Assembly (NCBI GenBank): GCA_011523845.1
Contig: WTFV01000155.1
Location: 9,386 to 73,385, forward strand
Reading direction: 5' to 3'
Length of the DNA: 64,000 nucleotides
DNA from: Acidobacteriota bacterium
GTDB taxonomy: Bacteria > Acidobacteriota > Vicinamibacteria > Vicinamibacterales > UBA8438
Part shown: positions 1 through 64,000 of the stretch, one piece after another
Layout: each line of letters starts with the position of its first letter
How positions within the stretch are numbered: position 1 is the first letter of the stretch
Program-made: the position numbers and the translations under genes
The notes under the pieces: model-generated
What the model saw: only the letters and a program-made list of their open reading frames with translations
What the model was told of the DNA's origin: nothing
Databases searched by the model: none

Positions 1-651
1 CACGGCATGCAGACGTGGCGCGCCCGGACCGTGGTCATCGCCAGCGGCTGCTACGACCATCCCAACCAGCTCGGGGTGCCGGGCGAGGATCTGCCGCACG
101 TCTCCCACTACTACACGGAGCCGCACGAGTTCTACCGCAAGCCGGTGGTCGTGGTCGGCGGCAAGAACTCCGCGGCCGAGGCGGCCCTCGACCTCTACCG
201 GAGCGGGGCGCACGTCACCCTCGTGCACCGGCGGGCCGAGCTGGGCGCGTCCATCAAGTACTGGGTCAAGCCGGACATCGAGAACCGCATCAAGGAGGGC
301 TCCATCGCGGCGCGCTTCGAGACCCTGGTCGTCGAGATCCGGCCGGGGGAAGTGGTGGTCGAACGGGACGGTGCGCGCGAGATTCTCCCGGCGGAAGGCG
401 TCTTCCTGCTGACCGGCTACCTGGCCGACCTCGATTTTCTGCGCGGGGCGGGCATTCAGGTCGCGTCGAACAACGTGCCGCGGCACGATCCGGAGACGTT
501 CGAGACCAACGTGCCCGGCCTCTACCTGGCCGGCGCGGTGGTCGCGGGCGCCAACCGGGGCGAGGTGTTCATCGAGAACGGGCGCTTTCACGGCCGCGTC
601 GTGGTCGAGCACATCGCGCACCGGTTGGGCCGCGAGCCGGTCGGAGCGTAG
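1..651 (+). CDS. YpdA-type FAD/NAD(P)H pyridine-nucleotide disulfide oxidoreductase (putative bacillithiol-disulfide reductase family), 5' end outside window
   Basis: Frame of ORF 7..651 is open to the window edge. It has the second dinucleotide-binding motif VVVVGGKNSAAEAALDL. IKYWVKPDIENRIKEG and the C-terminal FIENGRFHG match my recollection of YpdA-type reductases. Confidence 0.7.
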   Translation, partial: HGMQTWRARTVVIASGCYDHPNQLGVPGEDLPHVSHYYTEPHEFYRKPVVVVGGKNSAAEAALDLYRSGAHVTLVHRRAELGASIKYWVKPDIENRIKEGSIAARFETLVVEIRPGEVVVERDGAREILPAEGVFLLTGYLADLDFLRGAGIQVASNNVPRHDPETFETNVPGLYLAGAVVAGANRGEVFIENGRFHGRVVVEHIAHRLGREPVGA

Positions 652-703
652 CGCAGCCAAACCCGTCGCCCGGGCGCCGTGTTCGGCCCCAGCCCCCACC
701 GCT

Positions 704-759
704 CCAGGAGTCTGCGCCGCAGGACTCGCTCCGTTGCGTTCTGCGGCGCAGACTCCTGG
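704..759. repeat. Family-A hairpin: perfect 19-bp inverted repeat CCAGGAGTCTGCGCCGCAG / CTGCGGCGCAGACTCCTGG with an 18-nt loop, between convergent genes (possible bidirectional terminator)
   Basis: Read directly from the sequence. The arm sequence recurs at 4264-4300, 25256-25297, 27852-27898 and 40681-40717. Confidence 0.8.
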
Positions 760-782
760 TCTCCGCGGTTCGCGGAATCTGC

Positions 783-1421
783 CTACTGCACGCCCGCGCC
801 GGGAAACGACCTGCCGTGCGCCATCAGGCGCATCTCGAGCAGATCGATCAACGCCGCGCACCGTTCGCAGGGATCGTCCTTCTCCAGCAGCGCCTGCCGC
901 TCGATCGGCTCGAACTCCAGGTACTGGGACAGGACGTTCACCAGCTCGGCGTCGGCCATGCCCGGCGGAACCCGGGATGCCGACGCGGCCGGCGCAACCT
1001 GTCGATCGAGCAGATTCTCCAGCCGCTTCCGGCCCTCGTGGAGACGGTCGCGCCGCCCGGCAATCGCGCCGTCGGGCATGACCTCGACCGTCGCAATCCG
1101 ATAGGCCCTCGAGTGGTCCTCGTCCTGGACGCGAAAGCGCTGCAGGCCCCGCAGCACGATGTTGTAGCGCCCGTCGGGAAGTGACGCGACGTGCGTGATG
1201 CGGCCCGCGCAACCGATCGGGAAGATGGGAGGGTCGGGACCTGCATGCCGCTGCCAGCCGTTCCGGAGCAGCACCATCCCGATCAGCCGGTCGCCGTCGA
1301 TTGCGTCGGCGACCATCTCGCGATAGCGCGGCTCGAAGATGTGCAGCGGCAGGAAGACGTGCGGGAAGAGCACGACGTTGGGGAGCGGGAAAATCGGGAT
1401 CCGGCCGGGCAGGGTCGCCAC
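783..1421 (-). CDS. LON N-terminal (substrate-binding) domain protein, no protease or ATPase domain
   Basis: 212-aa ORF with GTG start. IPIFPLPNVVLFPHVFLPLHIFEPRYREMV is the typical LonN signature. The start abuts the stop of the upstream vWA gene (TGAGTG). Confidence 0.8.
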   Translation of the reverse strand: MATLPGRIPIFPLPNVVLFPHVFLPLHIFEPRYREMVADAIDGDRLIGMVLLRNGWQRHAGPDPPIFPIGCAGRITHVASLPDGRYNIVLRGLQRFRVQDEDHSRAYRIATVEVMPDGAIAGRRDRLHEGRKRLENLLDRQVAPAASASRVPPGMADAELVNVLSQYLEFEPIERQALLEKDDPCERCAALIDLLEMRLMAHGRSFPGAGVQ

Positions 1422-2684
1422 TCAGTGCACCGTCTTCGTCTTCTTGTCCATGTAGTCCATCAGCACGTAGCGCCCCAACGTGTACGGTGTCGTGAAGTAG
1501 GCCTTGCCCCGGCAGACGGCCGCCACGCGTCGCACGAAGCTCACCAGCTCGTAGTCGCGGGCCAGCATGAAGGTGTTGATCATGATGCCGGCGCGCCGGC
1601 AGTTGGCCACCTCGGCAAAGGTCTCGCGGATGATCGTCGGGTCGAGCCCGAACGCGTTGCGGTAGATGCGTCCGTCGGCCTGGGTCAGGGCCGAGGGCTT
1701 GCCGTCGGTGATCATCACGATCTGCCGCATGTCCTTGCGCTGGCGTTCGAGGATGCGCCGGGCCAGGCGCAGTCCCTCGCGCGTGTTCGTGTAGTACGGC
1801 CCGACACGCACGCGCGCGAGTTGCTTGAGCGGTATCTCCTCCGCCGAATCGTGGAACAGGACGGCGTTCAGGGCGTCACCGGGGTACTGGCTGCGGATCA
1901 GGTGGGACAGCGCCAGAGCCACCTGCTTGGCCGGCGTGAAGCGGTCCTCGCCGTAGAGGATCATGCTGTGGCTGCAGTCGAGCATGAGCACCGTCGCGCA
2001 CGAGCTCTGGTACTCGCCCTGCGCGACCATCAGGTCCCGGTACTGCACGTCGATGGCTCCATCCTGTCCGGCCGGCGCCCGCTGCACGGCGTTCAGGATG
2101 GTGCCGCTGGCGTCGAGGTTCAGGGTGTCGCCGAACTCGTACGGCTTCGAGGCGCCGCCCGCCTCCACGCCGGTGGCCAGCTCGCACGTATCGTGCCGGC
2201 CGACGCTGCTGCGCCCGTGCGACCCGAGCAGGTCGCGCAGGGCCCGGTAGCCGAGAAAATCCAGGCTCTTGTCGGTGACCTGAAAGCGCGCCGGGGAGGT
2301 GTCCCGCCCGAAGCCGCCGCCCGTGCCCGACTCGGGTGGGGCATCGGAATCCAGCGAGATGTAGCCCTGTCCGGCCAGTTGACGGATCAGCTCCTGGATG
2401 AGCTCCTCCAGTCGGGACTGCCCGCCGGCCTGATCGGCGTCGGCCGGATCGCCGAGCAGGCGCTGGATGGCGTCGTCCGAGAGCAGGCCGCCGTTGAGCA
2501 GGGCGTCGAGAATCGCATCGTGCAGGGACTGCAGGCTCCGGTCGTCGTCGTCCCCGTCCGACGGGTCGCCGTAGGGGCTGTCGAAGCCGCTGGACAGGAG
2601 CAGGCGGGAGAGCTTCGAGACCAGCTCGTCGAGGTCGATGCCCTCGAGATCCTCACCGGTGTAACGCGTGTAGCGATAGCGCAT
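1422..2684 (-). CDS. von Willebrand factor A (vWA) domain protein
   Basis: 420-aa ORF. It has a MIDAS-like DCSHSM motif ([14 protein letters not shown]) and ITDGKP, plus an acidic linker region. It lies immediately downstream of a BchI/MoxR-like ATPase. Confidence 0.8.
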
Positions 2685-2693
2685 CCGCCCGCG

Positions 2694-4190
2694 TCAGTTG
2701 TAGTACTTCTTCTTGTTGCCGCGTGGCATCTGCTGCCGGGGATCGAAGTCGGGCACGGACGGTCGAGCGGCCGGCTGCGGCTTCTCGACCGCTTCGTAGC
2801 CGCCGCCGTCGCTGCGGCTGATCCTGCGCTGGGCGCAGAGTCCCTCCAGCACGAAGTCGACGGCCGAGGCGACCTGCGACGGCGCGTCGCCGGCCGCGAC
2901 GCCGGCGTGCGCGGCCAGTTCCAGCAGTCCATGGATCTCCGCGACATCGGCGAGAAAGGCCTCGGACGACGTCGTGTCGCTCTCGTGCAGCGTGCCGCCC
3001 ATCTCGAACCACTCGACCACCTGGTGCGTGTCGACGCCGTCGTACCAGCCGCCGAAAACGGCCCCGACGGCGGCGCGAATCAGCTCGCGCGCAACGGCGT
3101 CGGCCCCGCGCAGCTCGCCCTCGTACTCCAGCTCGAACTTGCCGGTCATCGCCGGCAGCGACGCGTACACGTCGGTGACGCGGGCCGTCGGGGCTTCGTT
3201 GGCCGTCAGGGCGCGGCGCTCGGCGTTCGACACCACGTTCTCGATGCACGTGATCGGCATGCGCTGGCTGACTCCCGAGCGGCCGTCGATCTTCTTGTTC
3301 GCCCGTGCCTGGAAGGCGATCTCCTCGACCACCTCGCGCACGTAAAGCGGGACGCTCACCTCGGTCGCGGCGCCGCGCGCGACCCATGCCTCCTGCTCGG
3401 TGATGGCGATGGCCTCGTGGCGGGTGCGCGGATAGTGCGTCCGGATCTCGGAACCGATCCGATCCTTGAGCGGCGTCACGATCTTGCCCCGGGCCGTGTA
3501 GTCCTCGGGGTTGGCGGTGAACGTCATGGCGATGTCCAGCCGCAGGCGCACGGGGTAGCCGCGGATCTGGATGTCGCCCTCCTGCAGGATGTTGAACAGG
3601 CCCACCTGGATCTTGCCCGCGAGGTCGGGCAGCTCGTTGATGGCGAAGATGCAGCGGTTGGCGCGCGGCACGAGCCCGTAGTGGACGGTCAGCTCGTCCG
3701 AGAGCCGGCGCCCCGCCGCGGCCGCCTTGATGGGATCGATGTCGCCGATCATGTCGGCGATCGTGACGTCCGGCGTCGCGAGCTTCTCGACGTAGCGCAT
3801 CGAGCGGTCGAGCCAGGCGACGGGCAGGTCGTTTCCCTCTTCCTGGACCCGGGCGCGGCACGCGGGGCAGATCGGCGCGAGCGGATCGTCGTTGATGTCG
3901 CAGCCCGGCACCACCGGGATCGCGTCGTCGAGCAGATCCGCCAGCCCCCGGATCAGACGCGTCTTCGCCTGGCCCCGCAGGCCGAGCAGCACGAAGTCGT
4001 GCTGCGAGAGGATGGCGTTGGCCACCTGCGGGACGACCGAGTCGTCGTAGCCGACGATGCCGGGAAAGAGCGGCTCGCCGCTCCCCAGCCGGGCCATGAG
4101 GTTGTCGCGAAGCTCGCGCTTGACGCTGCGGTGGGGAATCTTGCCCTTGTCGACCGCCCGACGCAGGCTCCCCAGCGAGGTGGGCAGCAT
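2694..4190 (-). CDS. AAA+ ATPase of the Mg-chelatase BchI/MoxR-like type, partner of the vWA protein
   Basis: 498-aa ORF. Walker A-like LLGLRGQAKT and Walker B-like CIFAINELPDL are present. The FNILQEGDIQIRGYPVRL block is typical of chelatase-like AAA+ proteins. Confidence 0.8.
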   Translation of the reverse strand: MLPTSLGSLRRAVDKGKIPHRSVKRELRDNLMARLGSGEPLFPGIVGYDDSVVPQVANAILSQHDFVLLGLRGQAKTRLIRGLADLLDDAIPVVPGCDINDDPLAPICPACRARVQEEGNDLPVAWLDRSMRYVEKLATPDVTIADMIGDIDPIKAAAAGRRLSDELTVHYGLVPRANRCIFAINELPDLAGKIQVGLFNILQEGDIQIRGYPVRLRLDIAMTFTANPEDYTARGKIVTPLKDRIGSEIRTHYPRTRHEAIAITEQEAWVARGAATEVSVPLYVREVVEEIAFQARANKKIDGRSGVSQRMPITCIENVVSNAERRALTANEAPTARVTDVYASLPAMTGKFELEYEGELRGADAVARELIRAAVGAVFGGWYDGVDTHQVVEWFEMGGTLHESDTTSSEAFLADVAEIHGLLELAAHAGVAAGDAPSQVASAVDFVLEGLCAQRRISRSDGGGYEAVEKPQPAARPSVPDFDPRQQMPRGNKKKYYN

Positions 4191-4218
4191 GCACCGATCT
4201 TACTAGAATCCCCCTGCC

Positions 4219-4300
4219 CGCCAATCGTCGCCTGCGGCTCGGCTTGCCGCCCGACCGACCCTTGCTGGAAGTCTGCCCCGTTCTACGGCGCAGACTCCCA
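4219..4300. repeat. Composite intergenic repeat (family B followed by family A hairpin)
   Basis: CGCCAATCGTCGCCTGCGGCTCGGCTTGCCGCCCGACCGACC followed by CTGGAAGTCTGCCCCGTTCTACGGCGCAGACTCCCAG. The same B+A arrangement occurs at 25211-25297 and inverted at 40681-40764. Confidence 0.75.
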
Positions 4301-4323
4301 GGGCCGCCCGCGGCGGCCGGCCA

Positions 4324-4352
4324 TTGCCGCACGGCGCGGCCATCGCTACAAT
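4324..4352 (+). promoter_or_regulatory. Candidate sigma70-type promoter for the PFOR gene (TTGCCG - 17 nt - TACAAT)
   Basis: -35-like TTGCCG at 4324-4329 and -10 TACAAT at 4347-4352, about 150 nt upstream of the ATG at 4503. Confidence 0.4.
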
Positions 4353-4371
4353 GCGGGTGGAACAGTGGACC

Positions 4372-4486
4372 GGTGCGCCGACCGTCGGTTGGCGTGCGGT
4401 GTCGATACGGCCGGGCCGGTTCGAAACGGGGTGCGCCGACCGTCGGTCGGCGTGCGGTGTCGATACGGCCGGGGCTGGTTCGAAAT
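4372..4486 (+). repeat. Two tandem ~58-bp direct repeats in the PFOR leader
   Basis: GGTGCGCCGACCGTCGGTTGGCGTGCGGTGTCGATACGGCCGGGCCGGTTCGAAAC occurs at 4372-4429 and is repeated with a few mismatches at 4430-4486. Each unit contains a CGCCGAC/GTTGGCG stem. Confidence 0.85.
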
Positions 4487-4502
4487 CCCTGGAGAACCTC
4501 GC

Positions 4503-9206
<4,704 letters not shown>

Positions 9207-9260
9207 CGGCGGAGTCTCCGAAGGGATGGGGCGCTGAAGGCCAGGGGCGATGGCGGGCGG

Positions 9261-9452
9261 TTGCGGCTCGACGCGCCCTGCTCGTTGCCGGAAGGAACGG
9301 TGTTGGATCTCGTCCTCGACGATGAAGGCGACGACCTGGACGCTACCGAGCGCGAGGGCCTTCACGACGCGATTTCCAGTGCCTGGACGGCCGCGAAGGC
9401 GGGACGTGTCCGTCCGGCGCAGGAGATCATCGACGCGTTGCGCCGCCGGTGA
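9261..9452 (+). CDS. Small antitoxin-like protein paired with a ParE-like toxin (start uncertain; TTG 9261 or CTG 9234)
   Basis: 63-aa ORF with an acidic centre (LDDEGDDLDATEREGL). Its stop overlaps the downstream GTG start (GTGA at 9449-9452). Confidence 0.5.
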   Translation: MRLDAPCSLPEGTVLDLVLDDEGDDLDATEREGLHDAISSAWTAAKAGRVRPAQEIIDALRRR

Positions 9453-9757
9453 CCGCAGTCGTCGTCGTTTCCGGTGACGTCGAAGTCCAGATCGGCGAGA
9501 TCGACCGTTGGCGGGAACACCGGCCGGCCGCGCTGGGACCCTTCGTGGAAGAACTGGCAGCCTGCTTCGACTTGCTGGCTACTGCTCCGTACGTCGGTCG
9601 ACGCTATGCTCATCCTCGATTGCGGGATGTTCGCCGTATGCTTCTACGTTCGACCGGCTACCACGTCTACTACACCGTTCGCGACGAAGCCGTTGTCGTG
9701 CTCGCGGTCTGGAGGGCCTCCCGGGGAGCCGGCCCCGATCTGCCCCGGCTGGTCTGA
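9449..9757 (+). CDS. parE: ParE/RelE-superfamily type II toxin
   Basis: 102-aa ORF. The C-terminal pattern LLRSTGYHVYYTVRDEAVVVLAVWRASR is typical of ParE. It overlaps the preceding small ORF by 4 nt. Confidence 0.7.
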   Translation: MTAVVVVSGDVEVQIGEIDRWREHRPAALGPFVEELAACFDLLATAPYVGRRYAHPRLRDVRRMLLRSTGYHVYYTVRDEAVVVLAVWRASRGAGPDLPRLV

Positions 9758-9809
9758 TTCCATGCCGTAGTACGGGGTCGGGGCTGGGCGAGCCAGCAGG
9801 CGACAGACG

Positions 9810-9823
9810 GTTTTGTACAAAAC
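9810..9823. promoter_or_regulatory. Perfect 14-bp palindrome GTTTTGTACAAAAC, candidate operator upstream of the GHKL gene
   Basis: Read directly. It is AT-rich in a GC-rich genome and lies 30 nt upstream of the ATG at 9853. Confidence 0.35.
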
Positions 9824-9852
9824 GGCCAGCATGCTCAGGACTGTTCTCACGC

Positions 9853-12320
9853 ATGAGTACCGACTATTCAACATCCAGACGGGCCGGAGATGAACTCATC
9901 ATCAATGAGGCCCAGAGTCAGGTACAGACGTTCTTCGATCAGCTCAAGAACGGCACGCCGAACTACCGGACCGTCGCCAGCCTCGACGGACAGGTGGCAC
10001 AGGAGTACCGAGGACGGTGCATTCTGGAGCTTCTGCAGAACGCCCACGACGCACTCGCGAACGCCGAACCGGGTGATCCGCGGCGCATCTCGTTCGTACT
10101 GAACACCGATCCCGAACCTGTCTTGTACATCGGAAACAGTGGCCGTTCATTCCGCACCGCGGACTTCCATGGAATCTGCCGGCTCGCGCAAAGTCCGAAG
10201 GATCCCAACGAGAGCGTTGGGAACAAGGGGCTGGGCTTTCGGAGTGTCCTGGAGATATGTACGGGCCCGGAGATATGGTCCACGGCGTCCGTCGGAAGCG
10301 GCACGTCCTTTGTCTTCCGTTTCGACCCCGACGTTGCCCGTGAAGTCGCGGAAGCAGCACGGCAGCTCGAAGAACAGGGCCTCGATGCACGCTCACCGTT
10401 CGATCCGGGTCGTCCGCTCGTCGACTGGTCACGGGATCAGTTGAGTCGGTACCTTGAACGCGTATCCAACGAAGAGATCGATGGCCCCGGCGAGGCCAGG
10501 GACTTCCTTTCGCCGTACCAGATTCCGCTTCCCATTGCGGGCATGCCGTCCGAAGTGGACGCGCTGTTGAGCGCGGGGCATGTGACCGTCGTCCGGCTGC
10601 GTCTGGATGGTGGAAGGGCGGGCTCCTGCGACGAGGCCGTGCAGTCGGTCAAGGACCAATTGCAGGATCTGGATGCCCGGTCGACCATCTTCCTGCATCA
10701 CCTTGCAACACTCGTCATCGACATAGATGGCGAGCGTCGCATGCTGGAACGCACGGTCGACTCGGATACTGTCCTCCCCGGTTGCCCATGTAGCTGGCGG
10801 CAGCGGCTGCGCGTGGCGGGCTCCGGACCGGCGGCTGATGACACGCCGACCCGCCAGTTTCACCTTTGGTCTCACATCGTCGGCGGGCAGGATGATCCGG
10901 ATCAGAGTGCGCGGATCCGCGCTGTCGTGGAGCACTTGCCGAACCGCTGGCCGGAGGTCTGTCGGGTCTCCGTGGGGGTTGCCGTCGAGGAAGCGCCTAC
11001 GGCTGCGGCAGGGGTCTTCGTGATCTTTCTGCCGACCGAGATGAAGACCGGAACGGGGGCGTACATCAACGCGCCCTTCTATGGTTCTCTTGACCGCCGC
11101 CAGATAAACTTCGACGAGCCCTACAACGAACTGCTTCTCGAATGCGTGCTTGACCTCTGTCTTGACGCCGTCGGTGCATTGGTGTCCCGGAAGCCTGAAG
11201 ATTGGAGTGCACAGGCGGTGGTCGATCTGCTGTCGTCGACCACGACGGTGGACGGTGAGGATTGGCGCCTGATCGAAGACCTGCAAGATCGTGCGTCGAA
11301 GCGGGGCACCCCACTCGGCGATCGTGCGCTGGTTCTCTGCGACGGCGGCTGGTGCGCTCCGGCCGGCGCAAGGGTAATGCCTGACGTTTCGGACGACGAC
11401 CCGATCGGTCCCGAACGGTGGCGCGAGCACGCTGGGTTCGAGGTCGTGTCGACCGTGCTTGGTGGACGAGGGACCGCTGTCGAAACACTGCTCACGGATC
11501 TCGATGGCTCGCCGAACCCGTCGCATCAAGAGTGGCGAGACACCGTCGAGCGGTTGGCGTTGGAGGTCGAGGCGCGCAACATAGACGTTACGTGGGACGC
11601 CTTCCTGAACAGTCTCGTCTCCGTGCTTCCGGCGGACCTGCGTGGGGAGCCGAAACCGGATGGTTCGGACCCGCTTGCCGATGCGAGCTTCCTGCCCACT
11701 CAGGACGGGGGTCTGGTCAGCGCAGATCCCGATAGCGCCAAGTTGTTCTTCCAGCCCGTGCGGGGAGTTGACGACGCGGCAGATCTAGTGCGAGAGGTTC
11801 CCGGTTCTCTGCAGGATCGGATCGCGTTCCTCCATCCGGATGTGCGAACGCACGAACAAGAGGGTTCACGGCGGCGCACTCCCGTTCAGAGGTTCCTTGA
11901 CGGTCGGTTCGCGTGGGGCTTTCGGAGGGAAGACATCCTCCGGGATGTGGTCATTCCGGCCCTACCTCCGTTGCCGGCTCTTCATGACACCCCTGAAGCT
12001 GACCGCTGCTCAGAGATCTTCGCTTGGACGTTGAGGCTTCTCGGCAGCGATGACGCGGATACGTTGCTGCCTCTGATCAGGCGCCTGCCCGTTGCTTGCC
12101 ACGGCGGTTGGCTTTCGATGGGCGCCGCCGTCTTCGGGCCCGGTTGGCCGGATCGGCTTGGTGACCTCGTCCGATCGCTCGCGGACGAACTGCCCGATCG
12201 AGCGGCCAAGCGGCTGCGCAGAACGGCGCTTCTGCCGCCGGACGATCCACGCTGGGGGGGCGTCGTGGAAGATCGGGGCGAACTGCTCGCCCGCGCCGGA
12301 GTGGTTGATGGACTTCGGCT
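9853..12320 (+). pseudogene. Sacsin-like GHKL (HATPase_c_3-type) ATPase, N-terminal ~820 codons; reading frame degenerates near 12.30-12.33 kb
   Basis: ATG at 9853. GHKL N-box ILELLQNAHDA and G-box GNKGLGFRSVLE are present. After about 12300 the frame yields Arg/Pro-rich text that is antisense to a minus-strand gene. Confidence 0.6.
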
Positions 12321-12322
12321 GC

Positions 12323-12910
12323 GGCGAACGCGTTGTCCGCCATCTCATACGCCACACCGGCCTCGTCGAGGCGACGCGCCAGCCAGTTGTGGCGGTTGAA
12401 GTAGACCTGCAAGCGAAACGGCGCCCAGGTGGGCACCCGTACGTAGCACAACCCGAAGACCTCGTCGATGAAATAGAAATAGTAGTGCAGGCACTTGCCA
12501 GTGCTGGGCTTCAGCGATGTCTGGTGTGTCTTCTTGTCATGCCAGGGACGAAACGACGCACAGGTCTCCATCGCCGAGAAGATGTGCACCAGACCGGGAT
12601 GATGGCCGCGTTCTTCGAGGATCTCCTTCACCCGCTGTTCCTTGCGGAAGGCTTTGTGCTTGCGAATGAATTCAATCGCAATCCCGGCCTCGGCCGCGAG
12701 GCGTTCGGCATTGGTGCGTATGTCATCGCGCAGCGGTTGTGCCCAGAGCGGGTAATCGAACAGCCGGACACCGCGACTGCCGAGATACCCCGCCATGGCT
12801 GCGGCATGACCGATATCGGGCAGCGTTCCCGTGATCACGACGCGATCGAAGCAGGAGATGACACCAACAATATCGTCCTGATGACGCTCCACGAATGGGC
12901 CGATCGTCAT
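12323..12910 (-). pseudogene. 5' portion (~195 codons) of a conserved hypothetical gene, 3'-truncated; it sits between the GHKL part and the DUF3883 part
   Basis: ORF 12077..12910 reads as a plausible protein (VISCFDRVVITGTLPDI, CYVRVPTWAPFRLQVYFNRHNWLARRLDEAGVAYEMADNAF) down to about 12323. Beyond that it becomes Arg/Pro/Ala junk. Confidence 0.45.
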
Positions 12911-12953
12911 GGTTCCCCCCGGATCGAGACACGCTACGTTCGACCAGTGTACA

Positions 12954-13625
12954 ATGAACTTTGGTTCCGGCTACGCCGGGTTAGGTGGTACGGCGAGCTA
13001 CGGGGAGCTCTTCGAGCGTCTCAGCAGTCTCACCGACCCAGACGGCCCGCGTGCAAGCAAGGACAGGTTCACGCCGCTGGCCGAAGTACGCCCGACCAGC
13101 GGGCGCCGTGGTGGTCGTGGTGGCGGCGGAGGTAAGGGAGGCAAGACATCGCATCTGCACCCCTCGGCCGAACTTCGCGAGCTCGTGGGAATCGTAGGGG
13201 AGATCCACGCGTACCGTTTCCTGCGCAAGGAGTTCGGAGAGGACGTGACGTCGGACGCGTGGGTTTCCGAGATCCGACTGAAGGTCCTGCCGCTGGTGGC
13301 GGGGGAGCAGGACGACACGAGCGACGGGCACGGCTTCGACTTTCGGTTCCGTTACAACCGGAAGACATGGTGCGTGGAGGTGAAGGCGACCTCGGGAGAC
13401 GACACGCAGTTCGATCTGGGAAGTACCGAGATCAACGCGGCAACCCGTCTTGCCCGCAAGCGAGGCTGGCGGTGGCGAATCCTGCGGATTCGCAGCGCGC
13501 TGTCTGAGCGGCCGGAATTGGATTGGCTTCCCAACCCGTTCGAGGAGGGCTTCGGCAAGCACTTCCGGCTGCGTCGAGGCGGGATGATGGTGTCCTACGC
13601 GCATAAGAAGGCCCGGACCGGTTGA
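12954..13625 (+). CDS. DUF3883-like (restriction-endonuclease-fold) domain protein with an RGG/Gly-rich linker; possibly the detached 3' end of the GHKL gene
   Basis: ORF 12909..13625, with an internal ATG at 12954. GIVGEIHAYRFLRKEFG ... GHGFDFRF ... WCVEVKATSGDD ... FDLGSTEINAA fits the DUF3883 core pattern as I recall it. Confidence 0.55.
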   Translation: MNFGSGYAGLGGTASYGELFERLSSLTDPDGPRASKDRFTPLAEVRPTSGRRGGRGGGGGKGGKTSHLHPSAELRELVGIVGEIHAYRFLRKEFGEDVTSDAWVSEIRLKVLPLVAGEQDDTSDGHGFDFRFRYNRKTWCVEVKATSGDDTQFDLGSTEINAATRLARKRGWRWRILRIRSALSERPELDWLPNPFEEGFGKHFRLRRGGMMVSYAHKKARTG

Positions 13626-13643
13626 GGCGAGGAGGCACAGCGC

Positions 13644-14313
13644 ATGCTTCGACCCCGCGCGGACATGCTGTCGCCGGCGCAACAGCGGCTCTGGCGGGAG
13701 TTGGGTGGTACGCCGGATGACTTCGTGCTTTACGGTGGCACAGCGCTCGCCCTGAGGCTCGGTCATCGGCAGTCGATTGACTTCGACTTCTTCTCCTCGG
13801 CCCAGGTGGATTCGACTCGACTGTTGCGCGAGGTCTCGTATCTTCAGGGAGCGGAAGTGGTGCAGCGCAGTCTCGATACGTTGACCTGCATCGTGGATCG
13901 CGCCGGTCCGGTGCGGGTCTCGTTCTTCGGCGATCTGACCCTACGCCGCGTTGCGGACCCTGATTCCCTCGCGGACCCCCTCGTGAACATCGCGTCGCCG
14001 CTGGATCTTGCCGCGATCAAGGCGGAGGTGGTGCAGGTTCGCGCAGCCGCCAAGGACTACCTGGACATCGATGCGCTGATTCACCGCGCCGGCGTTTCCT
14101 TGAGTGATGTGCTCGGCGCCGCACGTGCGGTGTTCGGTCCGGCGTTCAACCCCATGCCGACCTTGAAGGCGCTGTGCTTCTTCGCCGACGGACCTGGCCA
14201 CGCTGCCTCACGACGTGTGCCGGCGCCTGGTCGATGCGGCCTCTGCGGTTGATCCGACGAAGTTGCCGAGCTTCGAGTCTCTGGCCGGTGTCGCACCGGG
14301 AGCGTCATGCTGA
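13644..14313 (+). pseudogene. AbiEii/AbiGii-like nucleotidyltransferase (DUF1814-type), frameshifted near 14188-14192
   Basis: FVLYGGTALALRLGHRQSIDFDFF is the typical NTase motif. At GCCGACGGACCTGGCC the called frame turns to junk and stops at 14252. The +1 frame continues as DLATLPHDVCRRLVDAASAVDPTKLPSFESL to a TGA at 14311-14313, which overlaps the next ATG. Confidence 0.6.
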
Positions 14314-14627
14314 ACCCGGAACCGCCGGCAGAACTGCTGCGCGTTGCAGAACGGATGGTGTGGTTCAAACCGCCGGAGGAGACGCTGGCCGATCCGGTGC
14401 TCTTCCTGAGCCACCTGATGACTTACGGCACGGTCGATGACCTCCGCGTGGTGCGGACGCATTTCACCGACGAACAACTGCGCCAGGTTCTGCACGCCGG
14501 TCTGCCGGGCGTCTTCGATGCGCGGTCGTGGGCGTACTGGCACGCCGTGCTCGACGTCCGGCCGGTGCCGCCCCTGCCTACGAGGCGTCTGGCAGGCGTG
14601 GACGATGCGCAGTTCCCGCCGCGTTGA
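14307..14627 (+). CDS. Hypothetical protein, 106 aa, coupled to the NTase gene
   Basis: The ORF has protein-like composition (VWFKPPEETLADPVLFLSHLMTYGTVDDLRVVRTHFTDEQLRQVL). Its ATG overlaps the restored stop of the upstream gene (ATGCTGA). Confidence 0.5.
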   Translation: MLNPEPPAELLRVAERMVWFKPPEETLADPVLFLSHLMTYGTVDDLRVVRTHFTDEQLRQVLHAGLPGVFDARSWAYWHAVLDVRPVPPLPTRRLAGVDDAQFPPR

Positions 14628-14796
14628 GCGTTGATGGTTCATGGTTCTCACCGTCGCGGCGGGCCGGTGACCGGCGTCGCGTTCGTGGTAGTGTCGCAGT
14701 TTGAATCGTCGGGTAGAGGCTCAGACTGAGGAGATCCGCTCGCACGCAGCTCTTTCAGGACTTGATCAGCGAAGGCTTTGGCTTGCTCTTCGGGAG

Positions 14797-15099
14797 TCAC
14801 TTCCGATCATCCTGGATCTCCCGGCTCTCGTGGTCTTCCACCGCGCTCTTCAGGCGGTCGAGGAGCCTGTCCATCTCGCGCCCGAGTGGGGTGTTGTTGA
14901 GGTCGTCGGACTCGCGGACGGCTTTCTGTACAGCGGCGAGTTCGGCAGAGGTGGTGAAGACCGAGCCCTTGACGATGAGCACCGTGAGCAGGGCCTCTAG
15001 CGCGTTGATTCGTTCGGGTACCGACCCAAAGGTCATCGGAGTCGAGATCGACGGGAGAGGGGGCTCGGACCGCGTTCTCAGTCCAGGGGTATTACTCAT
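14797..15099 (-). CDS. Hypothetical protein, 100 aa, helical or coiled-coil-like
   Basis: The ORF is in the lower-G+C island and overlaps the upstream small ORF by 8 nt. I recognise no family. Confidence 0.35.
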   Translation of the reverse strand: MSNTPGLRTRSEPPLPSISTPMTFGSVPERINALEALLTVLIVKGSVFTTSAELAAVQKAVRESDDLNNTPLGREMDRLLDRLKSAVEDHESREIQDDRK

Positions 15100-15358
15100 G
15101 TGAATGCTCTAGGTCCAGCGCGCGCACCCGTTCCGAGAGCCGCTCGATCTCCTTCTGCTGAGCGATGACCATCTCAAGCAGGCGCCGGATGGCCAGCGCG
15201 TCGTAGTGCCAGTGGGGGTACACACCCGGCACCACATCGGAGACGCCGGCGCCACGGTTGAGGGGGCCGCGCTTGCCCTCAGCTGATCGGGTGTAGTCTC
15301 CGAACGAGCGTAGCCACTCTTCAACAGAGAGTTCACTCAAGACAACTTCGTCGCTCAT
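15092..15358 (-). CDS. Hypothetical protein, 88 aa
   Basis: This is the last 88 codons of the artefactual ORF 15092..18052, starting at the ATG at 15358. The sequence MSDEVVLSELSVEEWLRSFGDYTR...QQKEIERLSERVRALD is protein-like. Confidence 0.4.
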   Translation of the reverse strand: MSDEVVLSELSVEEWLRSFGDYTRSAEGKRGPLNRGAGVSDVVPGVYPHWHYDALAIRRLLEMVIAQQKEIERLSERVRALDLEHSHE

Positions 15359-15541
15359 GGGTCCGCTGCAGGCCGGGATCGGAACCAGTGTACCACCGAG
15401 CGATCCGACAAAGCTAGACCCCGAGCCTGCATCCCGCCGCGCCGAGCACGGTGCCTGGAAGGGCAGCTCGGGAGCCGATCCGGACCGCACCGTGATACGC
15501 TGAAGGACTGCGCCGCAGAACGGCGCCGGTTCCTGTCGTCC

Positions 15542-16696
15542 ATGCGCGAGCAGCGGCCCGTTAATCCCTTTGTACCCGGTCGCGGCGTGCTGCCGCCCTG
15601 TCTGGCCGGCCGGGAGGCCGAACAGCGCGAGTTGATGCGGCTGCTCGCCTACGTCCAGGCGGGGCGGGGGGCGCCGCGGGATGCCGTGGTGTCCGGTCCC
15701 CGGGGCAACGGGAAGACCGTGTTGCTGCGGTGGCTGCAGGGCGAGATCGAGACCGACGGAGGAATCGACGTCGTCTGGCGTACGCCGAGCGACCTGCCGG
15801 TCCTCGATGCGCTCGCCACGGCCCTGGCGCCGCCGGCTCGCTTTCAGTCGCTGCTCCCGGACAAGTTGTCGGTGTCGATCGGCATCGGACGGCTCGGCTG
15901 GGAGCTGGGCGGCGACCCGGGCACGCTGACCGACCTCTTGACGCTGCGTTGCACCCACCGGCCGCTGGTAGTCCTGCTGGATGAGGCGCATACGCTGGAC
16001 GTGGCGGTAGGACGGGCGTTGCTCAATGCCGGCCAATCCACTGCGGCGACCGCGCCCTTCCTGCTGGTGCTGGCGGGCACTCCCGGCCTGACCTTGCACC
16101 TGGACCGGATGTCCGCGACGTTCTGGAACCGCGCCAGGCACATCGGCGTCGGTCTGCTCGACGAGGACGCCGCGGCGGACGCGCTCGTCCGACCGCTCGC
16201 CGAGCAGGACCCCGCCATCACGATCGAGCCGGCGGCCCTGCGGCGCGTGCTCGACGAGAGCCAGTGCTATCCGTACTTCCTGCAGCTCTGGGGGGCGGCT
16301 CTGTGGGACGCGGCAACGCAAGAAGCCGCGGCGCTGATCGACGAGGCCGTGGTCGCGCAGGCGAGCCGCGCCTTCGAGATCGAGCGGAACGCCTACTACG
16401 AGCACCGTCGCGACGAGCTGGAGCGGCAGAACCTGCTGCCGGTCGCCGGCGCGATAGCCGATGCCTTCGCCGGCCGCGCCATGCTCGCCCAGGAGGATCT
16501 GAACGGGGTCATCGCCGATGCCCTGGCCCTCGACTCGATCCCCGAGACGGTACAGCGCCGCGACCGGCTGGCCATGGTCGGCTACGTCTGGAAGCCGCCC
16601 GGAGCCGGCGATCGATGGCAGCCGGGCATTCCGAGCCTCATGCGCTACCTGCAGTCCCCGGCGGCGGCCGGTGCGGCCACCGACGCGCGAACGTGA
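15542..16696 (+). CDS. AAA ATPase (archaeal-ATPase / ORC-Cdc6-like ATP-binding protein)
   Basis: 384-aa ORF. N-terminal NPFVPGRGVLPPCLAGREAEQREL is followed by Walker A GPRGNGKT and Walker B VVLLDEAH. Confidence 0.7.
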   Translation: MREQRPVNPFVPGRGVLPPCLAGREAEQRELMRLLAYVQAGRGAPRDAVVSGPRGNGKTVLLRWLQGEIETDGGIDVVWRTPSDLPVLDALATALAPPARFQSLLPDKLSVSIGIGRLGWELGGDPGTLTDLLTLRCTHRPLVVLLDEAHTLDVAVGRALLNAGQSTAATAPFLLVLAGTPGLTLHLDRMSATFWNRARHIGVGLLDEDAAADALVRPLAEQDPAITIEPAALRRVLDESQCYPYFLQLWGAALWDAATQEAAALIDEAVVAQASRAFEIERNAYYEHRRDELERQNLLPVAGAIADAFAGRAMLAQEDLNGVIADALALDSIPETVQRRDRLAMVGYVWKPPGAGDRWQPGIPSLMRYLQSPAAAGAATDART

Positions 16697-16803
16697 CCGC
16701 CCGATGGTCGTCCCGCGCGCATCCGGACGCCACAAGTCCTGTGCCCGGCATCGGCCCGGCGGCTTCGGGCGACTGCGCGGCGCCCGCTCGGGCCGCGCGC
16801 GGG

Positions 16804-18468
16804 TCAGGGGCTTCCGGCGAGCTCCTCCGCGGTGACGTACCGCGGCTGGATGTCGATCGGCACGTTGCGGAGGCGGTCGAGCACGCGCTGCACCTCCGGG
16901 CGCACGACGCCCAGGGTCTCCAGCACGCGGTTCGCCTCGTCGTAATCCCCCTGCGCCTGGATCGTCATCAGCCGGCTCGTCAGCCCCCGCACGGCGTCCC
17001 GGATGCGCCCGTGGTCCACGCGGAACCGCCCGTCCGGTCCGACCCGCACCGCGCCGGTGTCGAGAAAGGTGTTGAGCTGGATCGCCACCCCGCGACCGTG
17101 CGCCGCGCCGATGCCGAAGCGGATCGAGCGGAACGTCGAGGCGAGGAAGGTCGTGTAGATCGAACGTTCGAGAGAGCGGTCGATGACGCCCTTGTCGATG
17201 AGATAGTGAAGCGCCCACAGTCCCGAGACGTCGGCTTTCGCTTCCTCGATGGTGCTGTAGGTCTCCCGCAGGGTCTGGCGCACGGTGGTCTCGCGCCCGT
17301 CGACGTCGACGGAGTGGGGTCCGAGTCCGTGCATCAGCTCGTGCATCAGGATGTGGGTGAAGAACGCGTCGAACGAGATGTCGGCCCGCTCGCTGGACGG
17401 CAACGCCAGCGCGGCGATCGGCGTCAGCACGTGCTGGAACTTCGCCTCCTGGACGTTCTTCAGCATGACGCGCTTCGAGCCGTGGTCGCGGATGACCCGC
17501 TCGTCGTTCGGCAGGTTGAACGCGGCGGTCTGCACGCCGCTGTTGGCGTCGCCGGACGTGAATACGACGTTGACCACGCGGATCGGCGCCAGCGCGCCCA
17601 ACTCCGGGTCCCGATAGGCGGGGTCGATCGGCAGGTTGTCCTCGAGCTCCTGCAGCTCCGCACCGAAGCGCGCGAGCTGCGCGGTCTCGGCATCGTCGCG
17701 GATCGTGACGAAGGCTTCGAACGCCGCCTTGTAGTTGAACCACTCGTCCTCGTACACCTCGTACGGGCCGATGGTGGGTTCGATGGCGCTGTCGAGCTCC
17801 ATCCATGCCACGTCGCTGTCGTAGTACTCGTTCGACGCGAAGGCGTCCGCACGGGTTCGCAGATAGCGCGCGAGCGTCGGCGCGGCGGTCAGTTCGGCGG
17901 CTGCCCGCAGGTGCGCGGCGGCTATGGCGAGCGGCCCCTGGTACTCCAGGCTGTACGGCACGGCCCGCAATGCGCCGTCCGAATCCCGTCGGATGACGGT
18001 GAAGAAACCCGTAGCCGCCCGCCGCTCGTCCTCGGAGAGTCCGTCGATCCACGCGGCGACCTCGTCGCGCGTGGCGTCCGGCGGATAGTAGGCGGCGCCC
18101 TCCGGCTTGGAGGGCACGCCGGGGATGAACGCCCGGTCCTCCTCGACGCGGGACCAGGGTCCCTTGTTCACGAGGAAGAAGGCGAGTTGCGCGCGACCGA
18201 CCGCACCACGGTCGCCCTGGAGTGCGAGCAGCAGGGAGGGGTTGCCGGCCCAGACCTGCTCCAGGAACAGCGCGTCCATGACGCGTGCCGCGTCGATTAT
18301 CCGCGCGAGCGCCGCGCGCTCGGACCGCGGCAGCGAGGAGACGTCGGCGCCGACGTCGACCGGGGCGAACAGGGGCGTCATGGTGGTTCCGAACTGCCGG
18401 CCCTGCGCCGGGCTCATGGCGATGAACAACGCGGCGAGGCTGACGGCGACGAGGGCGGTTCTGGTCAT
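16804..18468 (-). CDS. Secreted M49 (dipeptidyl-peptidase III)-like zinc metallopeptidase
   Basis: ATG at 18468 with a GGAGG upstream. It has a signal-like MTRTALVAVSLAALFIAMSPAQG, then zinc motifs HELMHG and EEAKAD. Confidence 0.65.
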   Translation of the reverse strand: MTRTALVAVSLAALFIAMSPAQGRQFGTTMTPLFAPVDVGADVSSLPRSERAALARIIDAARVMDALFLEQVWAGNPSLLLALQGDRGAVGRAQLAFFLVNKGPWSRVEEDRAFIPGVPSKPEGAAYYPPDATRDEVAAWIDGLSEDERRAATGFFTVIRRDSDGALRAVPYSLEYQGPLAIAAAHLRAAAELTAAPTLARYLRTRADAFASNEYYDSDVAWMELDSAIEPTIGPYEVYEDEWFNYKAAFEAFVTIRDDAETAQLARFGAELQELEDNLPIDPAYRDPELGALAPIRVVNVVFTSGDANSGVQTAAFNLPNDERVIRDHGSKRVMLKNVQEAKFQHVLTPIAALALPSSERADISFDAFFTHILMHELMHGLGPHSVDVDGRETTVRQTLRETYSTIEEAKADVSGLWALHYLIDKGVIDRSLERSIYTTFLASTFRSIRFGIGAAHGRGVAIQLNTFLDTGAVRVGPDGRFRVDHGRIRDAVRGLTSRLMTIQAQGDYDEANRVLETLGVVRPEVQRVLDRLRNVPIDIQPRYVTAEELAGSP

Positions 18469-18505
18469 CTCCCCCGACCTCCTACAATTAGTGTAGACGA
18501 GCACG

Positions 18506-19936
18506 ATGACCGAGGAGACGCAGCTTGCCGTCATCGGCGCCGGTCCGGGCGGCTACACGGCGGCCTTTCTCGCGGCCGATCAGGGACTGCGGGTCACGCT
18601 GATCGACGAGGCGCCGCGGCCCGGCGGCGTCTGCCTGTACCGCGGCTGCATGCCGTCGAAGGCCCTGCTGCACGCCGCGAAGGTGATGACCGACGCCCGC
18701 GCCGCGGCCGCCTGGGGCGTTTCGTTCGGCGAGCCGACCATCGACGTCGCCAGGCTGCGGGGATGGAAGGACGAGGTCGTCGCCAGGCTGACCGGCGGGC
18801 TGGCCCTGCTGTCGAAACAGCGGGAGGTGAGTTTTGCGCAGGGCAGGGCGTCGTTCGAGGACGCGCACACGCTCCGCGTGGCCCCGACGGGTGACGGCGC
18901 CGGCGATTCCGCGCGGACGATCGCGTTCGAGCACGCGGTTCTGGCCACCGGCTCGCGTCCGGCCCGCCCCTCCGTGCTCGCCCTCGACGACCCGCGCGTG
19001 CTCGACTCGACGCGTGCCCTCGACATCGAACGGGTACCGGCGTCACTGCTCGTGATCGGCGGCGGCTACATAGGACTGGAGCTCGGGACCGTCTACGCTG
19101 CTCTCGGAACCGCCGTCACCATCGTCGAGATGGCCGGCAGTCTCCTGCCGGGCGCCGACGCGGATCTCGTGCGGGTACTGGCGCGGCGGGTCGCGAAGGC
19201 CGTTCGTGCCGTGCATCCGAGCACGTCGGTGACCCGCCTGGCGGCGCACCCGGACGGCATCGACGCCTCGTTGGAATCAGCCGCCGGAGGGGAGCGGACC
19301 GAGCGCTTCGATCAGGTCCTGGTGGCGGTCGGACGGACGCCGAACTCGGAGATCACCGGTCTCGAAAGGACGCGGGTGCAGCGTGACGACCACGGTTTCA
19401 TCCTGGTCGACGGGCAGCGCCGTACCGCGGAGCCGTCGATCTTCGCCGTCGGCGACGTCGCCGGCGAGCCGCTTCTCGCCCACAAGGCGTTCGCCGAGGC
19501 GCGCGTCGCGGTCGATGCAATCGTCGGCAACAGCGCGTCGTACGGCCCGCGCGCGGTGCCCGCGGTCGTCTTCACGGACCCGGAGGTCGCGTGGTGCGGT
19601 CTCACGGAAGCGGCTGCCGCTACGGCCGGCCGCGCGGTCAGCGTCGCCAGGTTTCCCTGGGGCGCGTCCGGGCGGGCGCTCACGCTCGACCGACCCGAGG
19701 GCGTGACCAAGCTCGTGCTGGATCCGGAATCCGGGCAGGTGCTCGGGGTCGGACTGGTCGGCGCCGGGGCGGGGGAGCTGATCGCCGAGGGGGTCGTCGC
19801 GGTGGAGAAGGGGCTCACCGCCGCCGATATCGCCGCGGCCATTCACCCGCATCCCACCGTGTCCGAGACGTTCGCGGAGGCCGCCGAGGTCTTCTTCGGA
19901 CGCAGTGCGCACGTCTATCGGCCAAGGCGGGGTTGA
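18506..19936 (+). CDS. lpdA: Dihydrolipoyl dehydrogenase
   Basis: 476-aa ORF. It has the GAGPGGY FAD motif, the redox-active GGVCLYRGCMPSK, and C-terminal HPHPTVSE. Confidence 0.9.
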   Translation: MTEETQLAVIGAGPGGYTAAFLAADQGLRVTLIDEAPRPGGVCLYRGCMPSKALLHAAKVMTDARAAAAWGVSFGEPTIDVARLRGWKDEVVARLTGGLALLSKQREVSFAQGRASFEDAHTLRVAPTGDGAGDSARTIAFEHAVLATGSRPARPSVLALDDPRVLDSTRALDIERVPASLLVIGGGYIGLELGTVYAALGTAVTIVEMAGSLLPGADADLVRVLARRVAKAVRAVHPSTSVTRLAAHPDGIDASLESAAGGERTERFDQVLVAVGRTPNSEITGLERTRVQRDDHGFILVDGQRRTAEPSIFAVGDVAGEPLLAHKAFAEARVAVDAIVGNSASYGPRAVPAVVFTDPEVAWCGLTEAAAATAGRAVSVARFPWGASGRALTLDRPEGVTKLVLDPESGQVLGVGLVGAGAGELIAEGVVAVEKGLTAADIAAAIHPHPTVSETFAEAAEVFFGRSAHVYRPRRG

Positions 19937-19938
19937 CG

Positions 19939-20094
19939 GCCCGTGGCAAGAGCCCCGCTGCATTCGAGCGACGATGCATCCCGCGTGGATTGCGTTGCTC
20001 CTCGGTCGAACAAGCCCAATGTGTGCTTCCTCGTCGCGCCTTGCCACGCGGGCGCCTCGCCGCTCTCGGTGCGACGCGGGGTCTCATCACGGGC
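19939..20094. repeat. Family-C ~156-bp MITE-like element with imperfect terminal inverted repeats
   Basis: Left end GCCCGTGGCAAGAGCCCCGC, right end GCGGGGTCTCATCACGGGC. It aligns along its length with 58489-58640 and partly (inverted) with 40792-40865. GGTTGA is present on both flanks. Confidence 0.75.
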
Positions 20095-20305
20095 GGTTGA
20101 GCCCCTGCCGACCTACCCGCAGTGTCTCCTGCAGGGGGCGATCGCGTCATCCGCGGGTGACGCTCCGGCCACCTGGCGACACCGGGGGACGGCACGCCTC
20201 TTGCTCCACTGCCTGGTGCGATTGCCGCCGGCAGAGGCACGGGGATAAGATGGTTGACAGTGCTGTTCGCCAGCCAAGCCTGCCCGACGCGCCGCGAGGT
20301 GTTCC

Positions 20306-23300
20306 ATGGTACGCAATAGGTCCGGATGCAGACTCCGATGGCAGTCGACTGCCCTGCTCGTGTTCCTGATCGCGGCGCTGGCGACCCCGGCCGCCGCCCA
20401 GCAGTTCGCGTCGTACTACGGCAAGAATCGCGTCAAGTGGGACAAGTTCGACTGGCACATCTACTCGACCGACCACTTCGACATCTACTACTATCCGGAG
20501 CTCGAAGAGCACCTCGAGCGGGTGGCGGCCTACGCCGAGAGCGCCTACCAGCAGCTCAGCGCCGACCTGCGCCACGACCTCGCGTTCAGCGTTCCGCTCG
20601 TCGTCTTCAAGACGCACAGCGAGTTCGAGCAGCAGAACATCTTTCCGGGAGGCAGCCCCGAGGGAGTCGGCGCGTTCGCCGAGCCGTACCGCAACCGCAT
20701 CGCGCTGCCGATCGACGAGCCGCCGGACGGGCTCTATCGCCTGATCACGCACGAGCTGACCCACATCTTCGAGTTCGACATCATCCCGCGCTCCATGATC
20801 CGGAACACCGTGCCGCTGTGGGTCGACGAGGGTCTCGCCGACTTCATGGCCGGCGTCTGGCGCCCGCTCGACCTCATGCAGGTACGAGACCTGGCGGTCG
20901 CCGACATCGTGCCGTCGATGACGGAATTCCAGCGCTACGGCGGCTTCGCGAGCGGCCGCGTCGTCTACAACCTCGGCCACGCCGCCTTCGAGTTCATCGA
21001 GGAGCGCTGGGGACTCGAAGGGCTCCGGCAGTTCCTCTTCGCGCTCCGGCGCAACGCGATCGGCGGCGGCGAGGATCCCTACGAGGAGGCGTTCGACCTC
21101 GAAGCGGAAGAATGGGACGACGCGTTCAAGACGTATCTGGACGACCGCTTCGAGGCGTTCAGGGACAAGGAGCGCCCGACCGACTACGGGCGCAACCTCG
21201 CGCCCGACCCGTTGCGCAGCCGCTATCCGGTGGTCTTCTCGCTCGAAGCGTCGCCCTCCGGCGAAGTGATCGCGGCGATGGCGGTCAACCGCAAGGACCG
21301 CGAGGCGGACATCGTGCTGCTGTCGTCCCGCACCGGCGAGGTCATCCTGAACCTGACCGAGGGGTTCGACCAGGAGTTCGGGTTCGACTACATCAGCCAG
21401 ACCGGACTCCGCTGGAACACGGTGCCCTGGATGTCGTGGTCGCCGGACGGCGACCGGCTCGCGTACATCGTGCGCCACGGGAAGGGCAAGGCGCTCGTCG
21501 TCCAGAACGTCGTCACCCGCGAGATCGAGGAGCTGATCGACCTCGTCGACACGGTCGACGAGCCGGAATCGCCGGACTTCTCGCCAGACGGACGCACGGT
21601 CGTCTTTTCCGCGCTCAATCGCGCCGTGGGCGACATCTACGAGATCGACCTGGAAACGAAGGAAGTCACCAACCTGACCAACAGCGCGCTGGCCGACTAC
21701 GCGCCGTTCTACTCGCCGGACGGGAGCGCCGTCGTCTATCTGTCACGCGTGAGCGGCAACAACAAGTTGTTCCGCCTCGATCGCGAGACCGGAGAACGCC
21801 GGCAACTGACCTTCGGGACGCACGACGAGGCCGGCGGGCAGTTCATCGACGAACGCACCATCGTCTTCGCGTCGACCGCCGTCGATCCGACGCAGCCGAT
21901 CGATCCCGACACGGCCCGCGACGGCGAGATCTTCAATCTCTGGACGCTCGACCTCGAGAACGGCGCGCTGCACCAGCTCACGGACAACGCCACCGGGGTG
22001 GTCAACCCGATCGTCCTCGCGCCGGATGAGGATTCCGACCTCCCACGTATCGGTTTCATCACCTATTTCAAGGCGGAGTACGGCCTGCACACCATCGAGT
22101 ACGACGAGCCGCTCTATACCGCCGACGCCACCGACTTCGGCGGTCCGGGTCCGCTGATCGATTTCCAGGCGCCGCTGACCCACACCCTCAACCCGGCCAA
22201 CTCGCGGCGCAAGGGCCGGTTCGAGAACATGTACATGCAGGGCCGTCCCAACTTCGGCATCGGCCTGACCAACAGCGGCGACGTGCTCGGCGGCACGATG
22301 ATCAGCTTCGCCGACGTGCTCGGCGACCAGATGTTCAACATCCAGGCGTACTCGATCCAGACCTACCGCACCTACGGCGCATCCTACGTGAACCTGGCCG
22401 GGCGACTGCAGTACGCCCTGCAGGGAATATCGTCCGAGCAGTACTTCTACGGCCTCGGGGCGTACTTCGCCCCGAGTCTCGCGTTCCTGAGCCGCGACGA
22501 CGCCATCGCTACCCGGCGGTCGAACGGCGGGAGCGCCATCGGCATCTACCCGCTCGATCGTTTCCGGCGCATCGAGTTCTCGGGCGGCATCTATAACTTC
22601 AAGGAGACGTTCGCCAACGAGGCGCTGCAGGCGCAGTCCGATGCGTTCCAGCAGCAGCAGTTCGGCACCACGCTGTTCCGTGACGGTTCGTTCATGCCGT
22701 TCGGCACGCGGTTCATCCAGGAGACCACCGTCTTCCGCGAGTACGGTCCGGTCGCCGGCAACACGCTGATGGCCGGCTACGAGTACGCACCGGGATTCGG
22801 CGGCTTCCTGTCGCGGCAGACCGTCGACCTCGACGCCCGCTACTACCTGCGCATCGCCGAGAACGGGGTCCTGGCGTTCCGCGGGCGCGCCTTCAACAGT
22901 TGGGGAGACTTTCCCGACTTCGTCTTCTTCGGCGGGCAGTCGGAGATGCGCGGCTACGACTATCTGCACTTCCTCGGCCACAAGGCGTTTCACGGCAACG
23001 TGGAGCTGCGGTTCCCGCTGGTCGAGGCGATGGCGACGCCGATCGGCATCCTGGGCGGCATCCGGGGCACGTTCTTCTTCAACATCGGGGCCGCGGCCAT
23101 CGCCGGGCAGCCGTGGAACCTGTGGTCCACGGGGGAAGAGTGGGTACGGCCCGTGATCGGGTACCGGGCGAACTACCTCGAGAACGTGGAAGGTCGCGCG
23201 TCCGAGCCGGTCTTCGGTCCGCCCAGACTGGTCAGCGGGTTCCGGCTCAACAACGCGCGCGCGTCCTACGGTTTCGGCCTGACGACGTTCGCCATCGGCT

Positions 23301-23455
23301 TCCCGATCCACCTCGATTGGTCGTGGCCGACGCTGTTCAACGAGGACTGGGAAGACACCGTCTTCGCGACCGAGGCGCAGTTCGCCGGCTTCCTGCGCGG
23401 CAGCGACTATTTCCGGAAGGCGCGCTTCTCGATCTGGATCGGGTACGACTTCTGA
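20306..23455 (+). CDS. Outer-membrane fusion protein: MA-type peptidase-like domain + TolB-like beta-propeller + Omp85-type beta-barrel
   Basis: 1049-aa ORF with a signal peptide (ALLVFLIAALATPAAAQQ). It has the HELTH motif and repeated xSPDG blades (WSPDGDRLAYIV, FSPDGRTVVFSA, YSPDGSAVVYLS). The C-terminal barrel ends in WIGYDF. Confidence 0.75.
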   Translation: MVRNRSGCRLRWQSTALLVFLIAALATPAAAQQFASYYGKNRVKWDKFDWHIYSTDHFDIYYYPELEEHLERVAAYAESAYQQLSADLRHDLAFSVPLVVFKTHSEFEQQNIFPGGSPEGVGAFAEPYRNRIALPIDEPPDGLYRLITHELTHIFEFDIIPRSMIRNTVPLWVDEGLADFMAGVWRPLDLMQVRDLAVADIVPSMTEFQRYGGFASGRVVYNLGHAAFEFIEERWGLEGLRQFLFALRRNAIGGGEDPYEEAFDLEAEEWDDAFKTYLDDRFEAFRDKERPTDYGRNLAPDPLRSRYPVVFSLEASPSGEVIAAMAVNRKDREADIVLLSSRTGEVILNLTEGFDQEFGFDYISQTGLRWNTVPWMSWSPDGDRLAYIVRHGKGKALVVQNVVTREIEELIDLVDTVDEPESPDFSPDGRTVVFSALNRAVGDIYEIDLETKEVTNLTNSALADYAPFYSPDGSAVVYLSRVSGNNKLFRLDRETGERRQLTFGTHDEAGGQFIDERTIVFASTAVDPTQPIDPDTARDGEIFNLWTLDLENGALHQLTDNATGVVNPIVLAPDEDSDLPRIGFITYFKAEYGLHTIEYDEPLYTADATDFGGPGPLIDFQAPLTHTLNPANSRRKGRFENMYMQGRPNFGIGLTNSGDVLGGTMISFADVLGDQMFNIQAYSIQTYRTYGASYVNLAGRLQYALQGISSEQYFYGLGAYFAPSLAFLSRDDAIATRRSNGGSAIGIYPLDRFRRIEFSGGIYNFKETFANEALQAQSDAFQQQQFGTTLFRDGSFMPFGTRFIQETTVFREYGPVAGNTLMAGYEYAPGFGGFLSRQTVDLDARYYLRIAENGVLAFRGRAFNSWGDFPDFVFFGGQSEMRGYDYLHFLGHKAFHGNVELRFPLVEAMATPIGILGGIRGTFFFNIGAAAIAGQPWNLWSTGEEWVRPVIGYRANYLENVEGRASEPVFGPPRLVSGFRLNNARASYGFGLTTFAIGFPIHLDWSWPTLFNEDWEDTVFATEAQFAGFLRGSDYFRKARFSIWIGYDF

Positions 23456-23463
23456 GGCGTTTC

Positions 23464-23487
23464 GGGGCGCCAGGAAGCTTGCGCCCC
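23464..23487. terminator. GC hairpin GGGGCGC-N10-GCGCCCC between convergent genes
   Basis: Read directly. There is no clear U-tract, so function is uncertain. Confidence 0.3.
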
Positions 23488-23522
23488 AGACGGCACGGAA
23501 GTGCGTTCCGAGGCGCCGAGGT

Positions 23523-25040
23523 CTAGATGATCTCCGCGAGCCGGAGGACGCTGTCCTTCAGGTCCAGGGTCACGCGATAGTCGCCCAGGAACGTGTGGCC
23601 GATGATGCCGCCGATGTGGAACCCGAGCAGGGCGCTCGGCCGGTGCAGGTTGAGGACGACGACCGAGAAGTTGTTGAACCGGATGCGGTCGAAGCCGAGA
23701 TCGACGCCCGGCAGCAGGTATGCGTCGTCGTCCCATCCCGAGGTTCCGTAGACGCGCAGCGGAATATGACGCACCGGCACCATGCCGAGCGCGTTCGCCG
23801 TGCTCAGGCTGATAGAGATGACCTCGCCGCCCGTGTCCACGATGAAGCTCTTCTGGACCGAGCCGTTGATGATGCCGCGCACGAGCGCCAGGCGGTGGTA
23901 GCGCATCGGAAGCTCGACGTCCGCGGGCGGTTCCGGCGGCAGTTCGCGGGCCACCACGAGGCGGTGATTCTGGTAGTCGACGACCGCCGACATGCCCAGC
24001 GCCAGCGGGGAGAAGCTGTTCTCGCTACGGGTCGCGGGGAGGCCCGTCAGGGGAGGGTTCTTGATGAGGGTCGGGACGTTGTCGACGACCAGCGTTCCGA
24101 TCTCGAGCCGGTCGGCGCGCCCGAGCTCCAGCCCGCGCATGCCGACCCGGCCCACGCCGGCACTCAGCGTATTGGTGATCGGCCGGACACCGACGCGCTG
24201 CGCGGTCGCCTGCGACAGCACCATCTGCTCGGCGCCGGTATCGACGACGATGTCCATCTCGCCGCCTCCGTTCACGCGTCCGCGGACGATCACCTTGTCG
24301 CGCTCGAGGCGGAACGGAATGGTGTGCACGGTGTCGAGCCGTTCCGGTTCGACGCGGACCGGAACGCGTTCGCCGAACGACCGCAGGAACCGGATCTCGG
24401 ATCTGGCCCACTCGATCTTCTGGTCCATGCGAGTGCCGGCGAGGCTCTCGACGTACGACTCGAACGCGTCGGCGGCCAGGTCGTAGCGCTGCATGCGCCG
24501 GTGGACGGATCCCAGCGTGTGGTAGAAGTCCCCGCGCGGGTCGCCGGCCAGGGCCGCCTGCAGTTCGACCAGCCCTTCCTCGAGCCGGCCTCGCGCCGCG
24601 AGGCTGCGGCCGAGCCCGTGGCGGGCCATGGCGCTGCCCGGGTCGGCGGCGAGGACTTCGCGATACACCTGCTCTGCTTCGTTGAAGAGACCGAACGCCC
24701 ACAACGCGTCGGCGTACAGCGCCCGGTATTCGGAATCGACGGGATCGAGACTGTAGAGGAAATCGGCCTCCTGCTGGGCGCGGCTGAACTCCGCGATGTG
24801 CAGCAGCGACTTCAGCAGACCGCCGGACGCACGCAGAAGCTGATCCGGCCGGGCGCCCTGCTTCGCGTTCTCGTAGGCGGACAGCGCCTCCCAGTACCGC
24901 TGGTCGCCATAGAGAAGGTCGCCGAGCTGCAGGCGAACCTCGCTGCGTGCCGAATCGGTCGTCGACTCGGCGCCGATGAGGATGGGCGCCGCCACGCAGA
25001 ACGCCAGCACGACGAACGTTCTCCGGTAACCGATCCGCAT
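23523..25040 (-). CDS. TPR-repeat protein with two retropepsin-like aspartyl protease domains
   Basis: ATG at 25040 preceded by GAGGAGGAAGAG, followed by a signal or TM segment. TPR-like repeats occupy the N-terminal half. Two DTG motifs are present (VVDTGAEQMVLS and IVDTGGEVISIS). Confidence 0.75.
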   Translation of the reverse strand: MRIGYRRTFVVLAFCVAAPILIGAESTTDSARSEVRLQLGDLLYGDQRYWEALSAYENAKQGARPDQLLRASGGLLKSLLHIAEFSRAQQEADFLYSLDPVDSEYRALYADALWAFGLFNEAEQVYREVLAADPGSAMARHGLGRSLAARGRLEEGLVELQAALAGDPRGDFYHTLGSVHRRMQRYDLAADAFESYVESLAGTRMDQKIEWARSEIRFLRSFGERVPVRVEPERLDTVHTIPFRLERDKVIVRGRVNGGGEMDIVVDTGAEQMVLSQATAQRVGVRPITNTLSAGVGRVGMRGLELGRADRLEIGTLVVDNVPTLIKNPPLTGLPATRSENSFSPLALGMSAVVDYQNHRLVVARELPPEPPADVELPMRYHRLALVRGIINGSVQKSFIVDTGGEVISISLSTANALGMVPVRHIPLRVYGTSGWDDDAYLLPGVDLGFDRIRFNNFSVVVLNLHRPSALLGFHIGGIIGHTFLGDYRVTLDLKDSVLRLAEII

Positions 25041-25210
25041 GCTCTTCCTCCTCGAGCGGCACAGCCTTGGGGCAGGAGCCGCAAATGACACCTGTCTCGC
25101 GCCTGCAACTATGTCCCATCGCCCCGATCAAGACAAGATCAAAGCAGCGCTGCGGCCGGGCGTGCCGAGCGAATGGTCGGGCGCCGCGGACGGTCGCTGC
25201 CGCGCGGCTC

Positions 25211-25297
25211 GCCCGACAATCGTCGCCTGCGGCTCCGATTGCCGCCCGACCGGGCCCTGACCAGGGGGGTAAGCCGTTCTTGCGGCGCAGACTCCTA
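25211..25297. repeat. Composite intergenic repeat (family B + family A), overlapping the nuoI stop codon
   Basis: GCCCGACAATCGTCGCCTGCGGCTCCGATTGCCGCCCGACCGG followed by ...GCCGTTCTTGCGGCGCAGACTCCTAG. The CTA at 25295-25297 is the complement of the nuoI TAG stop. Confidence 0.75.
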
Positions 25298-25765
25298 GCG
25301 CGTGTAGTGTTCGATGGGGACGCCGTCGTACATCTCGTCGACGCGCAGGATCTGGGCGTTCCGGCTGTACGTGCCCAGCTCGTAGTCCTCGCTCATGATG
25401 AGCGCCTTCACCGGCTTGGTCGGACAGACTTCCGCGCAAAGACCGCAGAACGAGCAGCGCGACAGGTTGAAGTCGAAATAGTCGAGCACCTTGATCTTGT
25501 GCCCCGGCTCGCGATGACCGCCGAGGTTGATCAGCTCGTCCGGGCAGGCCTTGGCGCACTGGTCGCACACGATACAGGTCTGTGCGCCGGTTTCGGGCTC
25601 GACCTGCAGGCGAAGCACGCCGCGGAACCGGGGCGCCACGGGCCGCCGCTCCTCGGGGTACTGGAACGTGAAGGCCGGCTGCGGGGTGTACTTGAGCGTG
25701 ACCCAGAGTCCCTTCAGCAGGTCCACCAGGAACACGGTCCGAAAGAACTTGGCCAGAAACAGCAC
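25295..25765 (-). CDS. nuoI: NADH-quinone oxidoreductase subunit I-like 2x[4Fe-4S] protein
   Basis: 156-aa ORF. The N-terminus LLKGLWVTLKY...FTFQYPEE is NuoI-like. Cluster motifs are CIVCDQCAKACP and CSFCGLCAEVCP. Confidence 0.85.
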   Translation of the reverse strand: MLFLAKFFRTVFLVDLLKGLWVTLKYTPQPAFTFQYPEERRPVAPRFRGVLRLQVEPETGAQTCIVCDQCAKACPDELINLGGHREPGHKIKVLDYFDFNLSRCSFCGLCAEVCPTKPVKALIMSEDYELGTYSRNAQILRVDEMYDGVPIEHYTR

Positions 25766-25771
25766 CTCGAC

Positions 25772-26335
25772 CTACCCCCGATCCTCGACGAGGACAGGCT
25801 CGGTCTGTCCCGCCATGATCACCCGCTCCTTGCGGAGGATCGTGTTCTCCTTGCGGATCTTGTCCTGCAGCCGCATCAGTCCGTAGAGCAGCGCCTCGGG
25901 ACGCGGCGGACAGCCCGAGACGTACACGTCGACGGGCACGATCTTGTCGACGCCCTGCAGCACGCTGTAGGTCGGGAAGGGGCCGCCCGCGTTCGAGCAG
26001 CTTCCCATGGAGATGACCCACTTCGGCTCGGGCATCTGATCGTACAGCCGCCGCAGCACGGGCGCCATCTTCTTCGTGACGGTGCCGGCCACGATCATCA
26101 GGTCGGACTGCCGCGGAGACGCGCGGAACACCTCCGCCCCGAAGCGCGCGATGTCGTAGCGCGACGTCGATGTCGCGATCATCTCGATCGCGCAGCACGC
26201 CAGACCGAAGCCCATCGGCCATAGCGAGGACTGCCGCGCCCAATTGAGGACGCGATCGAGATTGGTCGTGATGAAGTTGTCTTCGAAGCGATGATCGATG
26301 AGACCCATCTGGATGGATTCCGCTGCCGGCCGCAT
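25772..26335 (-). CDS. nuoB: NADH-quinone oxidoreductase subunit B-like (PSST/N2-cluster) protein
   Basis: 187-aa ORF containing [24 protein letters not shown] and [12 protein letters not shown]. Confidence 0.85.
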
Positions 26336-26363
26336 CAGCGGCCGGCGCTTCGCTCAACCCCGT

Positions 26364-26627
26364 CTACTTGCCCTCGTACCACTGGGCGTTGGTGTCGATG
26401 AAGCTCTCCCACTGTTCCGGAACCTCGTCGTTGGCGAAGATCGCCTCGACGGGACACGCCGGCACGCAGGCGCCGCAGTCGATGCACTCCTCCGGGTGGA
26501 TGTAGAGCATCGTCTCCGCCTCGAACTCTTCCTCGTCCTTGCGCGGATGGATGCAATCGACGGGACAGACATCGACGCATGCTGTGTCCTTCGTCCCGAC
26601 GCACGGCTCGCAAATCGAATAGGCCAT
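26364..26627 (-). CDS. Small [3Fe-4S][4Fe-4S]-type ferredoxin (FdxA-like)
   Basis: 87-aa ORF containing CVDVCPVDCIHP and CIDCGACVPACPVEAI. It lies directly upstream of nuoB on the same strand. Confidence 0.85.
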   Translation of the reverse strand: MAYSICEPCVGTKDTACVDVCPVDCIHPRKDEEEFEAETMLYIHPEECIDCGACVPACPVEAIFANDEVPEQWESFIDTNAQWYEGK

Positions 26628-26775
26628 TTACCTCCTCCGAACTACGCCAACTCAGGATTGCCGCTCACAGAATACAGGCTGGCCGGTCAGGGATCAAGGT
26701 GAAGTCGGGTCGTGCCGGCGAGGCGGGACGGGCGGTGGACGCCGTCGAAGCACCCGCGGTACCATCGCCGGCGGC

Positions 26776-27705
26776 ATGTCCGCGGCTGTCCCCGTCACTC
26801 TGATTCGCGGTCGACCCGTGCGGGTCGCCGGACCGCGGCTCGGGGGCAAGCCCTCCTGGCTGCGCGTCAGGGCGCCCGGCAGCCCGGGCTACCTGCGGCT
26901 CGCCCGGTTGACTCGCGATCTCGCCCTGAACACCGTGTGCCGGGAGGCGAGTTGCCCGAACATCGGAGAGTGCTGGCAGCACGGCACCGCCACGTTCATG
27001 ATTCTGGGCAGCGTCTGCACGCGGTCGTGCGGCTACTGCAACGTCGTGCACGGCGCCCCGGGCTCGGTGGATCCGACCGAGCCGGACCGCCTCGCGGAGG
27101 CTGTCGCCTCCCTCGGTCTCGAGTACGTGGTCGTCACCTCGGTCGACCGCGACGACCTGCCGGACGGGGGCGCCTCGGTCTTCGCCGCCACGATTCGGGC
27201 CGTTCGGCGCCGGATGAAGAGCTGCCGCATCGAGGTGCTCATCCCCGACTTCGCGGGCCGCGACCGCGACCTGGAATGCGTGCTCGACGCCGGCCCGGAC
27301 GTGCTCAACCACAATCTGGAGACGGTCGAGCGTCTCTACCGCACGGCCCGACCCGGCGGTCGCTACCGCCGGGCCCTGCGCCTCCTCGATCGTGCGAGGC
27401 GCTACAGGCCGTCGACGCCGACCAAGTCGGGGGTCATGGTGGGACTCGGCGAGTCCCGCGAGGAGATTCTGGCCGCCCTGGCGGATCTGCGGGGCGCCGG
27501 CTGCGCCATCCTCACCATCGGCCAGTACCTGCGGCCGTCGGACGCGCATCTGCCCGTCGCGCGCTACTACCACCCCGACGAGTTCGCGGAGCTGAGGGAG
27601 CACGCTCTCGGCCTTGGATTCCGGCACGTGGAGTCGGGACCCCTCGTACGGAGCTCCTACCACGCGCACGAGCAGGCGGACGCGCTGGACCGGTGCGTGT
27701 CGTGA
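26776..27705 (+). CDS. lipA: Lipoyl synthase
   Basis: 309-aa ORF with NTVCREASCPNIGECW and the radical SAM motif CTRSCGYCNV. Confidence 0.9.
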   Translation: MSAAVPVTLIRGRPVRVAGPRLGGKPSWLRVRAPGSPGYLRLARLTRDLALNTVCREASCPNIGECWQHGTATFMILGSVCTRSCGYCNVVHGAPGSVDPTEPDRLAEAVASLGLEYVVVTSVDRDDLPDGGASVFAATIRAVRRRMKSCRIEVLIPDFAGRDRDLECVLDAGPDVLNHNLETVERLYRTARPGGRYRRALRLLDRARRYRPSTPTKSGVMVGLGESREEILAALADLRGAGCAILTIGQYLRPSDAHLPVARYYHPDEFAELREHALGLGFRHVESGPLVRSSYHAHEQADALDRCVS

Positions 27706-27851
27706 CTTGCGCGGTTCAGGGATGGCCTCGGGGCTGGCGCGGGCGGGGGGCATCCGGCTTGCGGCCGGAGCTTGAGATCACGGGTGGGAAGCGTCAGCGC
27801 CCCGAAACGCCTCGCAGGCTCGCCGTCTCGGCCCATCCCCCCCGCTCCAGA

Positions 27852-27898
27852 AGATAGCGCCGTAGAACTCAACTGCGTTGCGTTCTACGGCGCAATCT
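27852..27898. repeat. Family-A-like hairpin AGATAGCGCCGTAGAAC / GTTCTACGGCGCAATCT
   Basis: 17-bp arms with one mismatch. It shares the GCGCCGTAGAAC core with 40681-40717. Confidence 0.6.
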
Positions 27899-28013
27899 CC
27901 TAGTCTGGAGATTGGTGAGCAGGTGGCGCTCCGGCCGCCGGATGTCCGACGGAGTCCGGACGTCGCGGGGGCGGCCCGCTGGCGGGCGGCGCGCCGATTC
28001 AGCAGGAGTGATC

Positions 28014-28574
28014 ATGACCAGCAGGCGGTGGATCGTGGCGGTCGGCGCGGCGCTCGCTCTCGTCTTCCTGACGCTGCCGGCGGCGCGCGGCGTCACCGTG
28101 CTGCCGGTTTCTCCCTTCGAGCGCGGTACGGCCCAGGACGCCCGTTGCGACGCCGACGCCAAGCCGGCGCCGCTCGACTTCACGTTGCGGGACATCGATG
28201 GCAACCCGGTGAATCTGGCCGCGCTCAAGGGCAGCGTCATCCTGCTCAACTTCTGGGCCACGTGGTGTGGCCCCTGCAAGATCGAGATCCCGTGGTTCGT
28301 CGAGTTCCAGCGGCAGTACAAGGACGACGGGCTCGTCGTGCTCGGCCTCTCCGTCGACGACACGCCCGAGCAGATCCGCCCCTTCGCAGCCGAGTTCCGG
28401 GTCAACTATCCGATGCTGGTCGGGCTCGGGCGCGAGGACTTCCAGGAGGCGTACGGCCCGGTGTGGGGGCTTCCCGTCACGTTCTTCATCGATCGTGAAG
28501 GGACTCTCTGCCGCACGCACCTGGGCATCGGCACCCGGGAAGAGTTCCAGCGGGACATCGACTCGTTGCTCTAG
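28014..28574 (+). CDS. TlpA/ResA-like thiol:disulfide oxidoreductase (thioredoxin fold), exported
   Basis: ATG at 28014 preceded by AGGAG. It has a signal-like WIVAVGAALALVFLTLPAARG, the WATWCGPC active site, and the AhpC/TSA-like context VILLNFWATWC. Confidence 0.8.
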   Translation: MTSRRWIVAVGAALALVFLTLPAARGVTVLPVSPFERGTAQDARCDADAKPAPLDFTLRDIDGNPVNLAALKGSVILLNFWATWCGPCKIEIPWFVEFQRQYKDDGLVVLGLSVDDTPEQIRPFAAEFRVNYPMLVGLGREDFQEAYGPVWGLPVTFFIDREGTLCRTHLGIGTREEFQRDIDSLL

Positions 28575-28651
28575 CAGCGCCGGCACGCGCCCGGAGGCGC
28601 GCAACGGAGATTCGGCAGCGAGTGCGCCGCCCGACTGGTGTATCATTCCCC

Positions 28652-28876
28652 ATGCTCAAAGGATTCGAGCACGCTAGGCTTGCGTGCGGGTGCCGCGTCG
28701 GCTTTCGGGACGGTGTCGAGGGCAGTCCGGTGACCGTGGTGATCGACCGCAAGGGACCGGCGTGCCGAGTGCCGGTGCACGTGGGCGGGATTCCCGTCTA
28801 CGACCACCGTGAAGCGCTCCGTCCTCCGACCCGGCTCATCCCGTCCCTCGAGGGCGACTACGAAGAGGAAGGCTAG
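28652..28876 (+). CDS. Hypothetical small protein (74 aa)
   Basis: Internal ATG of ORF 28622..28876. I recognise no family. Confidence 0.3.
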   Translation: MLKGFEHARLACGCRVGFRDGVEGSPVTVVIDRKGPACRVPVHVGGIPVYDHREALRPPTRLIPSLEGDYEEEG

Positions 28877-28886
28877 GGGCGGCTCG

Positions 28887-29189
28887 ATGTCCCGGGTCTC
28901 CTCGGAATTCGAGATCGACTGTCCCTGTTGCGGTTCCGGCTTGGTTGTCGATGCCCGCCTGCGCCGTCTGATTTCGCATCGCCAGCCCGCGCGCGCGGAC
29001 ACGCCGGAGCTCGAAGATGCGCAGCGGATACTGGCCGCCGAGGCCGAGCGGCGCGAGGCGATCTTCGAGCAATCGGTTGCCGACGAGAAGGGGCGCAGCG
29101 ACGTCCTGTCGAGACGCTTCGACGAGGCGCTGAAGCAGGCCCGCGACGAGCCGGTCTCCCGGCCGATGCGCGACTTCGACCTGGACTAG
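28887..29189 (+). CDS. Hypothetical small protein with an N-terminal CPCCG zinc-ribbon-like motif
   Basis: Internal ATG of ORF 28809..29189. MSRVSSEFEIDCPCCGSGLVVDARL is followed by a charged helical tail. Confidence 0.4.
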   Translation: MSRVSSEFEIDCPCCGSGLVVDARLRRLISHRQPARADTPELEDAQRILAAEAERREAIFEQSVADEKGRSDVLSRRFDEALKQARDEPVSRPMRDFDLD

Positions 29190-29217
29190 CCTCCCCCTGG
29201 GCCCATTTTCGCAGAAA

Positions 29218-29928
29218 ATGCCTCGGTACCGGGTCGGAACCTCCGGTTACAACTACCCGGAGTGGAAGGGTTCCTTCTACCCGGAGCGGTGCTCGCCGAA
29301 GAAGATGCTCCCGTACTACGCCGAGCGTCTCGACACGGTCGAGATCAACTACACGTTCTACCGGCTCCCGACCGAGCGGCTGCTCGCCGGCTGGTCCGAC
29401 GTTACGCCGGCCGGCTTCCGCTTCACGCTGAAGGCGCCGCGCCGCATCACGCACGAGGCGCGTCTGAGCAGGTGCGGCGAGATCACGCGCGCGTTCTGCA
29501 GCGCCGCCGAGACGCTCGGCGACAAGCTCGGCGCGTTGCTGTTTCAGTTGCCCCCGTCGTTCCGCAAGAACGTCGACGTGCTGGCGAGCTTCCTCGATAC
29601 GCTGCCGCCGGGCGTGCGCGCCGCGTTCGAGTTCCGGCACGCGTCCTGGCACGATCCCGTTGTCGTCGAGCTTCTCGCCGCGCGCGAGGCGGCCCTGTGC
29701 GTCGCCGACAGCGAGCGGCTGCGCACGCCGGTGCACGTGACCGCCGGCCACGGCTACTTCCGGCTTCGCGATCAGGGTTACGACGACGCCGACCTGGCGC
29801 GCTGGGCGGAGACCATCTCCCGCAGCACGGGCAGTTGCACGGACGTGTACGTGTACTTCAAGCACGAGGAACAGGGGGCGGGGCCGAGGTTCGCGCGCCG
29901 CTTGCTGGACCACCTCGGCCGGGCCTGA
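29218..29928 (+). CDS. DUF72 (YecE-like) family protein
   Basis: 236-aa ORF. GTSGYNYPEWKGSFYP ... YYAERLDTVEINYTFYRLP is the characteristic DUF72 N-terminus. Confidence 0.85.
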   Translation: MPRYRVGTSGYNYPEWKGSFYPERCSPKKMLPYYAERLDTVEINYTFYRLPTERLLAGWSDVTPAGFRFTLKAPRRITHEARLSRCGEITRAFCSAAETLGDKLGALLFQLPPSFRKNVDVLASFLDTLPPGVRAAFEFRHASWHDPVVVELLAAREAALCVADSERLRTPVHVTAGHGYFRLRDQGYDDADLARWAETISRSTGSCTDVYVYFKHEEQGAGPRFARRLLDHLGRA

Positions 29929-29937
29929 ACCGATCCT

Positions 29938-30921
29938 TCAGGCGAGGTTGCGGAGCGCGAAGTCGACCGCCGTCCGTTCCGCCCAGTAGCCGTCGAAGCC
30001 GGGGCCGGGATCCGCATAGAAGCCGCAATGCCCTCCGTGGCGCGTGACCGCGCTGGTGACGCGCGGGTTCGCCTGGACCACGGGGTCCCGGAACTGTTCC
30101 GCCGGGACGAACGGATCGTCCTCGGCGCTGAGAATCAGCGTGGGAACGGCGATGCGGTCGACCACCCGCAGGCTGCTGGCCCGGCGATAGTAGTCCGCGG
30201 CATCGCGGAATCCGTGATGCGGCGCGGTGAAGGCTTCATCGAACTCGCGGACCGTGCGGATCCGATCTAGCCCGTCGAGGTCGAACAGGCCGGGCAGGGC
30301 GCGCGCCTTCCGCCGCATGCGACGCTTCAGGTTGCGCACGAAGTGCCACTGATAGACGGCGTTCTGCCGCCGTTCGAGGGCGTCGACGCAGCGGGCCAGG
30401 TCCATGGTCGGCGAGATCGCGCAAACCGACCGCAGCACCCCCGGGGGCGTCGTACCCGCGAGCCGGAGTCCGAGATTGCCGCCGAGCGAGTAACCCGCGA
30501 CGGCCACGGCGCGCAATCTATCGACCTCCGCCAGCTCACGGAGCACCGCGGCGGGGTCGGCCGACAGCCCCGAGTGATAGAGGCCGCGCGACAGGTGCTC
30601 CGTGTCCCCGCAGTTGCGCTGGTTGAGCAGCACCACGTTGAGGCCCGCGGCGAACGCCTTTTCCGCGAGCCCGCGCATGTAGTGCGCCGCGCTCGAGCCT
30701 TCGAGCCCGTGCAGGGCCAGCAGCGTCGGGCGCTTCGCAGGGGACGGTTGCCAGTGGCAGTGCGCCAGCACCCGCGCGTCGGCTGCGACGTCGAAGTACC
30801 GCCGCACGGGCGTTCCGAGCCGCGGGAAGCGGCGCGGTCGCGCCCACGTGAACAGGGTCATGCGGTGCCCGCCGGCGAGACCGCGGGCCGGGACGAATTC
30901 ACGGAAGCGGTCGGCGTGCAT
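29938..30921 (-). CDS. Alpha/beta hydrolase, YheT-like
   Basis: ATG at 30921 within ORF 29938..31464. LLALHGLEGSSAAHYMRG is present, with nucleophile elbow GYSLGGN and C-terminal HGGHCGF. Confidence 0.8.
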   Translation of the reverse strand: MHADRFREFVPARGLAGGHRMTLFTWARPRRFPRLGTPVRRYFDVAADARVLAHCHWQPSPAKRPTLLALHGLEGSSAAHYMRGLAEKAFAAGLNVVLLNQRNCGDTEHLSRGLYHSGLSADPAAVLRELAEVDRLRAVAVAGYSLGGNLGLRLAGTTPPGVLRSVCAISPTMDLARCVDALERRQNAVYQWHFVRNLKRRMRRKARALPGLFDLDGLDRIRTVREFDEAFTAPHHGFRDAADYYRRASSLRVVDRIAVPTLILSAEDDPFVPAEQFRDPVVQANPRVTSAVTRHGGHCGFYADPGPGFDGYWAERTAVDFALRNLA

Positions 30922-31176
30922 GGCTGCCGTTTCTGCTGCGGCGAACGAGCCCGAGGAAGCGTCGCTCCCGGGGAGAGGATTCGGCGACGCTGCAGGCCAT
31001 GAGCGAACCGCAGTCGTCGTCGAGCCGCGAATCGCGACGGGCCATCCGCGTGTGGTCCAGGAGATCGTACACCGCGAACCGACCTTCCCGGTGTGCCGGC
31101 GGCAGGGCGATGTCGTGCCCGGTGGTGGTCGAGGTCGTGACGTCCGGCGAGGGCACGCCGCAGGCCGTATGGCATA

Positions 31177-32169
31177 ATGCGCCGCGTGCAATTGCGGGAA
31201 GTCAGCGTCGGGTGCTTCGGCGGCGGGACCGGGCTGCCGAGCCTGCTCGGCGGTCTCAAGCAGAACCCGTGGCTGCGGGTGAACGCCGTCGTCACGATGT
31301 TCGACAGCGGTGGGAGCTCCGGCCAGCTCCGCGACGAGCTCGGGGTCCTGCCGCCCGGCGACGTGCTCAAGTGCGCCCTGGCCCTCGCCAGGAACGAGAG
31401 CGAAGCCCGTCGCCTTCTCCTCTCGCGCCTGCCGGCGCTGGAGAACGGACGGCTCCGCGGGCACACCGGCGGCAACCTGCTGCTGTCGATGATGGAGCAG
31501 TACAGCGGCGACTTTCTGGCTGCGGTCGACGGGCTGCGGGCGCTCCTCGACTGCAACGGACGCGTGTTGCCGGTCAGCGTGGAGCAGTCGACGCTGTACG
31601 CGGAGTACGAGGACGGCTCACGTGCGGTCAGCGAGGTCGGCGTCGACCGTCAGCAGACCGACGGGCAGTGCATCAGGCGGATCTGGCTGGATCCGGAGCC
31701 GAACGTCCACGAAGCAGCGGCCGAGGCCATTCGCGGCTTCGACGCGGTGGTCATCGGGCCCGGCAGCTTCTATACCAGTCTGATGCCGATCCTGCTCGTC
31801 CGGGGCGTGGCCGAGGCGGTCCGCTCGACGAAGGGCCCGATCGTGCTCGTGACGAACATCCTGACCGAGGGGCGGGGCATGCAGGGGTTCTCCGTGGGCG
31901 AGGCGGTGCGCCGCGTCGGCGACGCCATCGGCCGGCCGGTGGACGTCGCCATAGCCAACAATGCCACGCCGCCGCCGGAGGTGCTTGCGCGTTACGCGGC
32001 CGAGCACAAGGAGTTGCTCCCCATAGGGGACATTCCCACCGAGTGCGAGCTGGTCACCGGACACTTCTCGCAGCGTCAGATCGCACGCCATGCACGCCGA
32101 CGGCTGGCCTATGCCGTCTGGAGCGTACTGGCTCGGCGCCTCCTCCACCAGCCTGCCGCCGTCTCCTGA
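31177..32169 (+). CDS. YvcK / CofD-family (UPF0052, gluconeogenesis-factor-like) protein
   Basis: 330-aa ORF containing GGGTGLPSLLGGLK, VTMFDSGGSSGQLR and IGPGSFYTSLMPILL. Confidence 0.8.
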   Translation: MRRVQLREVSVGCFGGGTGLPSLLGGLKQNPWLRVNAVVTMFDSGGSSGQLRDELGVLPPGDVLKCALALARNESEARRLLLSRLPALENGRLRGHTGGNLLLSMMEQYSGDFLAAVDGLRALLDCNGRVLPVSVEQSTLYAEYEDGSRAVSEVGVDRQQTDGQCIRRIWLDPEPNVHEAAAEAIRGFDAVVIGPGSFYTSLMPILLVRGVAEAVRSTKGPIVLVTNILTEGRGMQGFSVGEAVRRVGDAIGRPVDVAIANNATPPPEVLARYAAEHKELLPIGDIPTECELVTGHFSQRQIARHARRRLAYAVWSVLARRLLHQPAAVS

Positions 32170-32185
32170 CAGGCGGCGCCGCCCA

Positions 32186-32983
32186 TCAGCCTGCCGCCGG
32201 GCCCCGCCCCGGTCTCCGGCCGGAACTCCGCTTGCGCGGGCTTCCTGCGGGCCGTCCGCCCGCTGCGTCGTGGCGCGCGAGAATCTTGCGCGCCGCACGC
32301 TCGATCACCTCGCGGGTGAGCGCGGCGGCGCCGCCGTTGCCGCGGGCCGTGGCGGGGCGGCCGGCGATCCAGAGATCGGGCATGTCGGCTGCCAGGATGT
32401 CGTCGAAGTCCCCCTCGCTCTTGACGCTCAGGGGGGCGAACTCCGCGATGTCGATCGGGCCCGACCAGAAGTCGGCATGCTTGATGAGCAGCCAGTTGCG
32501 GCCGTGCCGGCGCGGCGCCGTCCCGGTCCTGTCCCGCGTGCGCACCAGCGCCCACGAGCCTTTCAGCTTGAAGCCGTCGAGCGAGAACTTCAGGTCGCCC
32601 TTTTCCAGGGCCGCGTCGACGTCGTCCACTTCCGGCGTCCACGCGCCGCGGTCCCACAGCATCACGATCCCGGCGCCGTAGCCCTCCGGGATGACCCCCT
32701 CGAAATCGCCGTACTCCAGCGGGTGGTCCTCCGTACGCACCGCCATCCGCTTGTCGACGGGCTGCAGGGAAGGTCCCTTCGGGACGGCCCAGGAAAGGAG
32801 GACGCCCCGGTATTCCAGCCGCAGGTCGTAGTGCAGATGGCTCGCGAGGTGCTTCTGGACGCAGAAACGGCCGCCGCCGCCGTCCCGGCCCGTCCGGCGC
32901 CGCCGCGTCCGGTGCGGCTCGCCCCCGTCCGGTTCGGGGGTCCGCCTGAAGTCGCGCTTGCGCCGGTACTCGTCGAGCGGCAT
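32186..32983 (-). CDS. Stand-alone DNA ligase D 3'-phosphoesterase (PE) domain protein
   Basis: ATG at 32983. MPLDEYRRKRDFRRTPEP, FCVQKHLASHLHYDLRLE, LLSWAVPKGPS and EDHPLEYGDFEGVIP match the LigD-PE signature. No ligase or polymerase domain is attached. Confidence 0.75.
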   Translation of the reverse strand: MPLDEYRRKRDFRRTPEPDGGEPHRTRRRRTGRDGGGGRFCVQKHLASHLHYDLRLEYRGVLLSWAVPKGPSLQPVDKRMAVRTEDHPLEYGDFEGVIPEGYGAGIVMLWDRGAWTPEVDDVDAALEKGDLKFSLDGFKLKGSWALVRTRDRTGTAPRRHGRNWLLIKHADFWSGPIDIAEFAPLSVKSEGDFDDILAADMPDLWIAGRPATARGNGGAAALTREVIERAARKILARHDAAGGRPAGSPRKRSSGRRPGRGPAAG

Positions 32984-33005
32984 GGACCGCTCATTATGAT
33001 CCACA

Positions 33006-34442
33006 ATGGCCGGCATGCTCACGGCGGTCATCGTCTACATGTCGGTGCTGGTGCTGGTCGGGGCCTGGCGCAGTCGCAGCGTCCGGACCGGCGACGACTT
33101 CCTGGTCGCCGGGCGCCGCCTGCCGGCGCGCGTGCTCGTCTTCACGCTGCTCGCCACCTGGATCGGCTCGGGGAGCCTCTTCGGCGGGGCCGGACTCGGC
33201 TACCGCTCGGGATTCTCCGCGCTCTGGCAGTCCGCCGGGGCGTGGGCCGGCATCGCGCTCGTCTACTTCATCGCGCCGCGCGTGCGCCGGATCTCCCAGT
33301 ACACCGTGCCCGACATTCTCGAGTTGCGGTACGGACCGGCGGCGCGGGTGCTGGGGACGATTACGACGGTGCTGGCCTATGCCACCATCGCGGCCTATCA
33401 GTTCCGGGGCGGCGGCCGCCTGCTGGCGCTCGTCGCCGGTGTCGATCCGGGTACCGGGGCGCTGATCACGGCGGTCTTCTGCATTCTCTTCACGTCGCTC
33501 GCCGGCATGCTGTCGATCGCCTATCTGGACGTGGGCAACGGGATCGTCATGACCGTCGCGGTGATGTTCGGGGTCGCCTTCCTGATCGGCGACGCGGGCG
33601 GGCTGTCGGCGTCGATCGCGGCGCTCGAGCCGCATCAGGTGTCCCTGTTCGGCGACATGGGCGCGCAGGCGGCCTTTGCGCTGTTCCTGCCGACCATGTT
33701 CCTGCTGCTCGGCGAAGCGAACATGTACCAGAAGTTCTTCTCGGCGCGCGACGAGCGGGCCGCCCGCCTGGCCGTGGTCGGCTGGATCGCCGGCACGATC
33801 GTCGTCGAGACGCTGATCGACTCGATCGGGATCTTCGGCAGCCTGGCGGTCGGCGGGCTGGCTGTGGCGGAGTCGGAGGAGATCGTCATCCGCGTCGCCA
33901 CCGGCGTGCTGCCGCCCGTGCTCGGGGTGCTGCTGGTATGCGGCGCCGCCGCAATAGTCGTCTCCACCGCGAACAGCTTCCTGCTGACGCCGTCGACGAA
34001 CCTGATCCGCGACGTCTATCAGCGCTTCGTCAATCCCGGGGTCACCGACCGGCAGGTGGTGCTCTACACGCGCGTGATCGTGGTCGTCGTCGGCGGCCTC
34101 GGCTACGTTGCCGGCAACTTCTTTCCGACCATTCTCGCGATGGCGCTCTGGGCGTACACGATGTACGGCGCCGGCATCACTCCCGCCCTGCTCGGCGCGC
34201 TGCTGTGGCGACGGGCGACGCGGGCCGGCGGCGTCGCGTCCATCCTGGTCGGCATGCTGACGACGCTCGTCTGGGAGATCGTCGGTCTGGCGCGCGGGGT
34301 GGACGGAGTGGCCGCCTATCCCTTCGGCTGGCAGACGGCGTACCCGGCGCTCTCGCTGTCCATCGCGACCCTCGTGATCGTCAGTCTCGCGACGCCGCCG
34401 CCGACCGACGCGGAGATCGAGTTGCGGCCTGCCGTGCCATGA
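33006..34442 (+). CDS. Sodium:solute symporter (SSF) family transporter
   Basis: 478-aa polytopic ORF with N-terminal DFLVAGRRLP...ATWIGSGSLFG. Its stop overlaps the next ATG (ATGA at 34439-34442). Confidence 0.85.
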   Translation: MAGMLTAVIVYMSVLVLVGAWRSRSVRTGDDFLVAGRRLPARVLVFTLLATWIGSGSLFGGAGLGYRSGFSALWQSAGAWAGIALVYFIAPRVRRISQYTVPDILELRYGPAARVLGTITTVLAYATIAAYQFRGGGRLLALVAGVDPGTGALITAVFCILFTSLAGMLSIAYLDVGNGIVMTVAVMFGVAFLIGDAGGLSASIAALEPHQVSLFGDMGAQAAFALFLPTMFLLLGEANMYQKFFSARDERAARLAVVGWIAGTIVVETLIDSIGIFGSLAVGGLAVAESEEIVIRVATGVLPPVLGVLLVCGAAAIVVSTANSFLLTPSTNLIRDVYQRFVNPGVTDRQVVLYTRVIVVVVGGLGYVAGNFFPTILAMALWAYTMYGAGITPALLGALLWRRATRAGGVASILVGMLTTLVWEIVGLARGVDGVAAYPFGWQTAYPALSLSIATLVIVSLATPPPTDAEIELRPAVP

Positions 34443-35806
34443 GAGTCGCCCTCATCGCCACCTACGAGCTGGGGCGCCAGCCCTTCGGCCTGGCGTCGCC
34501 CGCGGCCTGGCTGCGCCGCGCCGGCATGGACGTCACCTGTCTCGACCTCTCGCGGCAGCCGTTCGACGCGCGGGTGGCCGGCGCCGACCTCGTCGCGTTT
34601 CACCTGCCCATGCACACCGCGACGCGCCTCGCCGTGCCGGTGATCAGGCGGGTCGCGCGTCTGAATCCGGCGGCGCGCCTGTGCGCCTACGGCCTGTATG
34701 CGCCCTTGAACGCGGAGCTGCTCCGCTCGATCGGCGTCGAGCACGTGCTCGGTGGGGAGTTCGAGGCGGATCTGGTGCGTCTGGCGACCGGCGTGGCGGA
34801 CGGCGCAACCGACTTCGTTCCGTTGCCCGGTCTTCCGCGGCTGGACCTGATTCCGCCGTGGCGCGCGGGGCTGCCGCCGCTGGGCGGCTACGCCACGCTG
34901 CAGCACGGCGCGGCAAGGAAGGTGGCCGGCTATACCGAGGCGAGCCGCGGCTGCAAGCACGTCTGCCGGCACTGCCCGATCGTCCCGGTCTACGGCGGCC
35001 GCTTCCGCGTCGTGGGAACCGACACCGTATTCGCCGACGTCGCGGCACAGGTGGAGCAGGGGGCCGGGCACATCACGTTCGGCGACCCGGATTTCTTCAA
35101 CGGGGTGGGGCATGCCATGCGGGTGGTCGAGGGGGTCGCGCGGCGGTTCCCCGGTCTGACCTACGACGTCACGATCAAGGTGGAGCACCTGATTGCGCAC
35201 GCCGACCTGCTGCCGCGGTTGCGCGAGACCGGCTGCCTCTTCGTCACCAGTGCCGTGGAGTCGTTCGACGACGTCGTGCTGCGGCGGCTGGAGAAGGGCC
35301 ATACGCGCGAGGACACGATCCGCGCCGTGGCGCTCTGTCGCGCCGCCGGCGTGCTGCTGGCGCCGACTTTCGTCGCCTTCACGCCCTGGATGACGGTCGA
35401 CGGCTATCGCCGGATGCTGGCCGAGATCGAGCGGCTCGACCTCGTCGAGCAGGTGGCGCCGATCCAGCTCACGCTGCGGCTGCTCGTTACCGCCGGCTCC
35501 CGCTTGCGCGAGCTGGAGGATCTGAAGGCGCGACTCGGGCCGTTCGATCCCCAGCGACTCGTCTATCCGTGGCGGCATCCGGATCCGCGGGTGGACCGGC
35601 TGGCCGAAGACGTCCGGGCGTTGGTCGGACGGCGGCTGACCGCCGGTCGCCGTGAGCTGTTCGACGCGGTGCGAACGCTGGCGCACGACGGACACGCGCC
35701 GGCGCCGAGCGAGTCGGACGCCGCCGGACGAACCGAGGTGCCGTACCTGAACGAGCCGTGGTACTGCTGAGCGGAACCGGCTGCCGGGGAGGTGGCCCTG
35801 GTATGA
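34439..35806 (+). CDS. CUAEP-tail radical SAM protein, predicted selenoprotein (UGA 35768-35770 read as Sec); 455 aa if read through
   Basis: CxxxCxxC motif in EASRGCKHVCRHCPIV. The called ORF stops at a TGA right after EPWYC. In-frame continuation gives A-E-P-A-A-G-E-V-A-L-V and then a TGA at 35804-35806, which overlaps the ATG at 35803 of the next gene. Confidence 0.7.
35771..35802 (+). promoter_or_regulatory. Candidate bacterial SECIS-like hairpin downstream of the in-frame UGA
   Basis: GGCUGCC-GGGGA-GGUGGCC at 35779-35797 gives 7 bp including two G-U pairs. The alternative CCGGGG-AGGUGG-CCCUGG at 35784-35801 also folds. Both have G-rich apical loops about 15-20 nt after the UGA. Confidence 0.35.
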
Positions 35807-37086
35807 GACGCAGCGCGGCGCGCGTGCTGCTCGTCGCCGCCACGACGGGGTACCAGGTACGGTCCTTCGACGCGGCGGCCGAGCGCTTGGGTGTGCTGCT
35901 GGTTCTCGCCACCGACCGTTGCCATCGGCTCGACGATCCCTGGCGGGACCGGGCGGTTCCGATCCGGTTCCACGACGAGGCCGGCGCCGTTGGTGCGATT
36001 GTCGATACGGCTGCCGCCGGACCGTTCGATGCCGTGCTCGCCGTCGGGGATCGCCCCGCGCTGATCGGAGCCCTTGCGGCGCGGGCCCTCGGGCTCCGCG
36101 GAAACCCACCCGCGGCGGTGCGCGCCGCCGGACACAAGGTGAAGACCCGCATGCGCATGCGGTCGGCCGGGCTGCCTGTACCGTGGTTCCGATCGATCCC
36201 GTTGGACGCCGACGACGAGGCGCTGTTGCGGCGGGTGGCCTATCCCTGCATCGTCAAGCCGCTCGGAATGGCGGCGAGCCGCGGGGTGATACGGGCCGAC
36301 ACGCCGGCCGAGCTCGTGGCCGCGGCCGAACGGGTGCGCCGGATACTCGCGACGCCGGCGGTTCGCGCCCTCCGCGACCCGGCCAACGACTCGATGGCGG
36401 TAGAGGAGTACATAGCGGGTCGCGAGGTTGCGATCGAGGGCGTGATGACGCATGGGGAGCTTCAGGTCCTGGCCATCTTCGACAAGCCCGATCCTCTGGA
36501 TGGGCCGTTCTTCGAAGAGACGATCTACGTCACGCCCGACCGGCTGTCGACCGCGGAGCGCCGCGAGGTCGTCCGACAGGTGGCTGCCGCGATTCACGCG
36601 CTCGGCCTGACGCACGGTCCCGTGCACGCGGAATGCCGTCTCGGTCCGCGCGGGGTCGTCGTGCTCGAGGTGGCCGCGCGGCCGATCGGCGGGCTCTGCT
36701 CGCGGGTTCTCCGCTTCGACGGGCCCGACGGGAGCGCTCATGCGCTCGAAGACCTGCTGCTGCAGCACGCTCTGGGCGGGGCGGCCGATCGTTTCCGCCT
36801 GCGCCGGGAGGCGGCGGCGGTCATGATGATCCCCGTGCCGGGCGCGGGGATCTACGAGACGGTCGAGGGGCTGGACGCCGCCCGGTCGGCGCCCCGGGTC
36901 GAGGAGGTGATCATCACGGCCAAGCCCGGCCAGCGATTCGTGCCCTGGCCGGAGGGGGCGAGCTACCCGGGGTTCATCTTCTCGCGCGCGCGGAGTCCGG
37001 AGGACGCCGTCGCCGCCGTGCGCACCGCCCACGAGCTGCTCTCGTTTCGGCTCGCCCGGGATCTCCCGGTCGAGGCCGGCGGATGA
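35803..37086 (+). CDS. ATP-grasp domain protein (carboxylate-amine / L-amino-acid-ligase-like)
   Basis: ATG at 35803 within ORF 35758..37086. It contains YPCIVKPLGMAASRGVIR, VEEYIAGREVAIEG and HAECRL...VVLEVAARPIGG. Confidence 0.8.
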   Translation: MRRSAARVLLVAATTGYQVRSFDAAAERLGVLLVLATDRCHRLDDPWRDRAVPIRFHDEAGAVGAIVDTAAAGPFDAVLAVGDRPALIGALAARALGLRGNPPAAVRAAGHKVKTRMRMRSAGLPVPWFRSIPLDADDEALLRRVAYPCIVKPLGMAASRGVIRADTPAELVAAAERVRRILATPAVRALRDPANDSMAVEEYIAGREVAIEGVMTHGELQVLAIFDKPDPLDGPFFEETIYVTPDRLSTAERREVVRQVAAAIHALGLTHGPVHAECRLGPRGVVVLEVAARPIGGLCSRVLRFDGPDGSAHALEDLLLQHALGGAADRFRLRREAAAVMMIPVPGAGIYETVEGLDAARSAPRVEEVIITAKPGQRFVPWPEGASYPGFIFSRARSPEDAVAAVRTAHELLSFRLARDLPVEAGG

Positions 37087-37113
37087 ACGGGAATGGCCGC
37101 GGTGCGGCGCCGG

Positions 37114-37410
37114 CTATTGCTTTGCCTGCGGTGGGACGTACTCGGGCGGCAACGCCGATCCGTCGCCGAAGAAGAACTCCTCCATCTGCCGCGCAACCAG
37201 CTCCTGGGCTTCCTTCTGCCACGGCATCAGACGGTACTCGTTGAGGATCATCTTCATCCGCTCTTCCCAGAGCTTCCACGCCTCCTGCGACACGCTGTCG
37301 TAGATCCGCCTCCCGAGCTCTCCGGGCCACGGCGGCTCGTCGAGCCCCGGCATCTCCTTCTGGAACTTGACGCACTCGACGGTGCGTCCTCCGGCAGGCT
37401 TGTCGGCCAT
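37114..37410 (-). CDS. yggX: Oxidative-damage protection / Fe(2+)-trafficking protein YggX
   Basis: 98-aa ORF. VECVKFQKEMPGLDEPPWPGELGRRIYDSVSQEAWKLWEERMKMILNEYRL is a close match to the YggX pattern. Confidence 0.85.
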   Translation of the reverse strand: MADKPAGGRTVECVKFQKEMPGLDEPPWPGELGRRIYDSVSQEAWKLWEERMKMILNEYRLMPWQKEAQELVARQMEEFFFGDGSALPPEYVPPQAKQ

Positions 37411-37453
37411 GTCGATGCTTCCTCTGTTCGCGGCGAGCGGGTCTGCTGTCCTG

Positions 37454-39562
37454 CTAGTGTACCCGCTTCGGGGTCGCGGGGGCGGTCCAGATGGCGATGT
37501 TGCGCCCCCCGAGCTCGGCCGTCACCACGCGGGTGACCTCCACGCGGGCGTCGTTGAAGCAGGCGCCGTCGCCCAGGTCGGTCAGCTCGTCGGACACGAG
37601 GGCGTTGGCGGTGCATCCGTTCATCGTGTCTCGCCGCCAGAGGCCCTTGGGGAGGCTGACGACGCCGGGCCTCACGTCCGGGTTGACGTTGATTGCGCAG
37701 TGAATCTCGCCCTCGTCGTTGAAGACCCGCGCCACGTCGCCGGTCGACAGGTCGCGCGCCTCGGCGTCGCGCGGGTGAATCTGGAGCCGGACCTGCCGCG
37801 TCCGCAACTCCCCGAGCGTGGAAGAGACGGTCTTGTCGCTGGCGGGGGAGATCAGCGCCAGCGGGTAGCGGTCCGGAGCCGGCTCCGGCCGGAAGCGGTA
37901 GAGACCGAGTGGAGCCGATTGTTCCAGGGCAGCCGGCAGCAGGTCCACCCGGCCGTCCGGGGTTCGGGGAAAGACGTCGACGAACTGCACCGGCGCAGCA
38001 GGCGCGCTGCCGCGGGTGATGCCGCGGCTCAGGAGCTCTTCGCCGGCGTTGTCCGGCAAGGCGCCGGCCACGTGCATCAAGGTGCCGATGTCGCTCTGCA
38101 GTTGCTCGTCGATCTCGATGCCGAGCCGCGCCGCGAGGTCGGCGAAGACCTCCACGTTGGGTCGTGACTCGCCGGCCGGTTCGATCACCGGCTGCACGAG
38201 CTGTACCGCGCCGTGGCCATAGCTGTGGGCCAGATCGTACTGCTCGAGAAACGTCGTGGCGGGCAGGACGACGTCGGCCCAGCGGGCCGTGTCCGTCATC
38301 ACCTGGTCGAAGACCACCGTGAACAGGTCGTCGCGCTCGAGGCCGGCCAGCACGCGATTCTGTGCGGGCAGCGTGGCCAGTGGATTGCAGTTGTAGACGA
38401 TGAGCATCTTGACCGGCGGATCGTCGTACTCGGTCAGCGCGCGGCCGAGCCGATTCATGTTGACGAGGCGCGCGTCCGGCTCGACGGTCTCTATCCAGTC
38501 CTCCTTGGACAGCGGCATCGCTCCCGAGCTGCTCATCGAGTAGCCGCCGCCGCGCACGCCGAACTTGCCGCCGACCGCCGGCAGCGCCAGCACCGCCAGG
38601 GCCGCGTTGCCGCCGTTCCGGTTGCGCTCCAGGCCCCAGCCGCACCGGATGACGGCGGGAGATGTCTCCGCGTACAGCTCCGCCACTTTCTCGAGCAGCT
38701 CGGGATCCACCTCGGCAACGGCGCCGGCGCGCTCGAACGTCCACTCGGCGGCGCGGCGCCGCAGCTCGTCGGCGTTGACCGTCCACTTCGCGAGGAATGC
38801 CTCGTCCGCGAAGCCCTGCTCGAAGAGGAAGCGGTGGATCGCCAGCGCGACGACGACGTCCGTGCCGGGCCGCACCGCCAGGTGGATGTCCGCCCGCCTG
38901 GCGAGCGCCGTACGGCGCGGATCGATGACGACCACCGTGGCGCCGTCGCGCGCCGCCTGCCGCACGTGGGGCACCAGATGGAAGCCGGACGTGGAGGGAT
39001 TGGCCCCCCATATCACGATGAGCCGGGCGTGCCGGTAGTCCTCGTTGGCGACGCCCGCGATGCGGCCGTAGAGCGCGGCGGTCGCGGCGGTGGTGGGCGC
39101 CGCGCAGACGGTGCGCGCGAGGCGTGAGGTCCCGAAGGAACGGAAGAGGCGGGCGTCGGTCGTATCCTGGGACAGCAGGCCGTTCGAGCCCCCGTAGGAC
39201 AGTGGGAGAATCGCCTCGGCGCCGAATTGCCTGCGGATCGCGCGCATGCGGCCGGCGACGGTCTCGAGCGCCTGGTCCCAGCCGATCCGGTTGAAGCTCG
39301 CCTCGCCTTTCGCCCCGCGCCGCGAGCCCGGGTAGAGCAGGCGTTCCTCGCCGTAGACGCGCCGGTCGAAGCGCCGAACCTTGCTGCAGATGAAGCCGTT
39401 GGTGTCGGCCAGGCGAGGCGAATGATCGATCTTCGTGATCCGGCCGCGTTCGAGAGAGATTGCCAGGCTGCAGGTGTCGGGGCAGTCGAGCGGACAGGCG
39501 GTCTCCACTGTCGATCGGCCCCAGGTCAGGTCTTCATCGGCGGGCATTCGAGAGTGTACCAT
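37454..39562 (-). CDS. Molybdopterin (bis-MGD) oxidoreductase family protein
   Basis: 702-aa ORF with the N-terminal 4Fe-4S motif CPLDCPDTCS...FICSK. MopB-type blocks follow (ILPLSYGGSNG, VIWGANP) and a C-terminal beta-barrel domain. The frame is uninterrupted, with no in-frame TGA. Confidence 0.85.
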   Translation of the reverse strand: MVHSRMPADEDLTWGRSTVETACPLDCPDTCSLAISLERGRITKIDHSPRLADTNGFICSKVRRFDRRVYGEERLLYPGSRRGAKGEASFNRIGWDQALETVAGRMRAIRRQFGAEAILPLSYGGSNGLLSQDTTDARLFRSFGTSRLARTVCAAPTTAATAALYGRIAGVANEDYRHARLIVIWGANPSTSGFHLVPHVRQAARDGATVVVIDPRRTALARRADIHLAVRPGTDVVVALAIHRFLFEQGFADEAFLAKWTVNADELRRRAAEWTFERAGAVAEVDPELLEKVAELYAETSPAVIRCGWGLERNRNGGNAALAVLALPAVGGKFGVRGGGYSMSSSGAMPLSKEDWIETVEPDARLVNMNRLGRALTEYDDPPVKMLIVYNCNPLATLPAQNRVLAGLERDDLFTVVFDQVMTDTARWADVVLPATTFLEQYDLAHSYGHGAVQLVQPVIEPAGESRPNVEVFADLAARLGIEIDEQLQSDIGTLMHVAGALPDNAGEELLSRGITRGSAPAAPVQFVDVFPRTPDGRVDLLPAALEQSAPLGLYRFRPEPAPDRYPLALISPASDKTVSSTLGELRTRQVRLQIHPRDAEARDLSTGDVARVFNDEGEIHCAINVNPDVRPGVVSLPKGLWRRDTMNGCTANALVSDELTDLGDGACFNDARVEVTRVVTAELGGRNIAIWTAPATPKRVH

Positions 39563-39588
39563 GGGGTTTCCGGCGGCCGGCGCGCGCC

Positions 39589-40683
39589 ATGTACCTCTTC
39601 CTCGACGAGATCACCCGGCAGGACGACGGCTCTGCGAGACCGGTTCTCGACCGCGTGTCGCTCTACGCGCGGTCGGGTGAGATCGTGTCCGTGGTCGGTC
39701 CGGCGGGCGCCGGCAAGTCGGCCCTGCTCAGGTTCGTGGGCAGGCGCTCGGACGGGCGCGACCGCGTGTTCATGGGCTCGGAAGACCGGCGCGAGCCGGG
39801 TCGGGCGAAGCCGGGGCTCGTCCGGGGATGGCGCTCCGGCAGCCCGGGCGCTGCCTTTCCGCCGCGGTGGCGCACCGAGGAATGGCGCGGGATTCGGATC
39901 CGGCGCTACGCGTTTCCGAACATGGCGCTCGACGGTTCGGACCGGGAGCCGCCCGGCGAATGGTCGGAGGATGCCGACAACGTGCACTTTTCCGTCACGT
40001 CCGGGGACGGGACCGAGCGGCGAATCGGCTGGAAGGGCGCCGCCCCGAACCGGGAGGACCTGCCGGACCTGTTGCTCGTGGACGACCTGAGCGATCACCC
40101 GGCGTTCACCGCGGCCGCCGCCCGTCGCGCCTTCGTGGGGGATCTGCGCGGCTTGCGTTCGCGGCCTGAGCACCGGACCGTGATTTACGCCACTCGCGAC
40201 GGCGACGATGCGCTCGCCGTGTCGGATCGCATCGCCGTGCTCGAACGCGGCCGCATCGTACAGTGCGGGACGCCCGCCGACGTGCACGACCGGCCTGCCA
40301 GCGAACGGGTGGCGCAGCTCTTCGGTCAGCCGCGGATCAACCTGGTGCCGGCCATCCTCGAGAAGGATGGGCAGGCGCTGCTGGTGGGCAACCGGACCGT
40401 ATCGCTCGTGGGCCGCATCGCCGAGGAGTTCTGCCGGGACGTCACCGTCGGCATTCGCCCGCAGCATGCGCGGATCGACCGGGAGGGGCCCGGCTGGCAT
40501 GGCCGTGTGGTCTCCAGGGAGCCGTGCGGCGAACAGTCGCTCGTGACGGTCGCAACCGAGGGCGTGCGCGTGCGGGCGCTGGTCGACGGGGCGTTCGAGC
40601 CGGAGGAACGGGTGGTCGTGCGCATCCTCCCGCGGCACTTCATCGTCTTCGACGATCGCGGCGTCCGTCTGGAACAACGCTAG
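39589..40683 (+). CDS. Degenerate MalK/UgpC-like ABC ATPase with TOBE-like C-terminal domain; no LSGGQ signature recognisable
   Basis: ATG at 39589. Walker A is GPAGAGKS and the Walker B region is LLLVDDLSD (no DE pair). The H-loop position reads ATRD. The C-terminal block is ERVAQLFGQPRINLVP plus a TOBE-like domain. The ~110-aa stretch between Walker A and B is Arg/Gly/Trp-rich and unlike ABC helical domains. Confidence 0.6.
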   Translation: MYLFLDEITRQDDGSARPVLDRVSLYARSGEIVSVVGPAGAGKSALLRFVGRRSDGRDRVFMGSEDRREPGRAKPGLVRGWRSGSPGAAFPPRWRTEEWRGIRIRRYAFPNMALDGSDREPPGEWSEDADNVHFSVTSGDGTERRIGWKGAAPNREDLPDLLLVDDLSDHPAFTAAAARRAFVGDLRGLRSRPEHRTVIYATRDGDDALAVSDRIAVLERGRIVQCGTPADVHDRPASERVAQLFGQPRINLVPAILEKDGQALLVGNRTVSLVGRIAEEFCRDVTVGIRPQHARIDREGPGWHGRVVSREPCGEQSLVTVATEGVRVRALVDGAFEPEERVVVRILPRHFIVFDDRGVRLEQR

Positions 40684-40764
40684 GAGTCTGCGCCGTAGAA
40701 CGGCGTAGACTTCTGGTCAGGCCGGTTGGGCGGCAATCGGAGCCGCAGGCGACGATTGTCGGGC
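40681..40764. repeat. Composite intergenic repeat (family A + family B, inverted orientation), supplying the TAG stop of the ABC-like gene
   Basis: TAGGAGTCTGCGCCGTAGAACGGCGTAGACTTCTGG followed by GCCGGTTGGGCGGCAATCGGAGCCGCAGGCGACGATTGTCGGGC. This is the reverse complement of the 25211-25297 arrangement. Confidence 0.75.
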
Positions 40765-40791
40765 CAGGAGCCCGCAGGTGGACTCCGGGGA

Positions 40792-40865
40792 GCCCGTGGT
40801 GAAACGCCGCGTGGCACCGGGCGCGCCGAGGCGCCCGCGTGGCAGGGCGCGACGAGGGAGCATCC
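40792..40865. repeat. Partial (about half) inverted copy of the family-C element
   Basis: GCCCGTGGTGAAACGCCGCGTGGCACCGGGCGCGCCGAGGCGCCCGCGTGGCAGGGCGCGACGAGGGAGCAT matches the reverse complement of 58565-58640. The sequences then diverge. Confidence 0.6.
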
Positions 40866-40900
40866 CGGTGACAGGCGTGGGGACGCCGGAATACCGGAAC

Positions 40901-42049
40901 GTGTCGGCGAAGCCGGCCGGGCTCGTGCGGCGAATCGGTCCCGGGTCCTGGATTGCGGCCGGCGTCATCGCGGCGGCGCTCGTCGCGGCTCTTGCCCCGA
41001 CCTCCGCTGCGTGGGTCGAGCAGACCTACTCCCGGCAGTGGTACGTGGCCGCGCAGCGCATCCTGACACCGGTTTCGGCCCTGGTCCCGTTCTCGCTGCT
41101 CGACGTCCTGGCGATCGCCGGGCTGCTCGGGCTGGGCATCTGGTGGTGGCGGGGACTGCGCGGGGCAGGGACCGATTGGCGGAGCCGCTCCGCCGTCGCG
41201 GCGCGGCTCATGCTGCACACGGCGGCCGCGGCGGCTGCGCTCTATCTCGTCTTCCTGGCGATGTGGGGCCTCAACTACCGCCGGATGCCGCTGACCGCCA
41301 AGCTCGACTACGATGCGGCGCGGATCTCTCCGGAGGCGCTGGCGTCGCTGGCCGCCGAGTCCGTGGATCGCCTCAACGCGCTGCACGCGCCGGCCGCCGC
41401 CGAACCGTGGCTCTCGTTCGGGGAGCTGCCCGGGCGGTTCGGGCCGGCGTTCGACCGCGTGCAGCGACGCCTCGGAGCGCGCCGCCCGGCGGTGGCCGGT
41501 CGTCCCAAGACGACGCTGCTGACCGCGTACTTCCGGCGCGCCGGGATCGACGGCATGCTGAGCCCCTTCACGCTCGAGGTGCTGGTCAACGGGACCGTGC
41601 TGCCGTTCGAGCGGCCGTTCCTCGTCGCCCACGAGTGGTCGCATCTGGCCGGCTACGCGAACGAGTCGGAGGCCAGCTTCGTCGGTGTCCTCGTCTGTCT
41701 CGCCGGCGACGCCCAGAGCCGCTACAGCGCGTGGCTCTACCTTTCCTCCCAGCTCGTGCGCCATCTGCCGGCGGATGCGCGCGACCGGGTGTGGGCGGGG
41801 CTGGACGGCGGTCCGCGCGCCGATCTGCGGGCGATCGCAGCGCGCCTGCGCGAGGCCGTGCCGGTGGTGCGGCGCGGCGCCAGCCGCGTCTACGACCGTT
41901 ACCTGCGCGCCAACCGGGTCGCCGCCGGCATCGCCAGCTACGGACTGGTGGTCGACCTGCTGCTCGGAACCGACGGCACGCCCACCTGGCGGGGGCTGGC
42001 CGGCCGGATCGACGCATCCGCCGCGCAGCCTCCCGCGCCGCGCCGGTGA
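40901..42049 (+). CDS. DUF3810-family membrane protein with an HExxH-like motif (start uncertain, GTG 40901 or 40925)
   Basis: The frame is that of ORF 40778..42049, but the first ~30 codons lie inside repeat C. TM segments and LVAHEWSHLAGYANESEASFVG fit DUF3810. Confidence 0.65.
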   Translation: MSAKPAGLVRRIGPGSWIAAGVIAAALVAALAPTSAAWVEQTYSRQWYVAAQRILTPVSALVPFSLLDVLAIAGLLGLGIWWWRGLRGAGTDWRSRSAVAARLMLHTAAAAAALYLVFLAMWGLNYRRMPLTAKLDYDAARISPEALASLAAESVDRLNALHAPAAAEPWLSFGELPGRFGPAFDRVQRRLGARRPAVAGRPKTTLLTAYFRRAGIDGMLSPFTLEVLVNGTVLPFERPFLVAHEWSHLAGYANESEASFVGVLVCLAGDAQSRYSAWLYLSSQLVRHLPADARDRVWAGLDGGPRADLRAIAARLREAVPVVRRGASRVYDRYLRANRVAAGIASYGLVVDLLLGTDGTPTWRGLAGRIDASAAQPPAPRR

Positions 42050-42079
42050 TATGATCGCCGCGCGATTTCGGGGAGGACG

Positions 42080-42268
42080 ATGTTCAAGCTGGTGACAACG
42101 GTCAGGGGCGGGGCAGTCAACCTGCCGGCGGCGTCCGCGAAGTACGCGTCGGTGGATGATGCCAGGACCGCGGCGAAGGAGCTCATGCACGAGCATCAGC
42201 GGGTCGTCCGCGTCATGATCGTCGAAGAGCCCTCCTCCCGCTTCGTCGAGTGGTTCGACCGTTCGTAG
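42080..42268 (+). CDS. Hypothetical small protein (62 aa)
   Basis: The ORF has protein-like composition. GGAGGACG precedes the ATG. Confidence 0.4.
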   Translation: MFKLVTTVRGGAVNLPAASAKYASVDDARTAAKELMHEHQRVVRVMIVEEPSSRFVEWFDRS

Positions 42269-42333
42269 TTTCGACACGGCGTCCGCCGCGGATTCTCCTC
42301 GCGATTCGGCAGCCGGACGACGCCCGTCACGGT

Positions 42334-42837
42334 TCAGCGCCGTTCGGGCCGGATGGTGAACCCCGCGCCGAGTCGGACCACCGGGATCGCGAGACCGCGG
42401 CTGCCTCCCCCCTTGAACTCGACGAAGAAGCCTCCTTCATGGACCACGCCGAAGGCGTAGGTCCACGCGCCGCTCACGTCGGTCGCCTCCTCGTCCTGCC
42501 GCCTGGTCGCGAATCGGGCGATGTAGACGCTCGGTCCGAAACCCTGGGACAGCCGCCACCCGGAGTTTCCCAGTTCGATGCGGTACTGGATTTCCGCGCC
42601 GATCGCCGCCGCGCGCAGGCCGCTGCCGAACCCGCCGTCGATGGCCGGGCGCAGGACGAGCTGGTCGGATCCGAGCGGCATCTCGACATGGGTCCCGAGG
42701 TAGACCTGCTCCGGGTTGACGGTCATCCCGCCCTGAAACCCGATGCCCTGGGCGTGAGCCACGGACGTTGCGAGCAGGGTGGTGCAGGCGGTCGCAAGAA
42801 GAAGGCGCAGTTTCAGGCGCGCGCAGGCTGATCGCAT
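42334..42837 (-). CDS. Small outer-membrane beta-barrel protein
   Basis: Signal peptide LLLATACTTLLATSVAHAQG, followed by alternating Gly/aromatic beta-strand pattern. The ATG at 42837 is preferred over the TTG at 42843. Confidence 0.55.
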   Translation of the reverse strand: MRSACARLKLRLLLATACTTLLATSVAHAQGIGFQGGMTVNPEQVYLGTHVEMPLGSDQLVLRPAIDGGFGSGLRAAAIGAEIQYRIELGNSGWRLSQGFGPSVYIARFATRRQDEEATDVSGAWTYAFGVVHEGGFFVEFKGGGSRGLAIPVVRLGAGFTIRPERR

Positions 42838-42919
42838 CTGCAAAGACTACAATTTCGAGTCGAGGACGCGCCGGCGGGCAGTGCTCCGTGTTCGGGGCGC
42901 TATCCGCCGGAACACGACG

Positions 42920-43408
42920 ATGAAGCGGCACCCCGGCCTCGTCCCGCTCTCCCGCGACCACCACCACGGCCTCGTGATGGCCCAGCGTCTCATCCTCGGA
43001 CGGTCCACGAACCCGCGCGCCGACTGGCCGGCCGACCGCGGGCAGCAGGCGGTGCGCCTCATCGATTTCTTCGAGACCGATCTGCGGCCGCACTTCGAGG
43101 CGGAGGAGGCGCACGTCTTCCCGGCCGCGAACAGGAACCTCGCCGACGGCGCCGACCGGACGCGTGCGCTCATCGCCGAACACGAGACCATGCGGGCGAT
43201 GATTCGCGACCTGGCCGCCGATCCGACTGCTGCTCTGGAGGAGCGGCTGACCGCCTTCGGCGAGCTGCTCCGGGCGCACATCCACACGGAGGAGCGGATC
43301 CTCTTCGAGCAGATGCAGGCCGCCTGCGATGAAGAAGTACTGGAAGCGCTGGGCGCCCGTATCGCGGAGCACGGCCGGGACGCCCGCGGGGCGCGCTGCC
43401 GCCTGTGA
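42920..43408 (+). CDS. Hemerythrin-like (HHE cation-binding) domain protein
   Basis: ATG at 42920 in ORF 42779..43408. It contains LSRDHHHGL, HFEAEEAHVFP, EHETMRAMI and HIHTEERILFEQM. A TACAAT box lies at 42847-42852. Confidence 0.7.
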   Translation: MKRHPGLVPLSRDHHHGLVMAQRLILGRSTNPRADWPADRGQQAVRLIDFFETDLRPHFEAEEAHVFPAANRNLADGADRTRALIAEHETMRAMIRDLAADPTAALEERLTAFGELLRAHIHTEERILFEQMQAACDEEVLEALGARIAEHGRDARGARCRL

Positions 43409-43819
43409 CGGCCTGGAGGCGTGGGACGAGCGTCCCGACATCCGCCGCGCCATCGCCGCGGCGACCGCGATCGTGGATGCCGGGGGTACGCACGACCGAA
43501 CGCGAGACGCCGCGGACTTTCTCGTTGCGCAGACGTTTCGTGAGCCGGACGCCGCTCGGCACATGCTCCGCGGGGCGCGTGCCCTCGTCGCTCACGTGCC
43601 GGACTACGAGCGGTGGACGCGCGTCCTGGCGCAGATGGATGCCCGGCGATTCTACGGACCTGCCGGCGAGTCTTCGGCACCGGATCTGGACCGGTTCGCG
43701 GTCGAGGGCATTGCGCCGTGATCGGCAGCCGACCGGCATGGCGGCGTTGCTGGTCGAGAGGTGGCGCGCCCGGCGGACCCACTCGCGATAGCCAGTCAGT
43801 ATTCGGTAGAATGGGGGTG

Positions 43820-43954
43820 ATGGACTACGACGTGATCGGTGCGGCGCTTGCGGTGGTCGGCGTGCTCCTGTGGATCCACCGGGATTTGAAGGCCGATATC
43901 CGGGCGTTGAACATCCGAATCGACAACATCCTGCTGGCTGACCGGAAGACCTGA
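43820..43954 (+). CDS. Possible 44-aa single-TM peptide
   Basis: MDYDVIGAALAVVGVLLWIHRDLKADIRALNIRIDNILLADRKT, preceded by GGGGGTG. Support is weak. Confidence 0.25.
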   Translation: MDYDVIGAALAVVGVLLWIHRDLKADIRALNIRIDNILLADRKT

Positions 43955-44094
43955 ACCGCCACGAGCCGCAACCCCGCCGCGACCGCGTGAACGGGCGGAA
44001 CCGTTCCACGCTTTGCCGCGGATTCCCGTTCCTTCCGGCGCAAAGGGTGCATCAGGTTTTTCGCCCGCGAAAACGGATTCAACCCCGCATGTAG

Positions 44095-44171
44095 TGGCGC
44101 GCCCGGCTGGATTCGAACCAGCGACCCTCGGTTTAGAAGACCGATGCTCTATCCTGCTGAGCTACGGGCGC
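44095..44171 (-). tRNA. tRNA-Arg (anticodon TCT), CCA encoded
   Basis: The reverse complement GCGCCCGTAGCTCAGCAGGATAGAGCATCGGTCTTCTAAACCGAGGGTCGCTGGTTCGAATCCAGCCGGGCGCGCCA folds as a 77-nt cloverleaf. It has a 7-bp acceptor stem, anticodon loop CTTCTAA, and a TTCGAAT T-loop. Confidence 0.9.
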
Positions 44172-44356
44172 TCAGCCTCAAGCGTACAGCAGTCTTGGAG
44201 CCCGGCGTCAACTGCGCCAGCCACCGCGGCGCATTCCCTCGGGAGATCGAACCGGACCCGTCCCCAGCGCGACGACGATCGTCAAGACGCATCGAGCGGG
44301 AGCCTTGACGGGCCGACGGATGGTGATCTCTGCGTGTCGACGACACGTCCCGCGAT

Positions 44357-45379
44357 TCAGAAGCTGATCACCAGCGCCGTCCGGAACACGGCGTCGAGCC
44401 CCGACTTGCGGACCTTCCCGGTACCGAAGTCGAACGCCGTGCCACCGGTCACGACGGTTTCGAACAGCTCGTCACCGCTGCCGGGCGTGCCGTCGGGGTC
44501 GATCAGCATCGCGCGAGCGCGGATGGCGGCATCTTCAAGAGCCGGTCGGTGCTCGTAGAGATGCTGCAGGCTGACGCGCAGCGACAGATGCTCGCTCATC
44601 GCCACACCGACGGCGTTGGTCACGTTCAGCGAGTAGTCGGAAGCCGACAAGAGGTTGACGTTCAGCGCCAGGTCGCTGTCCAACTCGAGCGCCGCGCCGA
44701 GCCGTTGGTGATAGTCGCTGTCCAGACGAAAGCCTGCGAAGCGGTCGTCCTTCGCGGTGTCGGGCTCGATTTCCTCACGAACGGTGTAACTGATCCCGTA
44801 GCCGGTGGAGAACGACAGATCGTCGGTGTTGGCCCAGACGTTGCCGACGCCGCCGAACACGACGTAGCGATTGCGAATGCCGGCGTCGTGATTGCGGTCC
44901 CAACCGGTCCCGGTATTCCAGAAGAACCGCTCGCTGATGTTCCACTCGAGTCGCCCCTCGACGAAGTACTGCTCGACGTCGGGGGCTCCATCCGCATGGG
45001 CTGCGGTCGTCTCGAACTCGTCCGGCAGGTCGCCGGGACGGAAACGCAGCCCCGGCTCGACCAGAAGCACCCGGTCGCCCGCCGTCCGTGCGCGGACGCC
45101 GTCGATCCGCAATCGCGCCCTTGCCCGCGTCCAGTTGCGGCGCAGCGTGTTCTTGAATCCGAACGTCTGAGTCGCCGCATTGCCCTGGGTCCGAACGACG
45201 CTCAATTCCGTCGCGTTCGACCAGCCGGCGTCCGCGCCATCGAGCTCCTGGGCGACACTCCGTTCCGTCGCATCAGGCACCTCGGTGTCGGTCCTCTCGG
45301 GTTCTTGCGCGACGCCGACCGTCGCAACCGTCGTCAGCCATGCCAGTACCGTCAGCGTCGTACGCCAATCCGCTTGCAT
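44357..45379 (-). CDS. DUF481 (YdiY-like) outer-membrane beta-barrel protein
   Basis: ATG at 45379 preceded by AGGAGAGG, with signal LTVLAWLTTVATVGVAQE. ELSVVRTQGNAATQTFGFKN and the C-terminal aromatic VISF fit DUF481. Confidence 0.7.
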   Translation of the reverse strand: MQADWRTTLTVLAWLTTVATVGVAQEPERTDTEVPDATERSVAQELDGADAGWSNATELSVVRTQGNAATQTFGFKNTLRRNWTRARARLRIDGVRARTAGDRVLLVEPGLRFRPGDLPDEFETTAAHADGAPDVEQYFVEGRLEWNISERFFWNTGTGWDRNHDAGIRNRYVVFGGVGNVWANTDDLSFSTGYGISYTVREEIEPDTAKDDRFAGFRLDSDYHQRLGAALELDSDLALNVNLLSASDYSLNVTNAVGVAMSEHLSLRVSLQHLYEHRPALEDAAIRARAMLIDPDGTPGSGDELFETVVTGGTAFDFGTGKVRKSGLDAVFRTALVISF

Positions 45380-45491
45380 CCGCCTCTCCTGCCCGCGCGC
45401 CGCTGTCCGGACCGGCCGGGAACAGGGCACGCCGTGCAACGGGCGCAGAAAGTACCCGACATTCACAACCTGCGCTCCGTCCGAGAGCCGT

Positions 45492-48400
45492 TCAACTGGA
45501 GGTACCCGCGATCCGCAACGGCTGCGGCGGGTGGTCGCGAAGCTGCGGCGCCGTCGAGCGGACGTGGATGTCCATCTGCGGGAACGCGATCTCGATATCT
45601 TCCTCGCCGAACCGTTTGGCGATCGCCGTGTGGAGGACATGAATGGTCGGCAGCCGCTCTTCCACGTCGCTCACGTAGGCGCGGATGGAGAACTTCAACG
45701 CACTGTCGCCGAACTCCTCGAACGTCACGCTCGGCTCGGGATCCTCCAGCACCGAGGGAGTCGCGGCGACGATCTCCCGCAGCACGCGCGTGACCCGATC
45801 CACATCGGAGCCGTAGGCGACCCCGACGAAGACCGTCACGCGGTTCGCCGCGTCCGACAGCGTCCAGTTGAGCAGGTGACCGGTCACCAGATCCTTGTTC
45901 GGAACCACCAGCTCCTTGAGATCCCAGTCCTGGATAGTCGTCGCGCGAATACGGATCCGCGTGACCGTTCCGGTCACGCCGCCGACCGTGATCGTGTCGC
46001 CGACGCGTACCGGTCGCTCCATCAGCAGCAGCAATCCGGAGACGAAGTTCGCGAAGATCTCCTGCAGGCCGAAGCCGAGTCCGACGCCGATGGCCGCCAC
46101 GAGCCACTGCACGCTGCTCCAGGTGACGCCCAGGGCGCCGAAGATGGCCAGCGCGCCGCCGAAGATCAGCACGTACCGGCTCATGCTGGTCAGCGCGTAG
46201 CGGGACCCGGGCTGGATGGGAAGCCCCAGCAGGAGCATCTCGAGCAGCGCGGGCACGTTGCGGGCCAGGGCGACCGTCAGCCCCGCCAGAATGAGCGTCA
46301 GGCCCAGGTGCTCCAGCGTGAGCGCCCCTTCCGTGTCGGGCGCCGCGCCGGGAGGCCACAGCGCGACCCTGTCGAGAACGCTCAGCGCCGGGACCATGTC
46401 GGACCAGACCAGCCAGATCGCCCCGAGCGCGCCCGCCGTCGTCAGCGTCCGGATGAGACGGCGCGTGTCCGCATCGATCTGGCCCAGGTCCGGCGCCGGC
46501 TCCACGGTTTCGCCGTCCTCGGCCAGTGCGCGCTCGCGCCGCTGCCGGAACGAGAGACTGCGGCGGCGGACCAGCACCCGGCGCGACACCATGCCGTAGA
46601 CGACGATGACCCCCGTCGCCAGCCACAGCGTCTCCAGGGACTTGGCGGCCAGCTCGTCGGCGGCGTACATGTAGCCGGCCAGCGCCACGCCGGCCAGCGC
46701 CAACGGGACGCCCGCCGCGACGCCGTACCAGACGTTGCGCAGTCGATCCAGCCAGCCTTCCCGATGCGCCGCCAGGTACTCGCCGAACACGCCGTGCGAC
46801 GGGTGCAGCACGCGAGCCAGAAACACCGCGCTCAGAATCTGCAAGCCGACCAGTGCGAGCCTTCCGAGCGTGTGCTGCCACGCTCGATCCCCCTGACTCG
46901 ACACCGCCGCGAGCACGAAGACGAACGGCAGCACGGCGACCGCGAACCATTGCAGGTGGCGTCGAAGTACCGCGACCGCCCGCGCCGGCCACCCGAAATG
47001 GGCGGCCATCAACCCGTGCGGGCAAGCTGCCTGGCGCAGGATCTCCAGCGGCACGTAGCTGGCTGCCGTCGCGGCGAGTCCTGCCGCAACCGCCTCGAGG
47101 AATTCCGAGTCGTCCGCTACCACCGCCAGGCGGCGCGCGATCAACCATGCGACGGCCGGCACGGGCGCGGCGATCGCCAACGTCAGCAGCAAGCCGCGCA
47201 CCGTGGTCATGTACCGCGTGGCCGCGCCGGACGCCGCTCGCCGGCCGCACGCCGTCAGGGCCGGTCGAACGCGCCGCCGTACCCACGGGGCCGCCAGCAG
47301 CACCGCCAGCAGCGGCGCGTACCGCCAGGGACCGTCTATCGCATCGTTCGCCGCCGTTCGGGCTGCCGAAAGCCACTCGCCCGGTTGCAGCAGCCACGCC
47401 GCAGCGGCCTGCGCGACCACCAGGTCGGACCAAGCGACTACTTCCGCGTTGCGCGTCCAGAGAACCCGTTCGTCGATGAAGCGAAGAAACGTCTCGGCCG
47501 TCCCGTGGAGCTCGCCGTACGTCGTCCCCAGTTGCACCAGGACGTCGAAGTACCGCGTCTGATCGTCGAACAGCAGTCCCAGGTACGTGCGCTGGGTCTC
47601 CAGCATGCCGCGAACCGACGCGGCGACCTGCTCGTCGGCCTCGTCGCCTGCCGCACCGGAGCCGGCGAGCAGCTCGGTCGCCCGGGTCTCGGAGTCGGAA
47701 AGCAGCAGCCGTTGTTCGTCGAGCTCGAACATCTCTTCCTGGACGAGTCGGGTGCGCTCCTCGAGCACGCGGCGCTCATCGCGGTAGCGTTGGACATCGT
47801 CCGGCAGACCGCCGCGGTGACGTTGCAGCAGCAGGCCGACCGCGCTCGTCTGGCCGATGGCCGCCACCCGCTCGCGCGTCCGCGTGAAGCGGTCGTCGAG
47901 GTCGGTCAGCTCCACGCGGGCCCCGCTGAGCCGCTGCTCGGCCGCGTCCAACCGGTTCACCAGCGTTTGCCGCCGCGCCGTCAGCCCGTTGTTGACGTTG
48001 GCCAGCGTCAGCAACACCTGCCGCGTCCCCTCCGCCGGTTCTTCCGCCAAGGCGATGCCGAGCTGGATCGCCCGCAGCCGGGCCTCGTTGGCCTGTTGGG
48101 TCGCGTCCAGGCGCCGCAGGGCGTCGGCGGCCGCGGCGAGCCGCGTCACCTGCTCCTGCAGACGGGCCACGTCGCGGGCGGCCAGCTCTCGGCGGTGAGG
48201 CAACAAGGAGCGCTCCGCGTCGTAAGCCCCAAGCTCCCGCTGCAGCGAGATCGTCCGCGTCTCCAGTTGCAGCCGGCGAGCCGAGAGCAGCGCCCGGCGT
48301 GCGTCAGCCTCCAGGGGACTCGCATTCGGTGCGGTCGGCGTCTCCAGATCCGTCTCGACCCGGGCGCCTTCATCGGCAAGCGCCGCAAGTGTTTCCCGTA

Positions 48401-48872
48401 TCTCCGCCCGACGCGATGTGCGCCCGAGAGGCTCGCCGTCCGCTTCCGTCAGTCGCGATGCCGCCTCCGCGAGCCGGCCCTCCCCCTCCGCGCGCCGCTG
48501 TTCCAGCGAATCGATGCTGTCGGTCACCAGAATGGGCGGCGCATCTTCCGGGGGGGCCTCCAGCGCCGCCTCCAGCGCCTCGATAGCGGCAGGAGCCTCC
48601 GTCGTCCGGCGCGCGAAGTCCAGCGCCGTCGCGCGCCAGCGCGCCGCCGAATCGAGCTCGGAGAGCGCCTGCTGGTACAGGTTGCGGATACGGGCCTTCG
48701 TGTCGTCATCCAGGTCCGGATCCTGCGACGTGTCGATCAGACGCTGCTCGATCGTCTCGACGGACGGCGGCGGGTCCCCCACCGTCGGCTGCGCCGCCGC
48801 CCCGGTCGGACCCCACACGGCGAACACCGCAAGGCACCACGCCGTGACGGCGGGAGTCGCTTTCGGATTCAT
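45492..48872 (-). CDS. MscK/KefA-like large mechanosensitive channel (MscS family)
   Basis: ATG at 48872. A signal peptide is followed by a long coiled-coil periplasmic region and multiple TM helices. The MscS core is GVGLGFGLQEIFANFVSGLLLLMERPVRVGDTITV. Confidence 0.85.
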   Translation of the reverse strand: MNPKATPAVTAWCLAVFAVWGPTGAAAQPTVGDPPPSVETIEQRLIDTSQDPDLDDDTKARIRNLYQQALSELDSAARWRATALDFARRTTEAPAAIEALEAALEAPPEDAPPILVTDSIDSLEQRRAEGEGRLAEAASRLTEADGEPLGRTSRRAEIRETLAALADEGARVETDLETPTAPNASPLEADARRALLSARRLQLETRTISLQRELGAYDAERSLLPHRRELAARDVARLQEQVTRLAAAADALRRLDATQQANEARLRAIQLGIALAEEPAEGTRQVLLTLANVNNGLTARRQTLVNRLDAAEQRLSGARVELTDLDDRFTRTRERVAAIGQTSAVGLLLQRHRGGLPDDVQRYRDERRVLEERTRLVQEEMFELDEQRLLLSDSETRATELLAGSGAAGDEADEQVAASVRGMLETQRTYLGLLFDDQTRYFDVLVQLGTTYGELHGTAETFLRFIDERVLWTRNAEVVAWSDLVVAQAAAAWLLQPGEWLSAARTAANDAIDGPWRYAPLLAVLLAAPWVRRRVRPALTACGRRAASGAATRYMTTVRGLLLTLAIAAPVPAVAWLIARRLAVVADDSEFLEAVAAGLAATAASYVPLEILRQAACPHGLMAAHFGWPARAVAVLRRHLQWFAVAVLPFVFVLAAVSSQGDRAWQHTLGRLALVGLQILSAVFLARVLHPSHGVFGEYLAAHREGWLDRLRNVWYGVAAGVPLALAGVALAGYMYAADELAAKSLETLWLATGVIVVYGMVSRRVLVRRRSLSFRQRRERALAEDGETVEPAPDLGQIDADTRRLIRTLTTAGALGAIWLVWSDMVPALSVLDRVALWPPGAAPDTEGALTLEHLGLTLILAGLTVALARNVPALLEMLLLGLPIQPGSRYALTSMSRYVLIFGGALAIFGALGVTWSSVQWLVAAIGVGLGFGLQEIFANFVSGLLLLMERPVRVGDTITVGGVTGTVTRIRIRATTIQDWDLKELVVPNKDLVTGHLLNWTLSDAANRVTVFVGVAYGSDVDRVTRVLREIVAATPSVLEDPEPSVTFEEFGDSALKFSIRAYVSDVEERLPTIHVLHTAIAKRFGEEDIEIAFPQMDIHVRSTAPQLRDHPPQPLRIAGTSS

Positions 48873-49159
48873 GTCTCCAACACGCCGACGCCCGTACCTG
48901 GGGATCGACGCGCCCATTCGAGGGCCGGTATCCCGTGCACGGGTTCTCGTAGCGGAGGCAAGCTGCCGGCTCGACGAAAACCACCTGCATTCGCGGGACG
49001 TGGCGCGAAGGACTTGCCGCATGGCCCACTGGCGAGATGCGCGAGGGTTCCTTCGAAGCAGGTTACCATGATGGGGAGAGGCTCTGGTCCGGGATGCCGG
49101 GCCGCCGCACCCGACGCCAGTCCGCGGCAGGGCACTAACGCGCCGGCTTCGACTCGAAC

Positions 49160-49771
49160 ATGCTTGTCCACGAGCGGGGGCGCGTGGGCGATCCGATGCT
49201 GCAATACCGGGGCCCGGAGCGTGAAGTGCGCGTCAGATGGGTCCACGACGGGCACGACCACTGGATTACACCTCGCAGCGGCACACGGATCGAGACTGAA
49301 GCGCGATGGTTCACCACGGCCCCGGAACGCCAGTCCGGGTTCCTGCAAGCGCAATTCGCGAGCGCGACGTTCCTCCCGGCCGGACGGGAGGGCCGCCTCT
49401 TCGTCGCCCTCGCCGGCAGTGCGGCGTCCGATGATCGGCTGCCGCCCTTCCATCAATCCACGCTCGGCGGTCCGTTTCGACTCGGCGCGTTCACTCCGGA
49501 CCAGTTCCGCGGCGCGCGGACCGCCTACGCCGGCTCAGGGTACCTGCACCGGTTGGGGCAGATGCCGGACCTGATTGGCGGCCCGATCCACGCGGGCGTC
49601 TGGATCGAGTCCGGCAGCGCGTTCGATGCGGCGCGCGATGCCGAGATCCACTCCAGCGTCTCGGCCGGCCTGCTGCTGGACACCCTGCTCGGGGCACTGC
49701 TCGCCAGCGCCAGTATCGGCACTGACGGGTCGACGGCCTTCTACGTGGCCCTGGGGCGGCCCTTCTGGTAG
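49160..49771 (+). pseudogene. Omp85/surface-antigen-type C-terminal barrel fragment (possible remnant of a larger patatin/Omp85-like gene)
   Basis: The 203-aa ORF ends ...STAFYVALGRPFW, a typical barrel C-terminus. It has no signal peptide. An in-frame TAA sits at 49136-49138 just upstream. Confidence 0.35.
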
Positions 49772-49899
49772 AAGAATCGGTACTTGACCGTCATGGCGAG
49801 ACCGTTCTACTACTACGGGCTCGGATGTCGACCCCGGCGCGCGTGAACTGATCGGACCGTCGGGCCGAGCTCCGACGGGCTGCTGGAAGGATTGCCGCC

Positions 49900-51021
49900 A
49901 TGCCGATGCCCACGCCGTTTGTCGGTTTCTCATCCGGCAGTCCGGGCAGGCGTCGTTACCACGGGCTGTCACGCACGCTTCCGGTGATCGCCGCGGTGGC
50001 GGCGACGGTCATCGTCGCGCCCCGTGCCGCGCAGTTGGACACGTCGATGGAGCCAATCCTCACGTCGATGGGGTTTGGGTCCGGCGACCTGCGGAGACTC
50101 GAGCGCGGCGCCGCCGTCATCCGCAGCCTCGATACGCGCGCGCGTGAGGAGCTCGCCCACGTGGGCATGGTGTACCTGGACGCGAGCCCCGAGGAGTATG
50201 TCGAGCGGTTCCGGAGCATCGAGCAGTTCGAGCGCGGTCCCAGCGTGTTGCAGATGGGCCGCTTGGGCACACCGCCACGCATCGACGACCTCCAGTCTCT
50301 GACCCTCTCCGCCGAGGACTTCGCCGAGTTGCCGGCGTGTCGCCCGGGCCGTTGCGAGATGAAGCTCTCGTCGGCTGCCATGGACCTCTTCCGCGACGAG
50401 GTCGACTGGTCCTCCCCGCAGGCCTGGCGCCAGGCGGACGAGGTCATGCGCAGGATGCTCCTCGACCTGGTGCGCGCCTATCAGGCGGAAGGCAACGCGG
50501 CGCTCGGCGCCTACTTCGACCGCGAGCGGCCGCTGCCGGTGGCCGATCAGTTCCGGGCCCTGCTGGCAAGTCGCGAGGCCCTGCCCGACCAGGTGCCCAT
50601 CCTGTTCGCCTACCTGGACCACTACCCGCGGGATCTGCCGGAAGGCGCCGAGGACTTCTTCTACTGGACGATGGTCGACTTCGGACTCAAGCCCACCATC
50701 CGCGTGAACCACGTCACCATCTACCCGCTCGCCGCAAGACTGTCGACGGGCGTCGCCTATGCGATCGCAATAAAGCAGCTCTATGCCAGCCACTATTTCC
50801 ATTCCACGCTGGAGTTGCGCTTCCTCCTCGATCGCCCCGACCTTACGGGCAGACCCGGCGCGGCGCTCGTTTCCATCGCCCGTTCCCGCAGCGACGGGAT
50901 GACCGGCGTACGGGGGTCGCTCCTGCGGCCAGTCGTCAGCCGCCGTTCGCGCAATGCGCTGCGGGGCTACCTCGAGCACGTGAGGCTGCAACTGCAGCCT
51001 TCCGCCTCCGGGCCTTCCTGA
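49900..51021 (+). CDS. Hypothetical exported protein (373 aa)
   Basis: The ORF has a TM or signal segment LPVIAAVAATVIVAPRAAQ and protein-like composition. I recognise no family. Confidence 0.5.
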   Translation: MPMPTPFVGFSSGSPGRRRYHGLSRTLPVIAAVAATVIVAPRAAQLDTSMEPILTSMGFGSGDLRRLERGAAVIRSLDTRAREELAHVGMVYLDASPEEYVERFRSIEQFERGPSVLQMGRLGTPPRIDDLQSLTLSAEDFAELPACRPGRCEMKLSSAAMDLFRDEVDWSSPQAWRQADEVMRRMLLDLVRAYQAEGNAALGAYFDRERPLPVADQFRALLASREALPDQVPILFAYLDHYPRDLPEGAEDFFYWTMVDFGLKPTIRVNHVTIYPLAARLSTGVAYAIAIKQLYASHYFHSTLELRFLLDRPDLTGRPGAALVSIARSRSDGMTGVRGSLLRPVVSRRSRNALRGYLEHVRLQLQPSASGPS

Positions 51022-51154
51022 CAAGCGCCCGGCAGGCGGCTACGGATCCGGCCGGCGTGGGCGGCCGCTGTCGTAGCGTCATGGCGGTCACCTCGTCGCG
51101 CGTCGGGCACCCGCATCGGCGGCACGAGCTCCGTGCCGGCAGTGCCGGCGGGCG

Positions 51155-51853
51155 CTACCGGAGAGCGTCGATGCGATCCAGGGCTGCCCGCAGCGCACGG
51201 AGCACGCGCTCCCCTTTCTCGAGATCGGTCGCAAACGGAGCGCGCGAGAGCTCCAGTTGCACCCACGGCATCTCCCCGGCGTGAGAACGCGTTATGAAGC
51301 CTCCCCGAAACGGGTCGTTGACGATGACCCGCGGCCCGAACTGCTCGCGGAAGCTCCTGCTCAGGCAGGCCATCCACTCCTCGGGGCACGTGCCGTCGGC
51401 GTTGCCGAGACACACGTGGGGGCGCTCCTGTCCCGGTCCGGGTCCGATCGGAGGTCCTACCGCCAGCATCGTGTGGCAGTCGATCGCCAGACCGACGTCC
51501 CTCCCTGCGAGTTCCGTCAACCGGGCGTGGTACGGACGGTAGTGCGTGGCGAGCAGCGCCTCGACGGCCTGCGCATCGAGCGGCTCGCGCCAGACGGGCG
51601 CATTGAAGCACGTGTGCGTCTTGACGACGCCGTCCGGCCGGCGGTCGTCCTCGGCGCGGTTGAGATCGACCACGGCTCGCGCGACGTCCGTGGTGACGTA
51701 GTGCTGCACCTCCGAGGCGATGTCGTAGATGGCCGCGGCGTGCTCGTCGCCGTCTTCGGCAATCTGCGCCGGCGAGAGCAGGCACCCCGGCGCCACGTTC
51801 TCGGGCACGCGGAGTCCGGCATGGGGAACCGACACGAGAATCGGCAACGTCAT
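51155..51853 (-). CDS. N-formylglutamate amidohydrolase (FGase) family protein
   Basis: 232-aa ORF containing VSVPHAGLRVPE, VVDLNR and LAIDCHTM. Its ATG overlaps the ggt stop (ATGA). Confidence 0.8.
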   Translation of the reverse strand: MTLPILVSVPHAGLRVPENVAPGCLLSPAQIAEDGDEHAAAIYDIASEVQHYVTTDVARAVVDLNRAEDDRRPDGVVKTHTCFNAPVWREPLDAQAVEALLATHYRPYHARLTELAGRDVGLAIDCHTMLAVGPPIGPGPGQERPHVCLGNADGTCPEEWMACLSRSFREQFGPRVIVNDPFRGGFITRSHAGEMPWVQLELSRAPFATDLEKGERVLRALRAALDRIDALR

Positions 51854-53619
51854 GCTCCCGCCTTCGTCGCAGCGGTCACGTCGCGCGCCACGCCGTCCGG
51901 ATCGCGCACCGCACGCCGCGGCCCACCCGCCGCGCCGTCTCGCCTCGGGTCGGCGACCCCGATCAGCTCTCTCCGGTCGCGCACCACGAGTTGCACGCAG
52001 CCCAGGTAGAAGGAGAACGGTTCGCGGAGGTCGACGGTGAAGCCGCGCTTCTCGAACGCCCGCGGCAGGTCGTCCCGCATCCGGGAAGCCTCCAGCGATA
52101 CGCGCCCCGACAGCGAGCAGAACAGGCGAGGCGCCGTCACCGCGTCCAGCGGTGCCGCGCGGTCATGCAAGAGACGGATGAGCACCTGCAGGATGGACGG
52201 CGCAATCCGCTCGCTGCCCGGCGATCCGATCGCCAGCAGCGGCCGGCGCCCCCGGAACACGATGGCAGGCGCGACGCTCGCCCAGGGCACCGCGTTCGGG
52301 CGCATGTAGTACGGGTGCGAGATGTCCTTGTACTCGAACGCGCTCATGTAGTTGTTGTAGAGAAAGCCGAGCTCCGGGGTCGCGGCGCACGCGCCGTAGA
52401 CGTTCTCTATCGACTGGGTCAGGGCGACCGCGTTCCCCGCCCGATCCATCACCGACAGGTGGGTCGTCTCGCCGCGCCCCAGGTAGCGCTTCCCGATCGC
52501 GGCGGCCAGCTCGTGGGCGTAGTCGTCCCGCAGCATCCGCTTTTCGGTCACCTGCGAATAGAAGTTGGGGTCGAAGGGCCGATCGGCGCGGTCGAGGAAC
52601 GCGCGCCGGATCGTCTCGGCGAACAGCACCGCACCGTCCCGCGAATCGAGGCCCCGCCGCGCCTCCGGCAGGTGCTGGTGGATGTTCATCATCTCGACCA
52701 GCGCCTGGCCGGCGCCCGGGGGCGGCATGGTGAACACCCGGTGCCCGAAGAGGCGGCCGGTCAGCGGTCGGCGCTCGATGGGCATCGGGATCTGCGCCAG
52801 GTCGTCGCTGCGCAGGAAACCGTCGTGGCGCTCCATGTCCGCCTCGATCGCGGCGGCAATCTCTCCCTGGTAGAAGTCCGCGATGCCGTGCTCGGCCAGC
52901 CGCCGCAGCGTCGCGCCCAACGCGGGCTGGCGAAAGACCTCGCCGGCGCGATACGGACGCCTGCCGTCGCGCAGGAAGAAAGGCGCGGCCGTGCCGTCCC
53001 GCAGGAACTGCACCTCCCGGCGCGTGAGCGCGTGCTGCAGCAGGCTCACTTCGTAGCCGCTCTCGGCGAGGCGCACCGCGGGCTGCAGCACGTCGGAGAG
53101 CGGCAGCGTCCCGTAGGTAGCACGCACGTAGTCGAGAACGGCGGGCGTGCTCGGGACCGTCGTCGCGCGATGACCCCGTCGCCTTTCGGCGCGCGGATCG
53201 GTGAACGCGTCGGCTGTCGCGCGGTTCGGCGCACGGGACGAGCCGTCGAGCGCGAACGTCCGACCCGCCGTCGCATCGTGGACCAGCAACATCGTCTGGC
53301 CGCCGAGACCGGACGCGGCGGGCTCGCACACGCCGAGCGCGAACGCCGCCGCCACCGCGGCGTCGAAGGCGTTGCCCCCCGCCTCGAGCATCTCCACGCC
53401 GGCGGCCGTCGCGCAGTAGTGGGCGGTCGCCACCATGCCATCGCGCGACACGGCCAGCCGCTGCGGCTCGTGAATCCGGCGGTCGCTGAGCGTGAGCAGG
53501 TCGGTGTCGACCGCTTCGGAACGCTGAGGCTTCGTCCGCGTGGTGCGGCGTGGCCGAGCGGCCGCCTTCGGCCCGCTCGGGCGCTCTTGTGGTCCGGCCG
53601 CCCCGGGTTTCGCTTTCAC
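51850..53619 (-). CDS. ggt: Gamma-glutamyltransferase family protein (no obvious signal peptide; GTG start inferred)
   Basis: It contains GMVATAHYCATAAGVEMLEAGGNAFDAAVAA and the autoprocessing/nucleophile block GETTHLSVMD. The GTG at 53619 overlaps the upstream stop (GTGA). Confidence 0.8.
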   Translation of the reverse strand: MKAKPGAAGPQERPSGPKAAARPRRTTRTKPQRSEAVDTDLLTLSDRRIHEPQRLAVSRDGMVATAHYCATAAGVEMLEAGGNAFDAAVAAAFALGVCEPAASGLGGQTMLLVHDATAGRTFALDGSSRAPNRATADAFTDPRAERRRGHRATTVPSTPAVLDYVRATYGTLPLSDVLQPAVRLAESGYEVSLLQHALTRREVQFLRDGTAAPFFLRDGRRPYRAGEVFRQPALGATLRRLAEHGIADFYQGEIAAAIEADMERHDGFLRSDDLAQIPMPIERRPLTGRLFGHRVFTMPPPGAGQALVEMMNIHQHLPEARRGLDSRDGAVLFAETIRRAFLDRADRPFDPNFYSQVTEKRMLRDDYAHELAAAIGKRYLGRGETTHLSVMDRAGNAVALTQSIENVYGACAATPELGFLYNNYMSAFEYKDISHPYYMRPNAVPWASVAPAIVFRGRRPLLAIGSPGSERIAPSILQVLIRLLHDRAAPLDAVTAPRLFCSLSGRVSLEASRMRDDLPRAFEKRGFTVDLREPFSFYLGCVQLVVRDRRELIGVADPRRDGAAGGPRRAVRDPDGVARDVTAATKAGA

Positions 53620-55778
53620 CGGGATTCCCTGTCCGGCAGCCGGCTGGCGAGGAACTCCGCCAGCAGGAGGCTGCGTTGCACGAGGGTGATGCGCTTGACC
53701 GCTTCCTGCGGCGTGCGCAGGCCGCGGGCAACCGGTCCGAGCGCACAGACGCAGGCCTTGTCGGTCGGTACGAGGCCCGCGACCGACGGCCCGGCAGACG
53801 AGCCCCGCTCGAGAGCGAAGTCCAGGTCGGAAGCCACGCGGGCCAACTCGCCGGCCAGACGCCGACCCGCCGGGCGTTCCTCGAACGCCGGGCGCGTGGT
53901 CGCGGTCACCAGCTCGTGGCGCGGACCGCCCTTGCCGAGAATGGCGCGCATCTTGCGCGCCACCGCGTCGCCGGTGGCCGCCGTCGGAAAGGTCTCCACG
54001 ATGTCCGCGGTCACCCGATGCGGCAGGTGCAACGGGTGGCGTTCCGTGCGGAGGCCGGTCGTCGCGACCGCTATGCGGTCCGCCTGCGAGGAGATCTCCG
54101 CGATCTCCTCCAGCTTCCGCCACGTCCACCGCAGCGCGTCGGGTTTCCTGAACGCCCGTCCCAGCCACATCGATTCGGTCTCCACCTGGAGCCGGAACGT
54201 CCGCTGGCCGCGCCGTTGCAGCACGACCTTGTCGGGGTCCAGGCCGGGCTGCAGGACGAGCACCTCTCTGGCGCGCACCGCGGCGGCCCGGATCTCGTCG
54301 GCGCTGTAGCGGGCGTCCTGGCCCTCGTCGGCGTAGTACAGCACGCCCAGGGGAATCTGCGGCAGACGCCGCAGGCTGCGCAACGCGCGCAGCGCATACT
54401 CCAGCATCACGAGCGGCGCCCGCGACGTTGCGATGCCCTCGCCGTGCAGCCACTCCGGATCGCGGCGGAACGCCTGCGCGGGGAACTGATGCTCGACCGG
54501 CACGTCCAGGTTGCCGATCAGGAGCACGCCGTCGTCGAGGCCCGCCTTCGTCTGCCACGTCGCCACGACGCCCTCGTCGGACAGCTCCGGCACCTCGCGC
54601 AAGCCCAGGTCCTCGAACAGCGTCGACAGCTCCTTGAAGCCCTTCTGCATGCCGAGCGGATCGGTCGTCCGGCTCTGCACCCTGACCCAGTCGGCCAGTC
54701 GCCGCTCCATCCGATCGCGGCGCGCCGTGATGAACGTCGACAGGTGCGTGCTCGGATCCGATGCGGACGGCGCCAGCGTCGGCGGGCTTGGCGTGCCGTA
54801 GTACCGGGCGCTCGCCACCTCGACCAGCCGGTTGATGAACTTCGAGAAGTCGAGGCCGACGTGCTCGGCTCCCACCAGGTAGGACCCATGCTCGCCGAGG
54901 CTCGGGAGGCTGTTGATCTCCAGGATGTAGAGCTTGCCCTCGCCGTCCAGCCGCATGTCGACGCGGGCGCAGTCGCAGCACCCCACCGCGACGAAGGCGC
55001 GCCGGGCGAGCTCCTGCGCCTCCGCGGTCAGCGCGTCGCCGAGCGGGGCCGGACAGGCGTGCGAGATCGACCGGCCGCTCTTGCCCGTCTTGTCCTCGTA
55101 GGTATAGATGGCAGGTCCTTCCTCGCCGAACATCAGCTCCACGGGCGGAAAGGCATCCGGCGGATCGTTGCCGAGCAGGCCGACGTTGACCTCGCGGCCC
55201 TCGATGAACTGCTCGACCAGCACCGGTTGCCGGAACTCGTCGAAGATTACCCTGGCGGCCGCCCGCATCTCCGCCTCGTCGTCGACGACCTTGAGGCCGA
55301 ACGAGACCGCCTCGTTCTTCGGCTTCACGATGAGCGGATAGGCCAGCTCCGAGACCTCCGCATCGGGCGTGTGGAGCACCGCGAAGTCGGGTGTCGGCAG
55401 GCCGTGCTGCCGCAGGATCATCTTGGTGACGACCTTGTCGAGACACAGCGAGTGCGCCAGCGGACCGGACGCGACGTAGGGAATGCCCACCATCTCGAGG
55501 ATGCTCGGCACGTGCGTGTACCGCGCCTGCCCCTGCACGCCGTACGAGACGTTGAAGACGAGGCCCGGCCGCTCGCCCTTGACCACCCGCGGCATGAATT
55601 CCTCGAGCCGCGCGACCAGGTCCTTGTCTCCCTCCATCGCGACCACCTGATGTCGGCCCGCCTTGAGGGCGGAGACGAGCCGGCCGATGGTCTTCAGCGC
55701 GATAGTCTCGCGGTTCGGCATGCCGAACAGATTGATGACGTTGCCGGTCCCGCGGTTGTAGACGACGGCGATCTTCAT
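53616..55778 (-). CDS. Fusion protein: D-Ala-D-Ala-ligase-like ATP-grasp domain + M20-peptidase-like domain with substituted metal ligands
   Basis: ATG at 55778 preceded by GAGGAGAGC. The N-terminal half is Ddl-like (MKIAVVYN..., YPLIVKPKNEAVSFGL, VEQFIEGREVNVGLLG, YILEINSLPSLG). The C-terminal half has M20 topology but reads LLIGNLDVPV, GEGIATSRA, YYADEGQDA and GPVARGLRTPQE where H/D/EE/H are expected. Confidence 0.75.
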   Translation of the reverse strand: MKIAVVYNRGTGNVINLFGMPNRETIALKTIGRLVSALKAGRHQVVAMEGDKDLVARLEEFMPRVVKGERPGLVFNVSYGVQGQARYTHVPSILEMVGIPYVASGPLAHSLCLDKVVTKMILRQHGLPTPDFAVLHTPDAEVSELAYPLIVKPKNEAVSFGLKVVDDEAEMRAAARVIFDEFRQPVLVEQFIEGREVNVGLLGNDPPDAFPPVELMFGEEGPAIYTYEDKTGKSGRSISHACPAPLGDALTAEAQELARRAFVAVGCCDCARVDMRLDGEGKLYILEINSLPSLGEHGSYLVGAEHVGLDFSKFINRLVEVASARYYGTPSPPTLAPSASDPSTHLSTFITARRDRMERRLADWVRVQSRTTDPLGMQKGFKELSTLFEDLGLREVPELSDEGVVATWQTKAGLDDGVLLIGNLDVPVEHQFPAQAFRRDPEWLHGEGIATSRAPLVMLEYALRALRSLRRLPQIPLGVLYYADEGQDARYSADEIRAAAVRAREVLVLQPGLDPDKVVLQRRGQRTFRLQVETESMWLGRAFRKPDALRWTWRKLEEIAEISSQADRIAVATTGLRTERHPLHLPHRVTADIVETFPTAATGDAVARKMRAILGKGGPRHELVTATTRPAFEERPAGRRLAGELARVASDLDFALERGSSAGPSVAGLVPTDKACVCALGPVARGLRTPQEAVKRITLVQRSLLLAEFLASRLPDRESR

Positions 55779-56131
55779 GTGCTCTCCTCGGGTCTCCGGA
55801 CGTCCACTCGTCCAGCGTCGGCAGCGCCGCCGGTGCACCTGGGGCCGCCGGTTCGTCAGGCGGGTCGAACGCTAAGGAAATCGGGACGTGTGACTTCGCG
55901 CAAGGTCGCCGCGGGGCCGCATCGAGACGCCGTGCAGGCGCGGTGGACCATCACCGGCCAAGTGCGGCTTGTGCTCCGCAAGGGGGGCCGCCCGACGCCT
56001 CGGCCGGCCGCCGCCTTGGCGTTCGATCACGATAGCATGGCCATCCTTCGACCGACCACGACCATCCGGCGCGCATCCGGCTGGACGCGGTTTCGCGCCG
56101 ACGGGCGCATTGGGAGTAACGTGGAACAGAG

Positions 56132-56613
56132 ATGCAGCCGTTCACGCGGGGCCGGTCACGGCTCGGAATCGGGCTCGTCGTGGCCGCGACGGCGGCAATG
56201 TTGCTCGGTGCGGCCTTCTCGGCCCGCTGGGGGACGAAGCGCTGACCGCCCGCCTGAGCGCCGACGCGGCGGATCTGGCAGACCTGTTCGCCGCGACGTA
56301 CGGACCGCGGACGGGCTCACCCGCCACGGAGGCGGCCGGGGACGTTGCGCTCTCGCTGGCGGCCACGGGAACGCCGCACGCCATCGATCTGGTCATCTGG
56401 CGTCCGGTCTCGGCGTACCGGCGGCCGACCGAGTCGATTGGAAACGTCGGCGGCATCGCCCGCATCCGCGACTCGCCGGGAATCGTGTACGACCGGCGTC
56501 TCGGAACCGGCCGGCCACTCGTGGGGTGGTGGTACAATCCGCTCTCGAGGACGCGACAAGCCCGGCCGAGGGGTCAGACCGCCCGCCGGGTGACGGACGG
56601 GTGCTCGACATGA
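56132..56613 (+). pseudogene. Small exported protein gene with an apparent -1 frameshift in a G5 run (56229-56233)
   Basis: The ATG at 56132 gives signal-like MQPFTRGRSRLGIGLVVAATAAMLLGAAFSARWG and then stops at 56243. With one extra G the frame joins DEALTARLSADAADL...WWYNPLSR, ending at a TGA at 56611-56613. That stop overlaps the next ATG (ATGA). Confidence 0.45.
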
Positions 56614-57848
56614 CTCGCCGGTTGCGTCTCGTCCTCCTGACGGTCATCATCGGGTTGCAGCTCTCGCTGCTCACGATCGGGATCGGCCGCGACTATCGCC
56701 TGAAGCACGAGGACAACAACGCGCTGCACGCGACGTTCGCGCGGTCCCACGTGCAGCTCGGCCTGGGCACTACCCGGGGGCAGAACTACTTCCATTCGCC
56801 CGCGACGGCATCGGGCGAGGCGTACGCGAACCATCCGCCGGGCCCGGGCCTGGCGCTGGCGGTCGTCTATTCCCTGACCGGGCGCGACGGGCCCGTTGTC
56901 ACGCGAGCGACCGCGGTCGCCTTCCATGTGCTCTCCACGGTTCTGTTCTTCGGCCTCGCCTGTCGGATCCTGGGACGGGGCAGGGAAGCGCTGTTGGCGA
57001 CGTCGGTGTTCGTTCTGCTTCCCGAGTCGGCCTTCTTCGGCCGCATGATGAACCACGAGGTCCTCGGGCTTCCGGCAGCGATTCTGCTGGTCCGGAGTTG
57101 CTGGGAATCCATGCAGGAACGGACCGACGCACCGCGCTGGCGGGCCGGTTGCGCGGTCGCCTGCATCTGGGGCGCCCTGGCCGGCTGGGCCGGTTTCTTC
57201 GTGATCGCTGCCTGCGCGCTGTACGCGGCATGGGAGGGGCTGGGCAGGCGCAACCCGCGCGCGCGCGGCACGCTGTGGTTGCTGCTGGTTCTCGGCGCCC
57301 TGTTGTTCACGATGGACGTGGCCCATCTGCTGTGGGTCGCCGACGGCGGGTTCGGCTACCTGCGCGAACTGCTGACGTCGCGGATGAGCGTGGCCGGCGA
57401 TCAGGGAGCGGCGTGGACGGCTGGACGGCTACTGGAGCAGCACTGGCGGTACTTCAGCCTGACGGGACTGGTGGCTGTCGCCGCATTGGGATACCGCGGC
57501 CTGCGGGGCCTCCACGCCGCGGCTCCGAGCAATCCACCGGTAGCGGTGGGCCTGATCTTCCTGATTGCCGGCGCCGGCTACGTCGCCGCGTTCAGCCTCA
57601 ACGCCGCGAGACACGACTACTGGCAGTTCTTCCTGTTGCCGGCCAGCGCGATAGGCGTGACGTTGGCGTATCGCTGGCTGATCGAGGCAGCCGGCCGACC
57701 CTCGCGCCGGTGGGCCCACCTGGCCCTCCTGATCGTCGCGACGGTCGAATTCACGCTGACCGCAGGCTTCACGCTCGCCCAGCGGCACCTGAACAGCGAG
57801 GGCTACTGCATCGAGACAGTGGAGAGGCTGCGCCGCGACGCGTTGTGA
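56610..57848 (+). CDS. Polytopic membrane protein, GT-C (ArnT/PMT_2-like) glycosyltransferase candidate
   Basis: ATG at 56610 in the frame of ORF 53550..57848. It is 412 aa with about 9-10 hydrophobic segments. The first loop, RDYRLKHEDNNALHA, resembles the GT-C acidic loop. Confidence 0.5.
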   Translation: MTRRLRLVLLTVIIGLQLSLLTIGIGRDYRLKHEDNNALHATFARSHVQLGLGTTRGQNYFHSPATASGEAYANHPPGPGLALAVVYSLTGRDGPVVTRATAVAFHVLSTVLFFGLACRILGRGREALLATSVFVLLPESAFFGRMMNHEVLGLPAAILLVRSCWESMQERTDAPRWRAGCAVACIWGALAGWAGFFVIAACALYAAWEGLGRRNPRARGTLWLLLVLGALLFTMDVAHLLWVADGGFGYLRELLTSRMSVAGDQGAAWTAGRLLEQHWRYFSLTGLVAVAALGYRGLRGLHAAAPSNPPVAVGLIFLIAGAGYVAAFSLNAARHDYWQFFLLPASAIGVTLAYRWLIEAAGRPSRRWAHLALLIVATVEFTLTAGFTLAQRHLNSEGYCIETVERLRRDAL

Positions 57849-57979
57849 CCCCGGGCGGTGCGTGGCGCCCCGCGGTCCGCGAGACGGCCTGCACCCGTGC
57901 CGTAACCGGTTCGACGGTCCCGCAAGGCGCAGGACCGGCCGTTGAACGCATTGCTGCGGTCGTGGAACGGTCCTGCGGC

Positions 57980-58426
57980 TCAGAGAATCGGCCTCCGCTC
58001 GCAGCCGTCGCAGGGGTACGTCCTGTCGCGCTCGCCGCCCGAGCGGACCACGAACGACAGGTCGTTGCCGGGCGCGCTGCAGATGATCTCGAATTCGTAC
58101 GACTCTCCGGTCATGATTCCATCCGGAAACGTGTGCTCACACGTGCGCCGGGAGGCCGTCTCGCCGCGCCAGATCAACACCTCGACGCGCGGATACGGTT
58201 CGTCGGTGGCCGGCGTGCCCGGGTCCGCGAGCTGGAGCGATCCGGTGATTCTGCGGCCCATGGGATTGCCGGTCTCCGGGTTCATCGCGATTTCCACCTG
58301 GACATCGCTCACGGTCGCGGTCGGGTTCGGGGGCGGCGGCGAACAGGCGACCGACAGGGTCACCACCGCCGCCGCAAGCAGGCGCAGGCCGAGTTCCGGA
58401 CCGGGCTGTTCATCTCGATCTCGCAT
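57980..58426 (-). CDS. Lipoprotein (148 aa), hypothetical
   Basis: ATG at 58426 preceded by AGGAGGTGAG. It has the lipobox LSVAC, followed by four further Cys. Confidence 0.55.
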   Translation of the reverse strand: MRDRDEQPGPELGLRLLAAAVVTLSVACSPPPPNPTATVSDVQVEIAMNPETGNPMGRRITGSLQLADPGTPATDEPYPRVEVLIWRGETASRRTCEHTFPDGIMTGESYEFEIICSAPGNDLSFVVRSGGERDRTYPCDGCERRPIL

Positions 58427-58488
58427 TCTTCTCACCTCCTTCGGAGCACGCAGGAGACCCGGCGCTCCGTGCCTGACTGATGATAGCA

Positions 58489-58640
58489 GCCCGTGGCGAA
58501 GGCCCCGCTGCATTCGAGCGGCGCTGCATTCCGCGTGGACGGCGTTGCTCCGCGGTCGAACATGCCCGATATGCTCCCTCGTGGCGCCTTGCCACGCGAG
58601 CGCCTCGCCGCTCTCGGCGCCACGCGGGGTTTCACCGCGG
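58489..58640. repeat. Family-C ~152-bp MITE-like element, second full copy
   Basis: It aligns along its length with 19939-20094 at high identity by eye. Ends are GCCCGTGGCGAAGGCCCCGC and GCGGGGTTTCACCGCGG. Confidence 0.75.
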
Positions 58641-58807
58641 ACTGCCGGCGCACGGCATCGCGCGAGTCGGCCGCGGGCGCCGGCCGGGCGGGCCGCCGCA
58701 GCCGCCGGTGCACGGCATCCCGCCACTCTCCTGGGGGCGTCGGCGGGGACGATCGCGTTCGCGGGAGTAGTGGCAGAAATTTATGAAGTTGTAGACAATT
58801 ATAAATC

Positions 58808-58837
58808 TTGCTACTACGCGTGCCGACGCGGTAGAAT
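58808..58837 (+). promoter_or_regulatory. Candidate ilv operon promoter TTGCTA - 18 nt - TAGAAT, preceded by an AT-rich UP-like tract
   Basis: Read directly. The AT-rich AAATTTATGAAGTTGTAGACAATTATAAATC at 58777-58807 is exceptional in this GC-rich window. Confidence 0.45.
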
Positions 58838-58868
58838 GAGCCTGCCGCTGGAGGCGGCTGCGCGACCC

Positions 58869-58952
58869 ATGAACATCATCCGGCAGCTTCCCGGCAGCGC
58901 CACGGTCATCGTTATCGTGGCCGGCGCGATTGCGCCGGCCGCCAACGGATGA
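58869..58952 (+). CDS. ilv leader peptide (27 aa) MNIIRQLPGSATVIVIVAGAIAPAANG
   Basis: Short ORF with GGAGG 14 nt upstream. It contains 5 Ile and 3 Val, including the run TVIVIVAGAI. It sits between the promoter and a terminator hairpin, directly upstream of ilvD. Confidence 0.6.
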   Translation: MNIIRQLPGSATVIVIVAGAIAPAANG

Positions 58953-58988
58953 TGTTCCCCACACCATCGAATACCAGAGACGACGAGG

Positions 58989-59021
58989 GGCCATCATCCG
59001 ACACCGGGTGATGGCCTTTTT
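58989..59021 (+). terminator. Attenuator terminator GGCCATCATCC-GACACC-GGGTGATGGCC + TTTTT
   Basis: 11-bp stem (one G-U) followed by T5. The alternative pairing GGATGATG (58947-58954, spanning the leader stop codon) with CATCATCC (58992-58999) would act as an antiterminator. Confidence 0.6.
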
Positions 59022-59024
59022 GCT

Positions 59025-60689
59025 ATGACCACACGCAAGAGCGCCGCGATCACCGAGGGTCCGAGCCGCGCGCCGGCCCGCGCCATGCTGAAGGCGGTCG
59101 GTTTCACCGACGCCGACCTGCGCCGGCCGATCATCGGCGTGGCGAACACGTGGATCGAGATCGGGCCGTGCAACTACCACCTGCGCGATCTCGCAGAGGA
59201 GGTGAAGACGGGCATCCGGGCTGCCGGCGGGACGCCGATGGAGTTCAACACGGTGTCGATCTCCGACGGCATCACGATGGGCAGCGAGGGGATGAAGGCC
59301 TCGCTCGTCAGCCGCGAGGTGATCGCCGACTCCATCGAGCTGGTCGCGCGCGGCAACCTCTTCGACGGCATCGTGATCCTGGTCGGCTGCGACAAGACGA
59401 TCCCCGGCGGCGTGATGGCGCTGGTGCGGCTCGACATCCCCGGGCTGGTGCTGTACGGCGGTTCGATCGCCCCCGGACGGTGGGAAGGGCGCGACGTGAC
59501 GATCCAGGACGTTTTCGAGGCGGTCGGGACCCACGCGGCGGGAAAGATGACCGACGAGCAACTTTGCGCGCTCGAGGACGTCGCCTGCCCGGGGCCCGGG
59601 GCCTGCGGGGGCCAGTTCACCGCCAACACGATGTCGACGGTGTGCGAGCTGCTCGGCGTCTCGCCCATGAGCGCCAACGGCGTGCCGGCCATGGAGGCGG
59701 AGAAGGGCGAGGTCTCCCGCCGTGCCGGCGCGCTGGTCATGAATCTGGTGAAGAAGGACCTTCGGCCGCGGCGGATCGTGACGCGGGACGCGCTCGACAA
59801 CGCCATTGCCGCGGTCGCCTCGACCGGCGGCTCGACCAACGCCGTCCTGCACCTGCTGGCGATTGCCCACGAGGCGGGCGTCGACCTGAAGATCGAGGAT
59901 TTCGACCGCGTCAGCGAGCGCACGCCGCTGCTCGCCGATCTGAAGCCGGGGGGACGCTTCGTCGCTACCGACCTGTACCGGGCGGGCGGGATCGGACTGG
60001 TGGCCAGACGGCTGAGCGAGGCCGGCTTGCTCAACCGTGGTTGCGTCACGGTGACCGGGCAGACCATCGGCCAGGTCGCCGATGCGGCGGTGGAGACCGC
60101 CGGCCAGGAGGTGGTGCGGCCGGTTTCCGATCCGATAACCCCGACAGGCGGCCTCGTCATCCTCAAGGGGAACCTGGCCCCGGACGGCTGCGTGGTGAAG
60201 GTGGCGGGACACGAGCCGGCGACGCACCGCGGGCCGGCGCGCGTGTTCGACAGCGAGGAAGGCGCCTTCGAGGCGGTCGAGCAGGGCCGGATCCGACCGG
60301 GCGACGTGGTGGTGATTCGCTACGAGGGGCCGAGCGGCGGGCCGGGCATGCGGGAGATGCTCGGGGTGACCGCGGCCATCGTCGGGGCGGGGCTCGGCGA
60401 ATCGGTGGCGCTGTTGACCGACGGCCGGTTCTCGGGCGCCACCCGCGGCATGATGGCGGGGCACGTGGCGCCGGAGGCGGCCCGCGGCGGGCCGATCGCG
60501 GTGGTGCGGGACGGGGACACGATTCTGTTCGACGAGCGCAACCGGAAGCTGCAGCTCGAAGTGGGCGACGAAGAGATGCAGGCGCGGCTGGCCGCCTGGC
60601 GTGCGCCGGAACCGCGCTTCAGGAGCGGCGTGATGGGCAAGTACGCGCGGCTCGTCTCCTCGGCTGCGACAGGTGCGGTGACGAACTGA
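59025..60689 (+). CDS. ilvD: Dihydroxy-acid dehydratase
   Basis: 554-aa ORF containing IGVANTWIEIGPCNYHL, GCDKTIPG and TDGRFSGATRG. Confidence 0.95.
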   Translation: MTTRKSAAITEGPSRAPARAMLKAVGFTDADLRRPIIGVANTWIEIGPCNYHLRDLAEEVKTGIRAAGGTPMEFNTVSISDGITMGSEGMKASLVSREVIADSIELVARGNLFDGIVILVGCDKTIPGGVMALVRLDIPGLVLYGGSIAPGRWEGRDVTIQDVFEAVGTHAAGKMTDEQLCALEDVACPGPGACGGQFTANTMSTVCELLGVSPMSANGVPAMEAEKGEVSRRAGALVMNLVKKDLRPRRIVTRDALDNAIAAVASTGGSTNAVLHLLAIAHEAGVDLKIEDFDRVSERTPLLADLKPGGRFVATDLYRAGGIGLVARRLSEAGLLNRGCVTVTGQTIGQVADAAVETAGQEVVRPVSDPITPTGGLVILKGNLAPDGCVVKVAGHEPATHRGPARVFDSEEGAFEAVEQGRIRPGDVVVIRYEGPSGGPGMREMLGVTAAIVGAGLGESVALLTDGRFSGATRGMMAGHVAPEAARGGPIAVVRDGDTILFDERNRKLQLEVGDEEMQARLAAWRAPEPRFRSGVMGKYARLVSSAATGAVTN

Positions 60690-60823
60690 GCACGGCTGGT
60701 GTCGTCGGCCGCGACGGGTGCGGTGACGAACCGAGCGGCTGGTGTCGTCGGCCGCGACCGATGCGGTGACGAACCGAGCGGCTGGTGTCGTCGGCCGCGA
60801 CGGGTGCGGTGACGAACCGAGCG
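60651..60823 (+). repeat. Four tandem units (45+43+43+~42 bp) copying the ilvD 3' end
   Basis: The native end CTCGTCTCCTCGGCTGCGACAGGTGCGGTGACGAACTGAGCACGG is followed by three copies of CTGGTGTCGTCGGCCGCGAC(G/C)(G/A)(G/T)TGCGGTGACGAACCGAGCGG. In the copies the TGA is changed to CGA. Confidence 0.85.
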
Positions 60824-60925
60824 CCGCGACCGGCCACCGGCGAGGTGAAGAAACCGATTGGGCCGGCATCGGGGACAGCCGGCGCTCACCGCCGAGATAT
60901 CGGCAACAGGAAGCAGGAACAGGCG

Positions 60926-62647
60926 ATGGCTTCGATGAGAACGGGCGCGCAGATCATCTGGGAAGCGCTGGTGCGCGAGGGCGTCAGTACCGTCTTCGGC
61001 TATCCCGGCGGGGCGATTCTGCCCGCCTACGACGCGATGCTCGAGTATCCGATCCGCCACGTCCTGGTGCGCCACGAGCAGGGCGCCACGCACATGGCCG
61101 ACGGCTACGCGCGGGCGAGCGGGGAGGTCGGTGTGGCCATCGCCACCTCCGGTCCCGGCGCCACCAACATGGTGACCGGCATCGCGACGGCGATGCTCGA
61201 CTCGTCGCCGCTGCTGTGCATCACCGGACAGGTGGGCAGCAAGCTGATCGGCTCGGACGCGTTCCAGGAGACCGACGTGACCGGCGTCACGCTGCCGATC
61301 ACCAAGCACAACTACCTGGTGTCGGACGTCGACGAGATCGCGCCGGTGATTCACGAGGCGATGTACGTGGCGCGCTCCGGCCGGCCGGGGCCGGTGCTGG
61401 TCGACGTCACGAAGGACGCGCAGCAGGGCTCCACCGAGGGCGACTGGAACCCGCAGGACGTCAAGTTGCCGGGCTATCGGCCCGACCTGCGCGCGTCCGA
61501 AGCGGAGTTCCGGCGGGCCGCCGACCTGCTGAACAGCGCCAAGCGGCCGATCATCTTCGCCGGCCACGGCGTCCTGCTGTCGGGCGCCACGGCGCAGGTC
61601 CGGGAGCTGGCCGAGCGCGCCGACATCCCGATCGCCATGACCCTGCTCGGCATCGGCGGGGTGCCGGCCGAGCATCCGCTGAACATGGGCATGATGGGGA
61701 TGCACGGCGAGGCGTGGGTCAACGCCGCCATCCAGGAGGCGGACCTGCTGCTCGCCCTCGGCATGCGCTTCGACGACCGGGTCACCGGCAACGTCCGCAC
61801 CTACGCCCCGAACGCGCGCAAGATCCACATCGACATCGACCCGGCCGAGTTCAACAAGAACGTCAAGGTCGACGTGGCGCTCGCCGGCGACCTCGCGGCG
61901 GTCCTCGACGACCTCGCACCGCTGGTCGAGGCGGGCGATCGTGCCGCCTGGCTCGACAAGATCAAGGAGATGAAGGGCGACGTCGCGGTGCGCGACATCC
62001 AGAACCTGCCCGACAGCGGGCATCTCTACGCGGCGCACGTCATCAACGACATCTGGCGGATGACCGGCGGCCGGGCCATCGTGGTGACCGACGTCGGACA
62101 GCACCAGATGTGGGAGGCGCAGTACTACCACCACCGCGACCCGCGGACGTTGATCACGTCGGGCGGCCTCGGCACGATGGGGTTCGCCCTGCCCGCCGCG
62201 GTCGGCGCGAAGCTGGCGCGGCCCGACGCCGAGGTGTGGGTGGTGGCCGGCGACGGCGGGTTCCAGATGACGATGGCCGAGCTGGCGACCATCGCGCAGG
62301 AGAAGATCAAGATCAACGTCGCCATCATCAACAACGGCTATCTCGGGATGGTCCGCCAGTGGCAGGAGTTCTTCTACGAGCGGCGCTACGCGGCGACGCC
62401 GCTGCTGAGCCCCGACTTCGCGAAGCTCGCCGAGTGCTTCGGTCTCGGCGGCGCCACGGTGAAGACCCGGCAGGAAGTGGAGCCGACGGTCGAGCGGGCG
62501 CGCGCCGACGAGCGCACCGTGGTCATCGATTTCCAGGTGGAGCAGGAGGACACGGTCTATCCGATGGTGCCGGCCGGCGCCGACCTGCACAACATGATCC
62601 GGCGCCCGAGCCCGGCGCCGATCGTGGAGACCGCCGATGACGAGTAG
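60926..62647 (+). CDS. ilvB: Acetolactate synthase large subunit (biosynthetic type)
   Basis: ATG at 60926 in the frame of ORF 60785..62647. It contains GAQIIWEALVREGVSTVFGYPGGAILP and the TPP motif GLGTMGFALPAAVGA...GDGGFQM...NNGYLGMVRQWQ. Confidence 0.9.
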   Translation: MASMRTGAQIIWEALVREGVSTVFGYPGGAILPAYDAMLEYPIRHVLVRHEQGATHMADGYARASGEVGVAIATSGPGATNMVTGIATAMLDSSPLLCITGQVGSKLIGSDAFQETDVTGVTLPITKHNYLVSDVDEIAPVIHEAMYVARSGRPGPVLVDVTKDAQQGSTEGDWNPQDVKLPGYRPDLRASEAEFRRAADLLNSAKRPIIFAGHGVLLSGATAQVRELAERADIPIAMTLLGIGGVPAEHPLNMGMMGMHGEAWVNAAIQEADLLLALGMRFDDRVTGNVRTYAPNARKIHIDIDPAEFNKNVKVDVALAGDLAAVLDDLAPLVEAGDRAAWLDKIKEMKGDVAVRDIQNLPDSGHLYAAHVINDIWRMTGGRAIVVTDVGQHQMWEAQYYHHRDPRTLITSGGLGTMGFALPAAVGAKLARPDAEVWVVAGDGGFQMTMAELATIAQEKIKINVAIINNGYLGMVRQWQEFFYERRYAATPLLSPDFAKLAECFGLGGATVKTRQEVEPTVERARADERTVVIDFQVEQEDTVYPMVPAGADLHNMIRRPSPAPIVETADDE

Positions 62648-62680
62648 AACGCGGCAGCCGGCAGGGAGCGGGGAGCGGTC

Positions 62681-64000
<1,320 letters not shown>

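Follow-up and report, generated by a model that had tools for sequence, protein, structure and literature searches.

Tiamat is an antiphage system consisting of a single gene, tmtA, whose Bacillus cereus prototype was reportedly described by Millman et al. in 2022. Intact TmtA forms a dimeric GHL-type clamp. Its N-terminal ATPase is Hsp90/MutL-like, TPR-like, Fold B and metalloprotease-like parts make up the centre, and at the C terminus a DUF3883 nuclease of the PD-(D/E)xK type cleaves ssDNA and nicks dsDNA (bioRxiv 10.64898/2026.09.30.754977). The system was recently found to be an ATPase and ssDNase; defence and these activities are known for B. cereus Tiamat only, in which mutation of E44 abolishes defence (bioRxiv 10.64898/2026.09.30.754977). 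Arabidopsis NO VEIN (NOV) and human sacsin, described as Tiamat homologues, have the GHKL (sacsin-type) ATPase in common with the gene reported here, and NOV also the C-terminal NOV_C/DUF3883 domain; however, both are eukaryotic proteins that carry additional domains at the N terminus and act in development or in neurons, and the homology is at the level of the family only.

We analysed a 64,000-nucleotide stretch of contig WTFV01000155.1 from an Acidobacteriota bacterium (hereafter the window), in which a gene of this type lies in two separated parts (Table 1). The N-terminal part matches Pfam SACS (E 2.5e-8) and NCBIfam P_loop_sacsin (E 1.4e-18) and carries the motifs ELLQNAHDA (E59, N63) and GNKGLGFRS, both conserved with its orthologues. 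The C-terminal part matches Pfam NOV_C/DUF3883 (PF13020, E 4.6e-6) and contains a D...EVK nuclease motif; its residues GFDF...VEVKAT are conserved in the orthologue alignment. Against the PADLOC TmtA profile PDLC03971, of 1782 positions, the two parts correspond to positions 12-784 (E 2.5e-129) and 1584-1779 (E 2.4e-44). The preliminary description had regarded this architecture as one without an established bacterial function, whereas it is that of TmtA of the Tiamat antiphage system (PADLOC; bioRxiv 10.64898/2026.09.30.754977). Judged by profiles and alignments, the window gene is a broken copy of tmtA and represents no new system.

An intact orthologue occurs in a genus-mate, G014, whose 1,832-aa protein contains no stops (open frame 2,008 aa), covers positions 14-1781 of PDLC03971 (E 1.6e-234) and, like the window parts, carries both Pfam SACS and NOV_C. 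Its three-part architecture is that of B. cereus Tiamat. The window copy keeps the GHKL ATPase with its motif-I Glu (E59, the equivalent of E44) and glycine-rich loop, as well as the C-terminal DUF3883/NOV_C domain with its D...ExK motif, but it lacks the long central region (DUF3684), some 800 residues, and the single-polypeptide arrangement, being split into two frames by the scar of an insertion sequence (IS). It is an actinobacterial-type high-GC orthologue, distant from the B. cereus sequence.

Table 1. Features of the broken tmtA locus, in window coordinates
Feature	Position	Strand	Remarks
tmtA 5' remnant, codons 1-824	9853-12325	+	GHKL/sacsin-type ATPase, transducer and first part of the central region
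Tail of the cut-off tmtA frame	12326-12399	+	24 Arg/Pro-rich codons, antisense to the IS; stop at 12397-12399
IS remnant	12326-12985	-	Left terminus, 75-bp leader and codons 1-195 of ~505 (ATG 12910)
IS left end, CCTAACCCGGCGTAGCCGGAACCAAAG	12959-12985	-	Hairpin with a 5-bp stem at 12967-12979
tmtA 3' remnant	12986-13625	+	Gly/Arg linker and NOV_C/DUF3883 PD-(D/E)xK nuclease domain, including the stop codon
Chimeric open frame, 238 aa	12909-13625	+	First 26 codons antisense IS leader, remainder tmtA nuclease tail; unlikely to be a real gene
Chimeric open frame, 277 aa	12077-12910	-	195 IS codons, then 82 codons antisense to tmtA
Left junction, TGCGGC/GAACGCG	12325/12326		
Right junction, GGGTTAGG/TGGTACGG	12985/12986		

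The ATPase open frame spans 9508-12399, with an ATG at 9853 in the ORF list. Both breakpoints could be mapped by alignment to relatives, as had been proposed. Alignment to the syntenic sister species, G006, and to the IS placed the end of orthologue homology in this frame at codon 824, in good agreement with the earlier reading of about 820 clean codons giving way to Arg/Pro-rich sequence. Aligning the DNA to G006 and to the IS termini puts the start of tmtA homology in the nuclease part at 12986/12987, in a different frame and 660 bp further on; an insert of about 0.65 kb had been estimated. This intervening DNA has a GC content of 0.595, against 0.689 for the window. The earlier view of a DUF3883 frame with a Gly/Arg linker in another frame thus stands, but not its start at 12954. 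A start of the C-terminal part at 12927, from a tblastn match of the form TFD...F..G, was likewise dropped, positions 12911-12985 being IS leader; since the TFD residues (12935-12943) sit within the IS terminus, we attribute that match to chance. When a promoter for the orphan nuclease ORF was sought, the sole consensus match, at 12926-12955, lay 3' of both candidate ATGs and was not above chance. The neighbouring genes are of the toxin-antitoxin and abortive-infection (Abi) kinds, with ParE upstream and AbiEii downstream of the tmtA remnant.

The intact gene has ~1,830 codons, of which roughly 825/831-1627, covering the TPR-like/Fold B/metalloprotease-like region, are gone from the window. 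The C-terminal part corresponds to residues 1628-1830 of the G014 protein (tblastn against G014 and L004). Searched by tblastn against the entire own assembly, G014 TmtA recovered residues 1-850 and 1628-1830 only, both on contig C240, and residues 851-1627 had no match; the middle segment of the sister-species tmtA, as a DNA query, found no match in the own assembly, and PADLOC TmtA positions 785-1583 had no counterpart in the window or elsewhere in the assembly. Rearrangement in place of deletion was considered and dropped, since the rest of the assembly contains no tmtA middle and no IS 3' part. The long architecture is also seen in L004 (1403 + 440 aa) and L005 (1338 aa, an IS3, 371 aa).

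Terminal sequence and homology identify the insert as the left end of a truncated ~1.64-kb insertion sequence, which here is a dead fragment. Compared with complete multi-copy elements of 1.64 kb (L028-L030), it is 82% identical in amino acids and 80% in DNA, and its left terminus (12985-12959) is identical to their left ends at 27 of 27 positions; the last four nucleotides, 12982-12985 (TAGG), may belong to the target rather than to the IS. Homology of the IS protein stops at residue 195, the element having lost its right ~980 bp. The right end and the wHTH part are present in relatives and were found neither in the window nor in the own genome, where the fragment is single-copy.

Full copies of the element measure 1,638-1,689 bp and have sharp boundaries, and within a metagenome-assembled genome (MAG) or between closely related MAGs their identity is 96.8-100%; among L034, L035 and L036, for example, it is 99.8-100% over 1,644 bp, and between L057 and L060 99.1% over 1,689 bp. 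Relatives of the window fragment thereby occur several times in one genome as sharply bounded, almost identical units, which we take as the mark of mobility, and the family comprises at least 559 confirmed loci across many phyla. Its left end, to which the window fragment conforms, consists of CCTAACC, a 5-bp hairpin and AACCAAA, ~75 bp ahead of the ORF. Thirty-three elements from many phyla share this motif; the hairpin is 96.9% paired, compensatory changes occur in two of the five pairs, and none of 500 shuffles reaches its covariation score. A complete unit encodes a ~505-aa protein with a wHTH and closes with the right end ...GTAAGGGACTA; the window keeps codons 1-195 only.

Genome annotations label the family protein as an ArsR/MarR regulator. 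Its invariant residues include C18, D20, H140-Y144, E244 and Y318-D319-K320. No Pfam, NCBIfam or PHROGs family was assigned to the fragment, to a full 505-aa relative or to a 549-aa actinobacterial paralogue, the only profile matches being C-terminal ones of HTH_5/MarR type; HMMs of the recognised transposase families (DDE, HUH, serine, tyrosine; ISfinder families as modelled in NCBIfam and Pfam) gave no match, and PDB sequence and PDB profile searches were empty. Two AlphaFold models (pLDDT 87 and 91) show a TBP-like double beta-saddle joined to a MarR/ArsR winged helix-turn-helix, and in three Foldseek searches the best fold match was TBP (1mp9_B, prob 1.0, TMt 0.59). The Rep_trans (PF02486) rolling-circle initiators were absent from Pfam matches at E<=1 and from the top 50 Foldseek matches; a weak BFVD match to an Inoviridae 'REP' was obtained (E 9e-4), and we do not treat kinship with Rep_trans as shown. 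In organisation the element resembles IS200/IS605 and IS91-type elements, with no terminal inverted repeats, a conserved hairpin by one end, a single ORF and short boundary sequences, here CCTA preceding the left end and ACTA as the last bases of the right. Unlike them, its ~505-aa protein shows no HUH/Y1, Y2, DDE or serine-recombinase signature in Pfam, NCBIfam or PHROGs.

G006 aligns to the window at 90-92% over 2668-9812 and again downstream, and retains 2.2 kb of the tmtA middle at the syntenic position. At the point that corresponds to the IS end its sequence runs on unbroken, ...GAAGTAGGTGG..., and represents the empty site. Its own tmtA was killed by other lesions, an IS21 located 45 bp from the window's IS site and a different deletion, and on these three grounds we dropped the idea that the two species had inherited one lesion jointly. 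Within the genus, tmtA is intact in one species and has been independently destroyed in three, by four kinds of lesion. The IS3-family element of the L005 homologue and the IS21 of G006 likewise lie upstream of or within the nuclease-domain region; the window differs from both in that its IS belongs to a family that annotation does not recognise and in the later deletion of most of the IS and the gene. The surviving parts of the window's tmtA are still open. Compared with the sister species they show purifying selection, with a dN/dS of 0.26 (177 codons) and 0.135 (194 codons) at a dS of ~0.3. Ratios this low (0.14-0.26) show that the losses of tmtA in the window and in the sister species are both recent.

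Taken together, these observations make it very probable that 9853-13625 is a tmtA pseudogene that arose by IS insertion followed by deletion, with defence function most likely lost. The ~1.64-kb IS would have entered a CCTA site in the disordered linker before the nuclease domain, antiparallel to tmtA, a step established by the authentic IS left terminus that abuts tmtA and by the sister species, where the site is empty. Starting within the IS, a deletion of ~3.2-3.4 kb would then have extended back as far as codon 824 of tmtA, with 1 bp of microhomology, taking the right ~980 bp of the IS and tmtA codons ~825-1627. The end points of this deletion can be read from the junctions, and from them we infer the order, insertion before deletion. 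Because all that remains is a stump of the ATPase, 660 bp of IS scar and, in another frame, the orphaned nuclease tail, the locus is most likely non-functional for defence; given that motifs and open frames are kept, the stump or the orphan nuclease may conserve some residual activity.

The preliminary description had correctly recognised the GHKL and DUF3883 frames as pieces of one ancestral gene with foreign DNA between them, a view now borne out by synteny with G006 and by the single-polypeptide homologues it had suggested seeking across the junction, such as the G014 protein. It had, however, envisaged a GHKL-DUF3883 gene of ~1,050 codons cleanly interrupted by 0.65 kb, with nothing lost. 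Two open halves separated by ~660 bp of foreign DNA are what such an event would leave, yet intact orthologues and the TmtA profile extend over ~1,780-1,830 positions, profile positions 785-1583 have no counterpart in the assembly, and the sister species keeps 2.2 kb of the middle, which makes a clean split exceedingly improbable: about 800 of ~1,830 ancestral codons have been deleted from the middle, by insertion and deletion combined. It is hardly more credible that the locus holds two genuine genes, one for a sacsin-like ATPase of ~820 aa and one for a DUF3883 nuclease, each standing alone. Both frames are open and have a start codon, and an isolated DUF3883 domain, that of HmaA, is reported to nick DNA, as cited in the Tiamat literature. 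But the ATPase frame finishes in antisense IS sequence, the nuclease frame begins in the IS leader, and synteny with G006 points to one ancestral gene. Nor does any homologue stop near residue 820, the ending that two separate genes would predict: the orthologues of the N-terminal part (57-77% amino acid identity) all run beyond residue 823, and every match long enough aligns through that query residue and continues.

The junctions are known from the assembly, a draft of 279 contigs, and chimeric joins at 12325/6 and 12985/6 might be suspected on that account. We consider such an artefact very unlikely: the site lies mid-way in a 142-kb contig, at the right junction the IS terminus is biologically exact and sits at a CCTA target, and there is nothing to mis-join, as the rest of the IS and the tmtA middle are on no other contig. 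A less remote, though still unlikely, course would be a single step, in which aberrant or one-ended transposition brought in no more than the left 660 bp of the IS and at once deleted the adjacent 2.4 kb of tmtA. A precise element end paired with an arbitrary internal end is typical of one-ended or rolling-circle-type products, and the element has a hairpin end and no inverted repeats, with just 1 bp of microhomology at the other junction. Against this, fold searches of the IS protein gave only a TBP-like fold, and simple deletions by illegitimate recombination, with 0-2 bp of microhomology, occur frequently. We favour insertion followed by a separate deletion.

A more far-reaching joint reading seems to us evenly balanced between right and wrong. 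The 660-bp insert would be the relic of an undescribed, cross-phylum IS class (~1.64 kb, no inverted repeats, a hairpin left end by a CCTA target, a ~505-aa TBP-like and wHTH protein); its truncated, one-ended form would reflect an unconventional, possibly rolling-circle or ssDNA-type chemistry; and tmtA would have been hit once the element had passed from Gammaproteobacteria-like donors to a high-GC genome.

What could be annotated as two genes, a 'sacsin-like ATPase' and a 'DUF3883' protein, is one dead Tiamat gene, and an annotation trap is corrected. In itself the locus is a further degenerate copy of an already known defence gene, an ordinary pseudogene, in which the scar, a further sighting of a widespread IS family, is the sole unusual element. 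The left end of that family, CCTAACC-hairpin-AACCAAA, allows such fragments to be called as IS scars rather than 'hypothetical' genes. For the genus, the tmtA lesions offer a clean example of rapid turnover of a defence gene.

By profile and sequence homology, the gene split in the window is identified as tmtA, the sole gene of the Tiamat antiphage system. Its separate ATPase and DUF3883 frames, described in the preliminary description, are seen in the window with coordinates good to a few tens of bases; the ATPase frame carries the Bergerat motifs ELLQNAHDA and GNKGLGFRS, and an unrelated gene starts between the two frames. In a protein collection search, the 823-aa N-terminal part had 107 relatives of erratic length, annotated with the SACS domain only. 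All relatives of sufficient length align to query residue 823 and run on past it, so the window protein is truncated there; homologues ending naturally near residue ~820, the opposing case in the preliminary description, were not what we found. A single polypeptide covering both halves occurs in a genus-mate (G014), where the uninterrupted gene (2,008-aa open frame, 1,832-aa protein) has 57-60% identity to the window parts. It matches the PADLOC TmtA model PDLC03971 at positions 14-1781/1782 (E 1.6e-234), with the window N part matching positions 12-784 and the C part 1584-1779.

Features of the tmtA locus (window coordinates)
Feature	Position	Strand	Family
ParE-toxin gene with a 63-aa putative antitoxin before it	9261-9757		PF05016
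GHKL ATPase frame	from ATG 9853	+	Pfam SACS; NCBIfam "sacsin N-terminal ATP-binding-like domain"
Nuclease frame	12909-13625	+	Pfam NOV_C/DUF3883
Start of third, unrelated gene (IS ORF fragment)	ATG 12910	-	
Short AbiEii-like nucleotidyltransferase	13644-14252		PF08843
106-aa ORF	14307-14627	+	no family match

The architecture had been noted as lacking an established bacterial function, a view now outdated by two Tiamat preprints. In a 2026 preprint, Tiamat from B. cereus is reported to protect modestly against T5 and T6 and to require the ATPase glutamate E44; its activities are ATP hydrolysis, ssDNA cleavage at defined sites and dsDNA nicking, and the protein is a predicted dimer via both end domains, as in other GHL clamps (bioRxiv 10.64898/2026.09.30.754977). 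A companion preprint ties Tiamat to plant NO VEIN (10.64898/2026.09.30.755639).

The ParE and AbiEii-like genes flank tmtA where the window GC, 0.69 overall, drops to 0.58-0.66 (about 9.6-15.4 kb), which looks like a small defence/TA islet common to the syntenic sister species (G006). The 106-aa ORF after the AbiEii-like gene is placed likewise in the sister species, and a 75% identical homologue (L025 5361-5660) lies immediately upstream of the intact G014 tmtA, in open frame with it; it may be a recurrent tmtA companion.

In G014 numbering, the window tmtA keeps residues 1 to about 830 and 1628-1830, with ~800 residues (2.4 kb) lost. A tblastn search of the whole assembly (7.59 Mb, 279 contigs, 99% complete) with intact TmtA recovered these two pieces alone, each of them on contig C240; the remaining matches were distant paralogues, and the middle segment of the sister species, used as a DNA query, had no match in the assembly. 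Given this absence and the orthologue's length, the ancestral gene had about 1,830 codons rather than the ~1,050 first proposed. Interruption by foreign DNA, namely IS DNA, stands, but the lesion combines insertion with deletion.

The 195-codon minus-strand ORF fragment in the insert had no Pfam, NCBIfam or meaningful PHROGs match. Across 210 aligned residues it shares 51% identity with a 504-aa plasmid protein labelled "ArsR family transcriptional regulator", in which a C-terminal wHTH is the sole recognisable part. When one genome per species was scanned, at least 559 loci proved to encode relatives, in Gammaproteobacteria, Chloroflexota, Planctomycetota, Acidobacteriota, Actinomycetota and an ANME-2 archaeon, frequently in many copies per genome or on short contigs. 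The closest (81-82% aa; L028-L032) are in Gammaproteobacteria MAGs. Over a span of 1,638-1,689 bp, copies from one genome or from close MAGs share 96.8-100% identity, and beyond it the similarity ends abruptly; such near-identical units with sharp limits are insertion sequences. The left end comprises CCTAACC, a 5-bp-stem hairpin (CCGGC-NNN-GCCGG) and AACCAAA, ~75 bp ahead of the ATG; the right end reads ...GTAAGGGACTA, and comparison of the ends revealed no terminal inverted repeats. The hairpin shows compensatory changes (CTGGC/GCCAG and GCGGC/GCCGC), is 96.9% paired, and has a covariation score matched by 0 of 500 shuffles. In one copy from a Gammaproteobacteria MAG (L032 3926-6804), a ~1.2-kb insert brings the length to 2,879 bp, compared with 1,638 bp, and a repeat of about 12 bp marks the point of interruption.

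Read as its reverse complement, CCTAACCCGGCGTAGCCGGAACCAAAG, window 12959-12985 is identical at 27/27 positions to the left ends of L028-L030, and the ORF fragment has 80% DNA identity to its IS relatives, which identifies 12326-12985 (660 bp) as the left 40% of such an IS, antiparallel to tmtA. The host genome has no second copy of this subfamily, just a paralogue with 23-29% identity on contig C28, and 40 host relatives have no close copy (best 30%; 34% in one short contig match). Together with the gammaproteobacterial affinity, this suggests that the IS arrived recently from another phylum and left no living copy in the genome.

A distant actinobacterial subfamily (23-30% aa) includes L016/L017 (G001), L018/L019 (G012), L020 (G004) and one open 554-aa copy on C28 of the host genome (8705-10108; L003). 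Its units are discrete, multi-copy and 1.85-1.88 kb long, bounded by CTAG...CTAG or GTTAG...GTTAG, with a hairpin (GAGGC-TGC-GCCTC) directly after the left CTAG. G004 has two identical copies arranged head-to-tail, with 5 bp (GTTAG) in common.

AlphaFold models of one IS-protein relative (full-length, pLDDT 87; its first 400 residues, pLDDT 91, pTM 0.88) have two lobes of beta-sheet and helix, with a wHTH after them. Against the PDB, Foldseek ranked archaeal and eukaryotic TBP highest in probability and TM-score (1mp9_B, prob 1.0, TMt 0.59), confirming a predicted TBP-like fold. The lowest E-value for the core (5.8e-4) belonged to the di-domain ARO/CYC 4xrw, yet with prob 0.66 and TMt 0.22; the tail matched MarR/ArsR regulators. 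No Rep_trans structure was among the best 50 PDB matches, and a BFVD search gave weak matches, among them an Inoviridae "REP".

Window 2668-9812 aligns at 90-92% with the sister-species locus, and alignment picks up again downstream of tmtA. At the right junction, the sister species reads ...TTCGAAGTAGG/TGGTTCGGC uninterrupted, whereas the window reads ...GCCGGGTTAGG/TGGTACGGC. The IS end thus abuts a CCTA target (plus strand TAGG) in the Gly/Arg linker ahead of the nuclease domain, as an authentic transposition junction. On the left side, tmtA homology stops at TGCGGC(G) and IS homology begins at (G)AACGCG, codon 195 of the IS ORF, with one base common to both; being internal to both, this junction marks an end point of a deletion. 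In the simplest history, a full IS inserted into the linker and one illegitimate deletion then took ~980 bp of the IS and about 2.2-2.4 kb of tmtA. A less likely route to these junctions is a single aberrant, one-ended transposition that deleted DNA in the same step. Both were read from the assembly alone, and a chimeric join is most improbable: they lie mid-contig, the missing tmtA and IS pieces are absent elsewhere in the assembly, and the exact IS terminus sits at a matching target.

Across 15 genomes of the genus, tmtA is intact in one and present as remnants in three. The sister-species gene (L026 7025-13660; syntenic to window 9812-13843) lacks the equivalent of window 9813-11787, its first ~645 codons, and is frameshifted but retains the middle; a 3-kb IS21 (IstA/IstB) occupies the position corresponding to window 13029-13031, some 45 bp from the window IS site. 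The same short linker was struck by two different ISs in two species. G004 keeps the first ~190 codons (L027 5552-6112; 74% aa, 77% DNA identity to the window) at a non-syntenic location. Among metagenomic loci, L004 (contig labelled 4x) encodes a 1,403-aa product and then an overlapping 440-aa NOV_C product, the break likely being a frameshift; in L005 (8001-15303; 50% aa) an IS3-family element (rve, HTH_Tnp_1) separates 1,338-aa and 371-aa NOV_C parts. DEAD helicase, Fic and N6_N4 methyltransferase genes neighbour the latter. For the tmtA segments common to the window and sister species, dN/dS is 0.26 and 0.135 (dS about 0.3), so the gene was under purifying selection during most of the interval since the species split, and the inactivations are recent and independent.

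Both modules in the window retain their motifs but lie in different frames; the ATPase frame closes with 24 antisense-IS codons, and the nuclease frame opens inside the IS leader. The sole nearby promoter match for the nuclease ORF lies downstream of possible start codons and is not above chance. The lost middle is thought to include the substrate-holding region and the link between the two dimerising ends. We consider the locus very probably a recently inactivated Tiamat gene with an IS scar, an ordinary object; from the missing middle, split frames, chimeric ends and lack of an above-chance promoter, we infer that it would no longer give Tiamat defence.

Follow-up and report, generated by a model that had tools for sequence, protein, structure and literature searches.

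Does the TGA at which the radical SAM gene of this locus is called to end stop translation, or does it encode selenocysteine (Sec)? In the window (the whole stretch of DNA analysed, 64,000 nucleotides) the gene is called on the plus strand at 34439-35770, ending in ...NEPWYC-TGA, and the same frame runs on as AEPAAGEVALV to a TGA at 35804-35806. The full-length ORF of a CUAEP-tail radical SAM selenoprotein would span 34439-35806 on the plus strand, its 455 codons, Sec444 among them, being followed by the stop. On the same strand it carries the CxxxCxxC motif that binds the [4Fe-4S] cluster and SAM (34952-34975; residues 172-179, CKHVCRHC, with C172, C176 and C179). Towards its end lies a putative vicinal Cys-Sec pair at 35765-35770, made up of Cys443 (TGC, 35765-35767) and Sec444 (TGA, 35768-35770), followed by the tail A-E-P-A-A-G-E-V-A-L-V at 35771-35803, in which AEP is written GCG GAA CCG (35771-35779). 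The predicted true stop of the selenoprotein, TGA 35804-35806, overlaps the ATG at 35803 of the following ATP-grasp gene as ATGA, and an overlap of the same kind joins the stop of the upstream symporter gene (TGA 34440-34442) to the ATG at 34439 of the radical SAM gene. We reproduced all the coordinates given in the first-pass annotation for the TGC/TGA site, the AEP codons, the second TGA, both ATGA overlaps and CKHVCRHC. Its central proposal, a selenoprotein mis-called as truncated, is supported by the family HMM, Cys-containing homologues, conservation of the tail and a covarying hairpin. Taken together, these comparisons make it very probable that UGA 35768-35770 is a Sec codon and that 34439-35806 encodes a 455-residue CUAEP radical SAM enzyme ending in ...WYC-U-AEPAAGEVALV, the host being an acidobacterium that resembles Vicinamibacterales.

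The profile search bore out the family name given in the first-pass annotation. NCBIfam NF040546 is an equivalog model named 'CUAEP/CCAEP-tail radical SAM (seleno)protein' with a curated cutoff of 500 bits. The read-through protein, with U written as C, scored 604.3 bits over profile positions 1-466 of 468, its tail aligned to the profile, whereas the truncated protein scored 586.4 bits and reached only position 457. The 12-residue extension thus adds 17.9 bits and moves the end of coverage from 457 to 466, and this gain, together with a site that holds TGA or Cys codons and never TAA or TAG, argues that the tail match is more than chance. The protein shares with the family the CxxxCxxC motif, the ...EPWYC-U-AEP tail (C-terminal C-(U/C)-A-E-P, here WYC-TGA-GCG-GAA-CCG at 35765-35779) and the length class. 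The radical SAM domain is matched by PF04055 (2.2e-11), and the columns of C172, C176 and C179 show no variation in alignments A1 and A3, ArsL included. The annotated family member of Thermomicrobium roseum (WP_012643191.1) has the identical TGA-AEP arrangement, and the hairpin is present there. Departures from the family majority are slight and in nothing essential: the window has AAGEVALV where most members have TxEQVALV, and its hairpin register is also a little different. As judged from the profile match, the window gene is an ordinary member of NF040546, a selenoprotein family already curated. The selenoprotein status of the family is therefore not new; the sole literature mention that we found is one sentence listing the CUAEP family as a CU-motif selenoprotein (10.1101/2022.07.06.499078).

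We compared the site and the downstream frame at the DNA level in 78 related loci, counted as species-level genomes. The codon at the site is TGA in 62 and TGC or TGT in 16, with no TAA, TAG or any other codon. AEP follows in frame in 77 of the 78 loci and VEP in the remaining one (L063, by a GTG codon for Val); with this exception the AEP codons vary almost entirely at third positions. The expectation that Cys-containing homologues would align C-C-A-E-P across the UGA was borne out, for example in L009, L033, L035 and L070, as was conservation at the protein level of the codons 3' of the UGA. The stops that end the same tails in the relatives are TGA in 40, TAG in 28 and TAA in 9. In a neighbour-joining tree the Sec and Cys forms are intermixed, with at least seven switches between them. 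Sec forms always have a tail of at least 11 residues, whereas 4 of 15 Cys forms have only 6-7; Cys forms may shorten the tail to CAEPxxx and Sec forms never do so.

The tail of the Sec forms encodes a hairpin. In the window this SECIS-like element lies at 35782-35803 on the plus strand (5' arm 35782-35789, loop AGGUGG 35790-35795, 3' arm 35796-35803); it begins 11 nt past the UGA, has a G-rich apical loop, and its register is that of the family majority shifted by one. In the family alignment (A2, columns 17-33) 87.4% of the cells are paired, compared with 42-54% when the partners are slid. Compensatory change is seen in 58 double-change cells, a value reached by none of 500 shuffles, and the covarying pair 17-33 occurs as CG in 27 cases, AU in 16 and GC in 14. 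A conserved loop motif, G-(G/U)-U, accompanies the UGA in the Sec forms. In the Cys forms the hairpin is mostly lost, the median stem length being 4 bp as against 7 bp in the Sec forms (p = 1.4e-5). Folded singly, the window hairpin was not significant against shuffles (35760-35840 and 35768-35809, z = -0.8 to -1.1); single-sequence folding is uninformative in DNA of 69% GC, and we therefore relied on covariation. A covarying, conserved hairpin stands at the place expected of a bacterial SECIS, and its support is comparative. The residues of the tail vary (EQVAL, DQLVP, AQVAL, EPAAP, GEVAL) yet the pairing is retained. Protein-level constraint looks to be visible only on C-U-A-E-P, and the tail beyond AEP appears to be shaped by RNA structure, serving mainly to encode the hairpin.

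We take the hairpin at 35782-35803 to be a bacterial SECIS, a reading that draws on its position, loop and covariation. In the bacterial SECIS model, for example that of E. coli fdhF, a hairpin lies within the coding sequence ~11-13 nt past the UGA, and its apical loop, ~19 nt from the UGA, carries a conserved G followed by U. The family hairpin is alike in its distance from the UGA (~11-13 nt 3' of it) and in a loop with G then U at ~19 nt. It differs in its short stem (6-9 bp), which has no obvious conserved bulged U, and in its place at the far 3' end of the ORF, so that most of the C-terminal peptide is dictated by the hairpin. A further difference concerns the window, where the last base of the 3' arm is also the first base (A) of the start codon of the following ATP-grasp gene, ATG 35803. 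The hairpin would recruit SelB carrying Sec-tRNA(Sec), a step for which the Sec-decoding capacity of the genome is assumed.

Searches for the decoding machinery covered the window and its relatives. When E. coli SelA, SelB and SelD served as tblastn queries, neither the 64 kb window nor 80 related loci with their flanks (L001-L080) gave a selA, selB or selD match, from which we conclude that the sel genes are unlinked to the CUAEP locus. Within the 64 kb window, Rfam at gathering thresholds matched only a tRNA-Arg and neither tRNA-Sec nor a SECIS family, and the outcome with ARAGORN was the same. With SelD as query against a plasmid collection (T. roseum megaplasmid), Thermomicrobium was absent among the best 40 of 176 records and 10 of 52 organism names, and literature on selenocysteine with Vicinamibacter or Thermomicrobium roseum yielded nothing usable. 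The phylum Acidobacteria does include Sec users (PMC1794560).

The lack of Sec machinery within the 64 kb window would also suit a UGA that is read through by a suppressor tRNA inserting Cys or another amino acid, for which a tRNA-Cys of anticodon UCA and the unusual acidobacterial allo-tRNAs are candidates. The 8/4 and 9/3 tRNAs of Acidobacteria are possible missense or nonsense suppressors, and selC*-type tRNA-Cys opal suppressors occur in other phyla (Mukai et al., PMC5389517). A general suppressor would have no use for a hairpin, however, whereas SelB needs one, and the position-specific hairpin with its G-(G/U)-U loop tracks the UGA and decays in the Cys forms; the NCBI curators, too, named the family as a selenoprotein. 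UGA is moreover the commonest stop among the gene calls of the window (28 of 46 genes; TAG ends 17). Its ordinary use as a stop there shows that UGA is not reassigned genome-wide, and it would make an efficient general opal suppressor costly. We regard suppression as a very unlikely explanation of the site.

Still less probable is that the TGA is a genuine stop after ...WYC and that the downstream conservation reflects a non-coding RNA element, such as a hairpin acting on translation of the ligase gene. Every database gene call does terminate at the TGA, and a GGAGG in the hairpin loop of the window, 10 nt ahead of ATG 35803, could affect ligase initiation. This reading is at odds with the 16 homologues in which a Cys codon stands in place of the TGA and the frame continues into the same AEP, with AEP codons that, bar the one GTG, vary at third positions only, with the count of TAA and TAG (0 at the site as against 37 of 77 tail-end stops), and with the inclusion of the tail in the curators' HMM. 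A role of the hairpin as a general Shine-Dalgarno element or regulator of the ligase gene was also rejected, since in some loci it overlaps the ligase start and in others it lies up to ~980 nt away. As for a pseudogene, or a Cys codon (TGC or TGT) corrupted in sequencing or assembly, one base change would suffice to produce the TGA; yet an identical 443-residue product is found on 12 independent metagenome contigs, and TGA stands at the site in 62 species-level genomes with a co-conserved hairpin. These comparative data effectively refute error or decay, to which we assign a negligible probability. Decoding of UGA 35768-35770 as Sec is the reading adopted below.

The radical SAM gene is the middle one of a three-gene same-strand unit. 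The first gene encodes a sodium:solute symporter of the SSF family (33006-34442, plus strand; PF00474, 1e-35, and TIGR00813). It was considered as a conserved partner and rejected, since an SSS symporter stands upstream in only 14 close relatives; relative to the NF040546 family it is lineage-specific. The third gene (35803-37086, plus strand) is the conserved partner and encodes a predicted ATP-grasp L-amino-acid ligase, with the ATP-grasp fold and the Lal-specific N- and C-terminal domains (PF18130, PF13535 and PF18603 LAL_C2). Its closest solved relative is BL00235 (PDB 3VOT; 1e-47 over residues 26-413), a ligase that produces Met-Gly and Met-Met (PMC6920838). We counted neighbours by tblastn of the window proteins, as antisense ORFs of this GC-rich DNA contaminated the clusters built from flanking ORFs. 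The ligase lies directly downstream of the radical SAM gene in 57 of the 65 loci with enough sequence. The first-pass annotation made decoding of the UGA a condition of coupling between the genes, which is too strong: termination at the UGA would leave just 32 nt before ATG 35803, and the tail stop is tightly spaced from the ligase start in just 14 of 38 relatives. A convergent gene for a YggX-like protein of Fe(II) trafficking and oxidative-damage protection follows at 37114-37410 on the minus strand (NF003817, 117 bits, cutoff 74; PF04362), and a YggX-like gene is present within 4.5 kb in 50 of the 65 loci. A molybdopterin oxidoreductase gene is also among the neighbours in the window.

The CUAEP family occurs in at least ~600 species-level genomes, nearly always with an L-amino-acid ligase as its partner. 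The pair is widespread in soil Acidobacteria and is also found in metagenome-assembled genomes labelled Methylomirabilota, Latescibacterota and Verrucomicrobiia; Thermomicrobium roseum has the CUAEP enzyme without the ligase.

On sequence comparison, ArsL is the nearest characterised relative of the CUAEP enzyme, which is its paralogue or sister. The window protein is 31% identical to ArsL over ~390 residues, and the two have in common an N-terminal Rossmann-like domain, a radical SAM core with many invariant residues and a cysteine-rich C-terminal tail with a vicinal dithiol-type motif. The window protein as ArsL itself was rejected: against the ArsL HMM NF040542 (RCCLKC-tail) it scored 243 bits over residues 4-390, below the cutoff of 450 and compared with 653 bits for a true ArsL (L089), and it has neither the RCCLKC tail nor the arsQ/arsM/arsN context. 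In place of RCCLKC it has C-U-A-E-P after an extra linker of ~50 residues, and so two soft ligands in the tail as against three in ArsL. No ars genes were found among the neighbours of the radical SAM gene; unlike the P. amygdali ars cluster, the locus lacks arsM, arsQ and arsN, and the partner is the L-amino-acid ligase. A search of the PDB returned no structure for ArsL or the CUAEP family; the nearest folds are AprD4, OxsB, TsrM and MgmA, each with a Rossmann and a radical SAM domain. The AlphaFold model has a pLDDT of 88.8, and after residue 420 the confidence drops to 49-70. A vicinal Cys-Sec pair on a flexible C-terminal extension is likewise found in mammalian thioredoxin reductase (Gly-Cys-Sec-Gly), and vicinal Cys-Sec pairs occur in HgcA and the SAO-locus proteins, which Haft lists as CU-motif selenoproteins; all are of unrelated families. 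The Cys-Sec pair of the CUAEP tail may be either a redox shuttle or a ligand for a metal or metalloid.

ArsL splits SAM into methylthioadenosine and a 3-amino-3-carboxypropyl group, with As(III) held on its C-terminal cysteines; the C-terminal RCCLKC binds As(III) and is required for product formation (10.1101/2024.02.01.577332, 10.64898/2026.04.29.721666). The ArsL literature describes two enzymes that form an aminocarboxypropyl radical from SAM, ArsL and Dph2. If the CUAEP enzyme works as ArsL does, a soft heteroatom substrate would be bound by its flexible Cys-Sec tail and converted into a methionine-like amino acid, which the co-transcribed ligase would then condense into a dipeptide. We tentatively propose, as a possibility more doubtful than probable, that the selenoenzyme and the ligase form an unrecognised biosynthetic pathway in which a 3-amino-3-carboxypropyl group is transferred from SAM to a soft heteroatom (As, Sb, Se, S or the like) to give an antimetabolite amino acid and from it a dipeptide. 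If this is true, the antimetabolite would resemble methionine or arsinothricin, and the dipeptide would possibly be a 'Trojan horse' antibiotic.

Beyond the one-sentence mention in the literature, the present analysis adds a description of the putative SECIS, a tail that past AEP appears to be shaped by RNA structure rather than by what the protein does, and a conserved gene neighbourhood. The reading of the UGA as Sec also bears on the deposited sequences. Gene callers terminate at the UGA, so that the databases hold a truncated protein of 443-444 residues, and 118 of the 120 best database homologues terminate at ...EPWYC. The deposited product would thus be at least 12 residues short, here and in nearly all relatives, and would lack a Sec that probably belongs to the working part of the enzyme; studies of structure, phylogeny or expression that start from the truncated model would overlook this residue. 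The T. roseum RefSeq protein is also truncated at the UGA.

The radical SAM gene (34439-35806, + strand) starts at an ATG (34439) that overlaps the TGA stop of the symporter gene (34440-34442) and encodes a CKHVCRHC motif at residues 172-179. The gene call ends at an in-frame TGA (35768-35770), directly after Cys443 (TGC, 35765-35767) at the end of ...LNEPWYC. Past this TGA, the frame reads GCG GAA CCG GCT GCC GGG GAG GTG GCC CTG GTA (AEPAAGEVALV) up to a second TGA (35804-35806), which overlaps the ATG at 35803 of an ATP-grasp L-amino-acid ligase gene (35803-37086, +). The first-pass annotation had described these starts and stops, the motif, the A-E-P tail and both ATGA overlaps, and the window matches it exactly. 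Of the 46 gene calls in the window (GC 69%), 28 stop at TGA and 17 at TAG, indicating that UGA is an ordinary stop in the source genome rather than a reassigned codon.

When U was replaced by C, the read-through protein (455 residues) scored 604.3 bits, over profile positions 1-466 of 468, against NF040546, the NCBIfam equivalog 'CUAEP/CCAEP-tail radical SAM (seleno)protein' (cutoff 500), the family that the first-pass annotation had named. The truncated 443-residue version scored 586.4 bits and ended at profile position 457, indicating that the curated model expects about 11 further residues; the tail contributes 17.9 bits. The gene agrees with NF040546 membership in every respect that could be tested, and it shows the comparative features of a bacterial selenoprotein: pairing of Sec with Cys at the site, conserved coding sequence beyond the UGA, and a SECIS. 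The runner-up family, ArsL (NF040542), reached 243 bits where its cutoff is 450; Pfam recognized the radical SAM domain and, weakly, a B12-binding-like domain at the N-terminus. NCBI already curates the CUAEP/CCAEP-tail family and its selenoprotein status, and one literature mention calls the family 'uncharacterized' (10.1101/2022.07.06.499078). The window gene is a known kind of mis-annotation within a known family, and the enzyme chemistry is the remaining interest.

The sequence ...EPWYC is the C-terminal end in 118 of the 120 best database homologues, and the identical 443-residue product occurs on 12 metagenome contigs, called truncated every time. These sequences indicate that gene callers truncate the whole family at one common place. 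At least 598 relatives were detected among 185,579 species-representative genomes, and the site was analyzed in the best 80 loci, mostly Acidobacteriota, the closest being Vicinamibacterales MAGs with 81-82% identity. Two of these are cut by contig ends; the other 78 carry TGA (62) or TGC/TGT (16) at the aligned site, with TAA, TAG or any other codon in none of the 78. An in-frame AEP, once as VEP, follows in all 78, so that Cys homologues do align across the UGA, a check proposed in the first-pass annotation. Tail-end stops of the same loci are TGA in 40, TAG in 28 and TAA in 9, and judged by these codons the TGA-only internal site does not behave as an ordinary stop. The naive probability of TGA exclusivity is 2e-18, or 0.01 when only seven independent clades are counted. 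First and second positions of the A-E-P codons are invariant except for one GTG, while third positions are free (G40/C17/A4/T1, G47/A15 and C27/G15/A13/T7, respectively), a signature of translated sequence that bears out the protein-level conservation past the UGA that had also been asked for. On a neighbour-joining tree, the Cys forms make up several clades inside the Sec diversity and a minimum of seven switches is counted, a pattern typical of selenoprotein families.

In an ungapped nucleotide alignment of the 62 UGA loci, with columns counted from the U of UGA, columns 17-22 pair with 33-28. The pair 17-33 is CG in 27, AU in 16 and GC in 14 loci, and 18-32 is AU in 22, GC in 17 and GU in 13. 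Paired cells amount to 87.4%, compared with 42-54% once the 3' partners are displaced by 1-3 columns, and double-change cells number 58 against 19 ± 6 after shuffling (0 of 500 shuffles reach 58). Because pairing registers are shifted by one in the window and in a GGGACC-AGUU-GGUCCC subgroup, these figures are too low. The window hairpin, in which 35782-35789 pair with 35796-35803 around an AGGUGG loop, starts 11 nt past the UGA; its single-sequence folding energy is not significant in this GC-rich DNA. In the loop, G24 is found in all 62 UGA sequences, position 25 is G or U, and U26 is found in 58 of 62. The E. coli fdhF element depends on an apical-loop G-U and a spacer of ~11 nt; the family hairpin is alike in both, a resemblance rather than a test. 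The median best stem is 7 bp at Sec loci versus 4 bp at Cys loci (p = 1.4e-5). Tail residues vary by lineage (EQVAL, DQLVP, AQVAL, EPAAP, GEVAL) with pairing kept, and the tail is shortened to CAEPxxx(x) in 4 of 15 Cys forms, whereas Sec forms never have fewer than 11 residues after U. From these patterns we conclude that C-U-A-E-P is the protein-level motif and that the remaining tail serves mainly as SECIS carrier.

No tRNA-Sec was found in the window, and no SelA, SelB or SelD homologue in the window or in the sequence flanking the 80 related loci; selenoproteins have been reported from the phylum Acidobacteria (PMC1794560). Since candidate acidobacterial allo-tRNAs possibly suppressing stops have been described (PMC5389517), read-through of the UGA without selenium is kept as a small rival, but the UGA-specific hairpin favours SelB-dependent decoding. 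On the comparative evidence the radical SAM UGA almost certainly encodes Sec444, and the selenoprotein call made at first pass is right.

The first-pass annotation had further held that the ATGA coupling works only if the UGA is decoded. The overlap is real, but without read-through the gap would be 32 nt, which does not preclude re-initiation. In 14 of 38 loci the ligase is inferred to start at most 14 nt to either side of the tail stop, and in the rest 16 to ~980 nt from it; the window and two related loci (L025 and L076) have an ATGA overlap in which the start is an ATG. The overlap is neither needed for the selenoprotein reading nor general. In the window, a GGAGG (35788-35792) sits in the hairpin loop, 10 nt 5' of the ATG at 35803, and we speculate that a ribosome decoding the Sec codon could unfold the SECIS and expose the ligase ribosome-binding site. 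Most relatives do not keep this arrangement.

Symporter, radical SAM and ligase genes form a unit on the + strand. The genes beyond it are convergent and encode a YggX-like Fe(II)-trafficking/oxidative-damage protection protein (37114-37410, -) and a molybdopterin oxidoreductase. Of 65 loci with enough sequence, 57 have an ATP-grasp gene directly after the radical SAM gene, in Sec and Cys forms alike, and 50 have a YggX-like gene nearby, in either orientation. The symporter is limited to 14 close relatives; its place directly upstream is taken in L055 and L057 by a gene for an NfuA-like Fe-S carrier. The YggX-like and NfuA-like neighbours suggest a dedicated means of maintaining the Fe-S cluster of an oxygen-sensitive enzyme in aerobic hosts. 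The ligase has Lal-specific domains, and its closest solved relative is BL00235 (3VOT, 1e-47), which produces Met-Gly and Met-Met (PMC6920838). Thermomicrobium roseum DSM 5159 has a member on its megaplasmid (NC_011961.1; locus L088, 8935-10440) that is annotated as truncated alike; the DNA beyond encodes TGA-AEPLEDPSGPV... and a GGACCC/GGGUCC hairpin. This locus has no ATP-grasp neighbour; PLP aminotransferase, MFS transporter and GNAT genes flank it.

Identity between the radical SAM protein and ArsL is 31%, and many invariant core residues are common to both; score, tail and gene context set the window protein outside the ArsL family, and no ars genes are nearby in the window. ArsL splits SAM into methylthioadenosine and a 3-amino-3-carboxypropyl group and requires its C-terminal RCCLKC cysteines for As(III) binding (10.1101/2024.02.01.577332; 10.64898/2026.04.29.721666). 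By analogy, the window enzyme probably works in a related way. Its AlphaFold model (pLDDT 88.8, with 49-70 after residue 420; pTM 0.88) is consistent with a flexible tail there, and the nearest solved folds are AprD4, OxsB, TsrM and MgmA. Our best guess is that a soft heteroatom substrate would be presented on the Cys-Sec pair to receive the aminocarboxypropyl group, after which the ligase would build the methionine-like product into a dipeptide.

Elsewhere in the window, a second radical SAM gene (26818-27705, +) is divergent from a small cluster that combines ferredoxin-like genes with one Oxidored_q6 gene (together 25295-27705), the latter resembling an NADH-quinone oxidoreductase 20 kDa or hydrogenase small subunit. 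Another ATP-grasp gene, unrelated to the ligase gene (720 residues, with a C-terminal domain like that of D-Ala-D-Ala ligase), lies upstream of gamma-glutamyltranspeptidase and N-formylglutamate amidohydrolase genes, and this region (51155-55778, -) may be a cluster for the metabolism of peptides or gamma-glutamyl compounds. ORFs 49984-51021 and 56601-57848 (345 and 415 residues) are well supported by codon-position GC and have no Pfam match at 1e-5. A fused pyruvate:ferredoxin oxidoreductase-type gene (4503-9206, +; 1567 residues; POR_N, PFOR_II, POR, Fer4) is crossed by long antisense ORFs, rejected as GC-rich artefacts. The region 9200-15500 (GC 0.59-0.65 vs 0.69 overall) was probably acquired, as an island of defence or toxin-antitoxin genes; its ORFs include those for a 963-residue protein with a weak Sacsin/HATPase-like match (9508-12399), a NOV_C domain protein (12909-13625) and an AbiEii toxin nucleotidyltransferase (13644-14252).
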